From assembly GCA_041690595.1 (NCBI GenBank), contig JAWLHB010000022.1, forward strand, positions 62,001-126,000: DNA of 64,000 nt. Reading direction: 5' to 3'. The position numbers were made by a program, and so were the translations under genes. How positions within the stretch are numbered: position 1 is the stretch's first letter; every line of letters starts with the position of its first letter. The stretch comes from Lentisphaeria bacterium. Lineage in GTDB: Bacteria > Verrucomicrobiota > Lentisphaeria > JABSQK01 > JAWLHB01. Shown here piece by piece: positions 1 through 64,000 of the stretch. The notes below the pieces were generated by a model. It saw nothing but the letters and a program-made list of their open reading frames with translations, was not told the DNA's origin and did not search any database.

Positions 1-126
1 GCCATCGATAGTGGTTGTCCGGCGGCGAAGATCTCCATCGGCGAGTTGCAGAAGCTCCTCTCCGAGCAGGGGCAGCGCCACGACCCGATGCTCTTCCCCA
101 ACTACTGGCCCTCCGATCCCGCCTGA
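1..126 (+). CDS. 3' end of a CDS entering from the left, probably an FAD-dependent oxidoreductase (partial)
   Basis: Frame 1 reads AIDSGCPAAKISIGELQKLLSEQGQRHDPMLFPNYWPSDPA* (stop at 124-126). The 'I..LQ..L..QG' tail resembles C-termini of FAD_oxidored-family proteins. Not in the ORF track. Confidence 0.5.
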   Translation, partial: AIDSGCPAAKISIGELQKLLSEQGQRHDPMLFPNYWPSDPA

Positions 127-169
127 TCTCAGAAACCGATGGCAAGCTGCATGGTCAGGCCATGCATCC

Positions 170-1588
170 TCACGAACGGCGGGTGCGCTTCCAGCGGCGG
201 GGGAACATGCTGCGCAGGCTCCAGACCCCTTCCGCGTCGCGAAGGAGCAGGCCGGTCCCCATAATGACGCCGTCATACTCGAGGAGCACGTAGCCGGGGC
301 TGCAATCGCCAACCTGCTCCGGGGCGAGCGCAAAGACCTCGCGATGGAGATAGCCGGGTATCTGATCCGAGCTGAGAACAAGCCGGTTGCGGGTGGCGCG
401 GGCACCGAAACGCAGCGCCCCGGGAACGGTCAGCTTGGGCACCTCGATATGCGTCCGCACGGCAAGCAGACCGCTGGCAATCGGGGGCGGCTCCGCGGGG
501 GGAAGCAGTCCTTCTCCCCAGAGAAAAAGAGACGAAGCCTGGTCGTGATGCGAATGGAGGTGGTCAAAGATCGATGCGGGTAGCCCGAAGCGCTCGCACA
601 CCGCCTCCAGCGAAGGAGATGAGGCCAGCTCCGGCGCGACCACCGGTGGCGACGGCTCGGCCTCTCCCAGCTTCTCGATCAGGCAGCAGAAGAAGCCGCC
701 GGTGTCGTTATGGTGAGGCCAGATGCGCATCGCATGCACCAAGTCGGGCAGATACTCACGCCCTTCCCATGCAGTCAGCCCGGGCGCGCTGATGAACCCC
801 GGAACGACAGCGGGACGGATGCGGACCATGTGCGGCGGCAGCTCCCGCAGAACGTGATCGACGACGCCTTCGTTCTCCTCCGGCGCATAGGTGCAGGTAC
901 TATAGAGGATGCGTCCACCGGGGCGGCAGAGATGAATCGCCTTCCGCAGCAGCGCCCGTTGCGCTCCACTCTTGCGGCGGGAGAAGCTGTTGTCGACCTC
1001 TTCGAGGAGTTCGGGATGCTTGCGCGTGGTCCCCTCGCACGAACAGGGCACATCGACCAGCACTCGGTCGAACTGCCCAGCGGCGGGCGGAAAGTTCGCG
1101 CCATCGGCATTGGTGATGCTGACAATCGCGCTGCCGAAGCGTTCGACACTCTGGCGCAACCCCTTGAGGCGACGACGGTTGAGATCGTTCGCCACCAGCG
1201 TGCCGCGCTCCCGCATCGCTGCCGCCAGCATCAGGCTCTTCATACCCGGCGCGGCGCAGAGGTCGAGCACCCGCTCCCCCGGCTGGGGATCCAGAAGCAG
1301 CACGGGGAGTGCCGAGGTCTCTTCGACAATCTGGTAGAGGCCCGCGAAATACTCCCAGCGCCCTCCCATCCGCACCTCGGCCGGAAGCCGCCAGAGACCA
1401 GGCAGCGCGCTTGCCGTGCCGCGTCCCTGCAGCAGGCGCTCACGCCGCGCGGCATCCACCCGCTCCGGATGAAGCCAGACGCACGTCACCGGCGGTCGCG
1501 TGACAGCCTCGCGGAAAGCCGGCCAATCGTCTATCAGCGGCTGGTAACGGCGCAGCGACGTGAGATCGATCGAGTCGGCATTGTTCAC
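170..1588 (-). CDS. RsmB/NOP2-family (RsmF/YebU-like) rRNA m5C methyltransferase
   Basis: SAM motif DLCAAPGMKS, DVPCSCEG and YSTCT catalytic Cys motifs, GGFF motif. Confidence 0.9.
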   Translation of the reverse strand: MNNADSIDLTSLRRYQPLIDDWPAFREAVTRPPVTCVWLHPERVDAARRERLLQGRGTASALPGLWRLPAEVRMGGRWEYFAGLYQIVEETSALPVLLLDPQPGERVLDLCAAPGMKSLMLAAAMRERGTLVANDLNRRRLKGLRQSVERFGSAIVSITNADGANFPPAAGQFDRVLVDVPCSCEGTTRKHPELLEEVDNSFSRRKSGAQRALLRKAIHLCRPGGRILYSTCTYAPEENEGVVDHVLRELPPHMVRIRPAVVPGFISAPGLTAWEGREYLPDLVHAMRIWPHHNDTGGFFCCLIEKLGEAEPSPPVVAPELASSPSLEAVCERFGLPASIFDHLHSHHDQASSLFLWGEGLLPPAEPPPIASGLLAVRTHIEVPKLTVPGALRFGARATRNRLVLSSDQIPGYLHREVFALAPEQVGDCSPGYVLLEYDGVIMGTGLLLRDAEGVWSLRSMFPRRWKRTRRS

Positions 1589-1742
1589 TTCAGGACCTTT
1601 GCGGGCATGTGGCTCTGCTTGACGAAGAAATGTTGAGGTGGCATTCTCTTAGCTCATCAATCTATCACACCAGCAGGGGTAGGTACAGTGGCATGAATGC
1701 CGACCTGCCGCCACGTTCCATCAACACTTTCATTCTGGACTC

Positions 1743-3344
1743 ATGACCATGCTGCGAACGCTTCTCGCCTTGTGCCTGCTCTCCGTCTCCACGCATGCCG
1801 TCGACTTTTATGTGGATAACGTCAACGGCAAGGACGACCATGACGGTTTGAGCGCCGTGGTGGCGGACGGTCATGGCCCCCTGCACACGATCAATCTCGC
1901 GCTGCGCAAGGCGGGCGCCGGGGACACCATCCATCTGGCCGACACCGGCGTCATGTATAGGCAGGTCATCAACCTCTATGAGCATCCCGGCGGCAAGGAA
2001 GGAGCGCCGCTCGTCATTGACGGCCACGGGGCCACCCTCACTGGCGCGGATGTTGCCTCTCCCGAGGGCTGGCAGACGTATCAGGGAGGCACACTCAAGC
2101 GCCAGGACCTCGTCGGCATGGTGATCATCGACGGTGCATTTGCTGAGTTTCTTCGCCCTTTCAACTGCCTGGAGCCCGAGGAAATCTGTTACGCGCCCAA
2201 CTTCTTCAAGCGCCTCTTTTTCCGCTTTCCAGAAGGGAAGAAGCCGACGGACTACACGATCGAGGTGGGGCAGCCGGACGGCACCTCGGTGACGCTCGAC
2301 CCCGCCAGTTTCCAATTGTCGCACAGCACGATTCGCGGCGTCATGCGCTACAATGGGCTGCAACAGCCCACTTGGGTCAAGGTGGATGGAGTCGAAAAGA
2401 GCCTGGTGAAGGCCAGTGACCGACTCCAGGCTGGTCAGTACACGATCGAGGATGACATCCTCTACTTCATGCCCCCCGAAGGGGAGTGGCAGGCGCGGGA
2501 CATCCGGGTGATCGTCCGGGCCAACGGCGTCATGATGAACGGCACGACGGCTTGGGTGACCGTGCGCAACGTCAACGTCACCCTGGTCAGCAACGACGGC
2601 TTCAATATCCATGGCAAGGTGACTAACGCCGAGTTCTACAACTGCAATGCCTGGGACTGTGGCGACGAAGGCTTCAGCTCGCATGACCAGTGCGAGACTC
2701 TTCTGGATGGCGCGGTCTACACCAACTGCGACAACGGCATCGCCAACGTCAACACGCATGGCTGGTCCATCACCCGCAATGTCGATATCCGGCGCTCGCG
2801 CAGCGTCGGCTACCTCATCACCACCTCCACGCCAGATGCGTGGCACACCCTCGAAAACGCCATCTTCGTCGACAATCCCTCCCAGATCTCCGCCAACTAC
2901 ACGAAAATCGACAATGTGCTCATCCTCGGCACCGGTGGCGCACCACGCACTCAGGCCTTGAGTCTAGGGCCGGCGACGGAGGTGAATCGGGCCACGCTCG
3001 CCGGCAACCAAGACACCATCCGCCTCGGTGAGAAGACAAGGCTCACCCTGGCGAAGACGGTCATCGGCCCCGATCAGGGCAACATACACCTGCGAACGGC
3101 CGATCCCTTCAGCGTCTGGACCCTGCACGACGTGCGCTTCGCGGCCGGCCAGAAGATCGAATGGGGGGCGAAATGGCCATGGACAACGAAGCTCATCGAG
3201 GAGTGGCTGGCGGAGGCCGCCGAGGCCGCCATCGTCACCGACTGCGCGCTCCATGAACTTACAACGGAGCAAATACTGAGCGGCGAAGCGGACAGCGGGT
3301 GCAGCGCCGAACTCCTCGATCTCTGGCGGGCTCGCCGGGAGTAG
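1743..3344 (+). CDS. Secreted right-handed parallel beta-helix protein (pectate-lyase-like fold)
   Basis: Signal peptide, then FYVDNVNGKDDHDG...PLHTINLAL...AGDTIHL N-terminal motif and repeated NDGFNIHG / GDEGFSSH / CDNGIANV beta-helix rungs. Confidence 0.75.
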   Translation: MTMLRTLLALCLLSVSTHAVDFYVDNVNGKDDHDGLSAVVADGHGPLHTINLALRKAGAGDTIHLADTGVMYRQVINLYEHPGGKEGAPLVIDGHGATLTGADVASPEGWQTYQGGTLKRQDLVGMVIIDGAFAEFLRPFNCLEPEEICYAPNFFKRLFFRFPEGKKPTDYTIEVGQPDGTSVTLDPASFQLSHSTIRGVMRYNGLQQPTWVKVDGVEKSLVKASDRLQAGQYTIEDDILYFMPPEGEWQARDIRVIVRANGVMMNGTTAWVTVRNVNVTLVSNDGFNIHGKVTNAEFYNCNAWDCGDEGFSSHDQCETLLDGAVYTNCDNGIANVNTHGWSITRNVDIRRSRSVGYLITTSTPDAWHTLENAIFVDNPSQISANYTKIDNVLILGTGGAPRTQALSLGPATEVNRATLAGNQDTIRLGEKTRLTLAKTVIGPDQGNIHLRTADPFSVWTLHDVRFAAGQKIEWGAKWPWTTKLIEEWLAEAAEAAIVTDCALHELTTEQILSGEADSGCSAELLDLWRARRE

Positions 3345-3442
3345 GTGCGGCGGTTATTGCCATTCCCATAAATCCCGATCATAGTAATGGCTTATATCCC
3401 GGCAATAGCCAACGTCAAACCCTCCTCAAGGAGACTACCTGA

Positions 3443-3913
3443 ATGAAGTCATTACGTCATGTTCTGGCCGTTTGTGCTCTGACCCTCTTTTGCGCCGGCG
3501 CCGCCACGGCGCAGGACATCACCCTCGATCAGGCGCACGCCGCCATCGTCGCCGCCCAGAAGAAGGCGGTTGAGATCAACACCCTCATGGATATCGCGAT
3601 TGTCGACGCGGGCGGCAACCTGAAGGCCTTCGTGCGCATGGATGGCGCCTGGCTCGGCAGTATTGATATCGCCATCAAGAAGGCGAAGACCGCGCGTTAC
3701 TTCGACATGAACACCGGCGATATCGGTGGCCTGTCGCAGCCTGGCGGCCCCCTCTACAATATCGAACACAGCAATAACGGCCTTATCACCTTCCCCGGCG
3801 GCATTCCACTGCGCAATGCCGAGGGCGTGGTGATCGGCGCCATTGGGGTCTCCGGCAGCAGTGTCGAGAATGACCACGCTGTTGCGCAAGCCGGTGCCGC
3901 AAGCATCAAGTAA
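3443..3913 (+). CDS. GlcG/HbpS-family heme-binding protein with signal peptide
   Basis: [33 protein letters not shown] and GAIGVSG motifs; AGGAG RBS upstream. Confidence 0.9.
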
Positions 3914-3931
3914 GCTTTCCGCTTCCCACCT

Positions 3932-3970
3932 GGCGCCGCCCGGCTTTTTTCACCGGGCGGCGCCTTTTTT
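3932..3970 (+). terminator. Rho-independent terminator
   Basis: 12-bp stem GGCGCCGCCCGG (3932-3943) / CCGGGCGGCGCC (3953-3964) followed by T6. Confidence 0.85.
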
Positions 3971-4083
3971 CTGCAGTGATGACGCGGATCGCTGAGCGGG
4001 ATGAAGTCGTGAAGAGGCGTTGCAGGGGGGAGCGAACCGGATATAGTGTGAGACGACGGCAATTCCTGAAGACAGCGAGCGCG

Positions 4084-6150
4084 ATGATGGCAAGGTATGG
4101 GAAACGGTGGATGATCGGGATAGCCGTTGTGGCTGCGATCGCCGCCGCCAGCGCGGGTAGCATCAAGTTGATTGCCACGCCCGAATGGCGGAGTTGGACC
4201 GGGGATCATGCGGCGCGCGTCGCGGCATGTCGGGAGCTCTGGAAGAAGCCAAAATGGCGGGCGGTTCACGGGCTGCGGCGGCTGCTGTCCGATCCCGATC
4301 CACGGGTACGGCTGGCGGCAATCGAGGCATCAACGAGGCGAAAGCTGCGGGAGCTTCTGCCGGATATCGCCCAACGAGCGACCGGAGATGCCGATACCGC
4401 GGTTTCGGATCGTGCCTATCAGGCGTTGCTGGAGATGAGTCCCATGCCGGCGGAGTGGCTGGGGGAGGTCGAGGCGGTGCTGCGGCAGGAGCCGGGTCGC
4501 CGCCTGGCGCTGGCGGCGGATTATGCGCGAGTGGCACTGGCGGCGGACCGTGCCGATCATGACTGGCTGCTCGACATGGGGATGACGGAAGCCAACCCTG
4601 CCCTGCGGGGGACGTTGGTACGTCACGCCCAGGCCTATGCGAACCGGCGCGAAGAGCTGATTGCTGCGCTGGAGACGCCATCGGCAGGGCTGGAGCAACG
4701 AGCCTTCATCCTGGCGATGCTGGCGGGTATCGACGGCGTGATGCGCGGGTATGCGGCGCCGGATTGGCGCCAGATAGAAGAGCTGACGGCGGTGGAGCCT
4801 GCCCCGCCCGTGGATGGCTTTGTCGTGGAAGCTGAATGGGCTTTCGATCTGCAGCCGAATTTCCAGATCGAGGCGTGGCAGGGCGAACGGGCGCTGGTGC
4901 TCCACGAGGGTGCGGGAGGCTTCATGTCGTGGCTGGGACGAGAGGATTCAACCGTAGATATCGGCAGGGGGCGTCTGCCGTTCCACCTGGCCAAGGCCGG
5001 CACCTACCACCTCTGGGCGCGCGTCTGGATGGATAACAAGTGCGGCAATTCAACCGGCATGCGCATCGACGGCACCGACCTTGGAGATTTCAGCGATGGG
5101 ACGGACCTTTTTGGCCAGTGGGTCTGGATGGAGCACGGTCAGCAGCGCTTGCGCGAAGGACCCCATGTCCTGGAACTGAGGGCACTTGAGGACGGAGTCC
5201 AGGTGGACAAGTATGCCCTGCTGCCGCCAGGCGAGACCCCGGGTCAAAAGCTGGAGCGGCTCAACGCCCTCTATGACGAAGCGTCATTGAGCAGCATCGG
5301 CTTTACGAGCGAGATGCAACACCAACTGCGCGGAACCACGCAGCCAGTTACCGTCTGGGTGCGCCGCCACTCACCCTCGGTCAAGGGCGGTAGCCTGCGC
5401 TTGACCGTGCCGGAGCCCTTCGAAACCGTAGGCGGTGAGATGGCGGAGGTGCGCTTCGGTGCCGATGAGCCCCTCGCCCGGGCTACCTTCCACATTCGGC
5501 TGCCGGAAGACGCCATCGCCGGCGAAGTGACGCTGACCGCGGTGCTGCAAGCCGAAGGACGCACCATCGCCACCGGCAGCTTCCTTCTCGGCCCCCAACT
5601 CGACTGGTGGACGACCGGACGCATGGCCATCGATGATCCGCGCGCGACGCGACTGATGGCTGCCCGAAAAGTCGACCGAGATACGGTTCTGCGCGAGTGG
5701 CGCCAGTTCCCCGCGGCCGGCTACGACCGCTACCGCCGCCTCGACCTCGAAGCGGCCTTCGGGCAATCTCAGGACTGCATTACCTTCCTCTATACGGAAC
5801 TGGAGATCGGCGAAAAAGGCACCTATCGCAGCTACCTGACGATGGATGATACCGGCTCCGTCTGTATCGACGGGCGGACCATTGCCAGCGTCGACCAGGG
5901 TGGCCCCGCGGAAGGACGCATGGTCGTGCGCACTTGCACCCTCGCGCCCGGACGGGTCGGCGTTCTGGCCTGGACCCTGCAGGCGGACTTCGCGGACCCC
6001 GAAGGAGATGACGCCGACCGCCACAGCTACAACAACTGGATCTTCAAGTGGCTGCTGCGAGAGGAGAGGCATCGGCCAGCCACCCAGATTCGCGGCGTGC
6101 CGTTGGCGGCCGAAGCTGCGACCGTCAGCGCGTCACAAAGCGCGGAATGA
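4084..6150 (+). CDS. Exported HEAT-repeat protein with beta-sandwich/carbohydrate-binding-like domains
   Basis: N-terminal hydrophobic segment, HEAT-like LLSDPDPRVRLAAIEA, VEAE...GTYHLWAR CBM-like module, PA14-like MDDTGSVCIDG. Start moved to ATG 4084 (ORF track 3976). Confidence 0.6.
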   Translation: MMARYGKRWMIGIAVVAAIAAASAGSIKLIATPEWRSWTGDHAARVAACRELWKKPKWRAVHGLRRLLSDPDPRVRLAAIEASTRRKLRELLPDIAQRATGDADTAVSDRAYQALLEMSPMPAEWLGEVEAVLRQEPGRRLALAADYARVALAADRADHDWLLDMGMTEANPALRGTLVRHAQAYANRREELIAALETPSAGLEQRAFILAMLAGIDGVMRGYAAPDWRQIEELTAVEPAPPVDGFVVEAEWAFDLQPNFQIEAWQGERALVLHEGAGGFMSWLGREDSTVDIGRGRLPFHLAKAGTYHLWARVWMDNKCGNSTGMRIDGTDLGDFSDGTDLFGQWVWMEHGQQRLREGPHVLELRALEDGVQVDKYALLPPGETPGQKLERLNALYDEASLSSIGFTSEMQHQLRGTTQPVTVWVRRHSPSVKGGSLRLTVPEPFETVGGEMAEVRFGADEPLARATFHIRLPEDAIAGEVTLTAVLQAEGRTIATGSFLLGPQLDWWTTGRMAIDDPRATRLMAARKVDRDTVLREWRQFPAAGYDRYRRLDLEAAFGQSQDCITFLYTELEIGEKGTYRSYLTMDDTGSVCIDGRTIASVDQGGPAEGRMVVRTCTLAPGRVGVLAWTLQADFADPEGDDADRHSYNNWIFKWLLREERHRPATQIRGVPLAAEAATVSASQSAE

Positions 6151-6156
6151 GTCCGT
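6125..6156. repeat. Imperfect 32-bp direct repeat, copy 1
   Basis: TCAGCGCGTCACAAAGCGCGGAATGAGTCCGT; 28/32 identical to 6514-6545. Confidence 0.85.
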
Positions 6157-6161
6157 GTGGC

Positions 6162-6240
6162 TCATGGACAGATCAACGTCAACCGCGGAAAGTATGTCTT
6201 GAACCGACTCGCATCGCGCGTCACCAGAGGCAGCCTTCAC
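6162..6240 (-). pseudogene. VapC/PIN toxin remnant (large internal deletion)
   Basis: Minus strand 6233-6162 reads LPLVTRDASRFKTYFPRLTLICP*, resembling the L(L/V)TRD..R(Y/F).TYFP.L.L..P C-terminus of a VapC subfamily. A GTG at 6240-6238 overlaps the antitoxin stop but is out of frame with this tail. Confidence 0.75.
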
Positions 6241-6470
6241 GGCTCAACGCCACGCATCAGGGCCAGGATTTCATCCGTGGTCATACCGACGCTGCTCTTC
6301 CCCCGCAAGTGCCGCACCAGGCGCTCACCTCGCGATGGGCTATCCTTCACCTTGCGCAGGTAGACGCCATCGCCGTCGGGAACGAATTCCACTTCGGTAT
6401 GTGGCCATAATCCCAACTTTTCGCGTATCTCCTGGGGGATGGGCACCTGTCCTTTGCTCGTGATCCGCAT
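6237..6470 (-). CDS. AbrB/MazE/SpoVT-family antitoxin (VapB-like)
   Basis: MRITSKGQVPIPQEIREKLGL N-terminus and MTTDEILALMRG tail. Confidence 0.9.
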   Translation of the reverse strand: MRITSKGQVPIPQEIREKLGLWPHTEVEFVPDGDGVYLRKVKDSPSRGERLVRHLRGKSSVGMTTDEILALMRGVEP

Positions 6471-6513
6471 GGTGCAGCTCCAGTGCCGGATTAAGAATCG
6501 GAATCAGTGACGT

Positions 6514-6545
6514 TCACTGCGTCACAAAGCGCAGAATGAGCCCGT
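6514..6545. repeat. Imperfect 32-bp direct repeat, copy 2 (3' end of the 6514-8091 gene)
   Basis: TCACTGCGTCACAAAGCGCAGAATGAGCCCGT. Confidence 0.85.
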
Positions 6546-8091
6546 CCTGAATGCGATGGAAGTGACGCCACAGCAGTTTCCCTGCGGAATACTCCCGATG
6601 TACGGACTTACCCTCCTCATCCGGGAGATGCTCAACGCGAATAACATTGGCAACCCAGAGGGCGCCATCCGCGGGTACGCCCGTCATGCCGAAATCGCTC
6701 CACGGAATGTGGTACTCCACGCGGAGTCCATGCTCGGCATTCATGCTGGCCCCGCTTCGCCAGGCGCCGGCGAAATCGAATCCGGGGTCGTTGACCCCGT
6801 TCCAGAGGAGCCGGTTGTCGAAGCGTCCGCCGGAAGCGGCAACGTTGAGTTCATAGAAGCGCGTGAAGGTGGCGTCGGGTGCGACAAAGAACTCAACGCA
6901 ATTGAACTCCCAGACGGCGCGGTCGGTGCCGGGGGTGTCGCGAAGGTCGAGGTTGGGAGCGCCCGGGCCGCGGAAGAGCAGGCGCAGACCCGCATCGTCC
7001 CACGCCAGGGCAAAGGCATTGCCGCTGTCGCGAGGATCGCCGTTGACCTGATTGGCGACGGGATGCCAGATCAGCCCCTCATCGTGCCACATGGCGTCAT
7101 CGGTTTCGCCGTCAGGAACAAAGGGGGAGTCGGCACGATGGATCGTGATGAGACCTTCCGGCGACTCGCCCCGGCGGGCCCGCAGGTAACGGTTGTAGAG
7201 ATCAGCCCAGCGTCCCGGATTGCTCTCCGCGACTGGCAGGTCTTCCACCGGGGGCCGATCCGTCAGCCGAAGGAGCCGATAGCAGACTTCCGCGTACTCG
7301 GGAAAGTCGCTGCCGTGAGAAAGTGCCGCCTGAAAATGCGAGATGGCCGCATCGATCTGCCCCTTCATCTGGTTGAGCATGCCGAAGGAGGTCAGGATCT
7401 GGGCGCGGATCATGGAGGAGGTGTCGGCCGCGTGGAGCCGGGCCATGGCTTGGCGGGCGGCGGCCGGATGGGCGTCGAGATAGCTCCAGATCGGCACGAT
7501 GTAGGGTTCGGCTTCCGTGGTCGCGGGGCGTTCGCTCAGGAGTTGCAGGGAGGTGACCTGGAAAGGGGGCATATGGCGACCGCCGGGACCATGCGCGGGA
7601 CCCATCACGTTGTTGTAGATGCTTACCCGCACTTGGGTGGCGTCGGCCGGCACCAGGGAACCAATGTCGAAGTAGAGGGTCTCGGAGAAATTGTAGAAGA
7701 GCGGAACCCACTTGTCGTATTCGTTGCGCTCCTCCCAGCGCATGGTGTGCAGGTCGCCGCTGTGCTCGACGTAGGGAAAGTAGAAGGACTGCTCCGTCTC
7801 GAAGAAGCGCTGAAACTCGGGACGATTGGGGTCGCGGGGCTGAATGATGGTGCGCGGCGAAAGCAGTTGCGCCTCCGTGAGCGGAAGACCGTCAACAGCA
7901 ATCACGCAGCGCCGATGGCCGAGTTGCCGGCTATTGGCTTCAAAATACCCACTCAACTCCAGAATAGTCTGGCCTGTTTCGCGGGAGAGGACGAGGGTAC
8001 GGCTTTCCCCCAGAGGAACTGTGGCAACCTGGGCGGCCGCACTCAGGGCAGTGGCCACGAAGGCAGCGGCCGCGGACGAAGAAACACGCAT
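6514..8091 (-). CDS. Secreted protein with TPR-like helix and C-terminal CBM9-like sugar-binding domain
   Basis: Signal peptide; AISHFQAALS TPR-like segment; PDGETDDAMW...LAWDDAGL...CVEFF...YELNV...VEYHIPWSDF CBM9-like pattern. Confidence 0.65.
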   Translation of the reverse strand: MRVSSSAAAAFVATALSAAAQVATVPLGESRTLVLSRETGQTILELSGYFEANSRQLGHRRCVIAVDGLPLTEAQLLSPRTIIQPRDPNRPEFQRFFETEQSFYFPYVEHSGDLHTMRWEERNEYDKWVPLFYNFSETLYFDIGSLVPADATQVRVSIYNNVMGPAHGPGGRHMPPFQVTSLQLLSERPATTEAEPYIVPIWSYLDAHPAAARQAMARLHAADTSSMIRAQILTSFGMLNQMKGQIDAAISHFQAALSHGSDFPEYAEVCYRLLRLTDRPPVEDLPVAESNPGRWADLYNRYLRARRGESPEGLITIHRADSPFVPDGETDDAMWHDEGLIWHPVANQVNGDPRDSGNAFALAWDDAGLRLLFRGPGAPNLDLRDTPGTDRAVWEFNCVEFFVAPDATFTRFYELNVAASGGRFDNRLLWNGVNDPGFDFAGAWRSGASMNAEHGLRVEYHIPWSDFGMTGVPADGALWVANVIRVEHLPDEEGKSVHREYSAGKLLWRHFHRIQDGLILRFVTQ

Positions 8092-8381
8092 GGCAAACTC
8101 CTGTGCATGATAGCTGGATTGACAGGAGGCAATGTAGGCGTCATTTGCTCATCGCGCCAGCCCGGCGAAACCGGTACGACCGGCGCCGGCTCTGGAATCG
8201 TGTCGTGACGCTTGTGACGTTGCGTGCTGACATATGCCCGTATGTCCTTCAGGACGTCCTGCATGCAATGCGGGCAGTAAGTATGAGAACGGGTGACGCC
8301 GACTGGCAGGCGAGTCATGGTCCATTCTTCGCCCTGCCGAACGCGGTGGCAGACACAGCATTGTACGGGAAGTTCGTTCAT
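8043..8381 (-). CDS. Small Cys/His-rich protein (CxxC...SHxxCPxC)
   Basis: ATG 8381 preceded by AAGGA; MNELPVQCCVCHRVRQGEEW...SHTYCPHC; the 3' end overlaps the start of the next gene, so its extent is uncertain. Confidence 0.55.
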   Translation of the reverse strand: MNELPVQCCVCHRVRQGEEWTMTRLPVGVTRSHTYCPHCMQDVLKDIRAYVSTQRHKRHDTIPEPAPVVPVSPGWRDEQMTPTLPPVNPAIMHRSLPCVFLRPRPLPSWPLP

Positions 8382-8528
8382 GAGATCCTTTCTCGCCTCG
8401 AAGTGGCCGGTTGACGATCTGGTGCACAACGTCACTCGCAGGAAGCGTTCCAGCGCCGGCATGGTCTCACCCGCGGACCGCGACGGCAGAAGCTGCCGCC
8501 GCACGTCGGCAAAGGCGGCAGATATTGC

Positions 8529-9293
8529 TCAGAGAATGCGAAGCTGGTAGCCGGCGTCGACATGAAGGACCTGCCCCGTGGCCATGGGAATATCGCCCCT
8601 CGCGCAGGTGGCAACGGCTCGTCCGACATCGTCGGGCATGACCCACTTGCGGATGGGCGTCAGGCCTTCGGCGATGAGCTTGTCATACTTTTCGGTGACC
8701 ACCTTCGTCATGTCGGTCTTGACGATGCCCGGTTGCACCTCGAAGACATGGATGCCGTGCTCCGCGAGGCGTGCGGCGTAGAGCTGGGTCATCATGGCGA
8801 TGGCCGCCTTCGAGAGGCAGTATTCGCCGCGGCTCGGGCTGGCGGTCCAGGCGGAGATGGAGCCGATGTTGACGACGGCGAAGTGTTCTTCCGGTCGATC
8901 CTGTTTCTGCTCGATCATCCAGTTGGCGACTGCCTGAGTGAGAAAATACGGCCCTTTCAGATTGGTATCCATCACATAGTCGAATGACGCCTCGTCAGCG
9001 ACCAGCATGTCCGCCCGCACCTTGGGCGCCACCCCGGCATTGTTGACCAGCACGTGCAGTCGCCCCCAATCGCCTTTCAACTCGGCGATGGCGGCAGCGC
9101 GCGCCTCGGCGGAGCTGACATTGCAGACCAAGGCCCGCGCTTTTGCTCCATGACTTTCGCATTCGGCAATCGTTTCGGAAGGGTCGGAGACATTGGTGCC
9201 GACAACAATATCGAAACCGGACTTGGCAAGGGCGACGGCGCAGGCGCGACCGATTCCACGGGCAGCGCCCGTAACCATGGCTACTGGATTCAT
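8529..9293 (-). CDS. SDR-family oxidoreductase (3-ketoacyl-ACP reductase-like)
   Basis: TGAARGIG, NNAG and YCLSK motifs; start moved to ATG 9293 (MNPVAMVTG). Confidence 0.9.
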   Translation of the reverse strand: MNPVAMVTGAARGIGRACAVALAKSGFDIVVGTNVSDPSETIAECESHGAKARALVCNVSSAEARAAAIAELKGDWGRLHVLVNNAGVAPKVRADMLVADEASFDYVMDTNLKGPYFLTQAVANWMIEQKQDRPEEHFAVVNIGSISAWTASPSRGEYCLSKAAIAMMTQLYAARLAEHGIHVFEVQPGIVKTDMTKVVTEKYDKLIAEGLTPIRKWVMPDDVGRAVATCARGDIPMATGQVLHVDAGYQLRIL

Positions 9294-9527
9294 GATGGCG
9301 TGTTCTCTTGGCTCGAGTGGATGCGTGCTGGATAAAGTGGAAAGGAACAATAGCCTGACACCGCCAATTTGAAACTGCAAAAGGCTTTACACCTGTTTGC
9401 CGTGCCTTACTGAAAAGGGAGGAGATGCGGGAACGATTTGGTACAAAATCGGATTGGCACCCGCCCTGCTGCTTACTATTTCGATTGTTCACCCGCTCCA
9501 GAAACATGCATGAAGAGATCCACGATC

Positions 9528-10484
9528 ATGTCGGACAAGCAACCATCCTCCGATCGCGGTCATACGACCGACAGACCTATTGACATCCCCATCCGCGGGT
9601 GGAAGGAAATCGGCCTCCGCGTCAAGCAACAGCTTGGTGAGGATCATATACCCATCATCGCCGCCGGCGTCGCCTTCTACTTCTTTCTCGCGCTCTTCCC
9701 AGGAATTGCCGCTTTCCTGTCGATTTACGGACTGGTGGTGGACCCGGCGCAGGTGCAGGAGCAAATGGGCGAACTGACCGCGCTGCTTCCCCAGCAGACA
9801 CACCAGATGCTTTCCGACATTCTCGGGGGTACCGCCGAGAAGACCGACACCGCGCTTGGCTGGAGCTTGACCATCAGCCTGGCCGTGAGCCTCTGGAGTA
9901 CAAAGAAGGGGATGGGAGCAGTCTTCGAAGGAGTGAATATCGCGTATGACGAGACGGACGATCGCGGCTTCTTCGCACAGACAAGCCTGGTTCTGCTTTT
10001 CACCCTTGGCGCGATCATTACGGGGATACTTGCCCTCGGCCTGGTGTTGGCATTCCCGGCCATCGTGAACAGCCTGGGCTTGCCGGAGGTAGTGGTGACC
10101 ATCATCTCCTGGGGGCGGTGGCTGATCTTGGCCATTATCATCATGGTGGCACTGTCCACGATCTACAAGTACGCTCCAAACCGGAACAGTCCCCGCTTCC
10201 GGTGGTCCAGCTGGGGAGCCGGGCTGGCAACCGTACTCTGGATCGCGGCCTCGGCACTCTTCTCCTGGTTCGTCGGCAGCTTCGGTAACTTCGATTCGAC
10301 CTATGGAAGCTTTGCCGCGGTAATCATCCTCATGCTCTGGTTCTTCCTGACCGCCTTCTTCATTCTTCTTGGGGCGGAGATCAATTCCGAGATGGAGCAC
10401 CAGACGGCAATGGATACCACGGTGGGCGACCCGCAACCCATAGGCCAACGCGGCGCCTACCATGCAGATCGGGTCGCGCAATAG
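9528..10484 (+). CDS. YihY/virulence factor BrkB family membrane protein
   Basis: AAGVAFYFFLALFP, TYGSFAAVIILMLW and LGAEINSE motifs; multiple TM helices; start could be 9510 or 9528. Confidence 0.9.
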   Translation: MSDKQPSSDRGHTTDRPIDIPIRGWKEIGLRVKQQLGEDHIPIIAAGVAFYFFLALFPGIAAFLSIYGLVVDPAQVQEQMGELTALLPQQTHQMLSDILGGTAEKTDTALGWSLTISLAVSLWSTKKGMGAVFEGVNIAYDETDDRGFFAQTSLVLLFTLGAIITGILALGLVLAFPAIVNSLGLPEVVVTIISWGRWLILAIIIMVALSTIYKYAPNRNSPRFRWSSWGAGLATVLWIAASALFSWFVGSFGNFDSTYGSFAAVIILMLWFFLTAFFILLGAEINSEMEHQTAMDTTVGDPQPIGQRGAYHADRVAQ

Positions 10485-10486
10485 GC

Positions 10487-12709
10487 TTACGGAAGAGGCA
10501 CCGGCGCGGTACCCTCGATGATATGGCGCGTACTGGTGCGTCCGTCTTCCCCGGGCGTGAACTGCCACTGCTGCGGCGGGCTATCCGCCCATGTCAGGGT
10601 CGCGGCATCCCTGGATAGCGTGACGGCGGGAAGTTCGTCGCTCGCGCGATGCGGATAAAGCACGATCTTGAAGCGGGGCTCGTCTGAAATCACGCTGATG
10701 ACGAGACGCTGGCCGATTCCTTTGCGCAGCGCGTCCCCGCCCATGCTGTTGCGCGAGCGCATCAACTCGTACTGTTCGAGGCGGACGCGCACGACGGCGT
10801 CTTCGCGTTTCATCTCCTCTGTATGGTTGGCCTCGAGGATCTGCACGAGCAGGCGCGGCTGATCGTCTGCCGCGGAGCTGCCGAGGATGATGCGGCTGGC
10901 GGGATTGCCGTCGATCTGGAGCAGGCGCAGATCATCGGGTACCTGCATGATCCACTCATACAGATGCTCTGCCTGATCTTTGCGGACATCATCCACGATC
11001 AGCACGTATGGATGCGCGCCGCGCACCATGGCAGCGGAACGGTAGGCGTAACTCACCGGATTGTACGGCGCACGGATGGTGCCCTTCTCGCCGGGCCGAC
11101 GTGGCTCCGGCTCCCAGGCGAAGCCCTTGTTCTCCTGGTTTCCGGCGCGCCAGGCGAAGGTCCAGCGATAGTTGTAGGCATAGGCAATATCCATGGCGGC
11201 AGCAGTAAGCTCCGGCAGATCCAGATGGCCGATCAGGCTCCCTTGGGGGCAGAAGAAGCCTTGCCCCTGCCCGTCGATGAGCACCTGGCTGTGATGCTTG
11301 GCTTCCGAAATGCCATAGCCGTGTTCGATCGCCCACTTGCGCCCAAGCGCGGAAAGGGTGAAGTTGCCACGGCTGGCATGCTGATGGCCGGGACCGACAA
11401 GATCGTCGCGCGATTCGATGTGCAAGGCCATCGCCTCCTGCGTCCAATCCGTGCGGGTGATGAGAAAGCCGCGATCAGGGCAGAGAAAGGTGAGCGGCAG
11501 GTCGAGCGCGACTCCAGAGGCTTCCCAAGCACCCCGCTGACGATGAACATCGACGCCCCACTGGCTGATATCGGCGGGAGCCAGCGGCCCGCTACTCTCC
11601 TGCCAGTCCGAGGGAAAGAGCGCGGCAGTCAGAAAGTCGCCGCGATAGTTGATGCCGGAATAATCGTCACGCACACGATTCCGCCAGACAAAGTCGATGA
11701 CCGGCTCTTCCGGGAAAACCCACTTCTGCATGACATAGTTGCCGAGCAGGCCACCCGTATCCTGGGGCGTATCGCCATGCTGGGAGAAGGCGTAGCCGAA
11801 CGGCTCCATGGAGTGCACCGCCCACAGGCTGGTCCGTGCATAATGAGGGTGGGAAAAGAGATCCATCTGCCGTTTTGCCATGGCGACCAGCGCGATGGAG
11901 CCATGGTCCATGCCGAAGTTGTAATAGTGCATCCCTTCCGTGGGCGCGCCGCTCTCGTAGATACCATAGGTGAGGAAATCCCTCATCAGCTCGAAGCTCT
12001 TCGGCAGGATGGTCGCGTCGTAACCTTCTTCCCCTTCGATCGAGAGAGCCAGAAGGAGCAGCGCCGTACCGTGCGGCATCCAGTTGTAGTTGCGATCTTC
12101 CGGCTTGAAGTCGGTCCCCATGCCATGGGACTCCTTGCCGACGGTGGCCGTGGCAATCACCTGCCGAACCGTATTGCGGTCGGATTCGGACATATAGTTG
12201 TACGCAAAGTCGTAAGCCAGACCGAGCAGATAGTCGGGGTTGATGGATTTGTGGCCGTGCGGCGTATGGACGCCCCCGCTCAGCGTGGCGTAGGCCGTCA
12301 GCGCTCGCCCACAACGCTCGCCACGAGGCGCATCATCTGTAATCAATGCATCAAACGCCTCAAAGCAGAGCGCGAGCGGAATCTGGTTGCGCCACCAGTC
12401 ATTCTCCGCCTCCGTGTAAGCTTCCGGACGTCCTTCGACAAATCCCGCGTAAACCTTCCCAAGGGGTGCTTCCTGGCGATGCACCGCGTAGTCCTGCCAC
12501 TGGCGAATGCAGGCGATCGCCCGCCGCCCGCAGGCCGTTGTCTCCAGACGTTGTCGCAACACCGGCAGCTCGGATGGACTGATGAGCACACGCGGGTGTA
12601 CGCCGACAGCAGGTGGAGGAGCAAACTCCGTGGGTTCAGCCGCGGGCATGGCAACGCTCCCGGCGAACAGCAACAGCAGATAGACAAGGTATCGAGACTG
12701 ACATGACAT
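10487..12709 (-). CDS. Secreted heparinase II/III-like polysaccharide-lyase-fold protein
   Basis: Signal peptide, HPRVLIS N-terminus, YNW, GAPTEGMHYY, GDT, RTDW, GHQHASRGNF, HSQVLIDGQGQ. Confidence 0.7.
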   Translation of the reverse strand: MSCQSRYLVYLLLLFAGSVAMPAAEPTEFAPPPAVGVHPRVLISPSELPVLRQRLETTACGRRAIACIRQWQDYAVHRQEAPLGKVYAGFVEGRPEAYTEAENDWWRNQIPLALCFEAFDALITDDAPRGERCGRALTAYATLSGGVHTPHGHKSINPDYLLGLAYDFAYNYMSESDRNTVRQVIATATVGKESHGMGTDFKPEDRNYNWMPHGTALLLLALSIEGEEGYDATILPKSFELMRDFLTYGIYESGAPTEGMHYYNFGMDHGSIALVAMAKRQMDLFSHPHYARTSLWAVHSMEPFGYAFSQHGDTPQDTGGLLGNYVMQKWVFPEEPVIDFVWRNRVRDDYSGINYRGDFLTAALFPSDWQESSGPLAPADISQWGVDVHRQRGAWEASGVALDLPLTFLCPDRGFLITRTDWTQEAMALHIESRDDLVGPGHQHASRGNFTLSALGRKWAIEHGYGISEAKHHSQVLIDGQGQGFFCPQGSLIGHLDLPELTAAAMDIAYAYNYRWTFAWRAGNQENKGFAWEPEPRRPGEKGTIRAPYNPVSYAYRSAAMVRGAHPYVLIVDDVRKDQAEHLYEWIMQVPDDLRLLQIDGNPASRIILGSSAADDQPRLLVQILEANHTEEMKREDAVVRVRLEQYELMRSRNSMGGDALRKGIGQRLVISVISDEPRFKIVLYPHRASDELPAVTLSRDAATLTWADSPPQQWQFTPGEDGRTSTRHIIEGTAPVPLP

Positions 12710-12794
12710 TCTTGATCTCCAGATATGAGTTGGTGAACGATACGCGCAAAACCTGACTGCGCAAGCGACTGCTCCGTAACGCCTCCACCGAAAC

Positions 12795-12821
12795 CGTCCG
12801 ACTCGTCCGACTCGTCCGACT
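12795..12821. repeat. Intergenic 9-bp tandem repeat (CGTCCGACT)x3
   Basis: Three perfect units read directly. Confidence 0.85.
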
Positions 12822-12934
12822 CAGCGCGAATGAAATCTGTTTTAATACTGTATCGTAACACTTTGGGGTGCCTGAATCCGAGCGTGATGCATCCTTTCGT
12901 GGAGAATCCTCGGCCTAATTATACCATATTGTTT

Positions 12935-12962
12935 TTGCACTTGTCAGAAACACTCGTATAGT
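12935..12962 (+). promoter_or_regulatory. Putative sigma-70 promoter for the prepilin-led operon
   Basis: TTGCAC-N16-TATAGT in an AT-rich stretch. Confidence 0.45.
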
Positions 12963-13031
12963 AGGTGAAACAGATGCGTTGCCGGAGTTGAGTTGCTGGA
13001 TCCACTTCTAAATGAACAGGAGAACAGCCCG

Positions 13032-13760
13032 ATGCTGTGTTCCACCCGAAAGCTTCGTCCCTTTACCCTGATCGAACTGCTGGTCGTCGTCGCCATCATA
13101 TCCGTTCTGGCGTCGATGCTACTGCCTGCCTTGAGTCAGGCGCGCTTCACGGCCCGGAAAGCGAAGTGCATGAACAACATGAAGCAGTACGGCCTGGCAC
13201 TGGCGATGTACATGGACGATTTCGGTCCCAACTGCATGTCCGGCTGGCAGCACGGCCCCGGCAACTACTGGATGCCTAACAACCGCGATACGATGTGGAC
13301 CTATTCCTGGAATTGGGACGAAGTGGCGGAGCTGTACTTGGGCAGCAAGAGTCACCCAACCCTCTGGTGTCCAACTCAGTCCAAGGCGGCTTTTGGCGCC
13401 AATACGGGCTACAACCTCACCTTCAGCGTCGGCCAGACAAACACCTCGGTAAACTATCCGGGAGCCGGATGGCTCGTCTACAACCCGGCGCAGAAGCGGT
13501 ACGGTCATGGCGTCGACTCCGGCTTGAACGCCATTGCCAGTCGCGACAACGATGATCTTCAAGGCGCGGCGGTGCTTGTGGACACCACGCACCATCCGAC
13601 GGATATCTGGTACGAGCGCGGGAAAGTGTCACATCAGCAAGGTGGAATCGCGGCAGGGCAGAACGCTCTGCTGTGGGACGGCCGGGTGATCTGGCGCAGC
13701 CTGTACCACGGGCAGACGTACTGGGCAAGCGGCGAACTCTTCCCCATCGTGGATCGCTAA
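13032..13760 (+). CDS. Prepilin-type N-terminal cleavage/methylation domain protein (DUF1559-like)
   Basis: [33 protein letters not shown]...CMNNMKQ; C-terminal H...[17 protein letters not shown] before ATG 13032. Confidence 0.9.
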
Positions 13761-15781
13761 TGGCAGCAATCCAGGATGACGTGGTGCAACGGGAGCGTGC
13801 CTTCGCGGGCTGCCACTACCAGGAGGCCCTGAGGCCCACCGCGGAGTGGCTGCGGCAGGCAGAAGTCATCGCGACCGGCAGCATCTACTTCTACGACACG
13901 GAGCCCATCGCCATCGGGCTGGAAAACATCGACTGGCACGCCGGTCACCGGCAGCATCAGGAGTGGCGAGCGCAGCTCAATCGCTTCGGCTTCCTGACGC
14001 CGCTGGCGATTGCGTACCGGGAGACCGGCGAGGAGCGCTTCGCGGCCGCGGCCCGCGCCTACATCGAAGACTGGATGCGTTTTGCCGCCGCAACGGCCGC
14101 CAGCGATGGAGAGCCCTTCTATTGCTCGCCGCTCTGCCTGAGCATCCGGGTTGGCACCAGTCATCATGTCGGCTGGTGCGGCACCTTGCCGCTCTTCGCG
14201 GGAAGCGTTGCCTATGATGACGATTTCGTGCAGCGGCTGCTGGCGAGTGTGACGGAGCAGTTGACCTGGCTGCGAACGCACCTGACGCCCCTCGGCAACA
14301 TGCGTGTCAGCGAATTCGACGCCCTCCTCTTCACCGCCTTGCGCCTGCCGGCTCTGCACGAGATTGCGGCGCACCAGGATGAGGCAAGGCGCGGCTTGCG
14401 GAACGCCTTGCGTACCCAGTTTCTGGCGGATGGCGCGCACGTGGAGTTGTCCCCTTCCTATGGAGGATGGATGACGCGGGTGCTGGCCGACTATGCCTGG
14501 CTGCAGCAATGCCTGCCCGAGCTGGATCTGGGCATCGGCATCGCCCAGGTGGAGCGGGCGCTCTGTTACATGACGCACGGGCTGCGCTTCCCCGTCAACG
14601 ATTGCTGGCGCCCCGACGATTCTTCCGGCGAGCAACGCCAACTGGAGTTGAGCAGGCGGTTGATACAACGTCTCGACCCAAGCCGCGGTGCGGACTGGAT
14701 GCCCCCGCGCGACGCCGTCTTTCCAAGAGCCGGGCAGCTCTTTCTGCGCACGGGCTGGAGCAACGACAGCGCGAGCATTGGCATGGATATCTCCGGCTGG
14801 GGCGGTTCGCATGCGCATGCCAGTCGCCTGGCGATCAATTTCCACCACGGCGGCCGGGAGCTGCTGGCGGACCCCGGCATCCTGGATTACGAGATGCGTA
14901 ATCCTCTGGCGGCATACGGCAAATGGACCCGCGCCCACACGACGATCTCCCTCGACGGCATGAACCAGGGCCCCAGTCGCGCCCACTTGTTGCGCGAGGA
15001 GCAACATGACCGCTTTGCCCTGGTGCATGGCAGGTACGATGGCGGCTACTGGGATGGCCCGCTGACCTGGGGCTTTCGCGAAGGTTGCGGCAAAGGTACG
15101 CATGGTATTCATGACCGCATCATCTGGTGGCTCAGAGACGACTACCTGCTGGTGCTCGATCTGCTCGTGGCGCAACTGGGGTCGGACGTGCACAACGTTT
15201 GGCAGCTTGGCCCCATGGACGGCGTGCGGACGGATGCCGACCAGCTCTCCGTGCACACCACGAACGCGGAGACCAATCTGTTGCTGCGCATGGTCCTGGC
15301 GCCTGACGAGTGCGTGATGAGCTGCGAGCAGGGGCAGCTTTCCCCGCCTGCCGGTTGGGTTGGCTCGTCATTTCGCGGAGCGAAGCAGGTGCCGGCGCCG
15401 CAGGTGGTCTACCGCTACCCTGCCGGACGCCCCGCGGGAGGAATCTCGGCGGTCCTGGCCATGCCCTTTGCAGGTAGCGAGGTACCCCAGGTGCGCGTCG
15501 TGCGACAGGCGGCATCATCCGGAGGCATCTCGCAATATCTGGTGCTCGACTTCGGCGATGGCCGACGCGACTATCTGGGCTGGTCGCCGCAACTGGTGCA
15601 AGCCGTCGAGTTGGACCGGGAGGTGGAAACCGATGCAACCTTTTTCTGGGTGCGACAGGAGAACGGCGGCCCCCCACGCGAAGGCTTTCTTCTCGACGGC
15701 GCCTACCTGCGCATACCCGAGCTGCATGCAGACGACATTCGCCCCGAAGAATCCTATTTCAACCATGGATGTGAGACATGA
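13760..15781 (+). CDS. Heparinase II/III family protein
   Basis: QEWRAQLNRF, DGAHVELSPSY, LRTGW, HAHASRL, LADPG and AHTTISLDG motifs; ATG overlaps the upstream stop (TAATG). Confidence 0.85.
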   Translation: MAAIQDDVVQRERAFAGCHYQEALRPTAEWLRQAEVIATGSIYFYDTEPIAIGLENIDWHAGHRQHQEWRAQLNRFGFLTPLAIAYRETGEERFAAAARAYIEDWMRFAAATAASDGEPFYCSPLCLSIRVGTSHHVGWCGTLPLFAGSVAYDDDFVQRLLASVTEQLTWLRTHLTPLGNMRVSEFDALLFTALRLPALHEIAAHQDEARRGLRNALRTQFLADGAHVELSPSYGGWMTRVLADYAWLQQCLPELDLGIGIAQVERALCYMTHGLRFPVNDCWRPDDSSGEQRQLELSRRLIQRLDPSRGADWMPPRDAVFPRAGQLFLRTGWSNDSASIGMDISGWGGSHAHASRLAINFHHGGRELLADPGILDYEMRNPLAAYGKWTRAHTTISLDGMNQGPSRAHLLREEQHDRFALVHGRYDGGYWDGPLTWGFREGCGKGTHGIHDRIIWWLRDDYLLVLDLLVAQLGSDVHNVWQLGPMDGVRTDADQLSVHTTNAETNLLLRMVLAPDECVMSCEQGQLSPPAGWVGSSFRGAKQVPAPQVVYRYPAGRPAGGISAVLAMPFAGSEVPQVRVVRQAASSGGISQYLVLDFGDGRRDYLGWSPQLVQAVELDREVETDATFFWVRQENGGPPREGFLLDGAYLRIPELHADDIRPEESYFNHGCET

Positions 15782-17967
15782 GAGCGAGATTGTTTGCCCT
15801 GGCCGTGATGATGACGATAATGCTCTCGACGAGTGCCGCGGAACCGCAATGGCTCCATCCGTGGCAGCATGAACTGAGCGCCTGGCTGAAGAGCCTGTCG
15901 ACTGATGACCTGATGACGGAAGTGCTGCCCATCGATCCGGAAGCGCTGAAGAGTGTCGACGACCTCTTCGCGGCAAGTCAGGGATACGGAGACATGCATG
16001 TGAGCATGATCGCGGGCATCGCCGCCATTCCCGCCGAAGCCTTCACCTGGTCTGGGATCTGGCAGGCGGAGCTGCCGCTGGAGCAGGCCGCGCTGAAGGA
16101 TGCGCACCATGGCCTGACCAGCGGCCAGATCGTTATCCCGAGTCAGCCCAACGCGGCAAACTGGGTGGGCTGGGCTTATACGAACGAGCGTTCCTGGAAC
16201 ACGTATCGCGGCAATGCCGCAATGGCCCGTCGTGCCGCGGTGATCTCGATCGTCGACCTGATGATGCAGGCCGAGAATCATTATCACTACCACGATCCGG
16301 CGAGCAGCCGGGAGGGCCAGCGCTATGGTCTGCACCAGGGAATCATGGGCTTCACCTTGACCTTCAATGCGCTGACACTGCTGCAGGTGCAGGATATCCT
16401 GCCGGAGGAAGCGCGCGTGGCCTGGCGCACGGGCCTCAAATTCATGTTCGGCGAAACCGTCAAGCGGCCGCCGACAGGACCCGCAAACATGCGCATCAGT
16501 CTGCCGGTCGCCCTCTTCTACGCCTGGCTGGCGACAGAGGATCCGGATTATCTGACCTGGTACAACGACTGGGAGCAGAAGGTGGTCTTCGGCTCGACCT
16601 GGGATCCGGCGGGAATCTACCTGGACGGGGGCGCTCCGGATGCGTCCTACAACGGCATCGCCCTGCATCGGGTGGCCGAGCTCTATGCAATCAATCGCTC
16701 AGACCGACTTCGCGGTCTGCTGAAACAAGCCTATTCTCTGCGCAACCACATGTCACTACCGGAGCCGGATGGTCACTCCCTCGCGCCGAGCCACTTCAAC
16801 GACCGCTGCGCCTCATCCTTCCCCAACGACCAGTACAGCGGGCGGGAAGTGATCTTTGCGCTGGACGTGCCGGAAGCGCTGCCCGCCCTGAAGAAGTCGT
16901 GGCGGATGCTGCCGCCGGAAGCGCTGATCCCGCGCATCGTCAAGGCGTCCGCGACTCCGTCCAAGCGAACCGTGTTGCCGCACATGTGGGGCAAGGTGCG
17001 GCTTCATGACTGGCAGGCGGTGCTGGCCCTGCCATACGCCATGTACCATCAATCCATTCCGGACCTGCGGGAAGCGATGGCGCAGGCCCCGCCACTCCCG
17101 GCGGAGAGCGAAGAACGCTACGCGCGCAGCTTCAACGACCACTTCTTTGCGGTCAAGCGCCCCGGCTATGCGGCCCTCTTCTATGCGGGGCCCGTCAGCG
17201 GTTCGGATGCGGGACGGACCAACTATCGCAACATGCTGTCGGATCGCGGCGGCATGTTCAATGGCTTCGCGGGGGGCGGTCTCTCCGCCTTTTGGGTGCA
17301 AGGCGCGGGAAGCATGCTGCTGGGGAGGATGAACCAGTACGAAAACTACGAGCGCATCTCGGTGACTCTGGATTGGGGCACCTACGCGATCCCCGGATGG
17401 CAGGACTGGATGAACAATCATGTGATCGGCCTTACCCGCGACGGCAAGATCCTCACCTCCGCCCGTTGCTCCAAACCCGAGGGCAGGCTGAATGACGATG
17501 GCGAAGGCCTGACCATTCGCGGCACCGTGCCCAACCAGATGAAGCGACAGGGAGTCCTGTTCGACGGTACCCTCGCTTTCACCCGCCACTACACCTTTCT
17601 CGACGACCGCCTGACCACCCGGCTCGACCTGATGAGCGATACGACGCTGGAGCTGGAGTCGCTCTATGAAACCCTCCCCGTACGGATCGCCGAAGACACG
17701 ACCATGCTCTTTGCCGACGGCGATGGCCGTCCACTGACGCCGGCAGCCGAGCGCGTGGAGAATGTGCGCACCATCCAGCTGCGCCGCGGCGAACATGGCG
17801 TCGACATTACCTTCCCGGCGCCTGTAAGCCTTGCGCTGATCGGCGAAACAACGAAGTCGAAGCAGGCCGGCCCAGCCGTCCATGTGCGGGCGGTGCATGT
17901 GGTTCTGCCGTCGACACTGCCGGAAGGCAAGGCGGTCTCGCTGACCTACGAGCTGAAGGCTCTCTGA
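15778..17967 (+). CDS. Secreted hypothetical protein (possibly helical toroid + beta-sandwich lyase-like)
   Basis: Signal peptide, ATGA overlap with upstream gene, 729 aa; GIYLDGGAPDASYNG is only weakly lyase-like. Confidence 0.6.
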   Translation: MRARLFALAVMMTIMLSTSAAEPQWLHPWQHELSAWLKSLSTDDLMTEVLPIDPEALKSVDDLFAASQGYGDMHVSMIAGIAAIPAEAFTWSGIWQAELPLEQAALKDAHHGLTSGQIVIPSQPNAANWVGWAYTNERSWNTYRGNAAMARRAAVISIVDLMMQAENHYHYHDPASSREGQRYGLHQGIMGFTLTFNALTLLQVQDILPEEARVAWRTGLKFMFGETVKRPPTGPANMRISLPVALFYAWLATEDPDYLTWYNDWEQKVVFGSTWDPAGIYLDGGAPDASYNGIALHRVAELYAINRSDRLRGLLKQAYSLRNHMSLPEPDGHSLAPSHFNDRCASSFPNDQYSGREVIFALDVPEALPALKKSWRMLPPEALIPRIVKASATPSKRTVLPHMWGKVRLHDWQAVLALPYAMYHQSIPDLREAMAQAPPLPAESEERYARSFNDHFFAVKRPGYAALFYAGPVSGSDAGRTNYRNMLSDRGGMFNGFAGGGLSAFWVQGAGSMLLGRMNQYENYERISVTLDWGTYAIPGWQDWMNNHVIGLTRDGKILTSARCSKPEGRLNDDGEGLTIRGTVPNQMKRQGVLFDGTLAFTRHYTFLDDRLTTRLDLMSDTTLELESLYETLPVRIAEDTTMLFADGDGRPLTPAAERVENVRTIQLRRGEHGVDITFPAPVSLALIGETTKSKQAGPAVHVRAVHVVLPSTLPEGKAVSLTYELKAL

Positions 17968-18855
17968 TCAGTCGCGCGCTTTGACGGGGCCTTCGCTGAT
18001 CTGCATCTCCAGATGGTCGAAGATCTCGTCATACTGCACCAGCACCGGCACGTCGATGGGCGGCAACGGGATCCCCTGTCCCTGGATGAAGGCCCAGTGC
18101 CCACGCATACAATTGCGCGCATCCACGTAGCCATTGATGTAGAGGCAGCGATCCATCACAGTGCTTTGGTTGGGGCCGGATCCATGGATGACATCCACAT
18201 GCCAGAGCGCCACGTCGCCGGGTTCAGCGTAGAGCGGCAGGAGATCGGCATCGGAGTAGCCGGCCGAAGCCAACAGCTCACTGCTCACCTGTCCTGAGCC
18301 GAAGTGGCCACCTTTGGGCGGCGCGAAGGGTTTCGGGTCGATGTGGCTGCCCGGAACCACCAGGAGTGCCCCGTTCTCCGCGGTCATGGGGTCGATGCTG
18401 ATGCCGGTCTGGATGTAGCTGGTGGCGAGGTTGCGGAACGCCTCCGGCGGGTTCCGGTTCTGCCGGTCCCGGTGGTAGTTGACCGAGAAGGTGGAGCCCG
18501 GCGTCTTCCAGTGAAGCTGGTTGATGATCTGCCGCACGTTGTTACCTATCAGCGGCTTCAGGATCGAAAGCATGCGGGGATCCCGGCGCATCCGTTCCAG
18601 CTCTGCCTCCTGATAGCTTGGCCACTGCATGCCGATGACATTGGGGCCAATATTCGGATCGTCCGCCAGCCAGTAGGCCATGTTCCCCTGACGGAAGGGC
18701 TTGCCGACCTCGTAGCCGCGTTGCTTGACCCTATCGGTGGCTGCCTTGGCGGCAGCCGCCTCCTCCGGCGTGAAGACGCTCTTGAAGAGGGCATATCCGT
18801 GCTTGTGGTAATAAGCGGCGGCAGCAGTCGATTCTTTGAGCGTAAAGCTGGTCAT
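17968..18855 (-). CDS. Phytanoyl-CoA dioxygenase (PhyH) family Fe(II)/2-oxoglutarate oxygenase
   Basis: HGYALFKSVF, HRD (HxD), ENGALLVVPGSH, PGDVALWH, IHGSGPN...R. Confidence 0.9.
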   Translation of the reverse strand: MTSFTLKESTAAAAYYHKHGYALFKSVFTPEEAAAAKAATDRVKQRGYEVGKPFRQGNMAYWLADDPNIGPNVIGMQWPSYQEAELERMRRDPRMLSILKPLIGNNVRQIINQLHWKTPGSTFSVNYHRDRQNRNPPEAFRNLATSYIQTGISIDPMTAENGALLVVPGSHIDPKPFAPPKGGHFGSGQVSSELLASAGYSDADLLPLYAEPGDVALWHVDVIHGSGPNQSTVMDRCLYINGYVDARNCMRGHWAFIQGQGIPLPPIDVPVLVQYDEIFDHLEMQISEGPVKARD

Positions 18856-18927
18856 GGGGGCCTCCCTGGTCGCAGGTCGTGAAGCGTAGAATGCAGATAG
18901 TGCAAAAACTATAGATCAAGTCGCGAA

Positions 18928-19066
18928 AGACATCAATATGGAAATAGTTCCACAATGATGAACTGGTGTTCCGACTCCCTCCTTTCCGCCGCCGCAGCCT
19001 CGAAGATTTTCTTCAAGGGAAGATTGACATCCCGAAATGATAGGGAATCTTTTATCTATGATGAAC
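18928..19066. promoter_or_regulatory. Candidate IclR operator boxes
   Basis: GTTCCACAATGATGAAC (18947-18963), related TTTCCATATTGATGTCT (minus strand, 18928-18944) and TTTTATCTATGATGAAC (19050-19066); TTGACA at 19024. Confidence 0.45.
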
Positions 19067-19086
19067 GACTTCAACGATGGTGAATC

Positions 19087-19839
19087 ATGATACAATCGCT
19101 GGAACGGGCCTTCTGCCTGCTGGAACTCCTTGACGCAGCGGGAACCGTCGGCCTGGGACTGACGGAACTGGCGGAGCGGGCCGGCCTCAAAGCGTCGACC
19201 ACGCGGAACTTCCTTTCGTCGATGGTCGATCTGGGCTACGTCCGGCAGGATCTGGGGACACGCCGATACTATCTGGGCGCGCGGGCCCAGGCGTTGGGGA
19301 CCCGCGAGTTCAAGCTGGAGAAGTTGCGGGCGGCAGCCGTGCCGGTGGTGGAGGCGCTTCAGGAAGAGGTGCGCGAGACCGTCCTGCTGGCCTGCTGGGA
19401 CAATGGTCTGCGGCGGACACTGGTGACAGCCGAAAGCGATCATGCGCTGAAGGTGGGGGCAACTCTCAGCGCCGATACCTCTTTTTACACGACGGCGACC
19501 GGCCGCCTCCTCCTCGGCCTCATCACGCCGGCTGAGCGGGGAGAACTGATACAGCAGCTGGGGCTGCCGACGGCGGAGGTCTGGCCCGAGGCAGCGGATC
19601 CCGCGGCACTGGCAGAGCAGCTTGACGCCTGCACGCGTGCGGGAAGCTGTGTCTACGACCGCAAGGGGAGCCATATCATGGCCTTGGCAACAGCGGTGCC
19701 GCTCCCGACTGGCGGCCTGCGCGCCGCCTTGGGCCTCTACTATCCGAGCGTGCGCGACCAGCCTGGTCGCCGCGACAAATTACTGGTGCGGCTGCAACGC
19801 GCAGCCGAACGAATCCAAGAAGCATACCAAAGGAGTTAG
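19087..19839 (+). CDS. IclR-family transcriptional regulator
   Basis: IQSLERAFCLLELL, LTELAERAGLKASTT HTH, GYV.QD...RYYLG, YTTATGRLLL. Confidence 0.92.
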   Translation: MIQSLERAFCLLELLDAAGTVGLGLTELAERAGLKASTTRNFLSSMVDLGYVRQDLGTRRYYLGARAQALGTREFKLEKLRAAAVPVVEALQEEVRETVLLACWDNGLRRTLVTAESDHALKVGATLSADTSFYTTATGRLLLGLITPAERGELIQQLGLPTAEVWPEAADPAALAEQLDACTRAGSCVYDRKGSHIMALATAVPLPTGGLRAALGLYYPSVRDQPGRRDKLLVRLQRAAERIQEAYQRS

Positions 19840-20711
19840 TGATGGATCAGCTCACCCAAGCCTTCCTGGCCTTTGCAAAGGAGAAACGCGCGGATCTGGT
19901 GGGCATTGCCCCCATCGAGCGCTTCGCCGACGTACCTGCCGAGCATCATCCCCGCAGCATCTTCCCCGAATGCCGCAGCGTCATTGTGCTGGGCAAGCGC
20001 ATCACCCGCGGCACCCTGCGCGGGATCGAGGAAGGAACCCAGTTCGAGCTCTATGGACAGTACGGGCTCTCCTGGCTCGCCGATCGCATGCTGGCAATCA
20101 CCACGATCGCCCTGGCAACGTGGCTCGAGGACAACCGCTGGGAAGCATGCCCCGTCCAGGATCTCCCGCCTCAGGTGCCCCCCTCGGGCGTCGCCGTCAG
20201 ACCCGAGGCGCCCGCCCCCAACGTCATGATCGACATGCGCCAGGCGGCCGTGCGCGCAGGACTGGGCGAAATCGGCTTTGCCGGCGAAGTCCTCACCAGT
20301 GAGTACGGGCCACGGCAGCGCTTTCAGCTGATCCTCACCGATGCCCCCTTGACACCGACGCCGCTGCCAACCGCCCTCGTCTGTGACCAGTGCATGGCCT
20401 GCGTCACCAGCTGTCCGCTGGATGCCATCAGTCTGGAGCGGAAGAAAACGGTGACCATCGACAGCCTCACCTTTACGGTGGGTGAGATCGACTACAGCAA
20501 GTGCCGAAGCTGCCAGAACGGGGCTCGGCCGAATCCGCATCATCCGTCGGGCGACCCGGATCGGTTGGGAGCACTCTGCATGCGCAGCTGCGTGGATCAC
20601 TTGGATCGGGTTGGCGCCATCAGCAACAGCCTCGAGAATCCCTTCCGCAACCGGCCGGCCTGGCAGGTCAATGCGCAAGGACAGAGCAGCCTGCAGGAGA
20701 CGCAAGCATGA
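19839..20711 (+). CDS. QueG/reductive-dehalogenase-like (putative cobalamin) Fe-S protein, copy 1
   Basis: ADLVGIAP, SVIVLG, AAVRAGLGEIG...EYGPRQRF...TDAPL, CDQCMACVTSCP, CRSC and GALCMRSC. Confidence 0.8.
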   Translation: MMDQLTQAFLAFAKEKRADLVGIAPIERFADVPAEHHPRSIFPECRSVIVLGKRITRGTLRGIEEGTQFELYGQYGLSWLADRMLAITTIALATWLEDNRWEACPVQDLPPQVPPSGVAVRPEAPAPNVMIDMRQAAVRAGLGEIGFAGEVLTSEYGPRQRFQLILTDAPLTPTPLPTALVCDQCMACVTSCPLDAISLERKKTVTIDSLTFTVGEIDYSKCRSCQNGARPNPHHPSGDPDRLGALCMRSCVDHLDRVGAISNSLENPFRNRPAWQVNAQGQSSLQETQA

Positions 20712-21784
20712 AGGCACGCAGCATAAGCAAAGAGGAGATTCGCGCCTTCGCGCAGGCGCAGGGGCTGGACCTCGTCGGTTTTGCCAACATCGAGCGCTTT
20801 GCGGGAGCGCCCAAGCGCATGCATCCGGCCAGTATCTTTCCGGAATGCAAGACGGTGATCACGGTGGCCAAGCGCATCCTGCGCGGCAACTGGCGCGGCA
20901 TCGAAGAAGGAACCTACTGGCCCACCTATACCTACTTTGGCTACCACGGCCTGCTCAACAGCTTCTTCATACCGACAGCGGTGTACGAAACCTCCTGCTT
21001 CCTCGAAGATGCAGGTTGGGAAGCCGTACCCTATTATCCCGGTGTGCCGGAGACGCAGCCACCCGATGAGCCCTTGCGACCGGGAGCCGTGGCACCCAAC
21101 GTGCACCTTGCCATTCGTATCGCGGGCATCGCCTGCGGCCTGGGAGAATGCGGCTGGGCCAAAGTCTTCCTGACCAAGGAATTCGGCCCCCGTGTGCGCC
21201 TGGCGGCCATCTTTACGGATCTGGAACTCGAGCCCGATCCGCTGGTAGAACCCGGCTCCCTCTGCGATCGCTGCGGCCAGTGCGTCAAGGGGTGTCAGGC
21301 CGGGGCCATCCCCACCTTCAAGGAAGGAAAGACGGTCAAGATCCAGATCGACGACAAGACCTACGAATGGGGCGACGTCCACATGGGGCGCTGCACTCTG
21401 GGCTATCATGGCGGTGATCCTCAGGTTTCCCCCTTCCTGCACAAGAGCCTGCCCGGCTGGGAATTCGATGTCACCACCCAGAATGTCACCGAGGATGCCG
21501 CCTACAAGCTCTGCTGGCCGCGATCCCTCGGCAATTGGCGGCGCACCGAGGAAGATCCTTCAGGCCATCTGGTCGATGGCCATTGGCAGATCGCCAACTG
21601 GGGAGGCGGCGCCGGCGCCGGCAGCTATGGCATCGAAGGCTCACGCGGCTGCATGCGCAGCTGCTTCAACCATCTCGAGAAGAAGAAGGCTTGCGCCACC
21701 TTCGAGAATGGCGAGTTCATCAAGCGCGAGCGCTGGCTCCTCCCGAAGCGCTGCTCCGGTGGCCTCCAACCCAACGATAACTGA
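20708..21784 (+). CDS. QueG/reductive-dehalogenase-like (putative cobalamin) Fe-S protein, copy 2
   Basis: ATG 20708 in ATGA overlap with RBS; DLVGFAN, ACGLGECG...EFGPRVRLAAIFTDLEL, CDRCGQCVKGC, RGCMRSC. Confidence 0.8.
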   Translation: MKARSISKEEIRAFAQAQGLDLVGFANIERFAGAPKRMHPASIFPECKTVITVAKRILRGNWRGIEEGTYWPTYTYFGYHGLLNSFFIPTAVYETSCFLEDAGWEAVPYYPGVPETQPPDEPLRPGAVAPNVHLAIRIAGIACGLGECGWAKVFLTKEFGPRVRLAAIFTDLELEPDPLVEPGSLCDRCGQCVKGCQAGAIPTFKEGKTVKIQIDDKTYEWGDVHMGRCTLGYHGGDPQVSPFLHKSLPGWEFDVTTQNVTEDAAYKLCWPRSLGNWRRTEEDPSGHLVDGHWQIANWGGGAGAGSYGIEGSRGCMRSCFNHLEKKKACATFENGEFIKRERWLLPKRCSGGLQPNDN

Positions 21785-21804
21785 GCCCCCACGACTACGC
21801 CCTC

Positions 21805-21842
21805 GGATCCAGCTTCCCGAATACCCTCCGGAAGCTGGATCC
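21805..21842 (+). terminator. Strong hairpin after the Fe-S pair (terminator-like, no U-tract)
   Basis: 13-bp perfect stem GGATCCAGCTTCC / GGAAGCTGGATCC with a 12-nt loop. Confidence 0.5.
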
Positions 21843-21997
21843 CCTTCGCCCCCCAGACGCCAACCGCAAAGCTGAGGGACAGGGTGCTTCAGCCAGCCGC
21901 GACTCTGGAGAAGCTTTGCCCACGAAACGGCCTGATTCAGGGGGAGCGGAGACGCGGAGACGCAATCATCAGGCAGCCCATAGGGCTTGCCACACAT

Positions 21998-22038
21998 TCG
22001 ATTTGCTCGATCAAGTCGATTCATTCGATCACCTCGAC
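21998..22038. repeat. Degenerate 9-bp periodic repeat (TCGA every 9 bp, x5)
   Basis: TCGA starts at 21998, 22007, 22016, 22025 and 22034. Confidence 0.7.
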
Positions 22039-22182
22039 AGCCTCCCTGGCAATCGCAGATGGATCGAGGCTTTGGGTGGGGGAGCGTTGCGGCTGGTAAG
22101 GGGGGGAGTATAGTATGGATGGTGCGCGACCGGGAGCACGTCGCGGAGAGAGTATGAATGCGCCTGATCTCGAGGAGAAGGT

Positions 22183-25100
22183 ATGATGCATAAGCTGATC
22201 GCGGTGCTGCTGGTGGCGGGTAGCGTGCTGCTGGGCTTTCCGGCGATCGCTGAATCGCAGGTGAAAGGTACCATCGACGATGTCGTGACGGATAAGGTGG
22301 TGGCTGTTCGCGTTCCAGATGTGGAACTGGCGCCCGGACAGAAGCTGGCGGTTCTGCGCGGCGGGGAGGTCGTGGGCAAGCTTGAAGTGCGTACCGCGAG
22401 CGGGATCTGCCGGGTGCTGGAGGGGAGCGTACAGATGGGGGATGAGGTCCTGCTGCTGCCTGAAGAGACGGAGGGTGGGGCGGAGGCTGGCGCAGAGGAT
22501 CGTCAGATTGCTGAAACCGCGGCGGTGACCGGGGCGCTGCGCGAGGTGTTGCTGGCACGGGGGGAGCTGGAGTTGGCGATTCAGGTGGCCGATCAGGCCG
22601 GCGCCACATTGCCTGACGCTGCAAAGGCGCTGGTCGAGGAGGCGCGGGAGATGGCGCCGAGATTGTTCGCGGCTGCCTGGCTTGTGCAACTGGAGACGCT
22701 GGCGGAGAGGGTCGCGGCGTCGTTGCGGCAGCATGACGAGCCGTCACTGGCGGAGCAGCTTCAGGAGAAGGTCGCCGCTGAACCGGTACTGGCGCCAATC
22801 TGGCCCGAGGGGGTTCCGGAGAGTCTGCTGCCGGCGCAGTATGGATCCGTGGAGCTGGTGGATGCGAATCCGCATCTGTGGGGAGCACCGGCGGGATGGA
22901 ACGAGAAGGCCCGCATGCCCGCCTTCGCCGGATGGTCGCTGGGGGAGGAGATGGCCAGCTTTGGGCTGATGGCGGAACCGCTGGTGCGAACAGATTTTGT
23001 GCTCGATGATGTGGCAGTGGAGGGGGAGTTGCGTATCGAGGATGGAGAGTTTGCCTTCATCCTGTTGCGTTCCGGTGTGGTGGTCAAGTTTTACGCGGCT
23101 GATGCGGACGAGCATGCCGGCAAGGTCGCGGCGAAGTTTGGCTACGACAACCTGCGGGTGGTGGACGCGATCAGCAACTCCACCTGGATCGAGGCTGGCC
23201 GCTGGCAGCGCATTGCGGTGAAGCTCGAAGGGGAGGATCTGGAGGTGCGGGTGGATGGCGAGCTGGCTATCGCCTCGAATATCACCAGCGGGATCATGGG
23301 AGAGACGCGACGGGTCGCCCCCAGCGGTCATGTCGGCATTGGCGGTTACCGTGCCGAAGGGGCATTCCGGAATCTGCGGGTAAAGGCGCTTTCCGCGGTT
23401 GGCAAGGATGCGCTGCCGCGCTTTCGCGGCTCGCGGGAGTACGCGGCGGAAGGATCGCCGGTGCGGATGCTGGAGTTGCCGCCGGAGGAGTTTATCTCGC
23501 TGTCGCACCACGTCGAAGAGCCGTACAAGGGTTCGGTGCATGCGGTGAAGGATGGGGTGTTGACGGTGCGTGGCGCGCCGTATTCCCAGTTTTCGGTGCG
23601 GGGCATCGCCGGTGATCATTTTCGGGCAAGTGGCACGATGAAGGCGACTCGACGGGGGCGTGTTTGGTTTCGCGTCAACCGATACCTTCTCTTTGGGCTC
23701 GATGTGGAGGATGCGCAGCGTGATGACGGGGAGAAGGCGGCCTTTCCCTTTGTCGTCTCGCATACGACAAGCAGTTACCGGGATGTCGATGAGACCTTTC
23801 CGGGACAAGCGCTCAAGGTGGGCGTGGACTATGACTGGGAGATCGAGTACCATGAGCCGGTGGGTGTCTTCCGCTTGAATGGCGAGCCGGTGATGATGTC
23901 GCTGACGCCGCGGGAGAAGTCGCGAGACGATCGGGGGCCCAACCAGATCGGCTTCAGCGTCTATGTGACCCAGGTGGAGATCGGCGACGTGGTGGTGCAG
24001 CAGTTGAGCGCCGAGCCGGTGCAGCTGGCGCTTTCCGCCGATGCGTTGGTGGCGCTGCTGAAGGAGGGGACGGCACGCGCGCGGGGGCTTGCGGAGGAAC
24101 TGACCGATAGTGACCGGGAGGCGGATCGCCTGGCGGCCCTTGTGCTGCGGGGAGAACGGCCGGCGCGCCTGGCCACGCAGGAGGATTATGTCGCCCTTGC
24201 CGAGCAGTACCGGGACCGGCATGACTGGAGGCTCTACCTGGCGCTCTTGAAGGCCAATGCCCAGCGCTTTGACGAAGGAACGGCGCCGCGGCTCTCCGCG
24301 CAACAAATCCATGAACTGGCGAACCAGAAGTACCAGGTCGCCATCGAGACGGCGGATATCGGCGACATCGGGCTCGACGGCATCCTCCGCGTGGGTGACG
24401 CTGCCGGACCGATGGCGGTGGCTGCCGATCGCCAGCATCTGTGGATTGCCATTCCAGAGGCAAAGGTGATCGCACTTTATGCATCCCGCGACCGCCGGAT
24501 CGTGCGCACGATTCCGGTGGCAGTCAGGACGATGAAGCTGGTAGCGCGGGCGGAGTATCTGCTTGCCGTGGATGAGGAGGGGAAGCGGCTGCTGAAGATC
24601 TCGACGGAGGATGGATCGGTAGTCGGTGACGTTGTCCTGCCGAAGGGCACGATACTGGAGCTGGCGGCCGATACACGCAGCCCGCGCTCCTGGTTCACGG
24701 TGAATGAGAACGCCAAGGACGAGGTGAAGCTGGATGCCTGCAAGGTGTTTGCGCTCGATGAGGAGGCGATGGAGGCGCAGCCGACTCGGGCGATCGGCAT
24801 GTTTCTGGCGGTGGATCCGCTGGGCAGGTACCTGTACACGGGCTTCAGCCTGCCAATGACAATGTCGATGCGGTTGGATCCGGGGAGCCTCATGATCATG
24901 CCGGCAAACGGCTATATCGATCACCTGCTTTGCTACCGGATCGACGACGCGAAGCTGGATCTGCTTGACAGTCGCGCGGCTCCAGGTATTGCCGGTGCGG
25001 GGATTGTCTGCGATCCGCGCGGCCGTCTGGTTGCGTGGCTGGCGCGTGGCGGGTATATGGATATGATGGATCCCACGGCCAGTGCGCCGCATGTGCCGGT

Positions 25101-26814
25101 CTATTGGGCCAACAACATCCGCAGTCTGCGTGATCTCTATCCGACCGGCCAGAACACCTCGCTGCTGGTCTACAATCCGGTGCGTCCTGAGATCTATACC
25201 TATAACGGCAATCTGGTTCGCCGCTTCCATGCCTACACCTTTACGGCTCAAGGCTCCATCGTGCTGCCGGAAGAAATCGGTCGGAGCAGCGTCCGGCAGT
25301 TGCTGGTTTCACCGGACGGAGATGAGCTTCTGATTGCGTATAATGGCAAGCCCGGTGGCGTCTACCTGCACCGGCTGCCCTCCTCGGGCAGGGATGAAGC
25401 CGATCCTCTGGATGATATTCCCACCGAATTGGCGGTACTTCCTCCCGAGCAGATGGGGCAACGTGCTGAAAGCATTCGCCAGGAGGGTGATCCGGAGTTG
25501 GCCGATCGTCTGCTGCGGTATGCCGCCGAGCAATACGCGTTCACCAAGGTCGGCAATCACCTGGCCGCGCTTCTCTCGCGCAAGCATGAACAGCCTTTGC
25601 TGCCGGTGTCGGACGACCTGCACCTGTTGCCTCCCACAACGCTCGAAGATCGCACCGACATACCAAACCTGGAAGAACTCGAATTACCGCCCGTGGCTGA
25701 CAGGGTGACGGCAGTGACCCCGGAGCAGGACGAGGCGGAGACGGAATGGCAGGAGACTCTCGAGATGCTGCGTTCGTTCGGCAGCCTGGCGGAACGCTAT
25801 CCAGACTCATGGTTGCATCTGTGCGAGCAGGTTGCTTCCGAGCATCGTGACGATCCCCGGCTTCTGCTGCTGGGTGCCACAGTTCTCCTGCGCGCCGAGC
25901 GTCATGAAGCGGCTTCCCAGTTGGCGGCACGGGTGATCGAGGCCAAGGATCCGGAGATTCAGGCCAAAGGCTTTGCGCTTCTGGCGGCTATCTATGAAAA
26001 GGTGGACGAGCCTGGGCCGCGCCTGACCGCTTTGCTTGGCGCCCTGCGCGCCCAGCCGCGCAATGCCTTCCTGCACAAGCAGCTTGGTGACGCCGCGGAA
26101 GTCGCTGGTCTTCCCAACCTGGCGCGCCATCAGTGGCTCCTCTCCTACTATCTCTATCCCAGCCAGCACGAGTTGAGAGAGAAGCTTGAAACGTTGAAGC
26201 TGCTGCAGCCGCGAGGCGACGAATCGCCCCTGGTCATGACAGAACTTTTCCGGCGGACATCGCCATCGGTGGTGCTCATCAAACAGGATATGGGAGTCGG
26301 CACGGGCTTTTTCATCAGCCGCGGAGGACTCCTGCTGAGCAACAATCACGTTGTTGGCGATCGTGAGGAAGTGGAGGTTGTGTACAGCGACTCGGAAGGG
26401 GGGGACCAGCATACGGTGAAAGCCCGTGTCGTGGGCAGCGATCCTCAGCGCGACATGGCCCTCCTGCGGCTCGATCCGGGCGATCGCAAGATACAGCCGT
26501 TGATCGTGGGCGGTGGCCCGGATCCCAGTACGGGAGATCGGGTGATCGCCATCGGCAATCCCGGCATGGGGACCCAGGTCTTGACGCAGACGCTGACGGA
26601 GGGTATCATCAGCAACCTGCACCGCGATATCGGCGGGCAGCGCTATCTGCAGACATCCGCGGCGGTGAATCCGGGCAACAGCGGTGGACCGCTGCTGGCC
26701 CAGGATGGTACGGTGATCGGCATGATCACCCTGAAGGCCCAGTTGGACAATGTCGGGTTTGCCATACCCACCTCGGTACTCCTCGAATTCGTACGCGAAC
26801 ACGTCACGCCCTGA
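22183..26814 (+). CDS. Large secreted multidomain protein with C-terminal trypsin-like (S1C) serine protease
   Basis: Signal peptide; GTGFFI, SNNHVV (His), RDMALL (Asp), NPGNSGGPL (Ser); DUF1080/ConA-like, beta-propeller-like and TPR-like regions; no PDZ. Confidence 0.85.
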   Translation: MMHKLIAVLLVAGSVLLGFPAIAESQVKGTIDDVVTDKVVAVRVPDVELAPGQKLAVLRGGEVVGKLEVRTASGICRVLEGSVQMGDEVLLLPEETEGGAEAGAEDRQIAETAAVTGALREVLLARGELELAIQVADQAGATLPDAAKALVEEAREMAPRLFAAAWLVQLETLAERVAASLRQHDEPSLAEQLQEKVAAEPVLAPIWPEGVPESLLPAQYGSVELVDANPHLWGAPAGWNEKARMPAFAGWSLGEEMASFGLMAEPLVRTDFVLDDVAVEGELRIEDGEFAFILLRSGVVVKFYAADADEHAGKVAAKFGYDNLRVVDAISNSTWIEAGRWQRIAVKLEGEDLEVRVDGELAIASNITSGIMGETRRVAPSGHVGIGGYRAEGAFRNLRVKALSAVGKDALPRFRGSREYAAEGSPVRMLELPPEEFISLSHHVEEPYKGSVHAVKDGVLTVRGAPYSQFSVRGIAGDHFRASGTMKATRRGRVWFRVNRYLLFGLDVEDAQRDDGEKAAFPFVVSHTTSSYRDVDETFPGQALKVGVDYDWEIEYHEPVGVFRLNGEPVMMSLTPREKSRDDRGPNQIGFSVYVTQVEIGDVVVQQLSAEPVQLALSADALVALLKEGTARARGLAEELTDSDREADRLAALVLRGERPARLATQEDYVALAEQYRDRHDWRLYLALLKANAQRFDEGTAPRLSAQQIHELANQKYQVAIETADIGDIGLDGILRVGDAAGPMAVAADRQHLWIAIPEAKVIALYASRDRRIVRTIPVAVRTMKLVARAEYLLAVDEEGKRLLKISTEDGSVVGDVVLPKGTILELAADTRSPRSWFTVNENAKDEVKLDACKVFALDEEAMEAQPTRAIGMFLAVDPLGRYLYTGFSLPMTMSMRLDPGSLMIMPANGYIDHLLCYRIDDAKLDLLDSRAAPGIAGAGIVCDPRGRLVAWLARGGYMDMMDPTASAPHVPVYWANNIRSLRDLYPTGQNTSLLVYNPVRPEIYTYNGNLVRRFHAYTFTAQGSIVLPEEIGRSSVRQLLVSPDGDELLIAYNGKPGGVYLHRLPSSGRDEADPLDDIPTELAVLPPEQMGQRAESIRQEGDPELADRLLRYAAEQYAFTKVGNHLAALLSRKHEQPLLPVSDDLHLLPPTTLEDRTDIPNLEELELPPVADRVTAVTPEQDEAETEWQETLEMLRSFGSLAERYPDSWLHLCEQVASEHRDDPRLLLLGATVLLRAERHEAASQLAARVIEAKDPEIQAKGFALLAAIYEKVDEPGPRLTALLGALRAQPRNAFLHKQLGDAAEVAGLPNLARHQWLLSYYLYPSQHELREKLETLKLLQPRGDESPLVMTELFRRTSPSVVLIKQDMGVGTGFFISRGGLLLSNNHVVGDREEVEVVYSDSEGGDQHTVKARVVGSDPQRDMALLRLDPGDRKIQPLIVGGGPDPSTGDRVIAIGNPGMGTQVLTQTLTEGIISNLHRDIGGQRYLQTSAAVNPGNSGGPLLAQDGTVIGMITLKAQLDNVGFAIPTSVLLEFVREHVTP

Positions 26815-26861
26815 CGCTCATCCTTCACTGAAGCAACAACAACCACAACAGGACCGTTTCC

Positions 26862-27092
26862 ATGGCCATGACCAAGAAGCAGAAAATTCGACTTTGGAGC
26901 GGGGTGGCGGCAGCCGTTCTCATCGTCATCCTGATCATTCAGAACCGCGATCCAGTCACCACGATGGTCTTTTTCTGGGAGTTCACCATTTCCCGTTCGC
27001 TGCTGCTGATCGTGACCCTTGCCGTTGGCGCGGGACTCGGCTACTATGTGGGCAAGTACGGTCTGCCGGGCGCCGCCGCGGCGAAACGCTGA
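26862..27092 (+). CDS. LapA/DUF1049-family small membrane protein
   Basis: Two TM helices with ILIIQNRDPV...FFW motif. Confidence 0.75.
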   Translation: MAMTKKQKIRLWSGVAAAVLIVILIIQNRDPVTTMVFFWEFTISRSLLLIVTLAVGAGLGYYVGKYGLPGAAAAKR

Positions 27093-27095
27093 GCT

Positions 27096-27569
27096 TCACG
27101 AGCCTTTCAGCGAGCTGGGTGCATCGATATTGGCTCCGGGATGAACGCCGATCCCCAGGCGATTGACGAGTTCGCCGCCCAGCCAACCGCTGACCATCGA
27201 CAAGGCGCCTCCCGCGAACGACAGGATGAGAGCCGGCATATCCGGTGCCACGGGGGGTGGCTCCCGCAGCCACCAACTGAGGGCGAAGAGTATCAACACG
27301 ATGACGTTGCCGACGGCGTGATAGATGCCGACGCGCCTGGCCCGGCTTCCGGCGTCGATCTTTGTCCAGTCGATCAAGCCGAAAACCGCCGCCAACAGCC
27401 CGGTAATGATGCCGGCGGGGATCAACCAGTAGGCGACCGCAACCCATTGCGCATTCTGGAAAAGCAGGTGAAGAAGATCGAAGATAATGACGCCGCTCAA
27501 GAGTCCGAGGGGCAGGACGATGAGCATCTGGTGGACGGGGTGGCCAAGGAATTGTGCTCTGGCTTTCAT
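27096..27569 (-). CDS. DUF2231-family membrane protein
   Basis: GHPVHQMLIVLPLG, GLIDW, HAVGN, GWLGGELV motifs. Confidence 0.85.
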   Translation of the reverse strand: MKARAQFLGHPVHQMLIVLPLGLLSGVIIFDLLHLLFQNAQWVAVAYWLIPAGIITGLLAAVFGLIDWTKIDAGSRARRVGIYHAVGNVIVLILFALSWWLREPPPVAPDMPALILSFAGGALSMVSGWLGGELVNRLGIGVHPGANIDAPSSLKGS

Positions 27570-27722
27570 CTTATGGCTCGTGGTAAGGTGTGATGATGAT
27601 GGTGGAAAGAAGGAAGAGAGCCCTTTCTTTTTACGGATAGGCGAAGCCGGCTTTCCAATGCAAATCGACAGGCTGTGCGCACTTCAACCAGCCGCGCCGC
27701 CATTTGATTTTGCCGCAAGCGT

Positions 27723-27750
27723 TTGAGAAATGGCGCAAATCAGCTATAGT
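27723..27750 (+). promoter_or_regulatory. Putative sigma-70 promoter of ppdK
   Basis: TTGAGA-N16-TATAGT. Confidence 0.45.
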
Positions 27751-27830
27751 GCGATTTCCGTTTTCGCGGGAAATCCATAGTACAGGCCCCGAAAGCCGCA
27801 TCTATCACTTCAACTGGGGATCACATCACC

Positions 27831-30548
27831 ATGGCAGAAAAGTACGTCTACTTCTTTGGCGGGGGAAAAGCCGAAGGGAAAGCCGACATGAAGAACTTGC
27901 TGGGCGGTAAAGGTGCAAACCTTGCCGAAATGGCCACACTTGGCCTGCCCGTACCAGCTGGTTTCACGATCACCACCGAGTACTGCACCGTCTTCAACGC
28001 GCTGCTCGCCAAGGGCGAGGATCCCTATACACCCGCGCTTCGTGCCGCGGTGGACAAGGCGATCAAGGAATGCGAAGATGTGATGGGCATGAAGTACGGC
28101 GATCCCGAAAACCCCCTGCTCATGTCTGGCCGTTCCGGCGCTCGCATGTCCATGCCCGGGATGATGGAGACCGTACTCAATGTCGGCCTGTGCAGCAGCA
28201 CGATCCCCGGCCTCATCAAGAAGACCAACAACGAGCGCTTCGTTTACGATGCGTATCGCCGCCTGATCACCATGTACGCCGACGTCGTCATGGAGAAGGC
28301 GGAAGGTGTTGAGCCCGGCCCGCATGGCGGCATCCGCCACCAGCTGGAAGAGCTGCTCGACGCGTGCAAGGAAAAGAATGGCTACGAGAGCGACACCGAT
28401 CTCAAGGCCGCCGATCTGAAGACCCTGTGCGACAAGTACAAGGCCAAGGTCAAGGAAGTGCTCGGCGTTGAATTCCCCGACGATCCCATGGCACAGCTTT
28501 ACGGCTCCATCGGCGCCGTCTTCAAGAGCTGGAATGGCAAGCGGGCGATCTCTTACCGTCGCATCGAGAACATTCCGGACGAATGGGGAACCGCCGTCAA
28601 CGTCCAGTCGATGGTCTTCGGCAACATGGGTGACAGCTCCGCCACCGGCGTGGCGTTCACCCGTAATCCCGCCACCGGCGAGAACAAGTTCTACGGCGAA
28701 TGGCTGGTCAATGCTCAAGGCGAAGACGTGGTCGCGGGTATCCGTACCCCGAGCCCCATCAACAACGCCACCAAGAACGACCAGAACCGTCACCTGATGT
28801 CGCTGGAAGAGCAGTATCCGGTTCTCTACAAGGAACTCCACGACATTCGCAATCGCCTCGAGGCGCACTACAAGGACATGCAGGACCTGGAATTCACCAT
28901 CCAGGAAGGCACCCTTTACATGCTGCAGACGCGCAGTGGCAAGCGTACCGGTACCGCGGCCCTCAATATGGCCATGGACATGCTCGAAGAAGGCATGATT
29001 ACCGACGACGTCGCCGTCATGCGCCTCAAGCCCGCGCAGATGGACGAGCTGCTCCATCCCCTCGTCGATCCCGCCGCGGAAGCCAAGATCGAGCCCATTG
29101 CCAAGGGACTGCCCGCGGGTCCTGGCGGCGCTGCCGGCAAGGTCGTCTTCACCGCTGACGACGCTGTCGCCTGGGTCAAGAAGGGCGAAACCGTTATCCT
29201 GGTGCGTGACGAGACGAATCCGGAAGACGTGGAAGGCATGCGCGCAGCCGAAGGCATTCTGACGGCACGCGGCGGCATGACCTCTCATGCTGCGCTCGTC
29301 TGTCGCGGCTGGGGCAAGTGCTGCATCGTCGGCGCCGGCGCACTGAAGATCAATGCGCGGAACAAGACGATGATCGTCGGCGGCAAGACCTACCAGGAAG
29401 GTGATGTCATCACCCTCAATGGTACGCGTGGTCTGGTCTATGCCGGCGCGATGGCCATGATCGACGCCACCGAGAATCCCCGCCTGAAGGGCTTCATGCA
29501 ACTGGTGGACAAGCACCGCACGATGGGCGTCCGCACCAACGCGGATACGCCTGCCGACGCGCAGCTCGCACGTGACTTCGGCGCTGAAGGCATCGGCCTC
29601 TTCCGTACTGAACACATGTTCTACGGTGAAGGCAGTGACGCAGCCCTCTTCGCCCTTCGCAAGATGATCATGAGCGACACCAAGGAGTCCCGCAAGGTCG
29701 CGGTTGACGAACTCGGCCCTCATGTCAAGAAGGACGTCAAGGCGACGATGAAGGCGATGGCGCCGTACCCCGTCACCTTCCGTCTGCTCGATCCCCCGCT
29801 GCATGAGTTCGTGCCGCAGGATCCGCAGAACCAGCAGGAACTGGCCGAAGCACTCGGCATCTCCGTGGCCGACGTCGTCAAGCGCGGCCAGGCGCTGCAT
29901 GAGACGAACCCGATGATGGGCCACCGCGGCGTTCGCCTCGGCATCACCTATCCGGAAGTCTCCGAGATGCAGTTCCGCGCCATCATCGAGGCCGCCAAGG
30001 AATTGCGCGCCGAAGGTGTCGATGCGAAGCCGGAAGTCATGGTGCCGGTCACCTGCTCCGTCAACGAGTTGAAGGTCACCAAGAAGATCTACGATCGGGT
30101 CATTGCCGAAATTGGCATCGACTTCCCGGTTCCCTACGGAACGATGATCGAGATCCCACGTGCGGCGCTGCTGGCCAACGAAATGGCCGAGGAAGCCGAG
30201 TTCTTCTCCTTCGGAACCAATGACCTGACCCAGATGACCTACGGGTTCAGCCGCGACGATATCGGCGGCTTCCTGCAGGATTACCTGGATCAGGGCATTC
30301 TCAAGGACGATCCCTTCCAGACCATCGACCAGCCTGGTGTTGGCGAGCTGATCAAGACCTGCGTCGAGAGAGGCCGTGCCACCAAGCCCAAGCTGAAGGT
30401 CGGCATCTGCGGCGAACAGGGCGGCGATCCCGAATCCGTCGAGTTCCTCTTCGGCGTCGGGCTCAACTACGTGAGCTGCTCACCGTACCGGGTGCCGATT
30501 GCGCGCCTGGCCGCGGCACAGTCCGCCCTGAAGGCGAAGAAGAAGTAA
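27831..30548 (+). CDS. ppdK: Pyruvate, phosphate dikinase
   Basis: LLGGKGANLAEM, GGMTSHAA (phospho-His), GIGLFRTEHMF, FSFGTNDLTQ, GICGEQGG. Confidence 0.98.
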   Translation: MAEKYVYFFGGGKAEGKADMKNLLGGKGANLAEMATLGLPVPAGFTITTEYCTVFNALLAKGEDPYTPALRAAVDKAIKECEDVMGMKYGDPENPLLMSGRSGARMSMPGMMETVLNVGLCSSTIPGLIKKTNNERFVYDAYRRLITMYADVVMEKAEGVEPGPHGGIRHQLEELLDACKEKNGYESDTDLKAADLKTLCDKYKAKVKEVLGVEFPDDPMAQLYGSIGAVFKSWNGKRAISYRRIENIPDEWGTAVNVQSMVFGNMGDSSATGVAFTRNPATGENKFYGEWLVNAQGEDVVAGIRTPSPINNATKNDQNRHLMSLEEQYPVLYKELHDIRNRLEAHYKDMQDLEFTIQEGTLYMLQTRSGKRTGTAALNMAMDMLEEGMITDDVAVMRLKPAQMDELLHPLVDPAAEAKIEPIAKGLPAGPGGAAGKVVFTADDAVAWVKKGETVILVRDETNPEDVEGMRAAEGILTARGGMTSHAALVCRGWGKCCIVGAGALKINARNKTMIVGGKTYQEGDVITLNGTRGLVYAGAMAMIDATENPRLKGFMQLVDKHRTMGVRTNADTPADAQLARDFGAEGIGLFRTEHMFYGEGSDAALFALRKMIMSDTKESRKVAVDELGPHVKKDVKATMKAMAPYPVTFRLLDPPLHEFVPQDPQNQQELAEALGISVADVVKRGQALHETNPMMGHRGVRLGITYPEVSEMQFRAIIEAAKELRAEGVDAKPEVMVPVTCSVNELKVTKKIYDRVIAEIGIDFPVPYGTMIEIPRAALLANEMAEEAEFFSFGTNDLTQMTYGFSRDDIGGFLQDYLDQGILKDDPFQTIDQPGVGELIKTCVERGRATKPKLKVGICGEQGGDPESVEFLFGVGLNYVSCSPYRVPIARLAAAQSALKAKKK

Positions 30549-30577
30549 GACTGACTGTCCAGAGTCAGTAGTTTGTT

Positions 30578-30618
30578 ACGCCCCCGGTGGTCACGAATCA
30601 CCGGGGGCGTTCTTTATT
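30578..30618 (+). terminator. Rho-independent terminator of ppdK
   Basis: Stem ACGCCCCCGGTG / CACCGGGGGCGT then TCTTTATT. Confidence 0.8.
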
Positions 30619-30671
30619 GGGCTGGGAGGCTGGCTGCATTGAGCGCGATGAGGGTAATCGCAAACTTGCGG

Positions 30672-30700
30672 TTGACAAGCAGTTGATGGCTCCCTACCTT
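30672..30700 (+). promoter_or_regulatory. Putative sigma-70 promoter
   Basis: TTGACA-N17-TACCTT upstream of 30760. Confidence 0.6.
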
Positions 30701-30759
30701 AGGCCAAGCTAATAAGGTATATGGTTAGCAGGATTCAATTCAACAGATGGAGGTAAGGG

Positions 30760-31539
30760 ATGGCAGTAGAACGGGGTACCCCGGAAAAAGAGGATGCCGC
30801 AACCGCGGCACGCATCGACAAGCTGGAGGCGGTGCTCAGGGAGAATGAATCGCTGCGCACCAAGACACGCGTCTTCTCGCTGGTGGGGATTCTCGCGCTT
30901 GTGGTGATCCTCAGCGTCTTTGCATTGCGCCTCGCCTCGCACCTCAAGTCGTCGTACGTGGACGCGATCGAGGAGAACCCAGAAGTCTTCATGAAGACCT
31001 TTGTTTACGACACGAACCTGCACCACCTGGTGGCGTCGGAGGCGGAAGCCGCGCTTATCGACCTGCAGAAGAATGCCCTGAAGAACTACAGCCGTGCCCT
31101 CATGGAGAATCTGGAAGCCTCCATGCCGGAAATCGAAGCGCAGGCTAGAAAGATCAGCGACGACATGCTGGCCTATACCCAGGAAGATATCGCCGAACGC
31201 ATGAAAGTTGCCTTGACCGCAAGTCTGGAGCAGGCGATGACCGATCTGGCCAAGAAGTACCCACAGGTTGGAGACGCGGATCTCGAGAAGCACTACGAGG
31301 CCGCCAAGAACCACTTCATCGTGCGGTTGACCGATGCCATCGAGGAACGTTATGCGAATGTCGAAGATAGCCTGAAAGGTATTGATGATACGGTGAAGGA
31401 GATTGGCAAGGGCCCCGGCTCTGAAGAGCTCAATAAGCTTTCACAGGAAGAGGTCGCCTCGCTCTTTCTCGACGCCATCATCGATGTGATTATCCATGAA
31501 CTTCGTCCCGAAATGGGCGCACAGCCCGTGATGCAGTAA
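30760..31539 (+). CDS. Hypothetical single-TM, acidic alpha-helical protein
   Basis: GGAGGT RBS; short coiled-coil, one TM segment, long amphipathic helical region. Confidence 0.75.
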   Translation: MAVERGTPEKEDAATAARIDKLEAVLRENESLRTKTRVFSLVGILALVVILSVFALRLASHLKSSYVDAIEENPEVFMKTFVYDTNLHHLVASEAEAALIDLQKNALKNYSRALMENLEASMPEIEAQARKISDDMLAYTQEDIAERMKVALTASLEQAMTDLAKKYPQVGDADLEKHYEAAKNHFIVRLTDAIEERYANVEDSLKGIDDTVKEIGKGPGSEELNKLSQEEVASLFLDAIIDVIIHELRPEMGAQPVMQ

Positions 31540-31551
31540 AGGAGGTGCCCC

Positions 31552-32331
31552 ATGAGCAATACTACCACTGACGGCAAGATATCCACGCTCGAAAACCTTA
31601 TCGTCGAGCAGAATCGCAAGCTGCACCGCAGCGTCAAGCTGACGATGATCATCTATATCGTGTTTATCATTGCCATGCTTGCCTATACCACGATCATCGG
31701 CACCATGCTCCAGGAAGCCACTTCTCCCAAGGCCATGGCCGAACAGGTCAGCGGTCTGGCGAGTGCGCACCTTCCGCAGATGCGTCGGCAACTGGTCACT
31801 CGTATCGACAACGATGCCGAGCAGCTGGCCAAGGATACCGTGACGTTCATGATTGCGCAGATTCCTGAGATCGAGAAACGGTTGAAGTCCGCCTTGCGCG
31901 ACAAGGCGAATGAGGCAGCCAAAGAGCTGGAGACAACCTCCTACGAGACCTTCATGGCCTTTGTCGGGGAGCATGCGGAGGAGGTCAAGACTCAGCTTGA
32001 CGGTGTACCTGCCGACCAGGCTGCCATTGCCATCGCTGACATCTTCATCGAGCAGATCGAGAGCGAGTTGGATCTCTTCATGAACGATCAGCTTGTCTTC
32101 TCCCTGGACGAACTGCGCGACAATCTTGCCAAGCTGGCGGCCCCATCCGAGCAACTGACCCAGGCAGAGGATGCGAAGCGTCGCGTCATCATGTACTGGG
32201 CATGGCTCAACGAGAAGGGCGAGATGGGGGAATCGACGATGGAGGTACTCCTCGAACAGATCCGTTCCCGGTACAGCTGGTTCCATATCCCGGAAGAGCT
32301 TACCCAGGAACTGGACGTCGATATGGAGTAA
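31552..32331 (+). CDS. Hypothetical single-TM, acidic alpha-helical protein
   Basis: AAGGAGGT RBS; same architecture and length (259 aa) as the upstream gene. Confidence 0.75.
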   Translation: MSNTTTDGKISTLENLIVEQNRKLHRSVKLTMIIYIVFIIAMLAYTTIIGTMLQEATSPKAMAEQVSGLASAHLPQMRRQLVTRIDNDAEQLAKDTVTFMIAQIPEIEKRLKSALRDKANEAAKELETTSYETFMAFVGEHAEEVKTQLDGVPADQAAIAIADIFIEQIESELDLFMNDQLVFSLDELRDNLAKLAAPSEQLTQAEDAKRRVIMYWAWLNEKGEMGESTMEVLLEQIRSRYSWFHIPEELTQELDVDME

Positions 32332-32355
32332 GCATTTGGCCGACTGAATCAATCG

Positions 32356-32393
32356 AGCCCCCGTCGCGCCTACCGGCATGACGGGGGCTTTTT
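32356..32393 (+). terminator. Rho-independent terminator
   Basis: AGCCCCCGTC / GACGGGGGCT stem followed by a T-run, between convergent genes. Confidence 0.8.
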
Positions 32394-32410
32394 CGTTTCC
32401 GCCCGAATGA

Positions 32411-33490
32411 CTACTTGCGCATGATGTAGTAGTAGTTCATGGGGTCATGCTCCAATTCCAGCACCTCGATCCGGTGGAAGCCGGCCGTGCGGATCATCTC
32501 CGTCGCCAGCTCGCGGCCCCACATTGCACCCAGGCCCACACCGCCCTGACCGAGCGAGACACTCATGCAATGCATGCATGAGATGCTGTAGAGGAAGGCC
32601 GCGAGCGGGTTCTCGAGATTCGCCTCCAATTTGCTGGAACCGGCGATATCCTGCATCAGGTAGATGCCGTTCGGGCGCAGGGCGCGATGTATGTTGGCCA
32701 GCACGGCCGCGGGCTGCCCCTGATCGTGGATGGCATCGAAGGTGAAGATGCAATCGTATGCCGCCTCTACCTCCAGCTTTGACACATCGAGCTGCTCGAA
32801 ACGCACATTGCGCAGACCACGACGCTGAGCTTCGGCGGTGGCCATGGCCACGGTCTCCGCGCAGTAGTCGTAGCCCACGTAGCGGCTTTGAGGGAAGCTC
32901 TCCGCCATCTGCATCAGCGCCTTGCCTTCACCGCAGCCGATATCGGCGACATCGATCCCCGCCATCAGCCGCGCCTCCAGCCCATCCGCCAGTGGCAGGA
33001 TATGCTCGAGCAGTGGCTTCACAACGCTCTGGTAGCTTTCCTCGGCCATGACATCGTGGAAACGATGATAGTCACTGTACGATGCCCCGCCACCCTGCTG
33101 GAAGCACTCCACCAGTCTATCCTCCGCGGAACCCAGAACCGCCATCCATTGCGAAGGTACCGCCAGGTTGGGGGAGCTCCCAGCGCGCGTTAACCATTGC
33201 GCATGCTCCGCCGGAAGGGTGAAACGCCGGCTCTCTGGTTCATACGTGACAATACCGCCGCAGGCCATCGCCGACAGCCACTCGCGAACGTACCGCTCGT
33301 TCAAGCCGCTCCGTTCGGCAATCTCCTCACAGCTCGCCGGTGCCGCATCGGACATGGAGTCGAACAGGCCGGTTCGGTGACCAAGGGACGTCATCAGCAA
33401 GAGGGAGCCATTGGCCAGACTCTCCATCATCTTCTCGGCGAACGCATCCGCCTTGGCCATATCGATTTCGGGTAAGCATTTCATACACAT
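32411..33490 (-). CDS. Class I SAM-dependent methyltransferase with N-terminal winged helix (Rv2258c-like)
   Basis: LGHRTGLFD, GLNERYVREWL, ADIGCGEG, FDAIHDQGQP, GLGAMWG. Confidence 0.88.
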   Translation of the reverse strand: MCMKCLPEIDMAKADAFAEKMMESLANGSLLLMTSLGHRTGLFDSMSDAAPASCEEIAERSGLNERYVREWLSAMACGGIVTYEPESRRFTLPAEHAQWLTRAGSSPNLAVPSQWMAVLGSAEDRLVECFQQGGGASYSDYHRFHDVMAEESYQSVVKPLLEHILPLADGLEARLMAGIDVADIGCGEGKALMQMAESFPQSRYVGYDYCAETVAMATAEAQRRGLRNVRFEQLDVSKLEVEAAYDCIFTFDAIHDQGQPAAVLANIHRALRPNGIYLMQDIAGSSKLEANLENPLAAFLYSISCMHCMSVSLGQGGVGLGAMWGRELATEMIRTAGFHRIEVLELEHDPMNYYYIMRK

Positions 33491-33536
33491 GGGTCTATCT
33501 CCTCATCTCGATCAGGGTAAAATGCCGATTGGTGCT

Positions 33537-33550
33537 GAACCGATCGGTCT
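33537..33550. promoter_or_regulatory. Candidate TetR operator upstream of the methyltransferase
   Basis: GAACCGATCGGTCT (ACC-N4-GGTC), similar to the site at 34215-34231. Confidence 0.55.
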
Positions 33551-33567
33551 TATAGAGTGATGGCGCC

Positions 33568-34197
33568 TTAAGCGGGCGTCCTGGATTCTGCCTGAACCTC
33601 CATCAGGCTGATGAGTTTCTGAAGCAACTTCAGGGCCTGCTTCATTGGCCAGATGGCATGATAGTGCTGACAACCGGTAATGCCGCCCCAGACGATCAGG
33701 TAATACTCGTCCGCAAGTTCTTGCGGATCCAGATGGCCATACGCTTCCGGGACCGAGCGAAGCAGATCCTCCGACAGATCCCGCGCGATCGCGCGAAATG
33801 CATCGGCATGAAACTTCACTTCCTTGCGCATCGGTGCCTGAGGGTCAGGTATTTCTGCCGCCATGTTACTGAACATGCATCCCCGGAACGCATCCTCCTC
33901 CAGCCACGGTATCAAGGCCTTCGCTGGAGCCAGAAAGCGCTCACGCGCATCCGGCGCGACATCGATAGCTGCCTTCACGATGGCCTGAGCTTGCCGGTCC
34001 TGCTCTCGAAGATAACAGAGCCCCAGAATCTCCTTCGACTTGTAGTGGGCATAGAAGGTCGCCTTGGAGACACCTGCTTCATCGATGATCTGCTGCACGC
34101 CCGTCGGGTGATATCCCTGGCGGTAGAACAGGTCGCAGGCCACCTTCAGAATATGATCGCGGGCCTTCCCGCGAGGAGTGTGAGTTGCTGTTTTCAT
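33568..34197 (-). CDS. TetR/AcrR-family regulator (NemR/LmrA-like)
   Basis: RDHILKVACDLFYRQGY...AGVSKATFYAHYKSKE HTH; FRGCMFSN C-terminal motif; start 34197 preferred over 34203 from promoter geometry. Confidence 0.92.
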   Translation of the reverse strand: MKTATHTPRGKARDHILKVACDLFYRQGYHPTGVQQIIDEAGVSKATFYAHYKSKEILGLCYLREQDRQAQAIVKAAIDVAPDARERFLAPAKALIPWLEEDAFRGCMFSNMAAEIPDPQAPMRKEVKFHADAFRAIARDLSEDLLRSVPEAYGHLDPQELADEYYLIVWGGITGCQHYHAIWPMKQALKLLQKLISLMEVQAESRTPA

Positions 34198-34203
34198 ACC
34201 CAT

Positions 34204-34233
34204 AACCTACTATCAGACCGACCGGTCGGTCAA
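34204..34233 (-). promoter_or_regulatory. tetR promoter overlapped by a perfect 16-bp palindromic operator
   Basis: TTGACC (34233-34228)-N18-TAGGTT (34209-34204); palindrome GACCGACCGGTCGGTC at 34216-34231. Confidence 0.7.
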
Positions 34234-34365
34234 TATGAAGGAAAACGAATTTATTAATGGACCCAATTGTTCCGCGCGCACCGCGGGGATTGAAATGCGA
34301 CCAGATTGGTCGTATTTTATGGGTCTCACTCTCACCATTGTGAACTTCATCGGAGATCCTGCATC

Positions 34366-34791
34366 ATGTATCCAGAAGAGATTGTCGCCCCCATGAGGGA
34401 AGAAGCTGAAACCATCGGCTGCACCCAACTGCGCTCCGCCGCGGAAGTGGAAGCTGCGCTTGGGCAAGAATCCGGAACGGCATTCGTGCTGGTAAACAGT
34501 GTTTGCGGCTGCGCGGCAGCAAATGCCCGTCCTGGTCTGCGCCTGGCGCTTGAACATGGTGACCACAAGCCCGAGCGCCTCTACACAGTCTTTGCGGGAC
34601 AGGACAGTGAGGCTGTTCAGGCCGCCCGCCGCCATTTCGCGGGATATCCGCCGTCGTCGCCCTCCATGGCGTTGCTCAAGGACGGTCATGTCGTGGCCAT
34701 GCTTCAGCGCCTGGATATCGAGGGCTATTCCGCCCAACAGGTGGCCATGAAGCTGATCGAAGCGTTCAACGAGCATTGCAGCGCCGACTAG
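34366..34791 (+). CDS. BrxA/BrxB-family bacilliredoxin
   Basis: MYPEEIVAPMREE, VNSVCGCAAANARPG (CGC motif), TVFAGQD, PPSSPSMALLKDG; start moved to ATG 34366. Confidence 0.92.
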   Translation: MYPEEIVAPMREEAETIGCTQLRSAAEVEAALGQESGTAFVLVNSVCGCAAANARPGLRLALEHGDHKPERLYTVFAGQDSEAVQAARRHFAGYPPSSPSMALLKDGHVVAMLQRLDIEGYSAQQVAMKLIEAFNEHCSAD

Positions 34792-34875
34792 GCTGGTTTG
34801 CCGTGGGAGCTGTTTTTATTCTATAGTGATGGCATGCAGGAATGGCGGCGAACGTGCGCCATCTGGAGGTGAACC

Positions 34876-35184
34876 ATGATTGAAGACAAGACCAGTATGG
34901 ATGAAAACGAGATCAACTTGGCCCTTGCTCGTCTCGATGGCTGGGAGCGGGATGGTGTATCCATCCGTAAAGCTTTCGTATTCGAGAACTTCAAGGAGAT
35001 CAACCGCTTTCTGCCCTACTTCACGAAGACCATTGTAGCGCTCAATCACCACCCGGATTTCGCCTTTGAAGGAGGGAAGAAGACGGTGCTGGTAACTACC
35101 ACCACCCACAGTGCCGGAGGCCTTACGCGCGCGGACTTCGATCTGGCAACCGCGTTGAATGCCTGGAAGGAAATGAGTTCCTGA
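34876..35184 (+). CDS. Pterin-4-alpha-carbinolamine dehydratase family protein
   Basis: LDGW, F.FENF, NHHPD, TTHSAGGLT..DFDLA. Confidence 0.88.
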   Translation: MIEDKTSMDENEINLALARLDGWERDGVSIRKAFVFENFKEINRFLPYFTKTIVALNHHPDFAFEGGKKTVLVTTTTHSAGGLTRADFDLATALNAWKEMSS

Positions 35185-35286
35185 AACGCCTGGCGCCCTG
35201 GCGCCCCTCACAATCCCCGACCCGACGCGGGCTGCGCATGGCTGGCCCACCCTCAGCCGTGTGTCCCCACTTGAGCCCGCGTTCAT

Positions 35287-35329
35287 ATGGCGCTGCCGGC
35301 CCCGCATCCGGCGGCGCCATTCTTCTATT
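35287..35329. terminator. Terminator-like hairpin between convergent genes
   Basis: ATGGCGCTGCCGG / CCGGCGGCGCCAT stem then TCTTCTATT. Confidence 0.6.
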
Positions 35330-35348
35330 CGCCTGAAAGGTTGGGCCG

Positions 35349-36746
35349 TTACTTGTCTGCTTCGGTCACAGTGCCCAGCTTGAGGAGGCGGTACTGGAGC
35401 GTCGAGCGTGGCATGCCGAGCAACTCCGCGGCACGCGCCAGATTGCCGCCCGCCCTGTGCAGCGCCCAGTCCACCGCCGTGGCTTCCACGGTCTGCAGCA
35501 GGTGCTGGAGGTCGATCTGCTCCTGCTGATCGAGATGAACGTCGACCAGTGGGTCTTCATGTGGAGCAGGATCCAGCGGCGGCAGATCGTCGGATTCAAT
35601 GGCATCACCGTTATTCAAGACCATTGCCTGTTCGATGACATGTTCCAGCTCACGCACATTGCCGGGCCAGTGATAGGTCTGCATGCGCCGCAGCGCATCC
35701 GCGCTCAGTTCCGGCGCATCACGTCCCTGCCGGCGGGCAAAGCGAGCCAGGAAATGCGTAGTCAGCGGCAGAATGTCCTCGATGCGCTCGCGTAACGGCG
35801 GCAAATAGATCGGGATGACGCTGAGCCGGTAATACACGTCTTCACGAAAATTCTTCTCCTGAACCAGTTCCCGCAGATTTCGTTTGGTAGCGGCAATGAG
35901 GCGAATGTTCACGGGGATTGGTTCAGCGCCGCCCACCCGCTCAATGTGGTATTCCTGCAGCACGCGCAGGAGTTTCACCTGGATATGCAGGGGGATGTCG
36001 TCGATGTCGTCCAGGAAGAGGGTGCCGCCATTTGCCAGTTCAAATCGGCCATGGCGGCGCTTGTTTGCACCTGTAAAGGCACCCGCTTCATGACCGAACA
36101 GCTCCGCCTCGACCAGCGCCTCCGGAAGGGCTGCGCACGAGACGGCCACAAAGGGGCCCTTGGCGCGATGGCTGCACTCGTGAATCAGCCGAGCAACGAC
36201 CTCCTTGCCGGTGCCGGAGCGTCCTTCGATCAGAACCGTGCTGTCGCTGTTCGCCACCGCATGGATCTTGCGCTTGATGCCGCGGATCGATTCGGAATGA
36301 CCCACCAGCTGGACATTGGACTTCACCGCCGCCAATTGCTCACGCAGCACCTGGTTCTCGCGTTCCAGCCCCGTGTAGCGGCGCACCCGGTCGAGCTTCA
36401 GTACCAGCTCCTCCGCGCTGAAGGGCTTCTGCATGTAATCGAACGCCCCCAGCTTCATCGCTTCCACGGCCGACTCCACCGAGCCATGGGCGGTCATCAC
36501 CATCACCGCCTGATTGGCCTTCTGTTCGCGTAGTTGGCGCAGGAAGGTGATGCCATCCATCCCCGGCATGCGAATGTCCGTGATGATGACATCGTAATTG
36601 CGCCGCGGCAAGTAGCTCAGCGCTTCAGCCGGATTGCCGGCCAGGTCAACGCGATAGCCGGCGTCTTCAAGTGCGTCACGCAAGACTTCGCACTTGATCG
36701 GCTCGTCATCCACGATCAACAGGGATGGGCGGTCGTCCTTCGGCAT
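35349..36746 (-). CDS. Sigma-54-dependent NtrC-family response regulator
   Basis: Receiver (IVDDE, TDIRMPGMDG), Walker A GRSGTGKE, GAFTGA, Walker B LFLDDI, WPGNVREL, Fis-type HTH. Confidence 0.96.
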   Translation of the reverse strand: MPKDDRPSLLIVDDEPIKCEVLRDALEDAGYRVDLAGNPAEALSYLPRRNYDVIITDIRMPGMDGITFLRQLREQKANQAVMVMTAHGSVESAVEAMKLGAFDYMQKPFSAEELVLKLDRVRRYTGLERENQVLREQLAAVKSNVQLVGHSESIRGIKRKIHAVANSDSTVLIEGRSGTGKEVVARLIHECSHRAKGPFVAVSCAALPEALVEAELFGHEAGAFTGANKRRHGRFELANGGTLFLDDIDDIPLHIQVKLLRVLQEYHIERVGGAEPIPVNIRLIAATKRNLRELVQEKNFREDVYYRLSVIPIYLPPLRERIEDILPLTTHFLARFARRQGRDAPELSADALRRMQTYHWPGNVRELEHVIEQAMVLNNGDAIESDDLPPLDPAPHEDPLVDVHLDQQEQIDLQHLLQTVEATAVDWALHRAGGNLARAAELLGMPRSTLQYRLLKLGTVTEADK

Positions 36747-36773
36747 AATGGCTCCTCGGCAGCAAAAGTAAGG

Positions 36774-38234
36774 TCAACTACGATGAGAACGTTCGTCCGT
36801 ATCGAGAGAAAGGGGCAGCGAGATTCGAAAGTGAGCGCCGGACAAGCGCGATCCGCTCCGCTCCAGTACCAGTTCTCCTCCATTCTGCTCGATCAGATCG
36901 CGCGATACAGTGAGTCCGAGACCCGTGCCTTTGCCGGGATCCTTGGATGAGAAAAAGGGGCGAAAGACGCGCTCGCGGTCTGCTTCCGCAATGCCACTGC
37001 CGGAATCCTCCACATGAATATCCACCCACTCGTCACGAACCATGCCCCAGATGCAGATTCGTCGCTCCGCGCTTTCGCCGCAGGCATCCGCGGCATTGAG
37101 TAAAAGATTGAGCAAGGCTTGCTCCACAAGCGGCCGCGCACATCTGCAGCGATTTGCCAGCGACGTCTCCGCGTCCAACTGAATACCATATCTCTCCAGC
37201 CGGGGGCGCGTCAACTCTATCATGTCGCTGATAAGATCGTGCAGCGCGCAATCGCTGATATCCGGCGTCTTGCCGGGAGCACGGGCAAAGACGAGCATCT
37301 GCCGCATAACCCGCTCGATGCGGCGCAAGCCGTCGTGAATAAGCTGCACGTAGCGAGCTTGACGCGATTCGGCCGGCATGTGTGGCTCCAATTGGCGGCA
37401 GCATTCCATGATGCCGTCGAGGGGATTGAGGATCTCATGGGCAAGGCCGGCGGACATTTCTCCAAGCGTGGCCAGCCGCTCCGCCGACACCATGCGCTTC
37501 TGGGCGGAGAGGTTTTCCGCCTTGAGCCGGCGCAGATCGGTCACCATCTGCTGAAAAGCAAGGGAGAGCTGCCGGATCTCGGCGGTGCCCGTGGCGGGGA
37601 CTTCCGAGGGGCGTAGGTTTCCCCCCGGTACCCGGCGGGCGACGGTGGCCAGTTCTACCAGTGGTTGCCCGATGTGCCAGGAGATCAGCTGCGCCACCAA
37701 CAGGGATGCCGCCAGCAGCGTACCCAGCACCAGCAGCATCGCCATCGAGAAGTAGCGTTGCTGATGCAGCACCCGCTTCTGGGACATCCCCAGGTGAAGG
37801 TGCCCCAATTCGCCATCCAGCACGGGCACCGCCACGTCCAGAATGTAGTCATCCCGAGTCCGGTACTGCATGAGTGGTTCATCATGCGTCAGGCAATACT
37901 GCAGCAGTTCCCGGGGAAAGCCGCTATCAAAGGTGTGCGCGATGATTCGGCGCTCCTGGAGCATGATGAACGCATACCGGATCTCCTTGTCGGCTAGCGA
38001 GGAACGCTGCAGCACGTTGTAGGCTGCATAAGCATCGTCGAGCAGCACCGGCTCGACTGCGTCCACCGCCAGGCTGTTCGCCAGGCTGCGCGCGCGAATC
38101 ACCAGATCCTCCCTGCTCGACCGCGCCAACCACCAGCCTGCGCTCAGGGTGATACTGAGAAAGAAACCCACGACCACGGCGATCGCAAGCCAGGAGATGA
38201 TCGTCTGCAGCGTGACATTGCGCAGGTATTTCAT
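36774..38234 (-). CDS. Membrane sensor histidine kinase with HAMP domain
   Basis: Two TM segments, HAMP, H-box GLAHEILNPL, N-box LLNLLLNA, DSGSGI, GKGTGLGL. Confidence 0.95.
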   Translation of the reverse strand: MKYLRNVTLQTIISWLAIAVVVGFFLSITLSAGWWLARSSREDLVIRARSLANSLAVDAVEPVLLDDAYAAYNVLQRSSLADKEIRYAFIMLQERRIIAHTFDSGFPRELLQYCLTHDEPLMQYRTRDDYILDVAVPVLDGELGHLHLGMSQKRVLHQQRYFSMAMLLVLGTLLAASLLVAQLISWHIGQPLVELATVARRVPGGNLRPSEVPATGTAEIRQLSLAFQQMVTDLRRLKAENLSAQKRMVSAERLATLGEMSAGLAHEILNPLDGIMECCRQLEPHMPAESRQARYVQLIHDGLRRIERVMRQMLVFARAPGKTPDISDCALHDLISDMIELTRPRLERYGIQLDAETSLANRCRCARPLVEQALLNLLLNAADACGESAERRICIWGMVRDEWVDIHVEDSGSGIAEADRERVFRPFFSSKDPGKGTGLGLTVSRDLIEQNGGELVLERSGSRLSGAHFRISLPLSLDTDERSHRS

Positions 38235-39214
38235 CACTGGGCCGGCACGTTGGGAACAAGAAGACCTGCATCTCGATAGACCTTCACCATCGGCTCGTAG
38301 GCCCGCGCTTCCGGCAGCAGAAAGCGGGCAATTCCGAAGTCGGCCAGCAGTTGCTGCCCGTGGGGCGTCTCATGCATCGTCAGCAGTGCCTGCTGGAGTT
38401 TGCGCTTCAGTGATGGCGAAAGGCTTGCCGGGACCAGCACCGGTGGCGCGGCAAAGGTCGCGCTGCTGGCCACGATCCTCAGCTGGCTCTCCAGCCGTGG
38501 CTGCTGCCGATATAGACTCCGCAAGACCATGGAACTGACCGCCGCCCCGTCGGCATAGCCGTTGGTCACTGCCCGCACCGACAGATCGTGAGAGCCGGTA
38601 AGCATCGTCTGTGAGAAGAAGCTGTCCGGCGTGTAGCCAAGCTGACGAAGCATGGCGCGCGGCAGCACGAATCCGGTAGCCGACTCTCGGTCGGTGTAGG
38701 CGAAGCGATCGCCCTCGAGGTCGGTCAGATGATAATAGGGACTTTTCGCCGAAACGATGATGTCGCAGCGGTAGGTAACGTCTGACAGGAGTTCGGGCAT
38801 GGCGAGAATCTCCACTCGCGGGTCGCTGTAAAGCAGTGCATAGATGCCCGGACAGACCAGCGCCGCATCCACATCCGCCTGCTGCAGATCGAGGCGGGTG
38901 TTCTCATAGTCCGATCGAATGATCAACACCCCGTCCATCTCCAGAAGCTCAGCCAGGTGCTCGACGATCTTCCGATGCTGAAGGAAGATATTGGCGGGAC
39001 TGTACATGGTCGCCACGGCGAAACGGAGTTGCCGGATCGTTCGTTCGCGCCCGCTGCCCAGCGGCACCCGGTTCTCCAGATCCAGCCTGGGGCCGGCAAA
39101 GGTCAGTTCACCAATGACAATCGATCCCAGAAAAAGACAGACCACCAGCAGCCCGAACCCCCACTTCAGGTAGGAAGTAAAAGGCTGCCAGCGCTTGCGG
39201 TCGTGTTTTCGCAT
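38234..39214 (-). CDS. PhnD/phosphonate-binding-fold periplasmic protein, AioX/ArrX-like sensor accessory
   Basis: N-terminal anchor; DLEGDRFAYTDRESATGFVLP, TGSHDLSVRAV..G.ADGAAV; Cys in VDAALVCPGIY; abuts the kinase gene; no ABC permease or ATPase nearby. Confidence 0.85.
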   Translation of the reverse strand: MRKHDRKRWQPFTSYLKWGFGLLVVCLFLGSIVIGELTFAGPRLDLENRVPLGSGRERTIRQLRFAVATMYSPANIFLQHRKIVEHLAELLEMDGVLIIRSDYENTRLDLQQADVDAALVCPGIYALLYSDPRVEILAMPELLSDVTYRCDIIVSAKSPYYHLTDLEGDRFAYTDRESATGFVLPRAMLRQLGYTPDSFFSQTMLTGSHDLSVRAVTNGYADGAAVSSMVLRSLYRQQPRLESQLRIVASSATFAAPPVLVPASLSPSLKRKLQQALLTMHETPHGQQLLADFGIARFLLPEARAYEPMVKVYRDAGLLVPNVPAQ

Positions 39215-39334
39215 TCGCGCAACTCCGACGCGTACAGTGTGAAGGCATGCCCTGTCCAGGAAGACGGGGCAGTGGTGATACAGTCTGGAATATGGTGCCT
39301 GTCGGCCCCGAATTCAAGCTGAAAACCGGACAGC

Positions 39335-39369
39335 AAAAAAAGGCCAGGCGGAGGGGATCCGCCTGGCCT
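39335..39369 (-). terminator. Rho-independent terminator after the porin gene
   Basis: AGGCCAGGCGGA / TCCGCCTGGCCT stem; A-run at 39335-39341 gives a U-tract on the minus strand. Confidence 0.85.
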
Positions 39370-39409
39370 TGCCCTTGTTCTGCAACCGCTGCAAACCAGC
39401 GTGCTGAAG

Positions 39410-41413
39410 TTAGAACTGCATCGTCAACCCGAGGGTGATGGCATGGGCCGTGTACTGCCCGGTCTCACCATAATTCTCGTCGTTGTAATGCCAGTAGTCG
39501 TACGCAACACGACCACTCAGATTATCCGTGAACTGATGCGTCAGACCGACCGATGCGCCATGACGATCGTAGGCAACCGCCTTCTCCAGGCCGCCCGCAT
39601 CCGCCAGTTCCTCCTGGTCGTTGTTCGCCACTTCATAGAGGTAGCGCGCATCGACGCTGGTCTTGTCGGTGATCGCGTAGTTCACGCTGGTCAGGAAGCT
39701 GTACACATCCCCATCCCAGGTCGCCGCCATCGGATTCTCGAGGGAATCGAGAATCGTCCGCGACTCGTGCCAAGTGAACTGACCGTTGAAGAAGAGGCGC
39801 GCGGAAGGCATGACCGTCGCCCCGACCGTGTAGTTGTTGGAGTCCACATTGGCGCCGTGAACACGATCCGCCGGGCCGATATCACTGGTCTCGGTATAGT
39901 AGTCTTGCTTGACCATCGTATACCGCCAGTAGGAACGGAGCCAGTTGGTATGCTGCAGCGTCAGGCTTACCATCAACTCGTGCGCGTTGGTGTCCAGCGA
40001 GTCCATGAAGGCGCTATAACCCGAGGCCGTGTCGACGTCGTGGGTATAGATGTTGGAGACCTCGCCGTACTGGTACCAGGCGCTCAGCGACATGCTGCTG
40101 AAGGGGGACGTGGTGAAGCCGGCGCGGTAGCGCTGCTCGTCACGATCCGTATCCGTATCCCGGTCCAGGTCAACAGTACCGGTATCCGACTCGTACTCCA
40201 GCTCATCCAGATCATACGACGTCTGCACCCAAGTGCCACGCACATACATCTTGGTATGGGGTACCCCGCTGTAGCTGAGTTCGAGTTCTTCCTTCAGCGA
40301 GACCTTACGCTCGTAGGCGTCGATGCTCACCGGTTGGCTACTGCTGGGCGACACATGCATCACTTCTGACGAATCGTCCCGGTTTCCCAACTCCAGCTCA
40401 ACGCCGCCACTGATCATGAAGTCGTTCCAGGGACCAGCCATCGCCGCCAGGTTGAAGACGTGCGAGGTTTGTGTAAGATCCGAGTCGATCATGTAATCGT
40501 TATGGGCATGGCTGCCCGTGAACGGCAGCTGGCGCATCTCGAAGCCGACTTCGCCTTCCGTCCGGACATACAGATACCCGCCGGAGATCAGCAGCCAGTC
40601 ACGCAGCCACTTTTCCGCGGTCAGCGCATTGGAGAACTGGTCGAAGTCGTAACCCTCTTCGAAGGTCTGACCAATCGGGTCCGTGCCACCAACGACCTCG
40701 GCCGGAATCATCAGATTGCGGAAGGTGTCGCTGCTGTAGATCTCGTAGCGCATGCTGTCCTGCAGCGCCCAGTCCGATCCCTGATGGGCGATATCGAGTT
40801 TGAAGATGTGAACGTCTTCGTCGATATCCTTGTACGTCGGATAGATCTTCTTGTTGTCGTCGAGTTGCTGGTATTGGCGCAGGGACTTGGTGCCATCCTT
40901 GTACTGGTATTCGTAACCCAGCACGATGGTGGTGTTGTCCTGCGGCTTGAAGCCCAGGTCGAAGTACAGACGACCGATATCCATGTCGAATGTCGTCGCC
41001 CTCTGATACGCATCCTCGATGCCTTCATAGTACCAGCCGGTATTGTCATAATACTTGCGGAACTGCTCGAACCCGGCGTTGACGAAGATGTTCCCATCGG
41101 GGGATACCCATTCGCCCTGGATCTCATAATCGCCATTACCGGCGATGAATCTGCCTTCGAGCCGCAGATCACCGGCAATCGCGTCGCTGTTGTCGTACAG
41201 CACCGCCGACTGCAGGCCGCCGATGAAGCCGTCGTCACGCCACGTGTGCTCCCGGAAGAGGGATTCGTTCCCGCTAACGGTTGCATAGCTGATGACGGGC
41301 GAGAGGGTGAGTCGATAATTGGCCGTGGATTCCTCATCCTGAGAAATCGCCACATTTGACACGAGTGTCAGGCCCAGAATCGCCGCAAAAAGTCTACTGA
41401 TTGTGCTATTCAT
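39410..41413 (-). CDS. Outer-membrane beta-barrel, MtrB/PioB-like porin
   Basis: ATG 41413 with AGGAG RBS, signal peptide, 667 aa of alternating Tyr/Gly/Asp-rich strands, C-terminal Phe (GLTMQF), directly downstream of a multiheme cytochrome. Confidence 0.8.
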   Translation of the reverse strand: MNSTISRLFAAILGLTLVSNVAISQDEESTANYRLTLSPVISYATVSGNESLFREHTWRDDGFIGGLQSAVLYDNSDAIAGDLRLEGRFIAGNGDYEIQGEWVSPDGNIFVNAGFEQFRKYYDNTGWYYEGIEDAYQRATTFDMDIGRLYFDLGFKPQDNTTIVLGYEYQYKDGTKSLRQYQQLDDNKKIYPTYKDIDEDVHIFKLDIAHQGSDWALQDSMRYEIYSSDTFRNLMIPAEVVGGTDPIGQTFEEGYDFDQFSNALTAEKWLRDWLLISGGYLYVRTEGEVGFEMRQLPFTGSHAHNDYMIDSDLTQTSHVFNLAAMAGPWNDFMISGGVELELGNRDDSSEVMHVSPSSSQPVSIDAYERKVSLKEELELSYSGVPHTKMYVRGTWVQTSYDLDELEYESDTGTVDLDRDTDTDRDEQRYRAGFTTSPFSSMSLSAWYQYGEVSNIYTHDVDTASGYSAFMDSLDTNAHELMVSLTLQHTNWLRSYWRYTMVKQDYYTETSDIGPADRVHGANVDSNNYTVGATVMPSARLFFNGQFTWHESRTILDSLENPMAATWDGDVYSFLTSVNYAITDKTSVDARYLYEVANNDQEELADAGGLEKAVAYDRHGASVGLTHQFTDNLSGRVAYDYWHYNDENYGETGQYTAHAITLGLTMQF

Positions 41414-41427
41414 CTGTCTTCTCCTGA

Positions 41428-42243
41428 TCAGTAGCGCAGGTGGGCGTTGGTATTGGAACCATGAACTGCCGTATGGCAGCCGGCCGACCAGCAGGTGCCT
41501 CTGGTCAGGAAGGAGCTGTGATTGCGCCCGCCGATCAGCAGATCCGCATGATCCGCCTGCGGCTGAGAATGGCACTTCAGGCACAACGAATTGTCCGCCT
41601 GAACCAGCATCTTCTTGTTGATGGAGCCATGAACCGCGTGGCAGGAGGTGCAACCATCGCGCAGCGCTTCATGGTCGAAGACGTGGGAACGCGCCTGCTC
41701 GCGATGGCACGAGGCGCACGTATCATTGGTGCGGGCCATCAGCATCGAGCCCGGCTTCTTGATGTCGCTGCCATGCGGATCGTGGCAGTCGGCGCAGCTC
41801 ATCTTCCCTTCAGGGACTGGATGACGGTACGGAAGTTGAAACTCGGCCTTCTTGTCCAAGTGACAACGGTAGCAGGCGTCTGACGAATCACCAGGATTGA
41901 CAATAAAGACGCCGCGGCCGCCGCCGGCTTCCACGTGCTTGCTGCCTGGCCCGTGACAGGCTTCGCAGCCGGCAAGTCCGCCAGGCGCATCTTCCACATG
42001 AACACGCGCATGCACGGAGAATGCAAATTTCTTCACCTGATCTTCATGGCAGAGCTCGCATTCCTGATTCCCGACGAAGGTCGCACCCGGGATCTCAGGT
42101 GGTATGACGACTGAATTGTGAAGGGACGAGCAGGCTACGAATAGCCCGATCGCCGCACCCATTAGCGCGAGTGGTACGGCTTTGCCGCGCAAAATGCGCG
42201 TCGCCCGCTCTCGCAGTGTTGTTGCCTTTGCCGAGTCTCTCAC
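41428..42243 (-). CDS. MtrA/DmsE-like multiheme c-type cytochrome, predicted lipoprotein
   Basis: CELCH, CEACH, CYRCH, CADCH, CASCH, CTSCH, CLKCH and CWSAGCH; CEACHGPGSKH, HPVPEGKMSCADCHDPHGS and VHGSN are MtrA-like; lipobox-like LFVAC. Confidence 0.9.
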   Translation of the reverse strand: MRDSAKATTLRERATRILRGKAVPLALMGAAIGLFVACSSLHNSVVIPPEIPGATFVGNQECELCHEDQVKKFAFSVHARVHVEDAPGGLAGCEACHGPGSKHVEAGGGRGVFIVNPGDSSDACYRCHLDKKAEFQLPYRHPVPEGKMSCADCHDPHGSDIKKPGSMLMARTNDTCASCHREQARSHVFDHEALRDGCTSCHAVHGSINKKMLVQADNSLCLKCHSQPQADHADLLIGGRNHSSFLTRGTCWSAGCHTAVHGSNTNAHLRY

Positions 42244-42317
42244 TGATTCTGTCTCCCCTGGCGCACGTTGGTTTTCGTGTTGGTGATTCCAGACAATGCT
42301 GGTCTGGACACAATCTT

Positions 42318-42333
42318 AGCAGCGTTCGTGCCA
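42318..42333 (-). promoter_or_regulatory. Sigma-54 (-24/-12) promoter of the cytochrome-porin operon
   Basis: Minus strand TGGCACG-AACG-CTGCT versus consensus TGGCACG-N4-TTGCW (one mismatch). Confidence 0.85.
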
Positions 42334-42363
42334 ATTGCCGCGATTGACTGGTAACCTCGGTTA

Positions 42364-42376
42364 AATCAAGGACTTA
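42364..42376. promoter_or_regulatory. IHF binding site
   Basis: AATCAAGGACTTA matches WATCAA-N4-TTR exactly and lies between the sigma-54 promoter and the palindromes. Confidence 0.7.
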
Positions 42377-42409
42377 TGGATTCTTGTGGCTTTTCTTCCC
42401 CGGCTGCGG

Positions 42410-42467
42410 GCGAAGGTTTTCGGGTGATTTCGCGGAAGGCTCCGCAGATCACCGCGCAACCTTGCGC
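42410..42467. promoter_or_regulatory. Candidate upstream activator sequence: three phased 14-bp palindromes
   Basis: GCGAAGGTTTTCGG (42410), GCGGAAGGCTCCGC (42432), GCGCAACCTTGCGC (42454); 22-bp period. Confidence 0.7.
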
Positions 42468-42469
42468 AC

Positions 42470-42498
42470 TTGACAAGCTCCACCGCGGACCGTAGCCT
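42470..42498 (+). promoter_or_regulatory. Putative sigma-70 promoter for 42559
   Basis: TTGACA-N17-TAGCCT. Confidence 0.6.
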
Positions 42499-42558
42499 TT
42501 ATTCCGACGCTGGCAAAACACTCAGTCGACCGGCCCATCACGACGTAAAGGAGCGCAG

Positions 42559-44757
42559 ATGAAGATCGAGGTCAAGCCGTATCGTGGACGTACCCTTGTA
42601 TGGATCGACGGGCAACCGCGCAATTTGACCATGTATTCGCCGCCCGCCATGGGACGAGTCGATTTTGCCCCCGTCTGGCGGGGTTGTGTCGATCGTTTCG
42701 TGCGGCACGACATGGACGTCTACCTCATGAGCGTCCCCCAGCAATGGGAGAAGAAGTTCACGCTCAATCCCTTCTGGGCTGGCGACACGATCACCAGTGA
42801 CCCGATGTACATCGGTTCCACGAAGCTCGATGAAGGGCCGGAGTACGTGCTCGCCAAAGACCCCGAAGCCTTGCTCCTGCTCCGCTACGTCCCGCGCCCC
42901 CCCCAGGACTGGTATCCGCTCCATCAGGACGAGTGCGTTGTCGGTGCGGACGGCAAGCGCGAGAACTATCCGTCCCTTGCCTCCCCCAGCTACCGGCGGC
43001 AGGCTGGCGAACTCTGTGCGGCGTACATCCACTACTGTGAATCGCGTCCATGGGCCGAACGCCTCCTCGGCTATATCAACTACCACCTCTGCGAAGGCAC
43101 CCACGGGCCTCTCTCGGGCGGATGGCTCTACGACTACTCCCCCGCCATGACGGCCCGCTGGCGCCAGTACCTGTGCGACAAGTACGGCGACGACAGCACC
43201 CTGCGCGAGGCCCATGGCGACCCCAACCTCTCGCTGGAAACCGTCGAAGTTCCGCGCGATCCGTTGCTGGGGCCGCTTCGGGAAGTCGCCGCCATTCCCT
43301 ACTGGCAGGATGCCGTGGCCAACCAGGCCCGCCGTGACTACCTGCTCCTCACCCGCGATCTCTACCACGATCTGCTGCGCGCCATCTGCATTGCCTCGCA
43401 TGCTGCCTCACCGGCAGAGCGCCTGCACATACACGATACCTTCAAGCTGCCGATGCAGGGCTGGTCCAACCATGGCTTCTTCAGCATGGATCAGCCATGG
43501 CCCATCATCTACGCCGAGAATCTCTCCGGCTCCGGTAACATGGATGTGCTCGACCTCCTCGATACGCCTGGCCTCGACGGCGTCTGCACCCCCTATGATT
43601 ATCAGGTGCGCGGCGCCGGCGGGGTCTTCGAGCCCGAAGGGATCGCCGACTCCGTCTCCTTGCTGCCGAACAAGCTTTTCCTGGTCGAGCAGGACATCCG
43701 CACCTATGCCGGCGATGTCCACAACTGCGGGATGATGCGCGATCTGAACGAGTTCGAGGCCGTCACCTGGCGTGATCTGGCCACCTCGATCACCCGCGGT
43801 TTCATGAACTACCTCACCGATCACAACGCGGACTACTACTGCGATCCGGCCATGCATCCCATTGTCGAGCGACAGATGCGTGTCCTCTCCGCCTCCGCCC
43901 AATGGCCCCACGCCACCGTCCCCGGCATTGCCATGATCCTCGACGAGCAGGCCATCCTCGAGACCAGCGGCAGCGGCCACATTCTCAACGAGGCCGTCAT
44001 GTGGGAAGAGAAGATTGGCATCTCCCGATGCGGCGTTCCCTACCGCATCTATCTGCTCGACGATCTGCGGGCCGGTCATGTCCCCGACCACGCCGTCTAC
44101 TATTTCCCCAACCTCTACCGGGTCGACGAGGCTCGGCTGGAGTTGCTCCGCCGGACCGTGCTGCGAGATGGGCGCCTCGTCGTCTGGGGGCCAGGCAGCG
44201 GCATCAGCGATGGTCGCACCATCGCCGCGGAACATGCCACCCGCCTCACCGGCTTTCAGTTCTCCTTTCAGACGGCCAACTATCCGCGCCGCGTCCAGAT
44301 CAGCGACTTCACCCATCCCATCACCAGCGATCTTCAAGCCGACACCATCTATGGCAGCCCCATCGCCTATGGCCCGATTCTCTATCCGACCGATGGTATT
44401 CCCCTCGGCTGGGCATGGTCGAAGTTCGGCGGTGACGATGTCGGGCTCGCCTATCGCGAGAGCGACAGCTACCGTGCGGTCTTCACCACGGCAGCGCCAC
44501 TACCTGCCTGCCTCTGGCGAAGTCTTGCCCGCTTTGCCGGCGCGCACATCTGGTGCGAAAGCAACGATGTCCTCATGGCGGACAGCAGCCTTGTCGCTCT
44601 GCACACGCTGAAGGCGGAGACCAAGCTTCTCGCCCTGCCCGGCGACTATCGCGTCACCGACCTGCTGACCGGACAAAAGATTGCCGACCGTACGCGCGAG
44701 ATCAGCTTCACCATGCATGCCCCCGCCACCGCCGTCTTCCAGTTGGAGCAAGTGTGA
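42559..44757 (+). CDS. Cytoplasmic glycoside-hydrolase-like protein (GH42/beta-galactosidase-like)
   Basis: AAGGAG RBS; DYSPAMTARWRQYLCDKYG..TLREAHG resembles a GH42 motif; C-terminal trimerisation-like domain; no signal peptide. Confidence 0.6.
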   Translation: MKIEVKPYRGRTLVWIDGQPRNLTMYSPPAMGRVDFAPVWRGCVDRFVRHDMDVYLMSVPQQWEKKFTLNPFWAGDTITSDPMYIGSTKLDEGPEYVLAKDPEALLLLRYVPRPPQDWYPLHQDECVVGADGKRENYPSLASPSYRRQAGELCAAYIHYCESRPWAERLLGYINYHLCEGTHGPLSGGWLYDYSPAMTARWRQYLCDKYGDDSTLREAHGDPNLSLETVEVPRDPLLGPLREVAAIPYWQDAVANQARRDYLLLTRDLYHDLLRAICIASHAASPAERLHIHDTFKLPMQGWSNHGFFSMDQPWPIIYAENLSGSGNMDVLDLLDTPGLDGVCTPYDYQVRGAGGVFEPEGIADSVSLLPNKLFLVEQDIRTYAGDVHNCGMMRDLNEFEAVTWRDLATSITRGFMNYLTDHNADYYCDPAMHPIVERQMRVLSASAQWPHATVPGIAMILDEQAILETSGSGHILNEAVMWEEKIGISRCGVPYRIYLLDDLRAGHVPDHAVYYFPNLYRVDEARLELLRRTVLRDGRLVVWGPGSGISDGRTIAAEHATRLTGFQFSFQTANYPRRVQISDFTHPITSDLQADTIYGSPIAYGPILYPTDGIPLGWAWSKFGGDDVGLAYRESDSYRAVFTTAAPLPACLWRSLARFAGAHIWCESNDVLMADSSLVALHTLKAETKLLALPGDYRVTDLLTGQKIADRTREISFTMHAPATAVFQLEQV

Positions 44758-44772
44758 GCTTCCGCTCACCTT

Positions 44773-45699
44773 TTATGGCGTCAGTGCCGTCACCCGGAAG
44801 GATTCGAGGATCACGCTGTACATGACAAGGCGGGCCTCGAAAGTTCCGGGCGGCGGCACCAACTCGACGCTCTCCCCCTCCACCGTCGGCCGGAGCAGAA
44901 AACGATCGCCGAGCCGCTTGCCTTCCGCGTCATAATAGGTCAGCGACAGCCAGCCGTTTGTGGTCTGTCGCTGACCACGCGCGTAAAGCTGGTAGGTGAC
45001 CGTCTCACGCAGCGGAAAGAAGGGCGATACGCCGCCATAGCCACTCTTGAATACCGTTTTGCCATCCGGGCGCGTATAGAGCCTGCCATCCCGCGCCGGC
45101 CGCCAACCGCTGTAGTTGAGTTCCCCGTACTCGAACTCCGGATTGACATTGATCGTCCCGTCGTCGATCGATACGATCTCCAGATTGTCGATATAGAGCG
45201 GCGAGTTTCTTGGCGAGAATCGGATCTTCACCGCTGCTGTCTCCGGTGGGGGCTGGAAGGCAAGGCTGTAGGCGTACCAGTCGCTGGTGAGAATCGATCC
45301 GCCGAAGCCCCGGCCACTGCGTTGGATCTGCTCGCCATCGGAATCGAAGAAGAGAAGCTCGTACATGGGCAGGAAGCGCCCGTAGGACTGGAGCATTTCC
45401 ATGTGCGCCCGGTCGTTGCTTTCGACGGTATCCGATCGGTCGGTTCGAGCCAGAAAAGTCAGCTTGTACGTTGTCTCCGGCGTGACCGGCATGGCCTTCA
45501 TCGTGGACACCCTCAGTTCCGCCGGCAGTGCCAGGCACATTCCGCCGTCTTCAGTCTGAACCGTGGTGACGCCTTCGACAACACTCTCCAGATACGCCTC
45601 TGGTTGCTCCGTATCGAAGCTCTGCGTATGGATGGGATTCGCGGGCAGCATCAGGCTGCCGCACAGCCCCGTCAGTAGCAACATCGTGCGGATACTCAT
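44773..45699 (-). CDS. Secreted protein with carbohydrate-binding-module-like beta-sandwiches
   Basis: Signal peptide; VTPETTYKLTFLAR, W..YSLAF.PP, LYIDNLEI, NPEFE motifs. Confidence 0.6.
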   Translation of the reverse strand: MSIRTMLLLTGLCGSLMLPANPIHTQSFDTEQPEAYLESVVEGVTTVQTEDGGMCLALPAELRVSTMKAMPVTPETTYKLTFLARTDRSDTVESNDRAHMEMLQSYGRFLPMYELLFFDSDGEQIQRSGRGFGGSILTSDWYAYSLAFQPPPETAAVKIRFSPRNSPLYIDNLEIVSIDDGTINVNPEFEYGELNYSGWRPARDGRLYTRPDGKTVFKSGYGGVSPFFPLRETVTYQLYARGQRQTTNGWLSLTYYDAEGKRLGDRFLLRPTVEGESVELVPPPGTFEARLVMYSVILESFRVTALTP

Positions 45700-48600
45700 T
45701 GTTCCTCCTTACCGATCAAGAGCGTAGTCCAGAATGATTCGTGGCGATTGTAGATGCTGGCGCCGGCCAGGCTGCTCTCTTCACGCTCGTCCCCGCGCAG
45801 CCGGTAGACGCGGCCGAAGCGGGCCTGCAGCTGCGTTGTGCCGGGCTCGATGTCGAGCGCGGCCATGGGTATTGCCGCCATGGCCGTCCAGGAGCCTTTG
45901 TCGCTAGTGGTCTCCACCTGCCAGTCACTCTCCCAGCTCTGCTCCCAGCCGCGGGCGTCGTAACGATTGCCATTTGGCCCGATGGTGAAATACCAGTGCT
46001 TGCTCCCGTCAGTCAGGACTATCTCGACCCGGTCGCCGTTGGGAAACTGCTCGGTGGCGGAGTAGGGCGCTACCACGACCTTATCCACTGCATCATCCCA
46101 GGCCACGATCCGGAAGTAAAGATTCTCCCGGTCGCACATCGTCCTCACCTCGGTCTGGTGTTCGGCCGGCGCCCGGTCGAAGACGCGCCAGTCGTCCACC
46201 TTTCCGAACCCCGTAAAGGCAATCGCCTTCTCCCAGTGTGTCGACGTCGCTGCATTCCAGTCGTGGGTGGACTCGGGCACCCACGGAATCGCCTCGCGAT
46301 TCAGGCGGGCCGACAGGCGATCGAAGCCGCTCAGAATGCGCTGAACAAGTTGCTTCGAGACAGGATGGACTGCCGCCTTCTCCGCCTCCACCAGCAACGT
46401 CCGGGCCCGCTCTTCGTTGCCCGGCTCGACGATGAAGGTCGTGAAAAGGTCCCGCTGGCTGATGTGGCAGTTGACCAGTTTGTCGATCTTCGGATCCAGC
46501 CAGGATGCCCGAACCAGCGCGTGGAACTTCATCATCGGCTCAGCCGCCTCGCGGAAGCTGCGCTGCATGTAGTACTCCCGCAGTTCCTGCGGCTCCTGCG
46601 AGGGATCCCACATCAGGCGTGCCAGCACCCAGCGTTCCATCGCATCTACATCCCAGATGTAGGAATAGGGATCGCCATTGCCCGTGTAGTTGTTGGGAAA
46701 CTCGACATCCGGGCAGCTTTCCGTGTGTGCCAGAAAGCCACCAGCCTTGGCCAGCTCTCTGAAGTCGCTGGCGGCGGCATCGGCTACCGCGCTGAAGCCG
46801 TTCAGATTGTAGTAGCTGAAGACGGACAACCCCTTGCCTTCATGACGCTCCAGCCAGGTGCGGTAGCGCTTCTCCCAGATATCGCCCCACGCGCCGTTGG
46901 CGTCACCATCGAGGATCGGATAGCGCAAGGTCCGTGTCGAATAGGCCGCATACTGCGGCTTCAGAGCTGGATGCACGGCCACTGCCGGTGGCTCCGCGGA
47001 ATAGATGTAGGCATGCGTCACCAGCTTCAGATCGGGATACTCCTTCATCAGCACGTCAGCCGCCTCGTTCATCATCATGAACATCCGCGTCGAGAAGAAC
47101 CGCGAATCCTCCTCGCTGTACGGCGACTTTGGCGCCAGGATGCTGCCGTCCGGCAGTTGAATCGGCGTCATGCAGCTGTCGCAGGAGCAGACCCGCCATG
47201 TGTCCGCCTGAAAGCACGACAGGTAATCGAGCTTCTCGGGAGCTTCCGCAAGAGCTATGCGCAGGCCGGCGATCAGGGTCTTCACGACCTCCGGGTTGGA
47301 GAAGCATGGGTTGAGCCAATGCTCCTTTATCATGCGTTTGCCATCGATCATCGGGAAGAACTCCGGATGGCTCTCCTTCAACTCGGCAAACGGATGCACC
47401 TTGAAGATATAACTGAAGAAGCTGCCGTTCATGATGGTGTGTCCGCCCATATCACGGTTGAAGCCGTCCTTCATCGGCACGGAGGTATTGAGCCCGAGGC
47501 GCGACATCCAGAAGAGCGTATCCGTCATCGGCAAGCCCCCGGGAAAGCTGAACGCCCGGGCCGGAAAAGCGGGGCGCGAGCGGAAATCGCTGACGGCAAA
47601 CTCCACCCCGTCCTGGGTGGAATAGACCGTGCCGAACTCCTCATGCGGCCTCGCCCAGATGATGTCCGTATTCTCTTCCAGAAAACGAATCGCCCCGAAG
47701 AGGACGCCAGCGGGCTTGGTGCCGAAGATATAAATGGCCTTGCCGTCACGGCGAACCGCATAGCCGTCGCTCTCGCCGAGAAAGTCGAGATCCTCCGGAT
47801 AACGCTCTGCCCATGTCGTGCCGACGTAGAGCTTGACGTTGTCCGCCGCGGAGGGCTTCGCCAGTACCGGCAGCTTCCTGCCGCCGATCTTGTACAGCCA
47901 GTGCTGCAACTCCCGCGCGGCCCGTTCCTCGATCATATCGGCATCCGCGGCAAGCACGATCTCCTGCTCGGTGGCTGAAGGGGCCGCGGTTGCCGCTGCC
48001 TCTCCCTCCACATGCATCAGCCCGACATTCGTGAGGCTGATCGAGGACTCCAGATGCGGCCACTTGATGAAGAAAAGCATGCGTACGTAAGCCGCCTCGG
48101 CGGGCATCGTGAAGGTCGTGTTGTTGATGTGGTGATAGGGAGGCAGGTCATCGATGCGCAGCATTGTCTGGTCGTAGACCATCATCTGTCCGCGCCGTAA
48201 CGCGCCGGGGGGAAAGGCGTAGACGGCTCCAGGCATGACCGGGATGGGATCCGTCAGGGCGTATCCACCGGGCACGATCCGCAGCACCGTCCTGCCCTTT
48301 TCCTCGACCAGCGTGGCACCGGCACGGTCACGCCAGCCAGAGTAGTTGTTCAAGCCGCCGGCGAAGTCACCGTTGATCACCAGGTTTCCGGAATCGACCT
48401 CGTCGAGACGCACATTGTTGAAGGCGGGCTGTGCCTCCTCGCTGGTGCAGAGCAGCTGCAGCTTAACGCCCTCGGCGGGTGAGTAGAACCACTGGCGGTA
48501 CTCCTGCCGATCGGGCTGAATAGTCTGCCAGGGCTCCTTGAAGCAGCCACTGTGCGGCAGCCTGCCGTCGCCATCAAGGATCCGCACTTCCCAACTGGCC

Positions 48601-48740
48601 CTCGTTTCGGCATCGGCCTCAAAGCTCAGCTGGTACTGGGTCAACGGTCTGACCTCGTATTCAGCGACGAGGGCCGGATCGGCCCCGGCCGCAAGCATCA
48701 CGCACAACGGAAGCGTCCAGAGAAAGAGACAATTCCTCAT
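45696..48740 (-). CDS. DUF4838-domain protein with N-terminal CBM-like and C-terminal CBM9-like modules
   Basis: AARELQHWL, SDGYAVR, HPEFFPMIDGKR, PCFSNPEV, VCSCDSC, ARLMWDP; start moved to ATG 48740 (ATGA overlap). Confidence 0.8.
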   Translation of the reverse strand: MRNCLFLWTLPLCVMLAAGADPALVAEYEVRPLTQYQLSFEADAETRASWEVRILDGDGRLPHSGCFKEPWQTIQPDRQEYRQWFYSPAEGVKLQLLCTSEEAQPAFNNVRLDEVDSGNLVINGDFAGGLNNYSGWRDRAGATLVEEKGRTVLRIVPGGYALTDPIPVMPGAVYAFPPGALRRGQMMVYDQTMLRIDDLPPYHHINNTTFTMPAEAAYVRMLFFIKWPHLESSISLTNVGLMHVEGEAAATAAPSATEQEIVLAADADMIEERAARELQHWLYKIGGRKLPVLAKPSAADNVKLYVGTTWAERYPEDLDFLGESDGYAVRRDGKAIYIFGTKPAGVLFGAIRFLEENTDIIWARPHEEFGTVYSTQDGVEFAVSDFRSRPAFPARAFSFPGGLPMTDTLFWMSRLGLNTSVPMKDGFNRDMGGHTIMNGSFFSYIFKVHPFAELKESHPEFFPMIDGKRMIKEHWLNPCFSNPEVVKTLIAGLRIALAEAPEKLDYLSCFQADTWRVCSCDSCMTPIQLPDGSILAPKSPYSEEDSRFFSTRMFMMMNEAADVLMKEYPDLKLVTHAYIYSAEPPAVAVHPALKPQYAAYSTRTLRYPILDGDANGAWGDIWEKRYRTWLERHEGKGLSVFSYYNLNGFSAVADAAASDFRELAKAGGFLAHTESCPDVEFPNNYTGNGDPYSYIWDVDAMERWVLARLMWDPSQEPQELREYYMQRSFREAAEPMMKFHALVRASWLDPKIDKLVNCHISQRDLFTTFIVEPGNEERARTLLVEAEKAAVHPVSKQLVQRILSGFDRLSARLNREAIPWVPESTHDWNAATSTHWEKAIAFTGFGKVDDWRVFDRAPAEHQTEVRTMCDRENLYFRIVAWDDAVDKVVVAPYSATEQFPNGDRVEIVLTDGSKHWYFTIGPNGNRYDARGWEQSWESDWQVETTSDKGSWTAMAAIPMAALDIEPGTTQLQARFGRVYRLRGDEREESSLAGASIYNRHESFWTTLLIGKEEQ

Positions 48741-50743
48741 CGTCCGTCCCCCTCCGCCGCCGTCAGCCGTTGCTCGAGGTAATCCCGACGCTCCGCGGCC
48801 AGCCAATACTCAAAGGAGTGCCACACCGGCAGCATCTCACTGGCAAGGCGTGTAATCTCCGCGTCGCTGAGACCCTCCGGCTGCTGCAATAGCGCCCCCG
48901 CCTGGTCGAATCGTTCCAGTGCCGGGTCAAGACGGGTGCTTACAAATTCTGGATCGCCGAAATCGCGACTACGCCAGTAATTGTCCACCAGCTCCTTGCT
49001 GGCCTTCCTGTACTTCTGCCAGCCCTTGCGAAGCAACCCCAGGCGAAGCTGCGACAGAGCGTCGTCGGGTGGCGCCTCCCACTCGATGCTCCCCCACTTC
49101 CCGGTGTTGTGGACGCGCCCGCCGCTCCAGGAAAGCCCCCCCGCCGGTGACCAGCGTATCGTCTCGAAGAGCCAGCCGCTCTCGACACCGAATGGCAGCT
49201 TGTCGTACAGCATCTCCCACGGGAAGAAGAGATAGACGCCGATGCGGTCACCGAGGATGCGCGTTTCCGCCTGCAGATACTCTTTCGCGCTGCGGAAGCC
49301 GGCATGCGGTGACGACCAGTCGTAGGTGCTCGTCTCACCGTCGTCCAGCCCGACGATCCACTGATAGTATGGGCTGTCCGGGGTGGGTGCCATGTACATT
49401 TCGAGCGCCCCCAGGGATTCGCCATTGGCCTGACGCGCCGCCAGATTGGGCTCCCCGCACAGAACAAAGATATGCCAGCCCGCCTTGTCATAGACCATGT
49501 AGAAGGCAGTCTGCTCGAAGTAGGCAGCCTTGTCCTGCTCCTTTGCGCCCACCTCGCGCTCGGCATTCACGTCCAGTATCAATGCGTCGGCATCCTTCTG
49601 ACTGTAGTCCAGGAAGCGCGCTTCCCGGTAAAGGGGATCGGCAAGCAGTTCGGAGGCGAACCAGCCGGCCGCACCCAGCGGCGCCTGCTCCACGTAACGG
49701 CAGAGGTATCGCGGTTTGGGCCGGGCCACAAGCTGTTCCGCCTGGCCGGCATAACCGCGGGCAATGCGCCCTTCATCGAGCGTCTTCAAAGCTGCCGCCG
49801 CGCCGTTCAGGGCATGGTAGAGATCCAGAGCCTCAGCCTGCAGCGACGTCTTCGCGGCCTCGACCTGGGTCGACTGCACCGCCGTTCCCGCGGCTGTCGC
49901 GTCGAGTCCCAGTCGCACCAGTTCCGCCATCAGCCGTGTAGCAACCGGCAGTTCTTCGTCGGCCAGGGCCGCGGCCGCGCTCTGCCCGGCCTCGGGCGTC
50001 ATGCCAAGGACGACGCGTGCCTCGATCAGCCCCGCGAAGGCTGTCACCCGGTCCTTGGCGGAAATGCCGTCGTACCGCAGGAAATGGTTCCAGGCAAATT
50101 CGACGGTCTCCGGCCGCTGCCAGTTGGTGCTGGGCGGCTGCATGGTCGCCAGAATGCGCAGCCAGTTCCGCACGTTGAGGGATGGATCGTTCAGGGCCAG
50201 CATCCGTTCGACCACGGGGCGAAGCTGTTCTGGATCGCGCACACTGCGCCAGCAGTAGGTCGCCATCTTCCCGAGGACGAAGAAGCGATCACCGGCGCTG
50301 AGGTCAGGCAGGGCCAGCGCCTCCTCGTAGAGGTCGGCGGCTTTCGATTGAAAGCCCTGCGAGTTGGCCATGTCGCCAAACGCGCACTGGATCTTCGCCA
50401 GGCCGGCTGCCGTGATGTCGGGCAGAGCGCGCAGGCGCTCCAGCAATGCCAGAACGGAATCATACTCGCCGTCATTGATGAGAGCATCGGCCACGATCAG
50501 CCCGGCGGTCACCTTGCGGTCCAGAGAGAGCGCTGGATCGTCGAGCATGATCAGGACGGCGGCATTCAGCCGCTTGTGGAGCTCACGAGCGTCGTCCAGG
50601 CGTTTGTCGCGCTGAAGCTGCTGGGCTTCTTTTCGCAGCTCCTGAAATGCCTCCCAGCCCATTGGCTCCTGGCCGCTGGTTGGTTGGGCCAGCATCAGGA
50701 TACCCATCATCAGTATAAGTGTTTTGACATGCTTCACGATCAT
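48737..50743 (-). CDS. Secreted TPR-like protein with C-terminal CBM9-like domain
   Basis: Signal peptide, helical repeats (AADLYEEALAL), YDKAGWHIF...LEMYMAP...FFPW. Confidence 0.6.
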   Translation of the reverse strand: MIVKHVKTLILMMGILMLAQPTSGQEPMGWEAFQELRKEAQQLQRDKRLDDARELHKRLNAAVLIMLDDPALSLDRKVTAGLIVADALINDGEYDSVLALLERLRALPDITAAGLAKIQCAFGDMANSQGFQSKAADLYEEALALPDLSAGDRFFVLGKMATYCWRSVRDPEQLRPVVERMLALNDPSLNVRNWLRILATMQPPSTNWQRPETVEFAWNHFLRYDGISAKDRVTAFAGLIEARVVLGMTPEAGQSAAAALADEELPVATRLMAELVRLGLDATAAGTAVQSTQVEAAKTSLQAEALDLYHALNGAAAALKTLDEGRIARGYAGQAEQLVARPKPRYLCRYVEQAPLGAAGWFASELLADPLYREARFLDYSQKDADALILDVNAEREVGAKEQDKAAYFEQTAFYMVYDKAGWHIFVLCGEPNLAARQANGESLGALEMYMAPTPDSPYYQWIVGLDDGETSTYDWSSPHAGFRSAKEYLQAETRILGDRIGVYLFFPWEMLYDKLPFGVESGWLFETIRWSPAGGLSWSGGRVHNTGKWGSIEWEAPPDDALSQLRLGLLRKGWQKYRKASKELVDNYWRSRDFGDPEFVSTRLDPALERFDQAGALLQQPEGLSDAEITRLASEMLPVWHSFEYWLAAERRDYLEQRLTAAEGDGR

Positions 50744-52536
50744 TTCGCATCCCCTTCGAGTATACGCTGCATGCGCAGAATGTGGTCAATTATCTCGAGG
50801 CGGACCGTATTCAGGTCCGCGCTGTCCTGGTCGAGCAGCGCCAGGTATTGCAGTGCCTTCTTGCCAGCATACCGCGCTTCGGCGCTCCCGGCAGCCACAG
50901 CTTCATTCGCCACTTGACAGAGCTTTGTGGCATAGCGGATATCGTCTATCGCCTCACGGAAACCTTCCCAGTGCAGCGTATCGATGATGCCATCCCGGGT
51001 TGGATAGACAAAGCAGATACGATACGACTCGCTGTCGAAGTCATTCCAGATATTACGCCGGTAGCCATAGTACCGATAGTTGGCGCTGCCGTCGTAGTCG
51101 GCTTTGTAGAGTTGGAAACCATGCGTGCGGCGGATGAAGTCGGGATTCTCGGGCCCGGTATGCGGCCCGGCATAACTGACGATTCTGGCTCCCATGGCGT
51201 GCCACTTCCGCGCCGATTCCGGCTTGAATTCATGCCCCGGATAGTTGACGATGTCTTCATTAAAGCCGGCATAGCCGAAGTGGGTGTCCTTGCCGGTGCT
51301 GTAGACCTTCATTCCCATGTCGTGCAGCAGGGCGAAGAGCGGCAGCTGCGCCTCGAGTACCGAGCGTCCCGGCTCGTCCCAGCCGATTCCGTAGATGTTG
51401 GTATGTCCCAGGACCTTCTGTATCAGCGCCCGCTGCTCCTCGGTCTGCGCCACCAGTTGCTGCCACTTTCCGGGAGGAATCTCGTTGCCGGTCATCAGGT
51501 ACCGGTAGAGCAGCTCCCAGTTGTAGACCTGCATGAAGCCGATGAGGGGATCGGTGCTCATTCCCGCCTCCTGCATCAACTCCAACTGGCGCGTCATGAT
51601 CTCTTCGGCATCCCGCCGCTGGATCCTGGGCAAGAGGAGGGTGTCGACGTTGTGGTCGCGCAGGTTCTTCATCTCCGCCAGCACCTTGCGTTCGGCGGCG
51701 GCGCGATCCTCGCCCAGAAGCTCCGACATGACATCCAGGTTAGTGTGATTATAGAGCGTGCTAAGGAAATCTCTCTCCAGATCGTACCAGGTTCTTGGCG
51801 GCGGCAGCGAAAAGGGGAGGACCCGCAACGTCACCGTCATGCGTCCCAGCTCCTCACCGCCGGCGGCGAGGGAGATCGTTCCCGTGTAGAGGCCGGCAGC
51901 GGCCTCCTCGGGAATCCGCAGCGTCAGCCAGAACTGTTTGCCGCTGCCTTCGCTCAGTTGCACCGGTTGAAGCTCCGCGCTGTCCGCGACCGGCTCCAGT
52001 GCATGATTGAAGATCGGCAACGCCCCCTTTACCTGATCCGGATAGCTGACCCAGCGGTACCGCGCCGCATCCCCATCGCCCAGTCGCACATAGTTTTCCT
52101 CAGCCTCGTCATCGACCCGAATCAGATCTTCGTCGTGGAGCAGAAGCTCCGGTATGAGGACTCGGCGGTCGGAATCGGCGAAGTAGCTGTGCCACCCTGT
52201 TCCCCCCTGGTACCAGCACTTCACAACACGGATGTCGACATTGGCCGCCGGAATACTGCCCTGATCCCCGGCCAAGGCGGACGCCGTCAACTGCACGGCC
52301 CCAAGATCCCGCTCTGGAAAGATCATGAAGGAAGCCGGCACGATTTCGCCCTGGGCACCGACCGCGCGAAGCTCGTCGCTCAAGCGCCCATCCTGAGGCA
52401 GGCGGTCAGGTAACCTCTTTTCATTGCTGATGGCGGGGACGGCATAACTGGAATACTGGGCTCTCGCCACGCTTGCGACCATACAGCCGGCAAGCACGGG
52501 CAAGAGCAGGAGACGACAAAGAACCTGCTGCTTCAC
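50740..52536 (-). CDS. Secreted GH123/DUF4091-like glycoside hydrolase-like protein
   Basis: GEIVPASFMI, QFWLTLRIPE.AAAGLYTG, WDEP, TLHWEGFREAIDDIRY; GTG 52536 is better spaced from GAGGAG than TTG 52542. Confidence 0.7.
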   Translation of the reverse strand: MKQQVLCRLLLLPVLAGCMVASVARAQYSSYAVPAISNEKRLPDRLPQDGRLSDELRAVGAQGEIVPASFMIFPERDLGAVQLTASALAGDQGSIPAANVDIRVVKCWYQGGTGWHSYFADSDRRVLIPELLLHDEDLIRVDDEAEENYVRLGDGDAARYRWVSYPDQVKGALPIFNHALEPVADSAELQPVQLSEGSGKQFWLTLRIPEEAAAGLYTGTISLAAGGEELGRMTVTLRVLPFSLPPPRTWYDLERDFLSTLYNHTNLDVMSELLGEDRAAAERKVLAEMKNLRDHNVDTLLLPRIQRRDAEEIMTRQLELMQEAGMSTDPLIGFMQVYNWELLYRYLMTGNEIPPGKWQQLVAQTEEQRALIQKVLGHTNIYGIGWDEPGRSVLEAQLPLFALLHDMGMKVYSTGKDTHFGYAGFNEDIVNYPGHEFKPESARKWHAMGARIVSYAGPHTGPENPDFIRRTHGFQLYKADYDGSANYRYYGYRRNIWNDFDSESYRICFVYPTRDGIIDTLHWEGFREAIDDIRYATKLCQVANEAVAAGSAEARYAGKKALQYLALLDQDSADLNTVRLEIIDHILRMQRILEGDAK

Positions 52537-52571
52537 GGGCAACTCCTCACGGGGGTGGATGAAGATGATGA

Positions 52572-53294
52572 CTACTGGTAAACGACGGAGCCGTTACTAT
52601 TGCGGGCGATGTCCAGACCTGGCGGACCTGGCCTGCTGGGCCTGTCGGCATGTCCATCCCCATAGAGCACGTTGACGCTTGTGCCGTGACGGAACTCGAT
52701 GCTGTAATACTGGAAGTATGGGTCGGTGCGGGCGCGATAATCGACGGCCGTATATCCATCGCGGCGGTCGGCCAGGAAGAGCGTATTCTCCAGAGAACTC
52801 AGCCGGGAAAGCTTCTCGGCGGCAGGAATCGGTCCAGCGGTCCAGGCGGGATTGACCGTACCGTCTGCCTTGATGTGCGGGAAGATGTCGCTGTTGATGG
52901 AGAAGTCCGGATAGCCGAACCAGAGCGTCGGGTGACGCTCGGCGCAGCGGAAGATGGAGCTGGATCCCTTGTCATTCGCAAAGAGTGTCCATGTCCGGCC
53001 ATAGCCGGCATGCTCCTTAATGTAATCCGGCCACATCCGGTTGGCCTCAGCTTGGTTCAGGGATGGCGGCAGGTATTCGTCGTTCTCGGTGGCGTAGCTG
53101 AAGATTGCCAGCCCAAGCTGTTTCAGGTTGTTGATGCAACTGATCTGCCGGGCGCGGCTGCGGGCGCTGCTCAGCGCCGGCAGCAGCATCGACGCCAGAA
53201 TGGCTATTATGGCCACGACGACGAGCAGCTCGATCAGGGTGAAAGCTCGATTGGTTGTGTGAGTTCTTCTCTTCGGCATGTCTTGTTTCCTCAT
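52572..53294 (-). CDS. Prepilin-type N-terminal domain protein with H-X9-DG motif (DUF1559-like)
   Basis: [31 protein letters not shown]...[21 protein letters not shown]. Confidence 0.92.
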
Positions 53295-53356
53295 CGTTTA
53301 CAGGCAGGCAACCGTGTTTCGGTCGCGCGTTTCAGTGAAAGTGAATTCCGATCCGC

Positions 53357-54187
53357 TCATTTGTTATAGGGCGCAAAAAGTCCGCTGAATTGGTTGGAAC
53401 TGTTGTTGTTGGTGTAGAAGTCGATGCTCGGACGCTGGCTGGGCATCGATTCGGCGTGGGCGTCGACAAAAGCGACATTGACGGTGCCATGGTGGCGGCC
53501 TTCCATGAAATCGTTGTAGTAGCGCTGGTCTTTGGTAACGTGGTAGGCACTGGACGTGCCGTTGCTCAGCTTACCTGCGCCATTGCTCGTCAACCCGCCC
53601 CCCGGCATGTATTGCTGAGTATACACCCCCGCCGCGGCTCCATAGCCGTAGTACATGTTGATGTTCTTTTCCGTGCCATAGTCCACAAACATCAGTTTGG
53701 AGTCTGGGGTGTTGACACGGCCTTGCCGAACCGGTACCGAGACGTTGAAGGCCTGGTTGTTTGATGGTCGTATTGCTACCCGCATGCCACTCCGCAGTTG
53801 CACGTGGTTGTAGCTGTAGTTGGCCGCCTGCAGGATGTAGAGAAGTCTGAGCGGATCGGACGTCTGCGTCGGGCTGGATGGGCAGACCAGCGAACCGAGC
53901 ATCGAATTGCCGACTGTCTCATGGAGGTACATGTACCATTCCGTATAGTACGTGCCCCAGATGGTATTCGGACGGTCGACCGCAAAGGTGGCGACCAGAT
54001 AGCCGTCGTATTCATCCGCGTAGAGCGCACACCCCATGCCGATCTGCTTGAGGTTGTTCAGGCACTGCGTCCGGCGCGCCATGCCCCGGGCGCGCGACAG
54101 CGCCGGCAGCAGCAGGGAAGCCAGGATGGCGATTATCGCCACAACCACAAGCAGCTCGATGAGGGTGAAGGTCCGTTTGCTTTGCAT
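53357..54187 (-). CDS. Prepilin-type N-terminal domain protein with H-X9-D(A) motif (DUF1559-like)
   Basis: [19 protein letters not shown]...[24 protein letters not shown] 54187 with GGGAGA (alternative GTG 54220). Confidence 0.92.
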
Positions 54188-54216
54188 AGCCGTCTCCCAT
54201 GGTTCGATGATCGTAC

Positions 54217-57200
54217 TCACGGATGAACCGCCTGAGCAGTTCCGAGATCCTGCAACCGTATGGATGCAGGCACATCACGCATGTCGGTCAGGTCAAGTGC
54301 TCTTCTGTTCAGAATGATGGCGATGCCGCTAAGCTGGATGGGAAACTGAATGGCCGCTGACTTGGCGGGTGGAATAGGATTCCATCGGCGTCCGGGGGTG
54401 ATGTTCAGCTCCTCGCTGGCCCCATCGATGGGGAAGGAGACAAAGCGCCAGCCATCGTGGCAGATCGACAGATCGCCCGGCCAGTCGTGGTAGATCCCCT
54501 CGGTTCGCCAGCTCGTACCCGCGGCGTCGACGATCTCGAAAACGATCTTGCCCCAGCCGGAGTCGCCCCGCACCCAGACCCCAACCGTGGCCGGTCTGTC
54601 GTCTACAGGCAGGGGGCTCTTGAGCCGCAGAACAGTATACTCACTGACGATGTCGGCGACGCTACCCTCGCGGCGAAGGGCCAATTGCAGGCATGGCCCA
54701 CGTTCGTCGTCCTCCACCTGCGTCAGATCGAAACTGCCCGGTGTGCGCAGCGGCAGGCCGCGCTTCTCCATGTTGTTCAGGGTTGAATCTTCGACCAGCT
54801 CCCATGCATCGATCTCCTTCATTCCCTCCGCCACCGTGAAGCTCGGCGGAGGCGGCGTGAAGTGGCGCTCGGCGATGGCAATGGACGCGAGCGGCAGCGC
54901 GCCAACCAGATAAACCGGCTCGGGCCCTGCCACGACTTCCAGACTGGCGGTGGCTGGAACGGAACGCTCGTCCCCATAGCAACCGACCTGCGTGAGCTGA
55001 ACCGCTTGCGGGTAAGTCAGCTCGAGGGTGGCGTCGCCGAGCGCGGTCCAGAGCACCTGTACGGTCATGCCGTCTGCTCGGGGGAACTCCAAGGCGTAGA
55101 CTGTCGTGGAGCCGGTGTCGATGCGCTTCGGTTGCCCGACGCGGTCCAGGAGCCGGGTGAGGGTGGCCACGGCGACGTAGGAAGGTTTTGGATAGAGCAG
55201 CGGATAGCGTTGGCAGAGGCCGCCGGCTCCCCAGAGGGTGTTGTAGTAGGCATTGCCGGCGTCATGAAGGATGGCCGGATTGATATGGTCGAAGCCGTAG
55301 GCATGGCAGAGCAGCATGTCACGGGCGATCCAGGCCGCCTGTCGTCGTGGCCCCAACGTGCGTTCCGTGCGCGCCGTGAACTCGTAGCAGCCGGTGACCG
55401 GCAGGTCGTGGCCGAACTTCCGAGCGGCTTCCCGGGCCAGCCAGATGCCTTGTGTTCCACCTTCCCACAGCTTTTCGGGGATGCAGGTCTGCCCGGGTGA
55501 TTCGACGCCGATGTAATCGATAAAAGCGGGATCGAAGCCGTAGCGCAGCAGCGCCGCGATAATCGATGCCGAGCTGCTCGTGTTGCCGACCAGCAGCTTG
55601 AGGTTGGGGAATCGCTCCCGGTAGAAGGTGGCCGCGAAGGTCGCCATCGCCACGATTTCCCGCCCTTTGGCCTCATCTTCCGGTGTGTCGACCTGCTTCT
55701 CGTCGAGCAGCTCCCGCGGGACATAGTGCGCAAAGCTCTCGTGGAGGATGTCCGCCGAGTTGCAGTGGGGGAAGCGTTCGAGCTGTTCGCGGACGATTCG
55801 TTCGGCTTCGTCATAGGCAGCTTCGGGGTTCTCCCGATCCCGGGGGGCCGACCGCCAGCTTATCTGGTTCTGGGTGATCGCCCAATCGGCCATCTCGGCT
55901 TCCCCGTACTTGGTCCAGGCGAAGGTGGTCTTGCGCAGCCCGGCCTTGAAGAGCATCGGCCCGGCAATCGCATTGTCGCCCGCTCCATAGTGAGCGCCCG
56001 AGAACCACCAGGTACCATAGGGGGATTCGTAGCCGGCCTGGCGCGTGTTCGGCCCCAGCAGCGCAAAAGCTGCCTGATGCCGGATCATCTCCCGATCGGC
56101 CTCGTCACGAACGATCAGCTCCACCCCATACCAGCCATTCCGCGGCATGGCCAGCGGCATGGTGAAGCTCTTCTCTTCGCCCGCTGCCGCGAAGGTTGCC
56201 GCTCGGCGCTCTGCAAGCAGCTCCCGGCCGGCACTATCGGTGATCCGCCACGCGAGAGTTGCCGCGCCGGGGCGCAGGCTGGTCAGCGTCGCCGTCATCT
56301 GGGGCAGCTCGTCGTCATGATAGATGTTGCCGGGCTGCGAGGACGCCAGCGTCAGGCCGACCGGGCTTCGTTCCAAGGTCACTCCGAATAGCTGGACGGC
56401 GCTGATCGATCGCTTGTCCGGCTTGTGGCGGGAGTCCCACTGCGCGCCGATGCCGCCGAGCTTCCCAAGGAACTCGAAGTCGAGGTAAGGCTGCGTGGTC
56501 ATCGGGCTGTTCGGATCGCCATTCATCGCGAGCAGATCAAGGATATCGCCGGGCTTGAGCATGAACTCGACCAGGTAAAGGGGGACTTCGCGGCCCGAGT
56601 AGCGCACGGTGCCGACTTGGGTGATCCCCTCGCCTGCCTCTTCGTCACCCCGCGGCAGGACCACGGTCGTATCGGAAATGGCGCCGCCTCGTCCGGATCG
56701 CGCAAAGCGGGTCAGGCGGGCAGTCAGGATCGGATCTCGTTTCGGATCGTCGTCGACGGCGCAGAGCACCCAGGCACGGGAGTAGGTCGCCTGGGGAACC
56801 GCGAAATGAGCGGTCTCGGGCATGCCGTCGAGGGCGGTCCGCGCCAGATGCTCGTCGCATTCGAGCGCCCAGGATCCTTTCATCTGCTTCACCACCCCCA
56901 CATCGACGCTCTGCTCCCCCGAACCCACCACCATGGGAATATCGCGGAGCTGCCGGTGCCCGGCCGGCAGGGAGAGCTCCGCCTCGCGCATGGGGCCTGG
57001 CTTGGCGATCGCGCCGATCGGCAGCGCCAGGTAGCGCGGATCGTGCGCCGGCGAATAGGAGCGCTCCACCTCCAGCTTGTGCTCCAGCTCGAACTCGGAT
57101 CCCTCTTTGGGCGGCAGGTGAACGGTCAGCCCGCGCAGTCTGCCGCTGGTCGCCCGAAAGCCCACGTACTGATCGTCCACGTAGAGCGAAATGCCGTCCG

Positions 57201-57636
57201 CCTCCTGGCGGGCCTCGAAGATCAGCAGATGGGCCGAAGCCTCGGGCAGCGTACCCCAACGTGCGAGCAGCTCCTGCTGCTGGGCATCCGTATAGCGCTG
57301 CAGACGCGGGCGCACATGCCGCTGCACCAGCTTGTCGATGTTGATCACGGCGTCGAAGGCGGTCATGTTCACCACGGCCTCGGCTCCGTCCACCTTCGTC
57401 TTGAGCTGGTGCGGCGGAGATTCGACCCGCAGAGGGAAGATCAGGTCGCGCTGATTGTCGAGGTTGACGATGATCTTCGACCATTCGGGTCGCATGCTTT
57501 CCAGGCGGAACCCCGCCCGCACGGCCGTATCTCCCGGCCGAAGCGACACGACATACTCCCGATCCGTCTCGGCGCCCAGTATGGCCCCGGTCGCGCAGGC
57601 AAAGATGAAAATGAGGATGGATCGCAGATGGGTCAT
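54217..57636 (-). CDS. Large secreted glycoside-hydrolase-like protein, paralog A
   Basis: Signal peptide; TIM-barrel-like core with ILHES and [25 protein letters not shown]. Confidence 0.65.
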
Positions 57637-60600
57637 GGTTCAAAATCCTGCGTGCCAGAATCACGGAAGCGCAAGGTGAGCTTTTCGAGCGGCTGCATCT
57701 CCGTCAGCACCACTGCATGACGGTACATCGTGACTGCCAGTGCCGACAAGCGTATCGGGAAGTCGATGCGTTTATTGCCCCCCGCTTCACAGATCCATTG
57801 ACTGACAACGCCGCCCGGGTTGATGGTGCGATCCGGTGAACTTTCGCTCAGCGGCATGCGCAGGAAGGCCCAACCGTCGAAGTTGACGGCGGTTTCCGCC
57901 GGCCAGTCGAGGATGTCGCAGCCCCAGCCACCGGTTCCGCTCGACCGCCAGATCTCGCCCTCGCCGTCGATAATTTCCCACATCACCTTGCCCCAATTCG
58001 AGTTGCCCTTCACCCAAACGCCCAGCGTATGGGGGCTCCCTTCCAGCGCAACCGGCTCTTTCAGCCGCAGCACCGTATACTCGCCTACCAGAGGAGAGAG
58101 GGAGGGATTGGGAGGTGCCTTCATCTCCAGCTCGAGACAGGCGCCCTTTTCCTCGTCCACGACCTGGCGCAGGTCGAACTCGCCCGCCGTTCGCCAAGGC
58201 AGGTAATGGCGTTCCACCGCATCGAGCGAGCGGTTGCCGGCGCCGATCTTCCACTGGCTGGCATCGTCCATCGCGTTGGCGATCCGAAAGTCCGGGCGCG
58301 GTTGGTCCGCAGGATAGGTCCGTTCAATCACCTCGACGGAACGAAGCGGGCCCTTCGTAACGAGGTAGCACGGCGAGGTGCTGACGCGCAGTGGCTGACC
58401 GTCGGGCAGGATGCTCTCCCTGCCATACATGTCGACCTGAGTCATGGGCGAGTCGTCACCGGCAACCAGAGCGAGAGTGGCCTCGCCCCGGACCGTCCAC
58501 AAGGCATAGACGCTTTCGCCGCGGCGATCGAATTCGAGGCCGTAGACCGTGGCGGAGCCGGTGGGAAGCTCCCGCCGCAGGGTCACGCCGTCAAGCTGAG
58601 TGGTAAGCGTCGCCACGGCGACATAGGCAGGCTTGGGATAGTAGAGCGGTGCGCGCTTGGCCAACCCTCCCGCGCCCCAAAGGGTGTTGTAGTAGGCATT
58701 GCCGACATCATGGAGGATGGCGGGGGAAACGGTGGGAAAGCGGTACGCCAGCCCCAGCAGGATGTCGCGTGCGATCCATTCGGCCTGACGGCGCGGCCCG
58801 AGGTCGCGCTCCGAGCGGGCGGTGTACTCGTAGCATCCCGTGAGCGGCAGGTCATGGCCGAGCTTGCGAGCTGCCTCCCGGGCGAGCCACATTCCCTGAG
58901 TTGCGCCTTCCCAGAGCACCTCCGGCGGCGCGGTCTGTCCCGGTGTCTCGATGCCGATGTAGTCGATGTAGCTCGGATCCAAGCCATGGCGCAGCAGCAT
59001 GGCGATGATCGCCGCGGAGGCGCTGGAGTTGCCCCACACCAGCTTCAACTGGGGGAACTTCTCGCGGTAGAAGGCTCCGGCGAGATTGCCCAGGGCCACC
59101 ATCTGCTGCTCGCGCTCCCCCGCCTCAGGGGCGGCCGCATCGCGCAGCTCGGGCGGCACCGCGTTGTTGTACGACTCGTGGTAGACGAGCACATACGAAC
59201 AGTGCGGAAAGCGCGCGATCAGCTCCTTGATCCGCTTCTCTTCACGCTGGCTGGCGGCATCGAAGTTCTGCAAGTCGTTCAGGTTGAAGCCCCGTCCCAT
59301 CTGGTTGAGGCCGACCGTCCATGGGGCCATCTCCGCCTCGCCGGCCTTGGACCAGCCGAAGGTGGTGCGGCGCAACCCGGCCTTGTGAAGCATGGGGCCG
59401 GCGATGGCGATGTCGTCACTGCCATAGTGGGCGCCGCCGAACCACCAGGTGCCATAGGGCGAATCGTATCCAGCCTCGCGCCGATCCCTGCCCAGCAGCG
59501 CAAACGCCGCCTCATGCGTCAGGATCGTCTTTCCCTGCGTGTCCAGCACCGTGAAGGTGATCCCATACCAGCCGGGATTCGGCATGGCCAGCGCTATCTC
59601 GATCGGCGCTTCTTCACCGCTCGCCAGGTTGACCTGGCGTTGCTCCGTCGCGATCGTTTTTCCTTGCTCGTCCTGGATCTCCCAAGTCAGGGCATAGGTA
59701 CCGCCCACCTCGGCTTGCAGCCACGCCGTCGTCATGGGCGACTCGTCGTTATGGAAGATATTGCCGGGCTGGGACGCCGTCAGCCGGAAAGCCACCGGGG
59801 CGCGCTCGAGGGTCAGGCCAAAGACATGGACGCCACTGGTCGAGAGCGGATCCGGCTTGTGGCGTCGGTCAAGTTGCTGATAGGCGCGGTCGGGCTTGCC
59901 CATGAGGGTGAAGTCCAGGTAGGGGCCGATCTTCAGGGTCGCGCGCGGATCGGGCGCGGGGTCGAGCAGGTCGAGGATCCGGCCCAGATCCAGGGGGACT
60001 TCGACGAGCCAGAGAGGAACGCTCACCTCGCCATTCGCCGTTGCATAGGTGACCGTACCCACGCGCCGCGTCGTGGCCGGCGCCGCCTCTTCTCCGCGCG
60101 GCAGCGTTACCGTCGTAGCGGCGATGGCATCGCCTCTGCCGGAAACCGCGCTTCGGCTGAGGCTTGCCGTCAGCATCGCGTCCTTGCTCGGGTCGAGTTC
60201 GGCCGCGCACAGGATCCAGGCGCGCCGCCAATGGGCGAGTGGTACCGAAAACTGCAGCGCTTCGGGCATGCCATCGAAGGCGCCGCGCGCCAGGAATTCG
60301 TCTGCTTCCAGTGCCCAGGATCCCTTCATCTCCTTCACCACGCTCACGTCGGCGTGGTTGGCACCATCCACCACGATCATCGGCACACCCTCCACCGGCA
60401 GCGCACCCGGCGACAGCGAAACCCTGGCATCGGTAAGGGCTCCCGGCTTGGCAACAAAGGCTACATCCAGCGGCAGATAAGCGCTCTCCGCATCGACCCG
60501 CTTCCAGACCCGCGACTCACCGGCGGAGGAGTTGCTGGGCAACTGCACGACAACTTCGCGCAGGCGGGAGGGGCTTTCGAGGCGGCCGCCATAGCGTCCA

Positions 60601-61655
60601 TCCAGCCAGAGCTGGGCGCCCTCTCCATCGAGCCGGAATTCCCAGTGTATGATCCGTTGCGAGGCTGCCGGGAAGCGCTCCCAGTTACGCTGGAGGCTCG
60701 CGGCCTGCTCGTCGGTGTAGCGTCGCGCATAGGGGCGGCTGTGGTAGGTGAGCTTCAACCCCTGAAAGTCGATCATGGCGTCCGGCAGGGAAAGCTTCTC
60801 GCGGACGAGCTTGCCGTCGCGTTCGAGGCTTGTGGTCATTGTGTCGGCCCGGATGACGGGGGTGATGGTGGTCGATGTGCCATCCTCATGGTGCAGGCTG
60901 AGGCGGGCGGTTGGCGCCTGCCCGACACTGAATGCCAGGCTCGCGGTATCGGCATCGGCCGGAATCGTCACGCGCAGTTCGGTCGGCGCCTGTTGCAGCG
61001 GTGGCAGGCGGCGCAAGCGGAGGGAGCCCACCTGCGTTCCTGGATGGACGGAAAGGTTGATGCCGGTAGCGGCAGCTAAGGGGGCGGTATTCTCCGCCAC
61101 TTTGACCCACTCGCCCCGATCTTCCATCCAGACGCGAACGAAACCGGCGCGGGATTCGATGCGGCAACGGTACCAGGTGCGTCCGAGCAGCGGTGCGATG
61201 CCGAGATCGGCCAGAAGGGCCTGTTGACTCGCGCCCCAGCCGCCGGCCGGTCCCGAGAGGGCGATGCGGTCCGCCCGGATGGTGACCGCGTGGAAAACGG
61301 GCTTGCCTTCCGCCATGGTGGCGAGGCGTGCCTGCAACTCACGCTTCTCGCCGCCAAAGAGAAAGCGGAACGAAAACTCGCACTCGTCAACCTGCTCCCG
61401 GCCGGCGATTTGCGGCCACTCTTCGCGAAAGGCCCAGGCAGGCTTGTCGCCGCGGTTGGCCAAGTGCTTGCGCCCCATCGGGTACTCCTCGACCGCAAAG
61501 CCATCGTTGGCGAGAGGACAGGTATCGCCATAGCTGTCAAAATCCTCAAAAGCCATGCTGCCCTCCATGCTCTCCGCGTTCTCGTCCGGCGGAGTCATGG
61601 CGTCCGCGCACAGGCACCAGGTGACGCAGAGCAGTGCCAGAGAGAATCGCAGCAT
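57633..61655 (-). CDS. Large secreted glycoside-hydrolase-like protein, paralog B
   Basis: Signal peptide; shares long blocks with paralog A; extra N-terminal beta-domain. Confidence 0.65.
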   Translation of the reverse strand: MLRFSLALLCVTWCLCADAMTPPDENAESMEGSMAFEDFDSYGDTCPLANDGFAVEEYPMGRKHLANRGDKPAWAFREEWPQIAGREQVDECEFSFRFLFGGEKRELQARLATMAEGKPVFHAVTIRADRIALSGPAGGWGASQQALLADLGIAPLLGRTWYRCRIESRAGFVRVWMEDRGEWVKVAENTAPLAAATGINLSVHPGTQVGSLRLRRLPPLQQAPTELRVTIPADADTASLAFSVGQAPTARLSLHHEDGTSTTITPVIRADTMTTSLERDGKLVREKLSLPDAMIDFQGLKLTYHSRPYARRYTDEQAASLQRNWERFPAASQRIIHWEFRLDGEGAQLWLDGRYGGRLESPSRLREVVVQLPSNSSAGESRVWKRVDAESAYLPLDVAFVAKPGALTDARVSLSPGALPVEGVPMIVVDGANHADVSVVKEMKGSWALEADEFLARGAFDGMPEALQFSVPLAHWRRAWILCAAELDPSKDAMLTASLSRSAVSGRGDAIAATTVTLPRGEEAAPATTRRVGTVTYATANGEVSVPLWLVEVPLDLGRILDLLDPAPDPRATLKIGPYLDFTLMGKPDRAYQQLDRRHKPDPLSTSGVHVFGLTLERAPVAFRLTASQPGNIFHNDESPMTTAWLQAEVGGTYALTWEIQDEQGKTIATEQRQVNLASGEEAPIEIALAMPNPGWYGITFTVLDTQGKTILTHEAAFALLGRDRREAGYDSPYGTWWFGGAHYGSDDIAIAGPMLHKAGLRRTTFGWSKAGEAEMAPWTVGLNQMGRGFNLNDLQNFDAASQREEKRIKELIARFPHCSYVLVYHESYNNAVPPELRDAAAPEAGEREQQMVALGNLAGAFYREKFPQLKLVWGNSSASAAIIAMLLRHGLDPSYIDYIGIETPGQTAPPEVLWEGATQGMWLAREAARKLGHDLPLTGCYEYTARSERDLGPRRQAEWIARDILLGLAYRFPTVSPAILHDVGNAYYNTLWGAGGLAKRAPLYYPKPAYVAVATLTTQLDGVTLRRELPTGSATVYGLEFDRRGESVYALWTVRGEATLALVAGDDSPMTQVDMYGRESILPDGQPLRVSTSPCYLVTKGPLRSVEVIERTYPADQPRPDFRIANAMDDASQWKIGAGNRSLDAVERHYLPWRTAGEFDLRQVVDEEKGACLELEMKAPPNPSLSPLVGEYTVLRLKEPVALEGSPHTLGVWVKGNSNWGKVMWEIIDGEGEIWRSSGTGGWGCDILDWPAETAVNFDGWAFLRMPLSESSPDRTINPGGVVSQWICEAGGNKRIDFPIRLSALAVTMYRHAVVLTEMQPLEKLTLRFRDSGTQDFEP

Positions 61656-61667
61656 GACAGACCTCCT

Positions 61668-63845
61668 TCACACGGTTTGCATGGTTAGCGCCAATTCGGA
61701 CCGCGAGACGCTGTTCGCCGGCAAGTCGAAACGACGCAGTTCTCCGGGCGCGAGCCGCACATGCGTCGACGCGCCATCCAAGTGCACGTAAAGCTCATGG
61801 GGCCGGTCGAAATCGATGTTGTAGGCCAACACCTGATTCGCCTCTGGAAACCAGGACCACGCGATGAAGTCGCATTCGGGCCCCGGCGCCTGACCGTCGT
61901 CGGTGATGAAGACCCGCCCCCGAACCTGCATGGCGAGATGGCGCAGAATCAGGGGCAGCAGTCCCTGCTCGTCAGCCAGGCTGCTGAGATTCATGTCACC
62001 GGCCATTGCCCCAGGATAATCCCAGGAGTTCAGGAAGTAAGTTTGCCCACGGCCGCACTGGTGGCGCAGCAGCAGTGGTCGGAACTGCTCATCTTCGACC
62101 AGCAGCACCTCGGGAGAGCCGGTCATCTCCAACTCGCCGACACGCGTGCAGTAGACACCGTACTTCTGGGGGCGCGCAAACCCGAGGGGGCTTTCCATCT
62201 CGGGTGTCGTCGCCCAGTAGAAGCGCCCGCCACGGCCTTTGACTTTCACGCCGCACAATTCGGTGAAGTCGCCGCCATTGACCAGCGATTCCGGTGCATA
62301 GCCCGTATAGTTGCGCGTATCGTCCGTCGAAAGATGGGGGATCGAAATGAAGAGCGTGCCGCCGCCGCGAACATACTCCACCAGTACCCGGTACTGCTCT
62401 TCCGTTGCCGTATTCCAGCCGCAGAAGATCAGCAGGGAATAGTGCTCGAGCAGGAAGGCCGCGCTTATCGGCCCAGCGAAGCTGACGATGTCCACCTGAC
62501 CGTGGGGGGTACCGGAAAAGAAATTATTCTTGAGCTTCTTCATGACCGGAGGACGGGGATAGAAGACTTGCCGCACCAGATCCCAGCCACGTTCGGGCGC
62601 TCCCTCGAACCAATGGGGATTCTCTTCCGCGATCCGATAGGCGCCGCCGATGGCGTTGTTCGGGTGGAATTCGTTGCCCGCCAGGTCGAGGTTGCCTTTA
62701 ACGACGGCGATTCGTGCCTCCGGTTGCCCCTCCGGCGTCCCTTCCGCTTCGAGGAAATCGTAGAAGTCGGTGACCTCACGGCGATAGGCCCGGCAGATCG
62801 CTGAATCGTAGCCAAGCTGGGCATAGTGCTTGCGCGCTTCCGGGACCGCCGCGGCCGTTTGGCGTGGATCGTTGCGGTGAATCGCCCCCAAGTCCACCTT
62901 TGGCGTTGTGTGCATCACCGTGTCCAGCACGTGATCCGACTGCTGCCACCAGTTGCCGCTTTCCAGGTGGATCAACTTGCAGCCAGCCAGATACTTGAGG
63001 TAAAAGGCATGACGAAGCGAGGGGTATTTGTACGGCGACGCATAGGGCAGCCGGGAGTAATGCTCATGGGCGATGTCGGTACCCCAGATCGGCAGGTCGT
63101 ACTGCCGGTAGAGCCCGCGAGCCAGCGCCGAGGCCATACCCAGATGCGCAAAAGCAAAATCCTCGGTGACCGGAATGGTGGCTCCGGCATCGATCTCGTA
63201 ATCCAGATGAAAGGAGCAGGAGGTCGTCATTACATCACCCCAGCCAGACGCCTGTCGTGCCTCTACCTGCTCTCGAACCGCCGCGCGCAAGGCCGCCGCC
63301 AGGCCAGTCAGGCTCGGCTTGCCGGTATCCTTCCGGTCGCTGTCGAAGCGGTGCGAAAACTTCTCGCCCACGTTGTAGCCGAGGTAGTGCCGGCCGCCGG
63401 CGGCTGCCAGCTTTTGCGACCATTCGGGGGCGGCATCCGCGTAGAGCACATAACTCCAGATACCCTTCCTGGCGGCCTCGGCCACAAAGCGCACCATGCC
63501 GGCCCCGGAGCGATCCGCATGCTCGGCCAGTGGCGCCCAATCGCTGGGAACCAGAAAGCGGCGCTCCTGCCAATCGGGAGCCGGGGCTTCCAAGCCCAGA
63601 GCGGCCAGATCCTGCCACCAGGCCGCTGCCCGGAGCGTTCTGTCGGTGGCGCCGCCATCCCACAGGATCACCAGGTTTCCCTGGCGTTCGGACAGGACCC
63701 GTTCGAGGTACCAATCCGGATCGTGATCCTCCGACACCCAACTGGTATAATACCGGCCGGTGGTCTGAAAAACGTAATCGGCGCGGTCGAGGTAGATGGC
63801 GCTCCCCAACAGGGTGCCGATCGGGGGCAGTTCGATATGACTCAT
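61668..63845 (-). CDS. Hypothetical cytoplasmic protein with C-terminal beta-galactosidase-trimerisation-like domain
   Basis: 725-aa ORF, no signal peptide; LVEYVRGGGTLFI...ELCGV motif. Confidence 0.6.
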   Translation of the reverse strand: MSHIELPPIGTLLGSAIYLDRADYVFQTTGRYYTSWVSEDHDPDWYLERVLSERQGNLVILWDGGATDRTLRAAAWWQDLAALGLEAPAPDWQERRFLVPSDWAPLAEHADRSGAGMVRFVAEAARKGIWSYVLYADAAPEWSQKLAAAGGRHYLGYNVGEKFSHRFDSDRKDTGKPSLTGLAAALRAAVREQVEARQASGWGDVMTTSCSFHLDYEIDAGATIPVTEDFAFAHLGMASALARGLYRQYDLPIWGTDIAHEHYSRLPYASPYKYPSLRHAFYLKYLAGCKLIHLESGNWWQQSDHVLDTVMHTTPKVDLGAIHRNDPRQTAAAVPEARKHYAQLGYDSAICRAYRREVTDFYDFLEAEGTPEGQPEARIAVVKGNLDLAGNEFHPNNAIGGAYRIAEENPHWFEGAPERGWDLVRQVFYPRPPVMKKLKNNFFSGTPHGQVDIVSFAGPISAAFLLEHYSLLIFCGWNTATEEQYRVLVEYVRGGGTLFISIPHLSTDDTRNYTGYAPESLVNGGDFTELCGVKVKGRGGRFYWATTPEMESPLGFARPQKYGVYCTRVGELEMTGSPEVLLVEDEQFRPLLLRHQCGRGQTYFLNSWDYPGAMAGDMNLSSLADEQGLLPLILRHLAMQVRGRVFITDDGQAPGPECDFIAWSWFPEANQVLAYNIDFDRPHELYVHLDGASTHVRLAPGELRRFDLPANSVSRSELALTMQTV

Positions 63846-64000
63846 GACGATGCCTTCTTCTTTCCGCCCACCAGCGCGGGCTGAAGCCGGATGCTGGCTG
63901 GAGCGCCGTCGGTGGGTTCTGTCATTGCAAATAACAACTGGATGCTTGCTTCGTAAATGTCATCGGGAAAGTGTGCTTCCGTTATCGCTTCGTATTGCTG
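63842..64000 (-). CDS. 3' end of a CDS entering from the right, possibly a LacI/GntR-type regulator (partial)
   Basis: Open frame QQYEAITEAHFPDDIYEASIQLLFAMTEPTDGAPASIRLQPALVGGKKKASS* with an ATGA overlap onto 63845; the tail weakly resembles LacI-type effector-domain ends. Confidence 0.45.
   Translation of the reverse strand, partial: QQYEAITEAHFPDDIYEASIQLLFAMTEPTDGAPASIRLQPALVGGKKKASS

Follow-up and report, generated by a model that had tools for sequence, protein, structure and literature searches.

A porin-cytochrome conduit adjoining an AioX/ArxX/ArrX-type three-component sensor with an altered pocket in a Lentisphaeria bacterium

Verrucomicrobia are abundant polysaccharide degraders of soils, lakes and peat. 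To our knowledge, almost nothing has been established about the regulation of extracellular electron transfer outside Shewanella and Geobacter. The OmaB protein carries eight haems, and we know of no MtrC partner for MtoAB and PioAB.

For the Verrucomicrobia, He et al. 2017 (mSphere, PMC5615132) describe a gene for a big porin adjoining that of a periplasmic cytochrome in which eight haem sites are conserved, and report homologues of this cluster in Opitutus terrae and others. The same paper cites OmaB/OmbB/OmcB of Geobacter, where a periplasmic multihaem cytochrome and a porin-like protein form an outer-membrane conduit. The AioXSR, ArxXSR and ArrXSR sensors, in the account of Badilla et al. 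2018 (PMC5908839), have the X-S-R gene order, a PhnD-fold binding protein with a subfamily cysteine, and an activator of the AtoC/NtrC type working at RpoN promoters. The locus considered here has features of both.

The window, that is, the whole analysed stretch of 64 kb, contains in the region 35349–42467 five genes, all on the minus strand, encoding a cytochrome-barrel pair and a sensor triad. All five genes listed in the first-pass annotation were found by ORF and domain analysis, and its palindromes, IHF site, sigma-54 promoter and terminator are present in the sequence. The pair and the triad are two neighbouring, separate transcription units. The intrinsic terminator between them (39340..39370, minus strand) has a 13-bp stem and then a stretch of Ts, 39370–39340, and a GC-rich hairpin directly past the activator gene (35287..35320) is the probable end of the sensor operon. 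We favour, at somewhat better than even confidence, the reading that cytochrome control is a new use to which the sensor has been put, the conduit promoter probably being served otherwise.

The cytochrome gene (41428..42243, minus strand) has a GTG start and encodes a c-type cytochrome of 271 amino acids with eight haem motifs, seven CXXCH and one CX4CH. These motifs and Cys38 are invariant in an alignment of 51 sequences; judging by its lipoprotein-type cysteine, the protein is probably a lipoprotein. It matches the DmsE-family model TIGR03508 with E 9e-46 and 156 bits, under the 192-bit cut-off, and MtrA (6r2q chain A) with E 1.8e-24, in the C-terminal half only (MtrA residues 178–325). By this sequence match the cytochrome is probably related to MtrA, as had been proposed.

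The barrel ORF spans 39410–41653, but translation likely begins with the Met at 41413, yielding a protein of 667 amino acids with a signal peptide (39410..41413, minus strand). The AlphaFold2 model (pLDDT 80.6, pTM 0.74) is a 26-strand barrel of the MtrB fold: the top Foldseek match is MtrB (6r2q_B) with TM 0.70/0.71, the next ones being at about 0.42. No Pfam or NCBIfam family, MtrB_PioB included, is matched at E up to 0.01, and the identity to MtrB in the fold alignment is 13%; by sequence the barrel does not fall in the MtrB/PioB family. In the predicted complex the cytochrome is sheathed by the barrel. The score is 0.87 vs 0.00 for the best control, three runs share at least 74% of contacts with partner pLDDT of at least 71, and the cytochrome contacts lie on strands all round the barrel. 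Solved complexes attain this mark in 116 of 157 cases, mismatched pairs in 2 of 215. Since the related MtrAB complex is already solved, likeness may account for the pass. The earlier description of the barrel as MtrB-like is thus borne out by the fold and the complex prediction, but not at the level of sequence family.

Like Shewanella MtrAB (6R2Q), the pair combines the MtrB fold with partial MtrA homology and a cytochrome predicted inside the barrel. Unlike it, the window cytochrome has eight haems rather than the ten of MtrA, a lipoprotein-type Cys and a DmsE score below the cut-off, the barrel is divergent in sequence, and there is no adjoining MtrC-like gene: an outer-surface decahaem partner of the MtrC/OmcA type was not found beside the pair, nor is there in the 64-kb window any multihaem ORF besides the conduit cytochrome. 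The likeness to OmaB/OmbB/OmcB, a periplasmic multihaem cytochrome with a porin-type protein, is one of description, and the window locus differs in having no outer-surface cytochrome gene.

With a porin of at least 20 predicted strands encoded beside a periplasmic octahaem cytochrome, the pair represents the porin-multihaem cytochrome cluster described for Verrucomicrobia by He et al. (PMC5615132), so that the conduit itself was already in print. The cytochrome-barrel pairing is kept in 77/80 related loci of one set and in 11/12 of another. The window copy differs from the published cluster in its barrel, which shares only some 30% identity with any other barrel and lacks the single-haem PSCyt1 domain fused to it in most relatives (18/18 database homologues). 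It also differs in having a sigma-54 promoter and an adjoining sensor triad, both seen in the window copy alone. The binding-protein gene occurs in 0/12 and 0/80 conduit loci, and the triad stands beside the conduit in 0/92 loci when the search is started from the conduit side; hence the expected co-conservation of the five genes is refuted.

The conduit would be encoded by a sigma-54-dependent operon of the Verrucomicrobia type, in which the octahaem lipoprotein cytochrome inside the 26-strand MtrB-fold barrel would carry electrons across the outer membrane. It is possible, though doubtful, that it runs inward like MtoAB/PioAB, with electrons taken from Fe(II) or reduced humics, as might be suggested by the missing outer-surface multihaem cytochrome gene and by the PSCyt1 fusion in most relatives. 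However, the partner modules of the conduit relatives, NapC/NirT-type quinol dehydrogenases and a bc-type complex, fit either direction, which nothing in the sequence fixes, and electron export to humic substances is favoured by He et al. (PMC5615132).

The second unit is a three-component sensor. The PhnD-fold binding protein (38234..39214; PF12974, E 5e-53), with a membrane anchor recognised by eye in its translation, is followed by a HAMP/HisKA/HATPase sensor histidine kinase (36774..38237), assigned by domain matches, and by an NtrC-type sigma-54 activator (35349..36746) with a receiver, a Sigma54_activat (AAA+) domain with GAFTGA visible in the translation, and HTH_8, all on the minus strand. 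Among solved proteins, the binding protein is best matched by ArrX (E 8e-29) and then by AioX (E 6e-18). Together with the X-S-R order and the AtoC-type sigma-54 activator, syntenic with 29 full metagenome triads, this places the triad in the AioX/ArxX/ArrX three-component family, in agreement with the first-pass annotation. Among 80 metagenome loci with binding-protein relatives, the kinase is next in 64, the full activator is present in 29, and molybdoenzyme genes are visible in 31. The usual neighbours of the family are Arr/Arx-like or Ttr-like molybdoenzymes. Unlike AioXSR, ArxXSR and ArrXSR, the window triad has no adjoining molybdoenzyme, and no such gene is present within the 64 kb.

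The binding pocket of the window protein is altered. In the set Tyr88, Cys106, Tyr131, Ser161, Ser163, His192 and Asp210, five residues are identical, Cys included, while Ser163 is replaced by Thr and the Asp210 equivalent by Ser, so the full AioX-type pocket is not retained; the Asn162 equivalent is Ala. The Asp is found in 70 of 77 relatives, among them 31/31 of those with a visible molybdoenzyme. The seven relatives without Asp have cytochrome targets only, wherever the target is visible (loci L148/L150 and L160). The pocket Asn, too, is kept in every molybdoenzyme-coupled relative and lost in the window protein. Since in the binding-protein tree the window protein sits on a long separate branch, apart from the other non-Asp proteins, the pocket argument amounts to about two independent events.

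The candidate activator sites point in the same direction. The family palindrome TGACGAAWWTTCGTCA, 16 bp long, occurs in 17 loci as three sites at about −195, −174 and −92, and the family would normally turn on Arr/Arx-like or Ttr-like molybdoenzymes through these three copies upstream of a sigma-54 promoter. The window activator is 53–60% identical to activators of related triads and has an identical recognition helix, unique to it among the 20 activator C-termini compared in this genome (at least two others did not align at the C-terminus and were left out). With a position weight matrix seeded by eye, on which symmetry was imposed, three of the four best palindrome matches in the genome adjoin sigma-54-like motifs. 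These precede a NapC/NirT hexahaem and tetrahaem operon (contig C9), a hemA and cytochrome c maturation operon (hemA-ResB/CcsA, contig C46) and a 2-oxoacid:ferredoxin oxidoreductase (contig C6). The predicted sites lie ahead of cytochrome and haem operons, another difference from the described sensors, and the window activator may bind them at the three sigma-54 promoters.

Two metagenome lineages have such triads beside porin-cytochrome genes, one of them with canonical activator sites. In L150 the canonical triple (20.8, 19.2 and 9.6 bits) is located ahead of a DmsE-family decahaem cytochrome and a barrel-like gene; in L208 consecutive genes encode a barrel, a hexahaem and a tetrahaem cytochrome and the binding protein. 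Tentatively, a branch of AioX/ArxX-type sensors with a remodelled pocket may have switched from molybdoenzymes of arsenic/sulfur oxyanion respiration to sigma-54-dependent porin-cytochrome systems.

The promoter region of the conduit itself is arranged differently. A sigma-54-type −24/−12 motif, TGGCACgaacgCTGC (42319..42333, minus strand), lies 75 nt ahead of the cytochrome start. Matches to such a motif number 8 in the window vs 6 expected, and 64 of 1680 shuffled upstream regions score as well, so on its own the motif is weak evidence. An IHF consensus match, AATCAAGGACTTA (42364..42376, plus strand), is the sole occurrence of WATCAANNNNTTR in 64 kb (0.32 expected) and is situated between the promoter and the dyads. 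The latter comprise a nested element found by a repeat search (42413..42463, GGTGAT...ATCACC around TGCGGA...TCCGCG), with 16-nt arms at 42413–42428 and 42448–42463 that are 75% complementary, and the palindrome TGCGCAAggTTGCGCG (42453..42468, minus strand), a candidate activator site that lies 135 nt ahead of the −24 element. The nested element does not match the family palindrome, whose best score near the conduit promoter is 2.3 bits; its sole match with up to three mismatches in the whole window falls in a coding region.

This arrangement bears on the original suggestion that, upon ligand binding, the cytochrome-barrel operon is turned on directly by the activator next to it, bound to the dyads at 42413–42468 and acting together with IHF and sigma-54. 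We consider this rather unlikely. The units are adjacent and on one strand, the order dyads, IHF site, sigma-54 promoter is a textbook one, and L150 and L208 demonstrate that family triads can serve porin-cytochrome genes. Moreover, since the orthologous cytochrome genes of other loci lack a comparable motif upstream, the sigma-54 motif is specific to the copy with the triad alongside. On the other hand, the recognition helix is that of the family, but this promoter lacks the family palindrome. In relatives the target is located downstream of the activator gene (a sigma-54 motif follows that gene in 19 of 22 loci) rather than ahead of the binding-protein gene. Further, TGCGCAAggTTGCGCG has six sites in the genome, two of them with a sigma-54-like motif 125–135 nt downstream, at the conduit promoter and at C53:24170 ahead of a type II secretion operon, which comes with a kinase and an activator of its own. 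Therefore the first-pass interpretation is supported in part: the pocket, the two lineages and the C9, C46 and C6 palindromes make the link of the sensor to cytochromes likely, while direct control of the adjoining promoter is unproven. In the reading of two units with a re-used sensor, the conduit promoter, with its different dyads, would probably be served by another of about 20 sigma-54 activators, or else by non-canonical binding of the window activator.

The remaining explanation, an ordinary ArxXSR/ArrXSR triad whose true target is an ArrA-like molybdoenzyme operon on a separate 3994-bp contig (C94) and which came to lie by the conduit through a rearrangement of no regulatory significance, is improbable: all 31 relatives with a visible molybdoenzyme fit it, the hallmark Cys is kept, and the C94 molybdenum subunit is ArrA-like (score of 1119 bits with the ArrA model, match to solved ArrA with E 3e-295) and about 50% identical to enzymes beside related triads, but the window pocket lacks the Asp and Asn of every molybdoenzyme-coupled relative, the 306 nt available upstream before the contig end hold no family palindrome (best 3.3 bits), and the best palindromes of the genome precede cytochrome-related operons. 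The earlier statement that the window has no molybdoenzyme holds, but the genome does encode this ArrA-like one.

If the sensor does control cytochromes, extracellular electron transfer would be ligand-inducible in Verrucomicrobiota and in further bacteria not yet cultured. In this genome the conduit locus would share the regulon with the C9 hexahaem and tetrahaem genes, the hemA and cytochrome c maturation operon and the ferredoxin oxidoreductase. With a periplasmic ligand sensor inducing a cytochrome pathway, the inducing signal, the conditions of respiration of humics or metals and the electron direction would become directly testable. The family palindrome would make it simple to trace the regulons of these sensors through metagenomes, and the pocket change tracking the target type would give a starting point for a ligand search. 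Elsewhere, the genome encodes a 16-haem cytochrome fused to cytochrome b, and it has two rpoN genes and two genes of the HU/IHF family.

The locus comprises five minus-strand genes spanning positions 35349–42243 of the window. The cytochrome gene (41428–42243) encodes a protein of 271 aa with seven CXXCH motifs and one CX4CH motif. The barrel ORF formally begins at 41653, inside the cytochrome gene. Translation from the Met at 41413 instead puts a signal peptide at the N-terminus and leaves 14 nt between the two genes, and we therefore took 39410–41413 (667 aa) as the barrel gene. It is followed by a minus-strand hairpin with a 13-bp GC-rich stem and a T run (39370–39340), after which the second unit starts with the binding protein gene (PF12974), continues with a HAMP/HisKA/HATPase kinase gene and an activator gene (receiver-AAA+-HTH_8, GAFTGA present), and ends at a hairpin at 35287–35320. 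The divergent neighbour is a plus-strand ORF of 732 aa (42559–44757) with third-position GC of 0.80, lacking both a signal peptide and a Pfam match. The minus-strand ORF 42538–43401 overlapping it is probably spurious, and so, probably, are two Arg-rich minus-strand ORFs at 34213–35307.

Four elements are situated upstream of the cytochrome gene. The outermost is the palindrome TGCGCAAggTTGCGCG (42453–42468), overlapped by a nested dyad (42413–42463); then follow an IHF consensus match (42364–42376), the sole one in the whole 64 kb at 0.32 expected, and, nearest to the gene, the sigma-54 motif TGGCACgaacgCTGC (42319–42333). The IHF and sigma-54 strings applied here are those that we take to be the consensus. 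On its own the sigma-54 motif is weak evidence, because the window contains 8 matches against 6 expected and its score is equalled in 64 of 1680 shuffles; the predicted promoter is convincing through the combination and spacing of its elements. The genome has two rpoN genes and two genes of the HU/IHF family. The genes, terminator and promoter elements described in the first-pass annotation were all found. No RNA data set is listed for this stretch, and two sediment metagenome runs contain only 6–7% of its sampled words. By eye, the dyad resembles the sequence upstream of an ArrA-like gene on contig C94 of the same genome, but C94 is outside the best 25 of 8635 genome-wide local-alignment matches, and this candidate was rejected.

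The cytochrome scores 156 bits (E = 9e-46) against the DmsE decahaem family, under the family cut-off of 192 bits. Among solved structures, its best match is 6R2Q chain A, from the Mtr complex (E = 1.8e-24, residues 119–265), which agrees with its initial description as MtrA-like. All eight haem motifs are invariant across 51 aligned cytochromes, as is Cys38, where the signal peptide ends; read by eye, this Cys may be a lipoprotein signal. The barrel has no match in profile searches of Pfam or NCBIfam. Its AlphaFold2 model, built from 17 sequences, has 26 strands (pLDDT 80.6, pTM 0.74), and the first Foldseek match of this predicted model is MtrB (6r2q_B; TM 0.70/0.71, 13% identity), as expected for the proposed MtrB-like barrel. 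All other matches are 22-strand TonB-dependent transporters with TM of about 0.42. Complex prediction for barrel residues 26–667 and cytochrome residues 38–271 yielded a score of 0.87, the best of three controls being 0.00, with at least 74% of contacts in agreement between runs and partner pLDDT of at least 71; the mark used is reached by 116 of 157 solved complexes vs 2 of 215 mismatched pairs. The predicted contacts involve alternate residues of the strands all round the barrel. As MtrAB is already solved, the pass would show likeness to it and is not a proof of binding.

Only 18 non-self homologues of the barrel with E up to 1e-3 were found in a collection of 5.8 billion proteins. None exceeds 33% identity in the local alignment, and the full-length homologues are at about 30%; in the phylum the barrel is present in 18 of the 401 sampled genomes, this one included. 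The genome scan used alignment A1, the wider alignment A2 being too diverse. The single-haem PSCyt1 domain (PF07635) is present in all 18 database homologues and is N-terminal in the 16 aligned. Among the relatives of the barrel (L049–L128, P0002–P0019), such fused proteins are about 800 aa long and retain a separate octahaem gene upstream; the window barrel and two relatives from the same order have no fusion. The octahaem gene is directly upstream of the barrel in 11 of 12 fetched loci, and the cytochrome is present in 77 of 80 genome-collection loci, nearly all titled Verrucomicrobiota; in the remaining three the contig ends no more than 402 nt from the barrel start. A Verrucomicrobia cluster described by He et al. 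2017 (PMC5615132) combines a porin of at least 20 strands with a periplasmic cytochrome having eight haem sites, and the role proposed there is electron transfer to humic substances. To this published family the conduit adds a new, divergent member. Genes often added to the cluster in relatives encode a NapC/NirT-like hexahaem protein (about 500 aa), a c554-like tetrahaem protein, a single-haem protein and ResB/CcsA maturation proteins; one relative has a Rieske/cytochrome b complex. Many Limisphaerales-type loci (L072, L079, L087, L103, L111, L113, L114, L117, L128 and others) have a conserved motif CGGAATTTGAYWCGCC about 255–280 nt ahead of the cytochrome gene's start, which may be regulatory or else belong to an upstream gene. 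In this genome, contig C23 (88617–90992; L048:3617–5992) encodes a 792-aa fusion protein, with 16 CXXCH motifs and a membrane domain of the cytochrome b561 type, which could be another inner-membrane electron entry point.

The binding protein was found in none of the 12 fetched and none of the 80 genome-collection conduit loci, and hence the five-gene module suggested initially is not conserved. Activator matches in 8 of these 80 loci cover only the receiver domain, and weak kinase matches occur in 3. The conduit neighbours in other lineages are different regulators, an OmpR-type system or cNMP-binding proteins.

The best solved relatives of the binding protein are ArrX (E = 8e-29) and AioX (E = 6e-18), with PtxB and PhnD behind. 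Of the pocket residues given by Badilla et al. 2018 (PMC5908839), namely Tyr88, Cys106, Tyr131, Ser161, Ser163, His192 and Asp210, the window protein keeps all but two, having Thr in place of Ser163 and Ser in place of Asp210. It is single-copy in the genome and rare in the phylum, occurring in 8 of 401 genomes at E up to 1e-10. G223, a genome from the same class, has a syntenic triad (activator 56% identical) followed by TGGCACcatacCTGCA and then by FeS, NrfD and TtrA-like genes. A metagenome scan with the single binding-protein query gave no matches, and one with an alignment gave 80 loci. The kinase follows the binding protein in at least 64 of them, and a full activator (43–62% identical) in at least 29, with a truncated one in three; at least 31 have a visible molybdoenzyme (15 ArrA-like, 12 Ttr-like, 4 other). 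All these counts are minima, many contigs being short. Such syntenic triads, together with the ArrX/AioX similarity, bear out the AioX/AioS/AioR-like assignment. The triad joins the AioX/ArxX/ArrX family as a new member whose pocket is altered. In many molybdoenzyme-coupled triads, e.g. L131, L146 and L154, the first target-operon gene after the sigma-54 promoter encodes a secreted protein of 420–450 aa with a coiled-coil-like N-terminus.

The absence of a molybdoenzyme, stated in the first-pass annotation, holds for the window but not for the genome. The 3994-bp contig C94 (L047:1–3994), cut at both ends, contains genes for an ArrA-like molybdopterin subunit bearing a Tat signal and for an FeS subunit, and then the first part of an NrfD-like gene. 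Against the ArrA model the enzyme reaches 1119 bits (cut-off 1600), and against solved ArrA E = 3e-295; it is about 50% identical to enzymes beside related triads and may be either an ArrA or an ArxA. These similarities point to a putative arsenate or arsenite respiratory enzyme in an otherwise glycan-degrader-like genome.

The altered pocket residue is associated with the target. The position of Asp210 is Asp in 70 of the 77 metagenome proteins covering it, including all 31 with a visible molybdoenzyme. The seven exceptions are L139, L141, L148, L149, L150, L159 and L160, and wherever their target is visible (L148/L150, L160), it is a cytochrome. Multihaem genes are also present in two Asp-bearing loci, L144 and L206. 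In the FastTree of 77 binding proteins (4 of 81 were left out as shorter than 220 aa) the seven non-Asp proteins cluster, and the window protein is on a long branch, sister to a 36-member clade (support 0.95). Since it stands apart from the seven, the association amounts to about two independent losses.

In 19 of 22 full-triad loci, the activator gene is followed at 240–400 nt by a sigma-54 motif scoring at least 9 of 11. For the accompanying palindrome, a loose regular expression gave 244 matches and was uninformative; instead, we used a symmetric weight matrix built from 49 sites in 17 of the 19 loci, leaving out L150, a duplicate of L148, and L143, which is different. The consensus of this 16-bp predicted activator site is TGACGAAWWTTCGTCA; the sites lie near −195, −174 and −92.

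L150 and its near-duplicate L148 have a triad and two sigma-54 promoters, each with canonical palindromes. In L150 (4222–11177), the second motif has the canonical triple at −192, −171 and −91 (20.8, 19.2 and 9.6 bits) and is followed by a decahaem gene that passes the DmsE-family cut-off (219 bits), a 708-aa remotely barrel-like protein (hhalign probability 81%, E = 1.2e-5), and cupredoxin-like, FeS and NrfD genes. Both loci also have a receiver-HTH_8 protein without the AAA+ domain ahead of the decahaem gene. In L160, the gene behind the palindromes and promoter is a multihaem gene truncated where the contig stops. The 3261-nt contig L208 contains the last 88 barrel residues (40% identical), then hexahaem (47% identical to that on contig C9 of this genome), tetrahaem (53%) and binding protein (33%) genes.

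In this genome 49 palindrome matches score at least 14 bits; three have, at most 300 nt away, a sigma-54-like motif in the correct orientation, and these three rank among the four best. C6:145871 (20.5 bits) is ahead of a 2-oxoacid:ferredoxin oxidoreductase. C9:13697 (19.2 bits; another site, 21 nt from it, scores 10.4 bits) lies between the hexahaem/tetrahaem operon of the genome, which is preceded by sigma-54-like TGGCACacgccTTGCT, and a divergent pair formed by another kinase and sigma-54 activator. C46:45037 (19.1 bits) is ahead of hemA, a lipoprotein gene and a fused ResB-CcsA gene. The recognition helix of the window activator, PRSTLQY, is the same as in its triad relatives, and no other of the 20 comparable activator C-termini in the genome is of this type, at least two further activators not aligning that far. 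As this helix is common to the family, we infer that the window activator would bind the C6, C9 and C46 palindromes. The C9 region (11289–16816; L046:3289–8816) contains the NapC/NirT-like hexahaem and c554-like tetrahaem operon with its sigma-54-like promoter and two family-type palindromes; the divergent pair has its own sigma-54-like motif, and a repeat search found no inverted repeat in the intergenic region. In the C46 region (39839–45052; L211:2839–8052), where the ResB-CcsA gene is a cytochrome c maturation gene, repeats of the form GCGAAAAATTGCGCGG are seen by eye between the sigma-54-like motif and the palindrome.

At the conduit itself the predicted site is missing. The best match in the 260 nt upstream of the promoter scores 2.3 bits, and the canonical positions, at −12.8, −2.2 and 2.3 bits, give no support. 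The best match in the window scores 12.7 bits (at 13597), and the only one with at most three mismatches is inside the activator gene, at chance level. Control of the adjacent promoter by the neighbouring activator, as proposed at first, is thus unproven, since the five genes do not form a conserved module and this promoter lacks the predicted activator site. The broader part of that proposal, a sensor driving cytochromes rather than a molybdoenzyme, fares better: the pocket changes, two other lineages and the palindrome-bearing promoters of this genome agree in pointing to control of cytochrome-based electron transfer by this branch of the sensor family. Literature searches found no description of sensor–conduit coupling; the one paper with both 'porin-cytochrome' and 'sigma-54', PMC13194489, lists mutated regulators only.

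The conduit may have its own activator. The pattern TGCGCAA-N1-4-TTGCGC has six sites in the genome, two of them with a sigma-54-like motif 125–135 nt downstream: the one in the window and C53:24170, which precedes a gspE/F/G type II secretion operon ending in its own kinase and sigma-54 activator. As a pointer to the conduit's activator, this site would be a lead, not a result. The secretion operon (C53:24170–38994; L213) contains gspE, gspF and gspG-like pseudopilin genes, and its promoter region has the TGCGCAA...TTGCGCA palindrome in common with the conduit promoter, at a similar distance.
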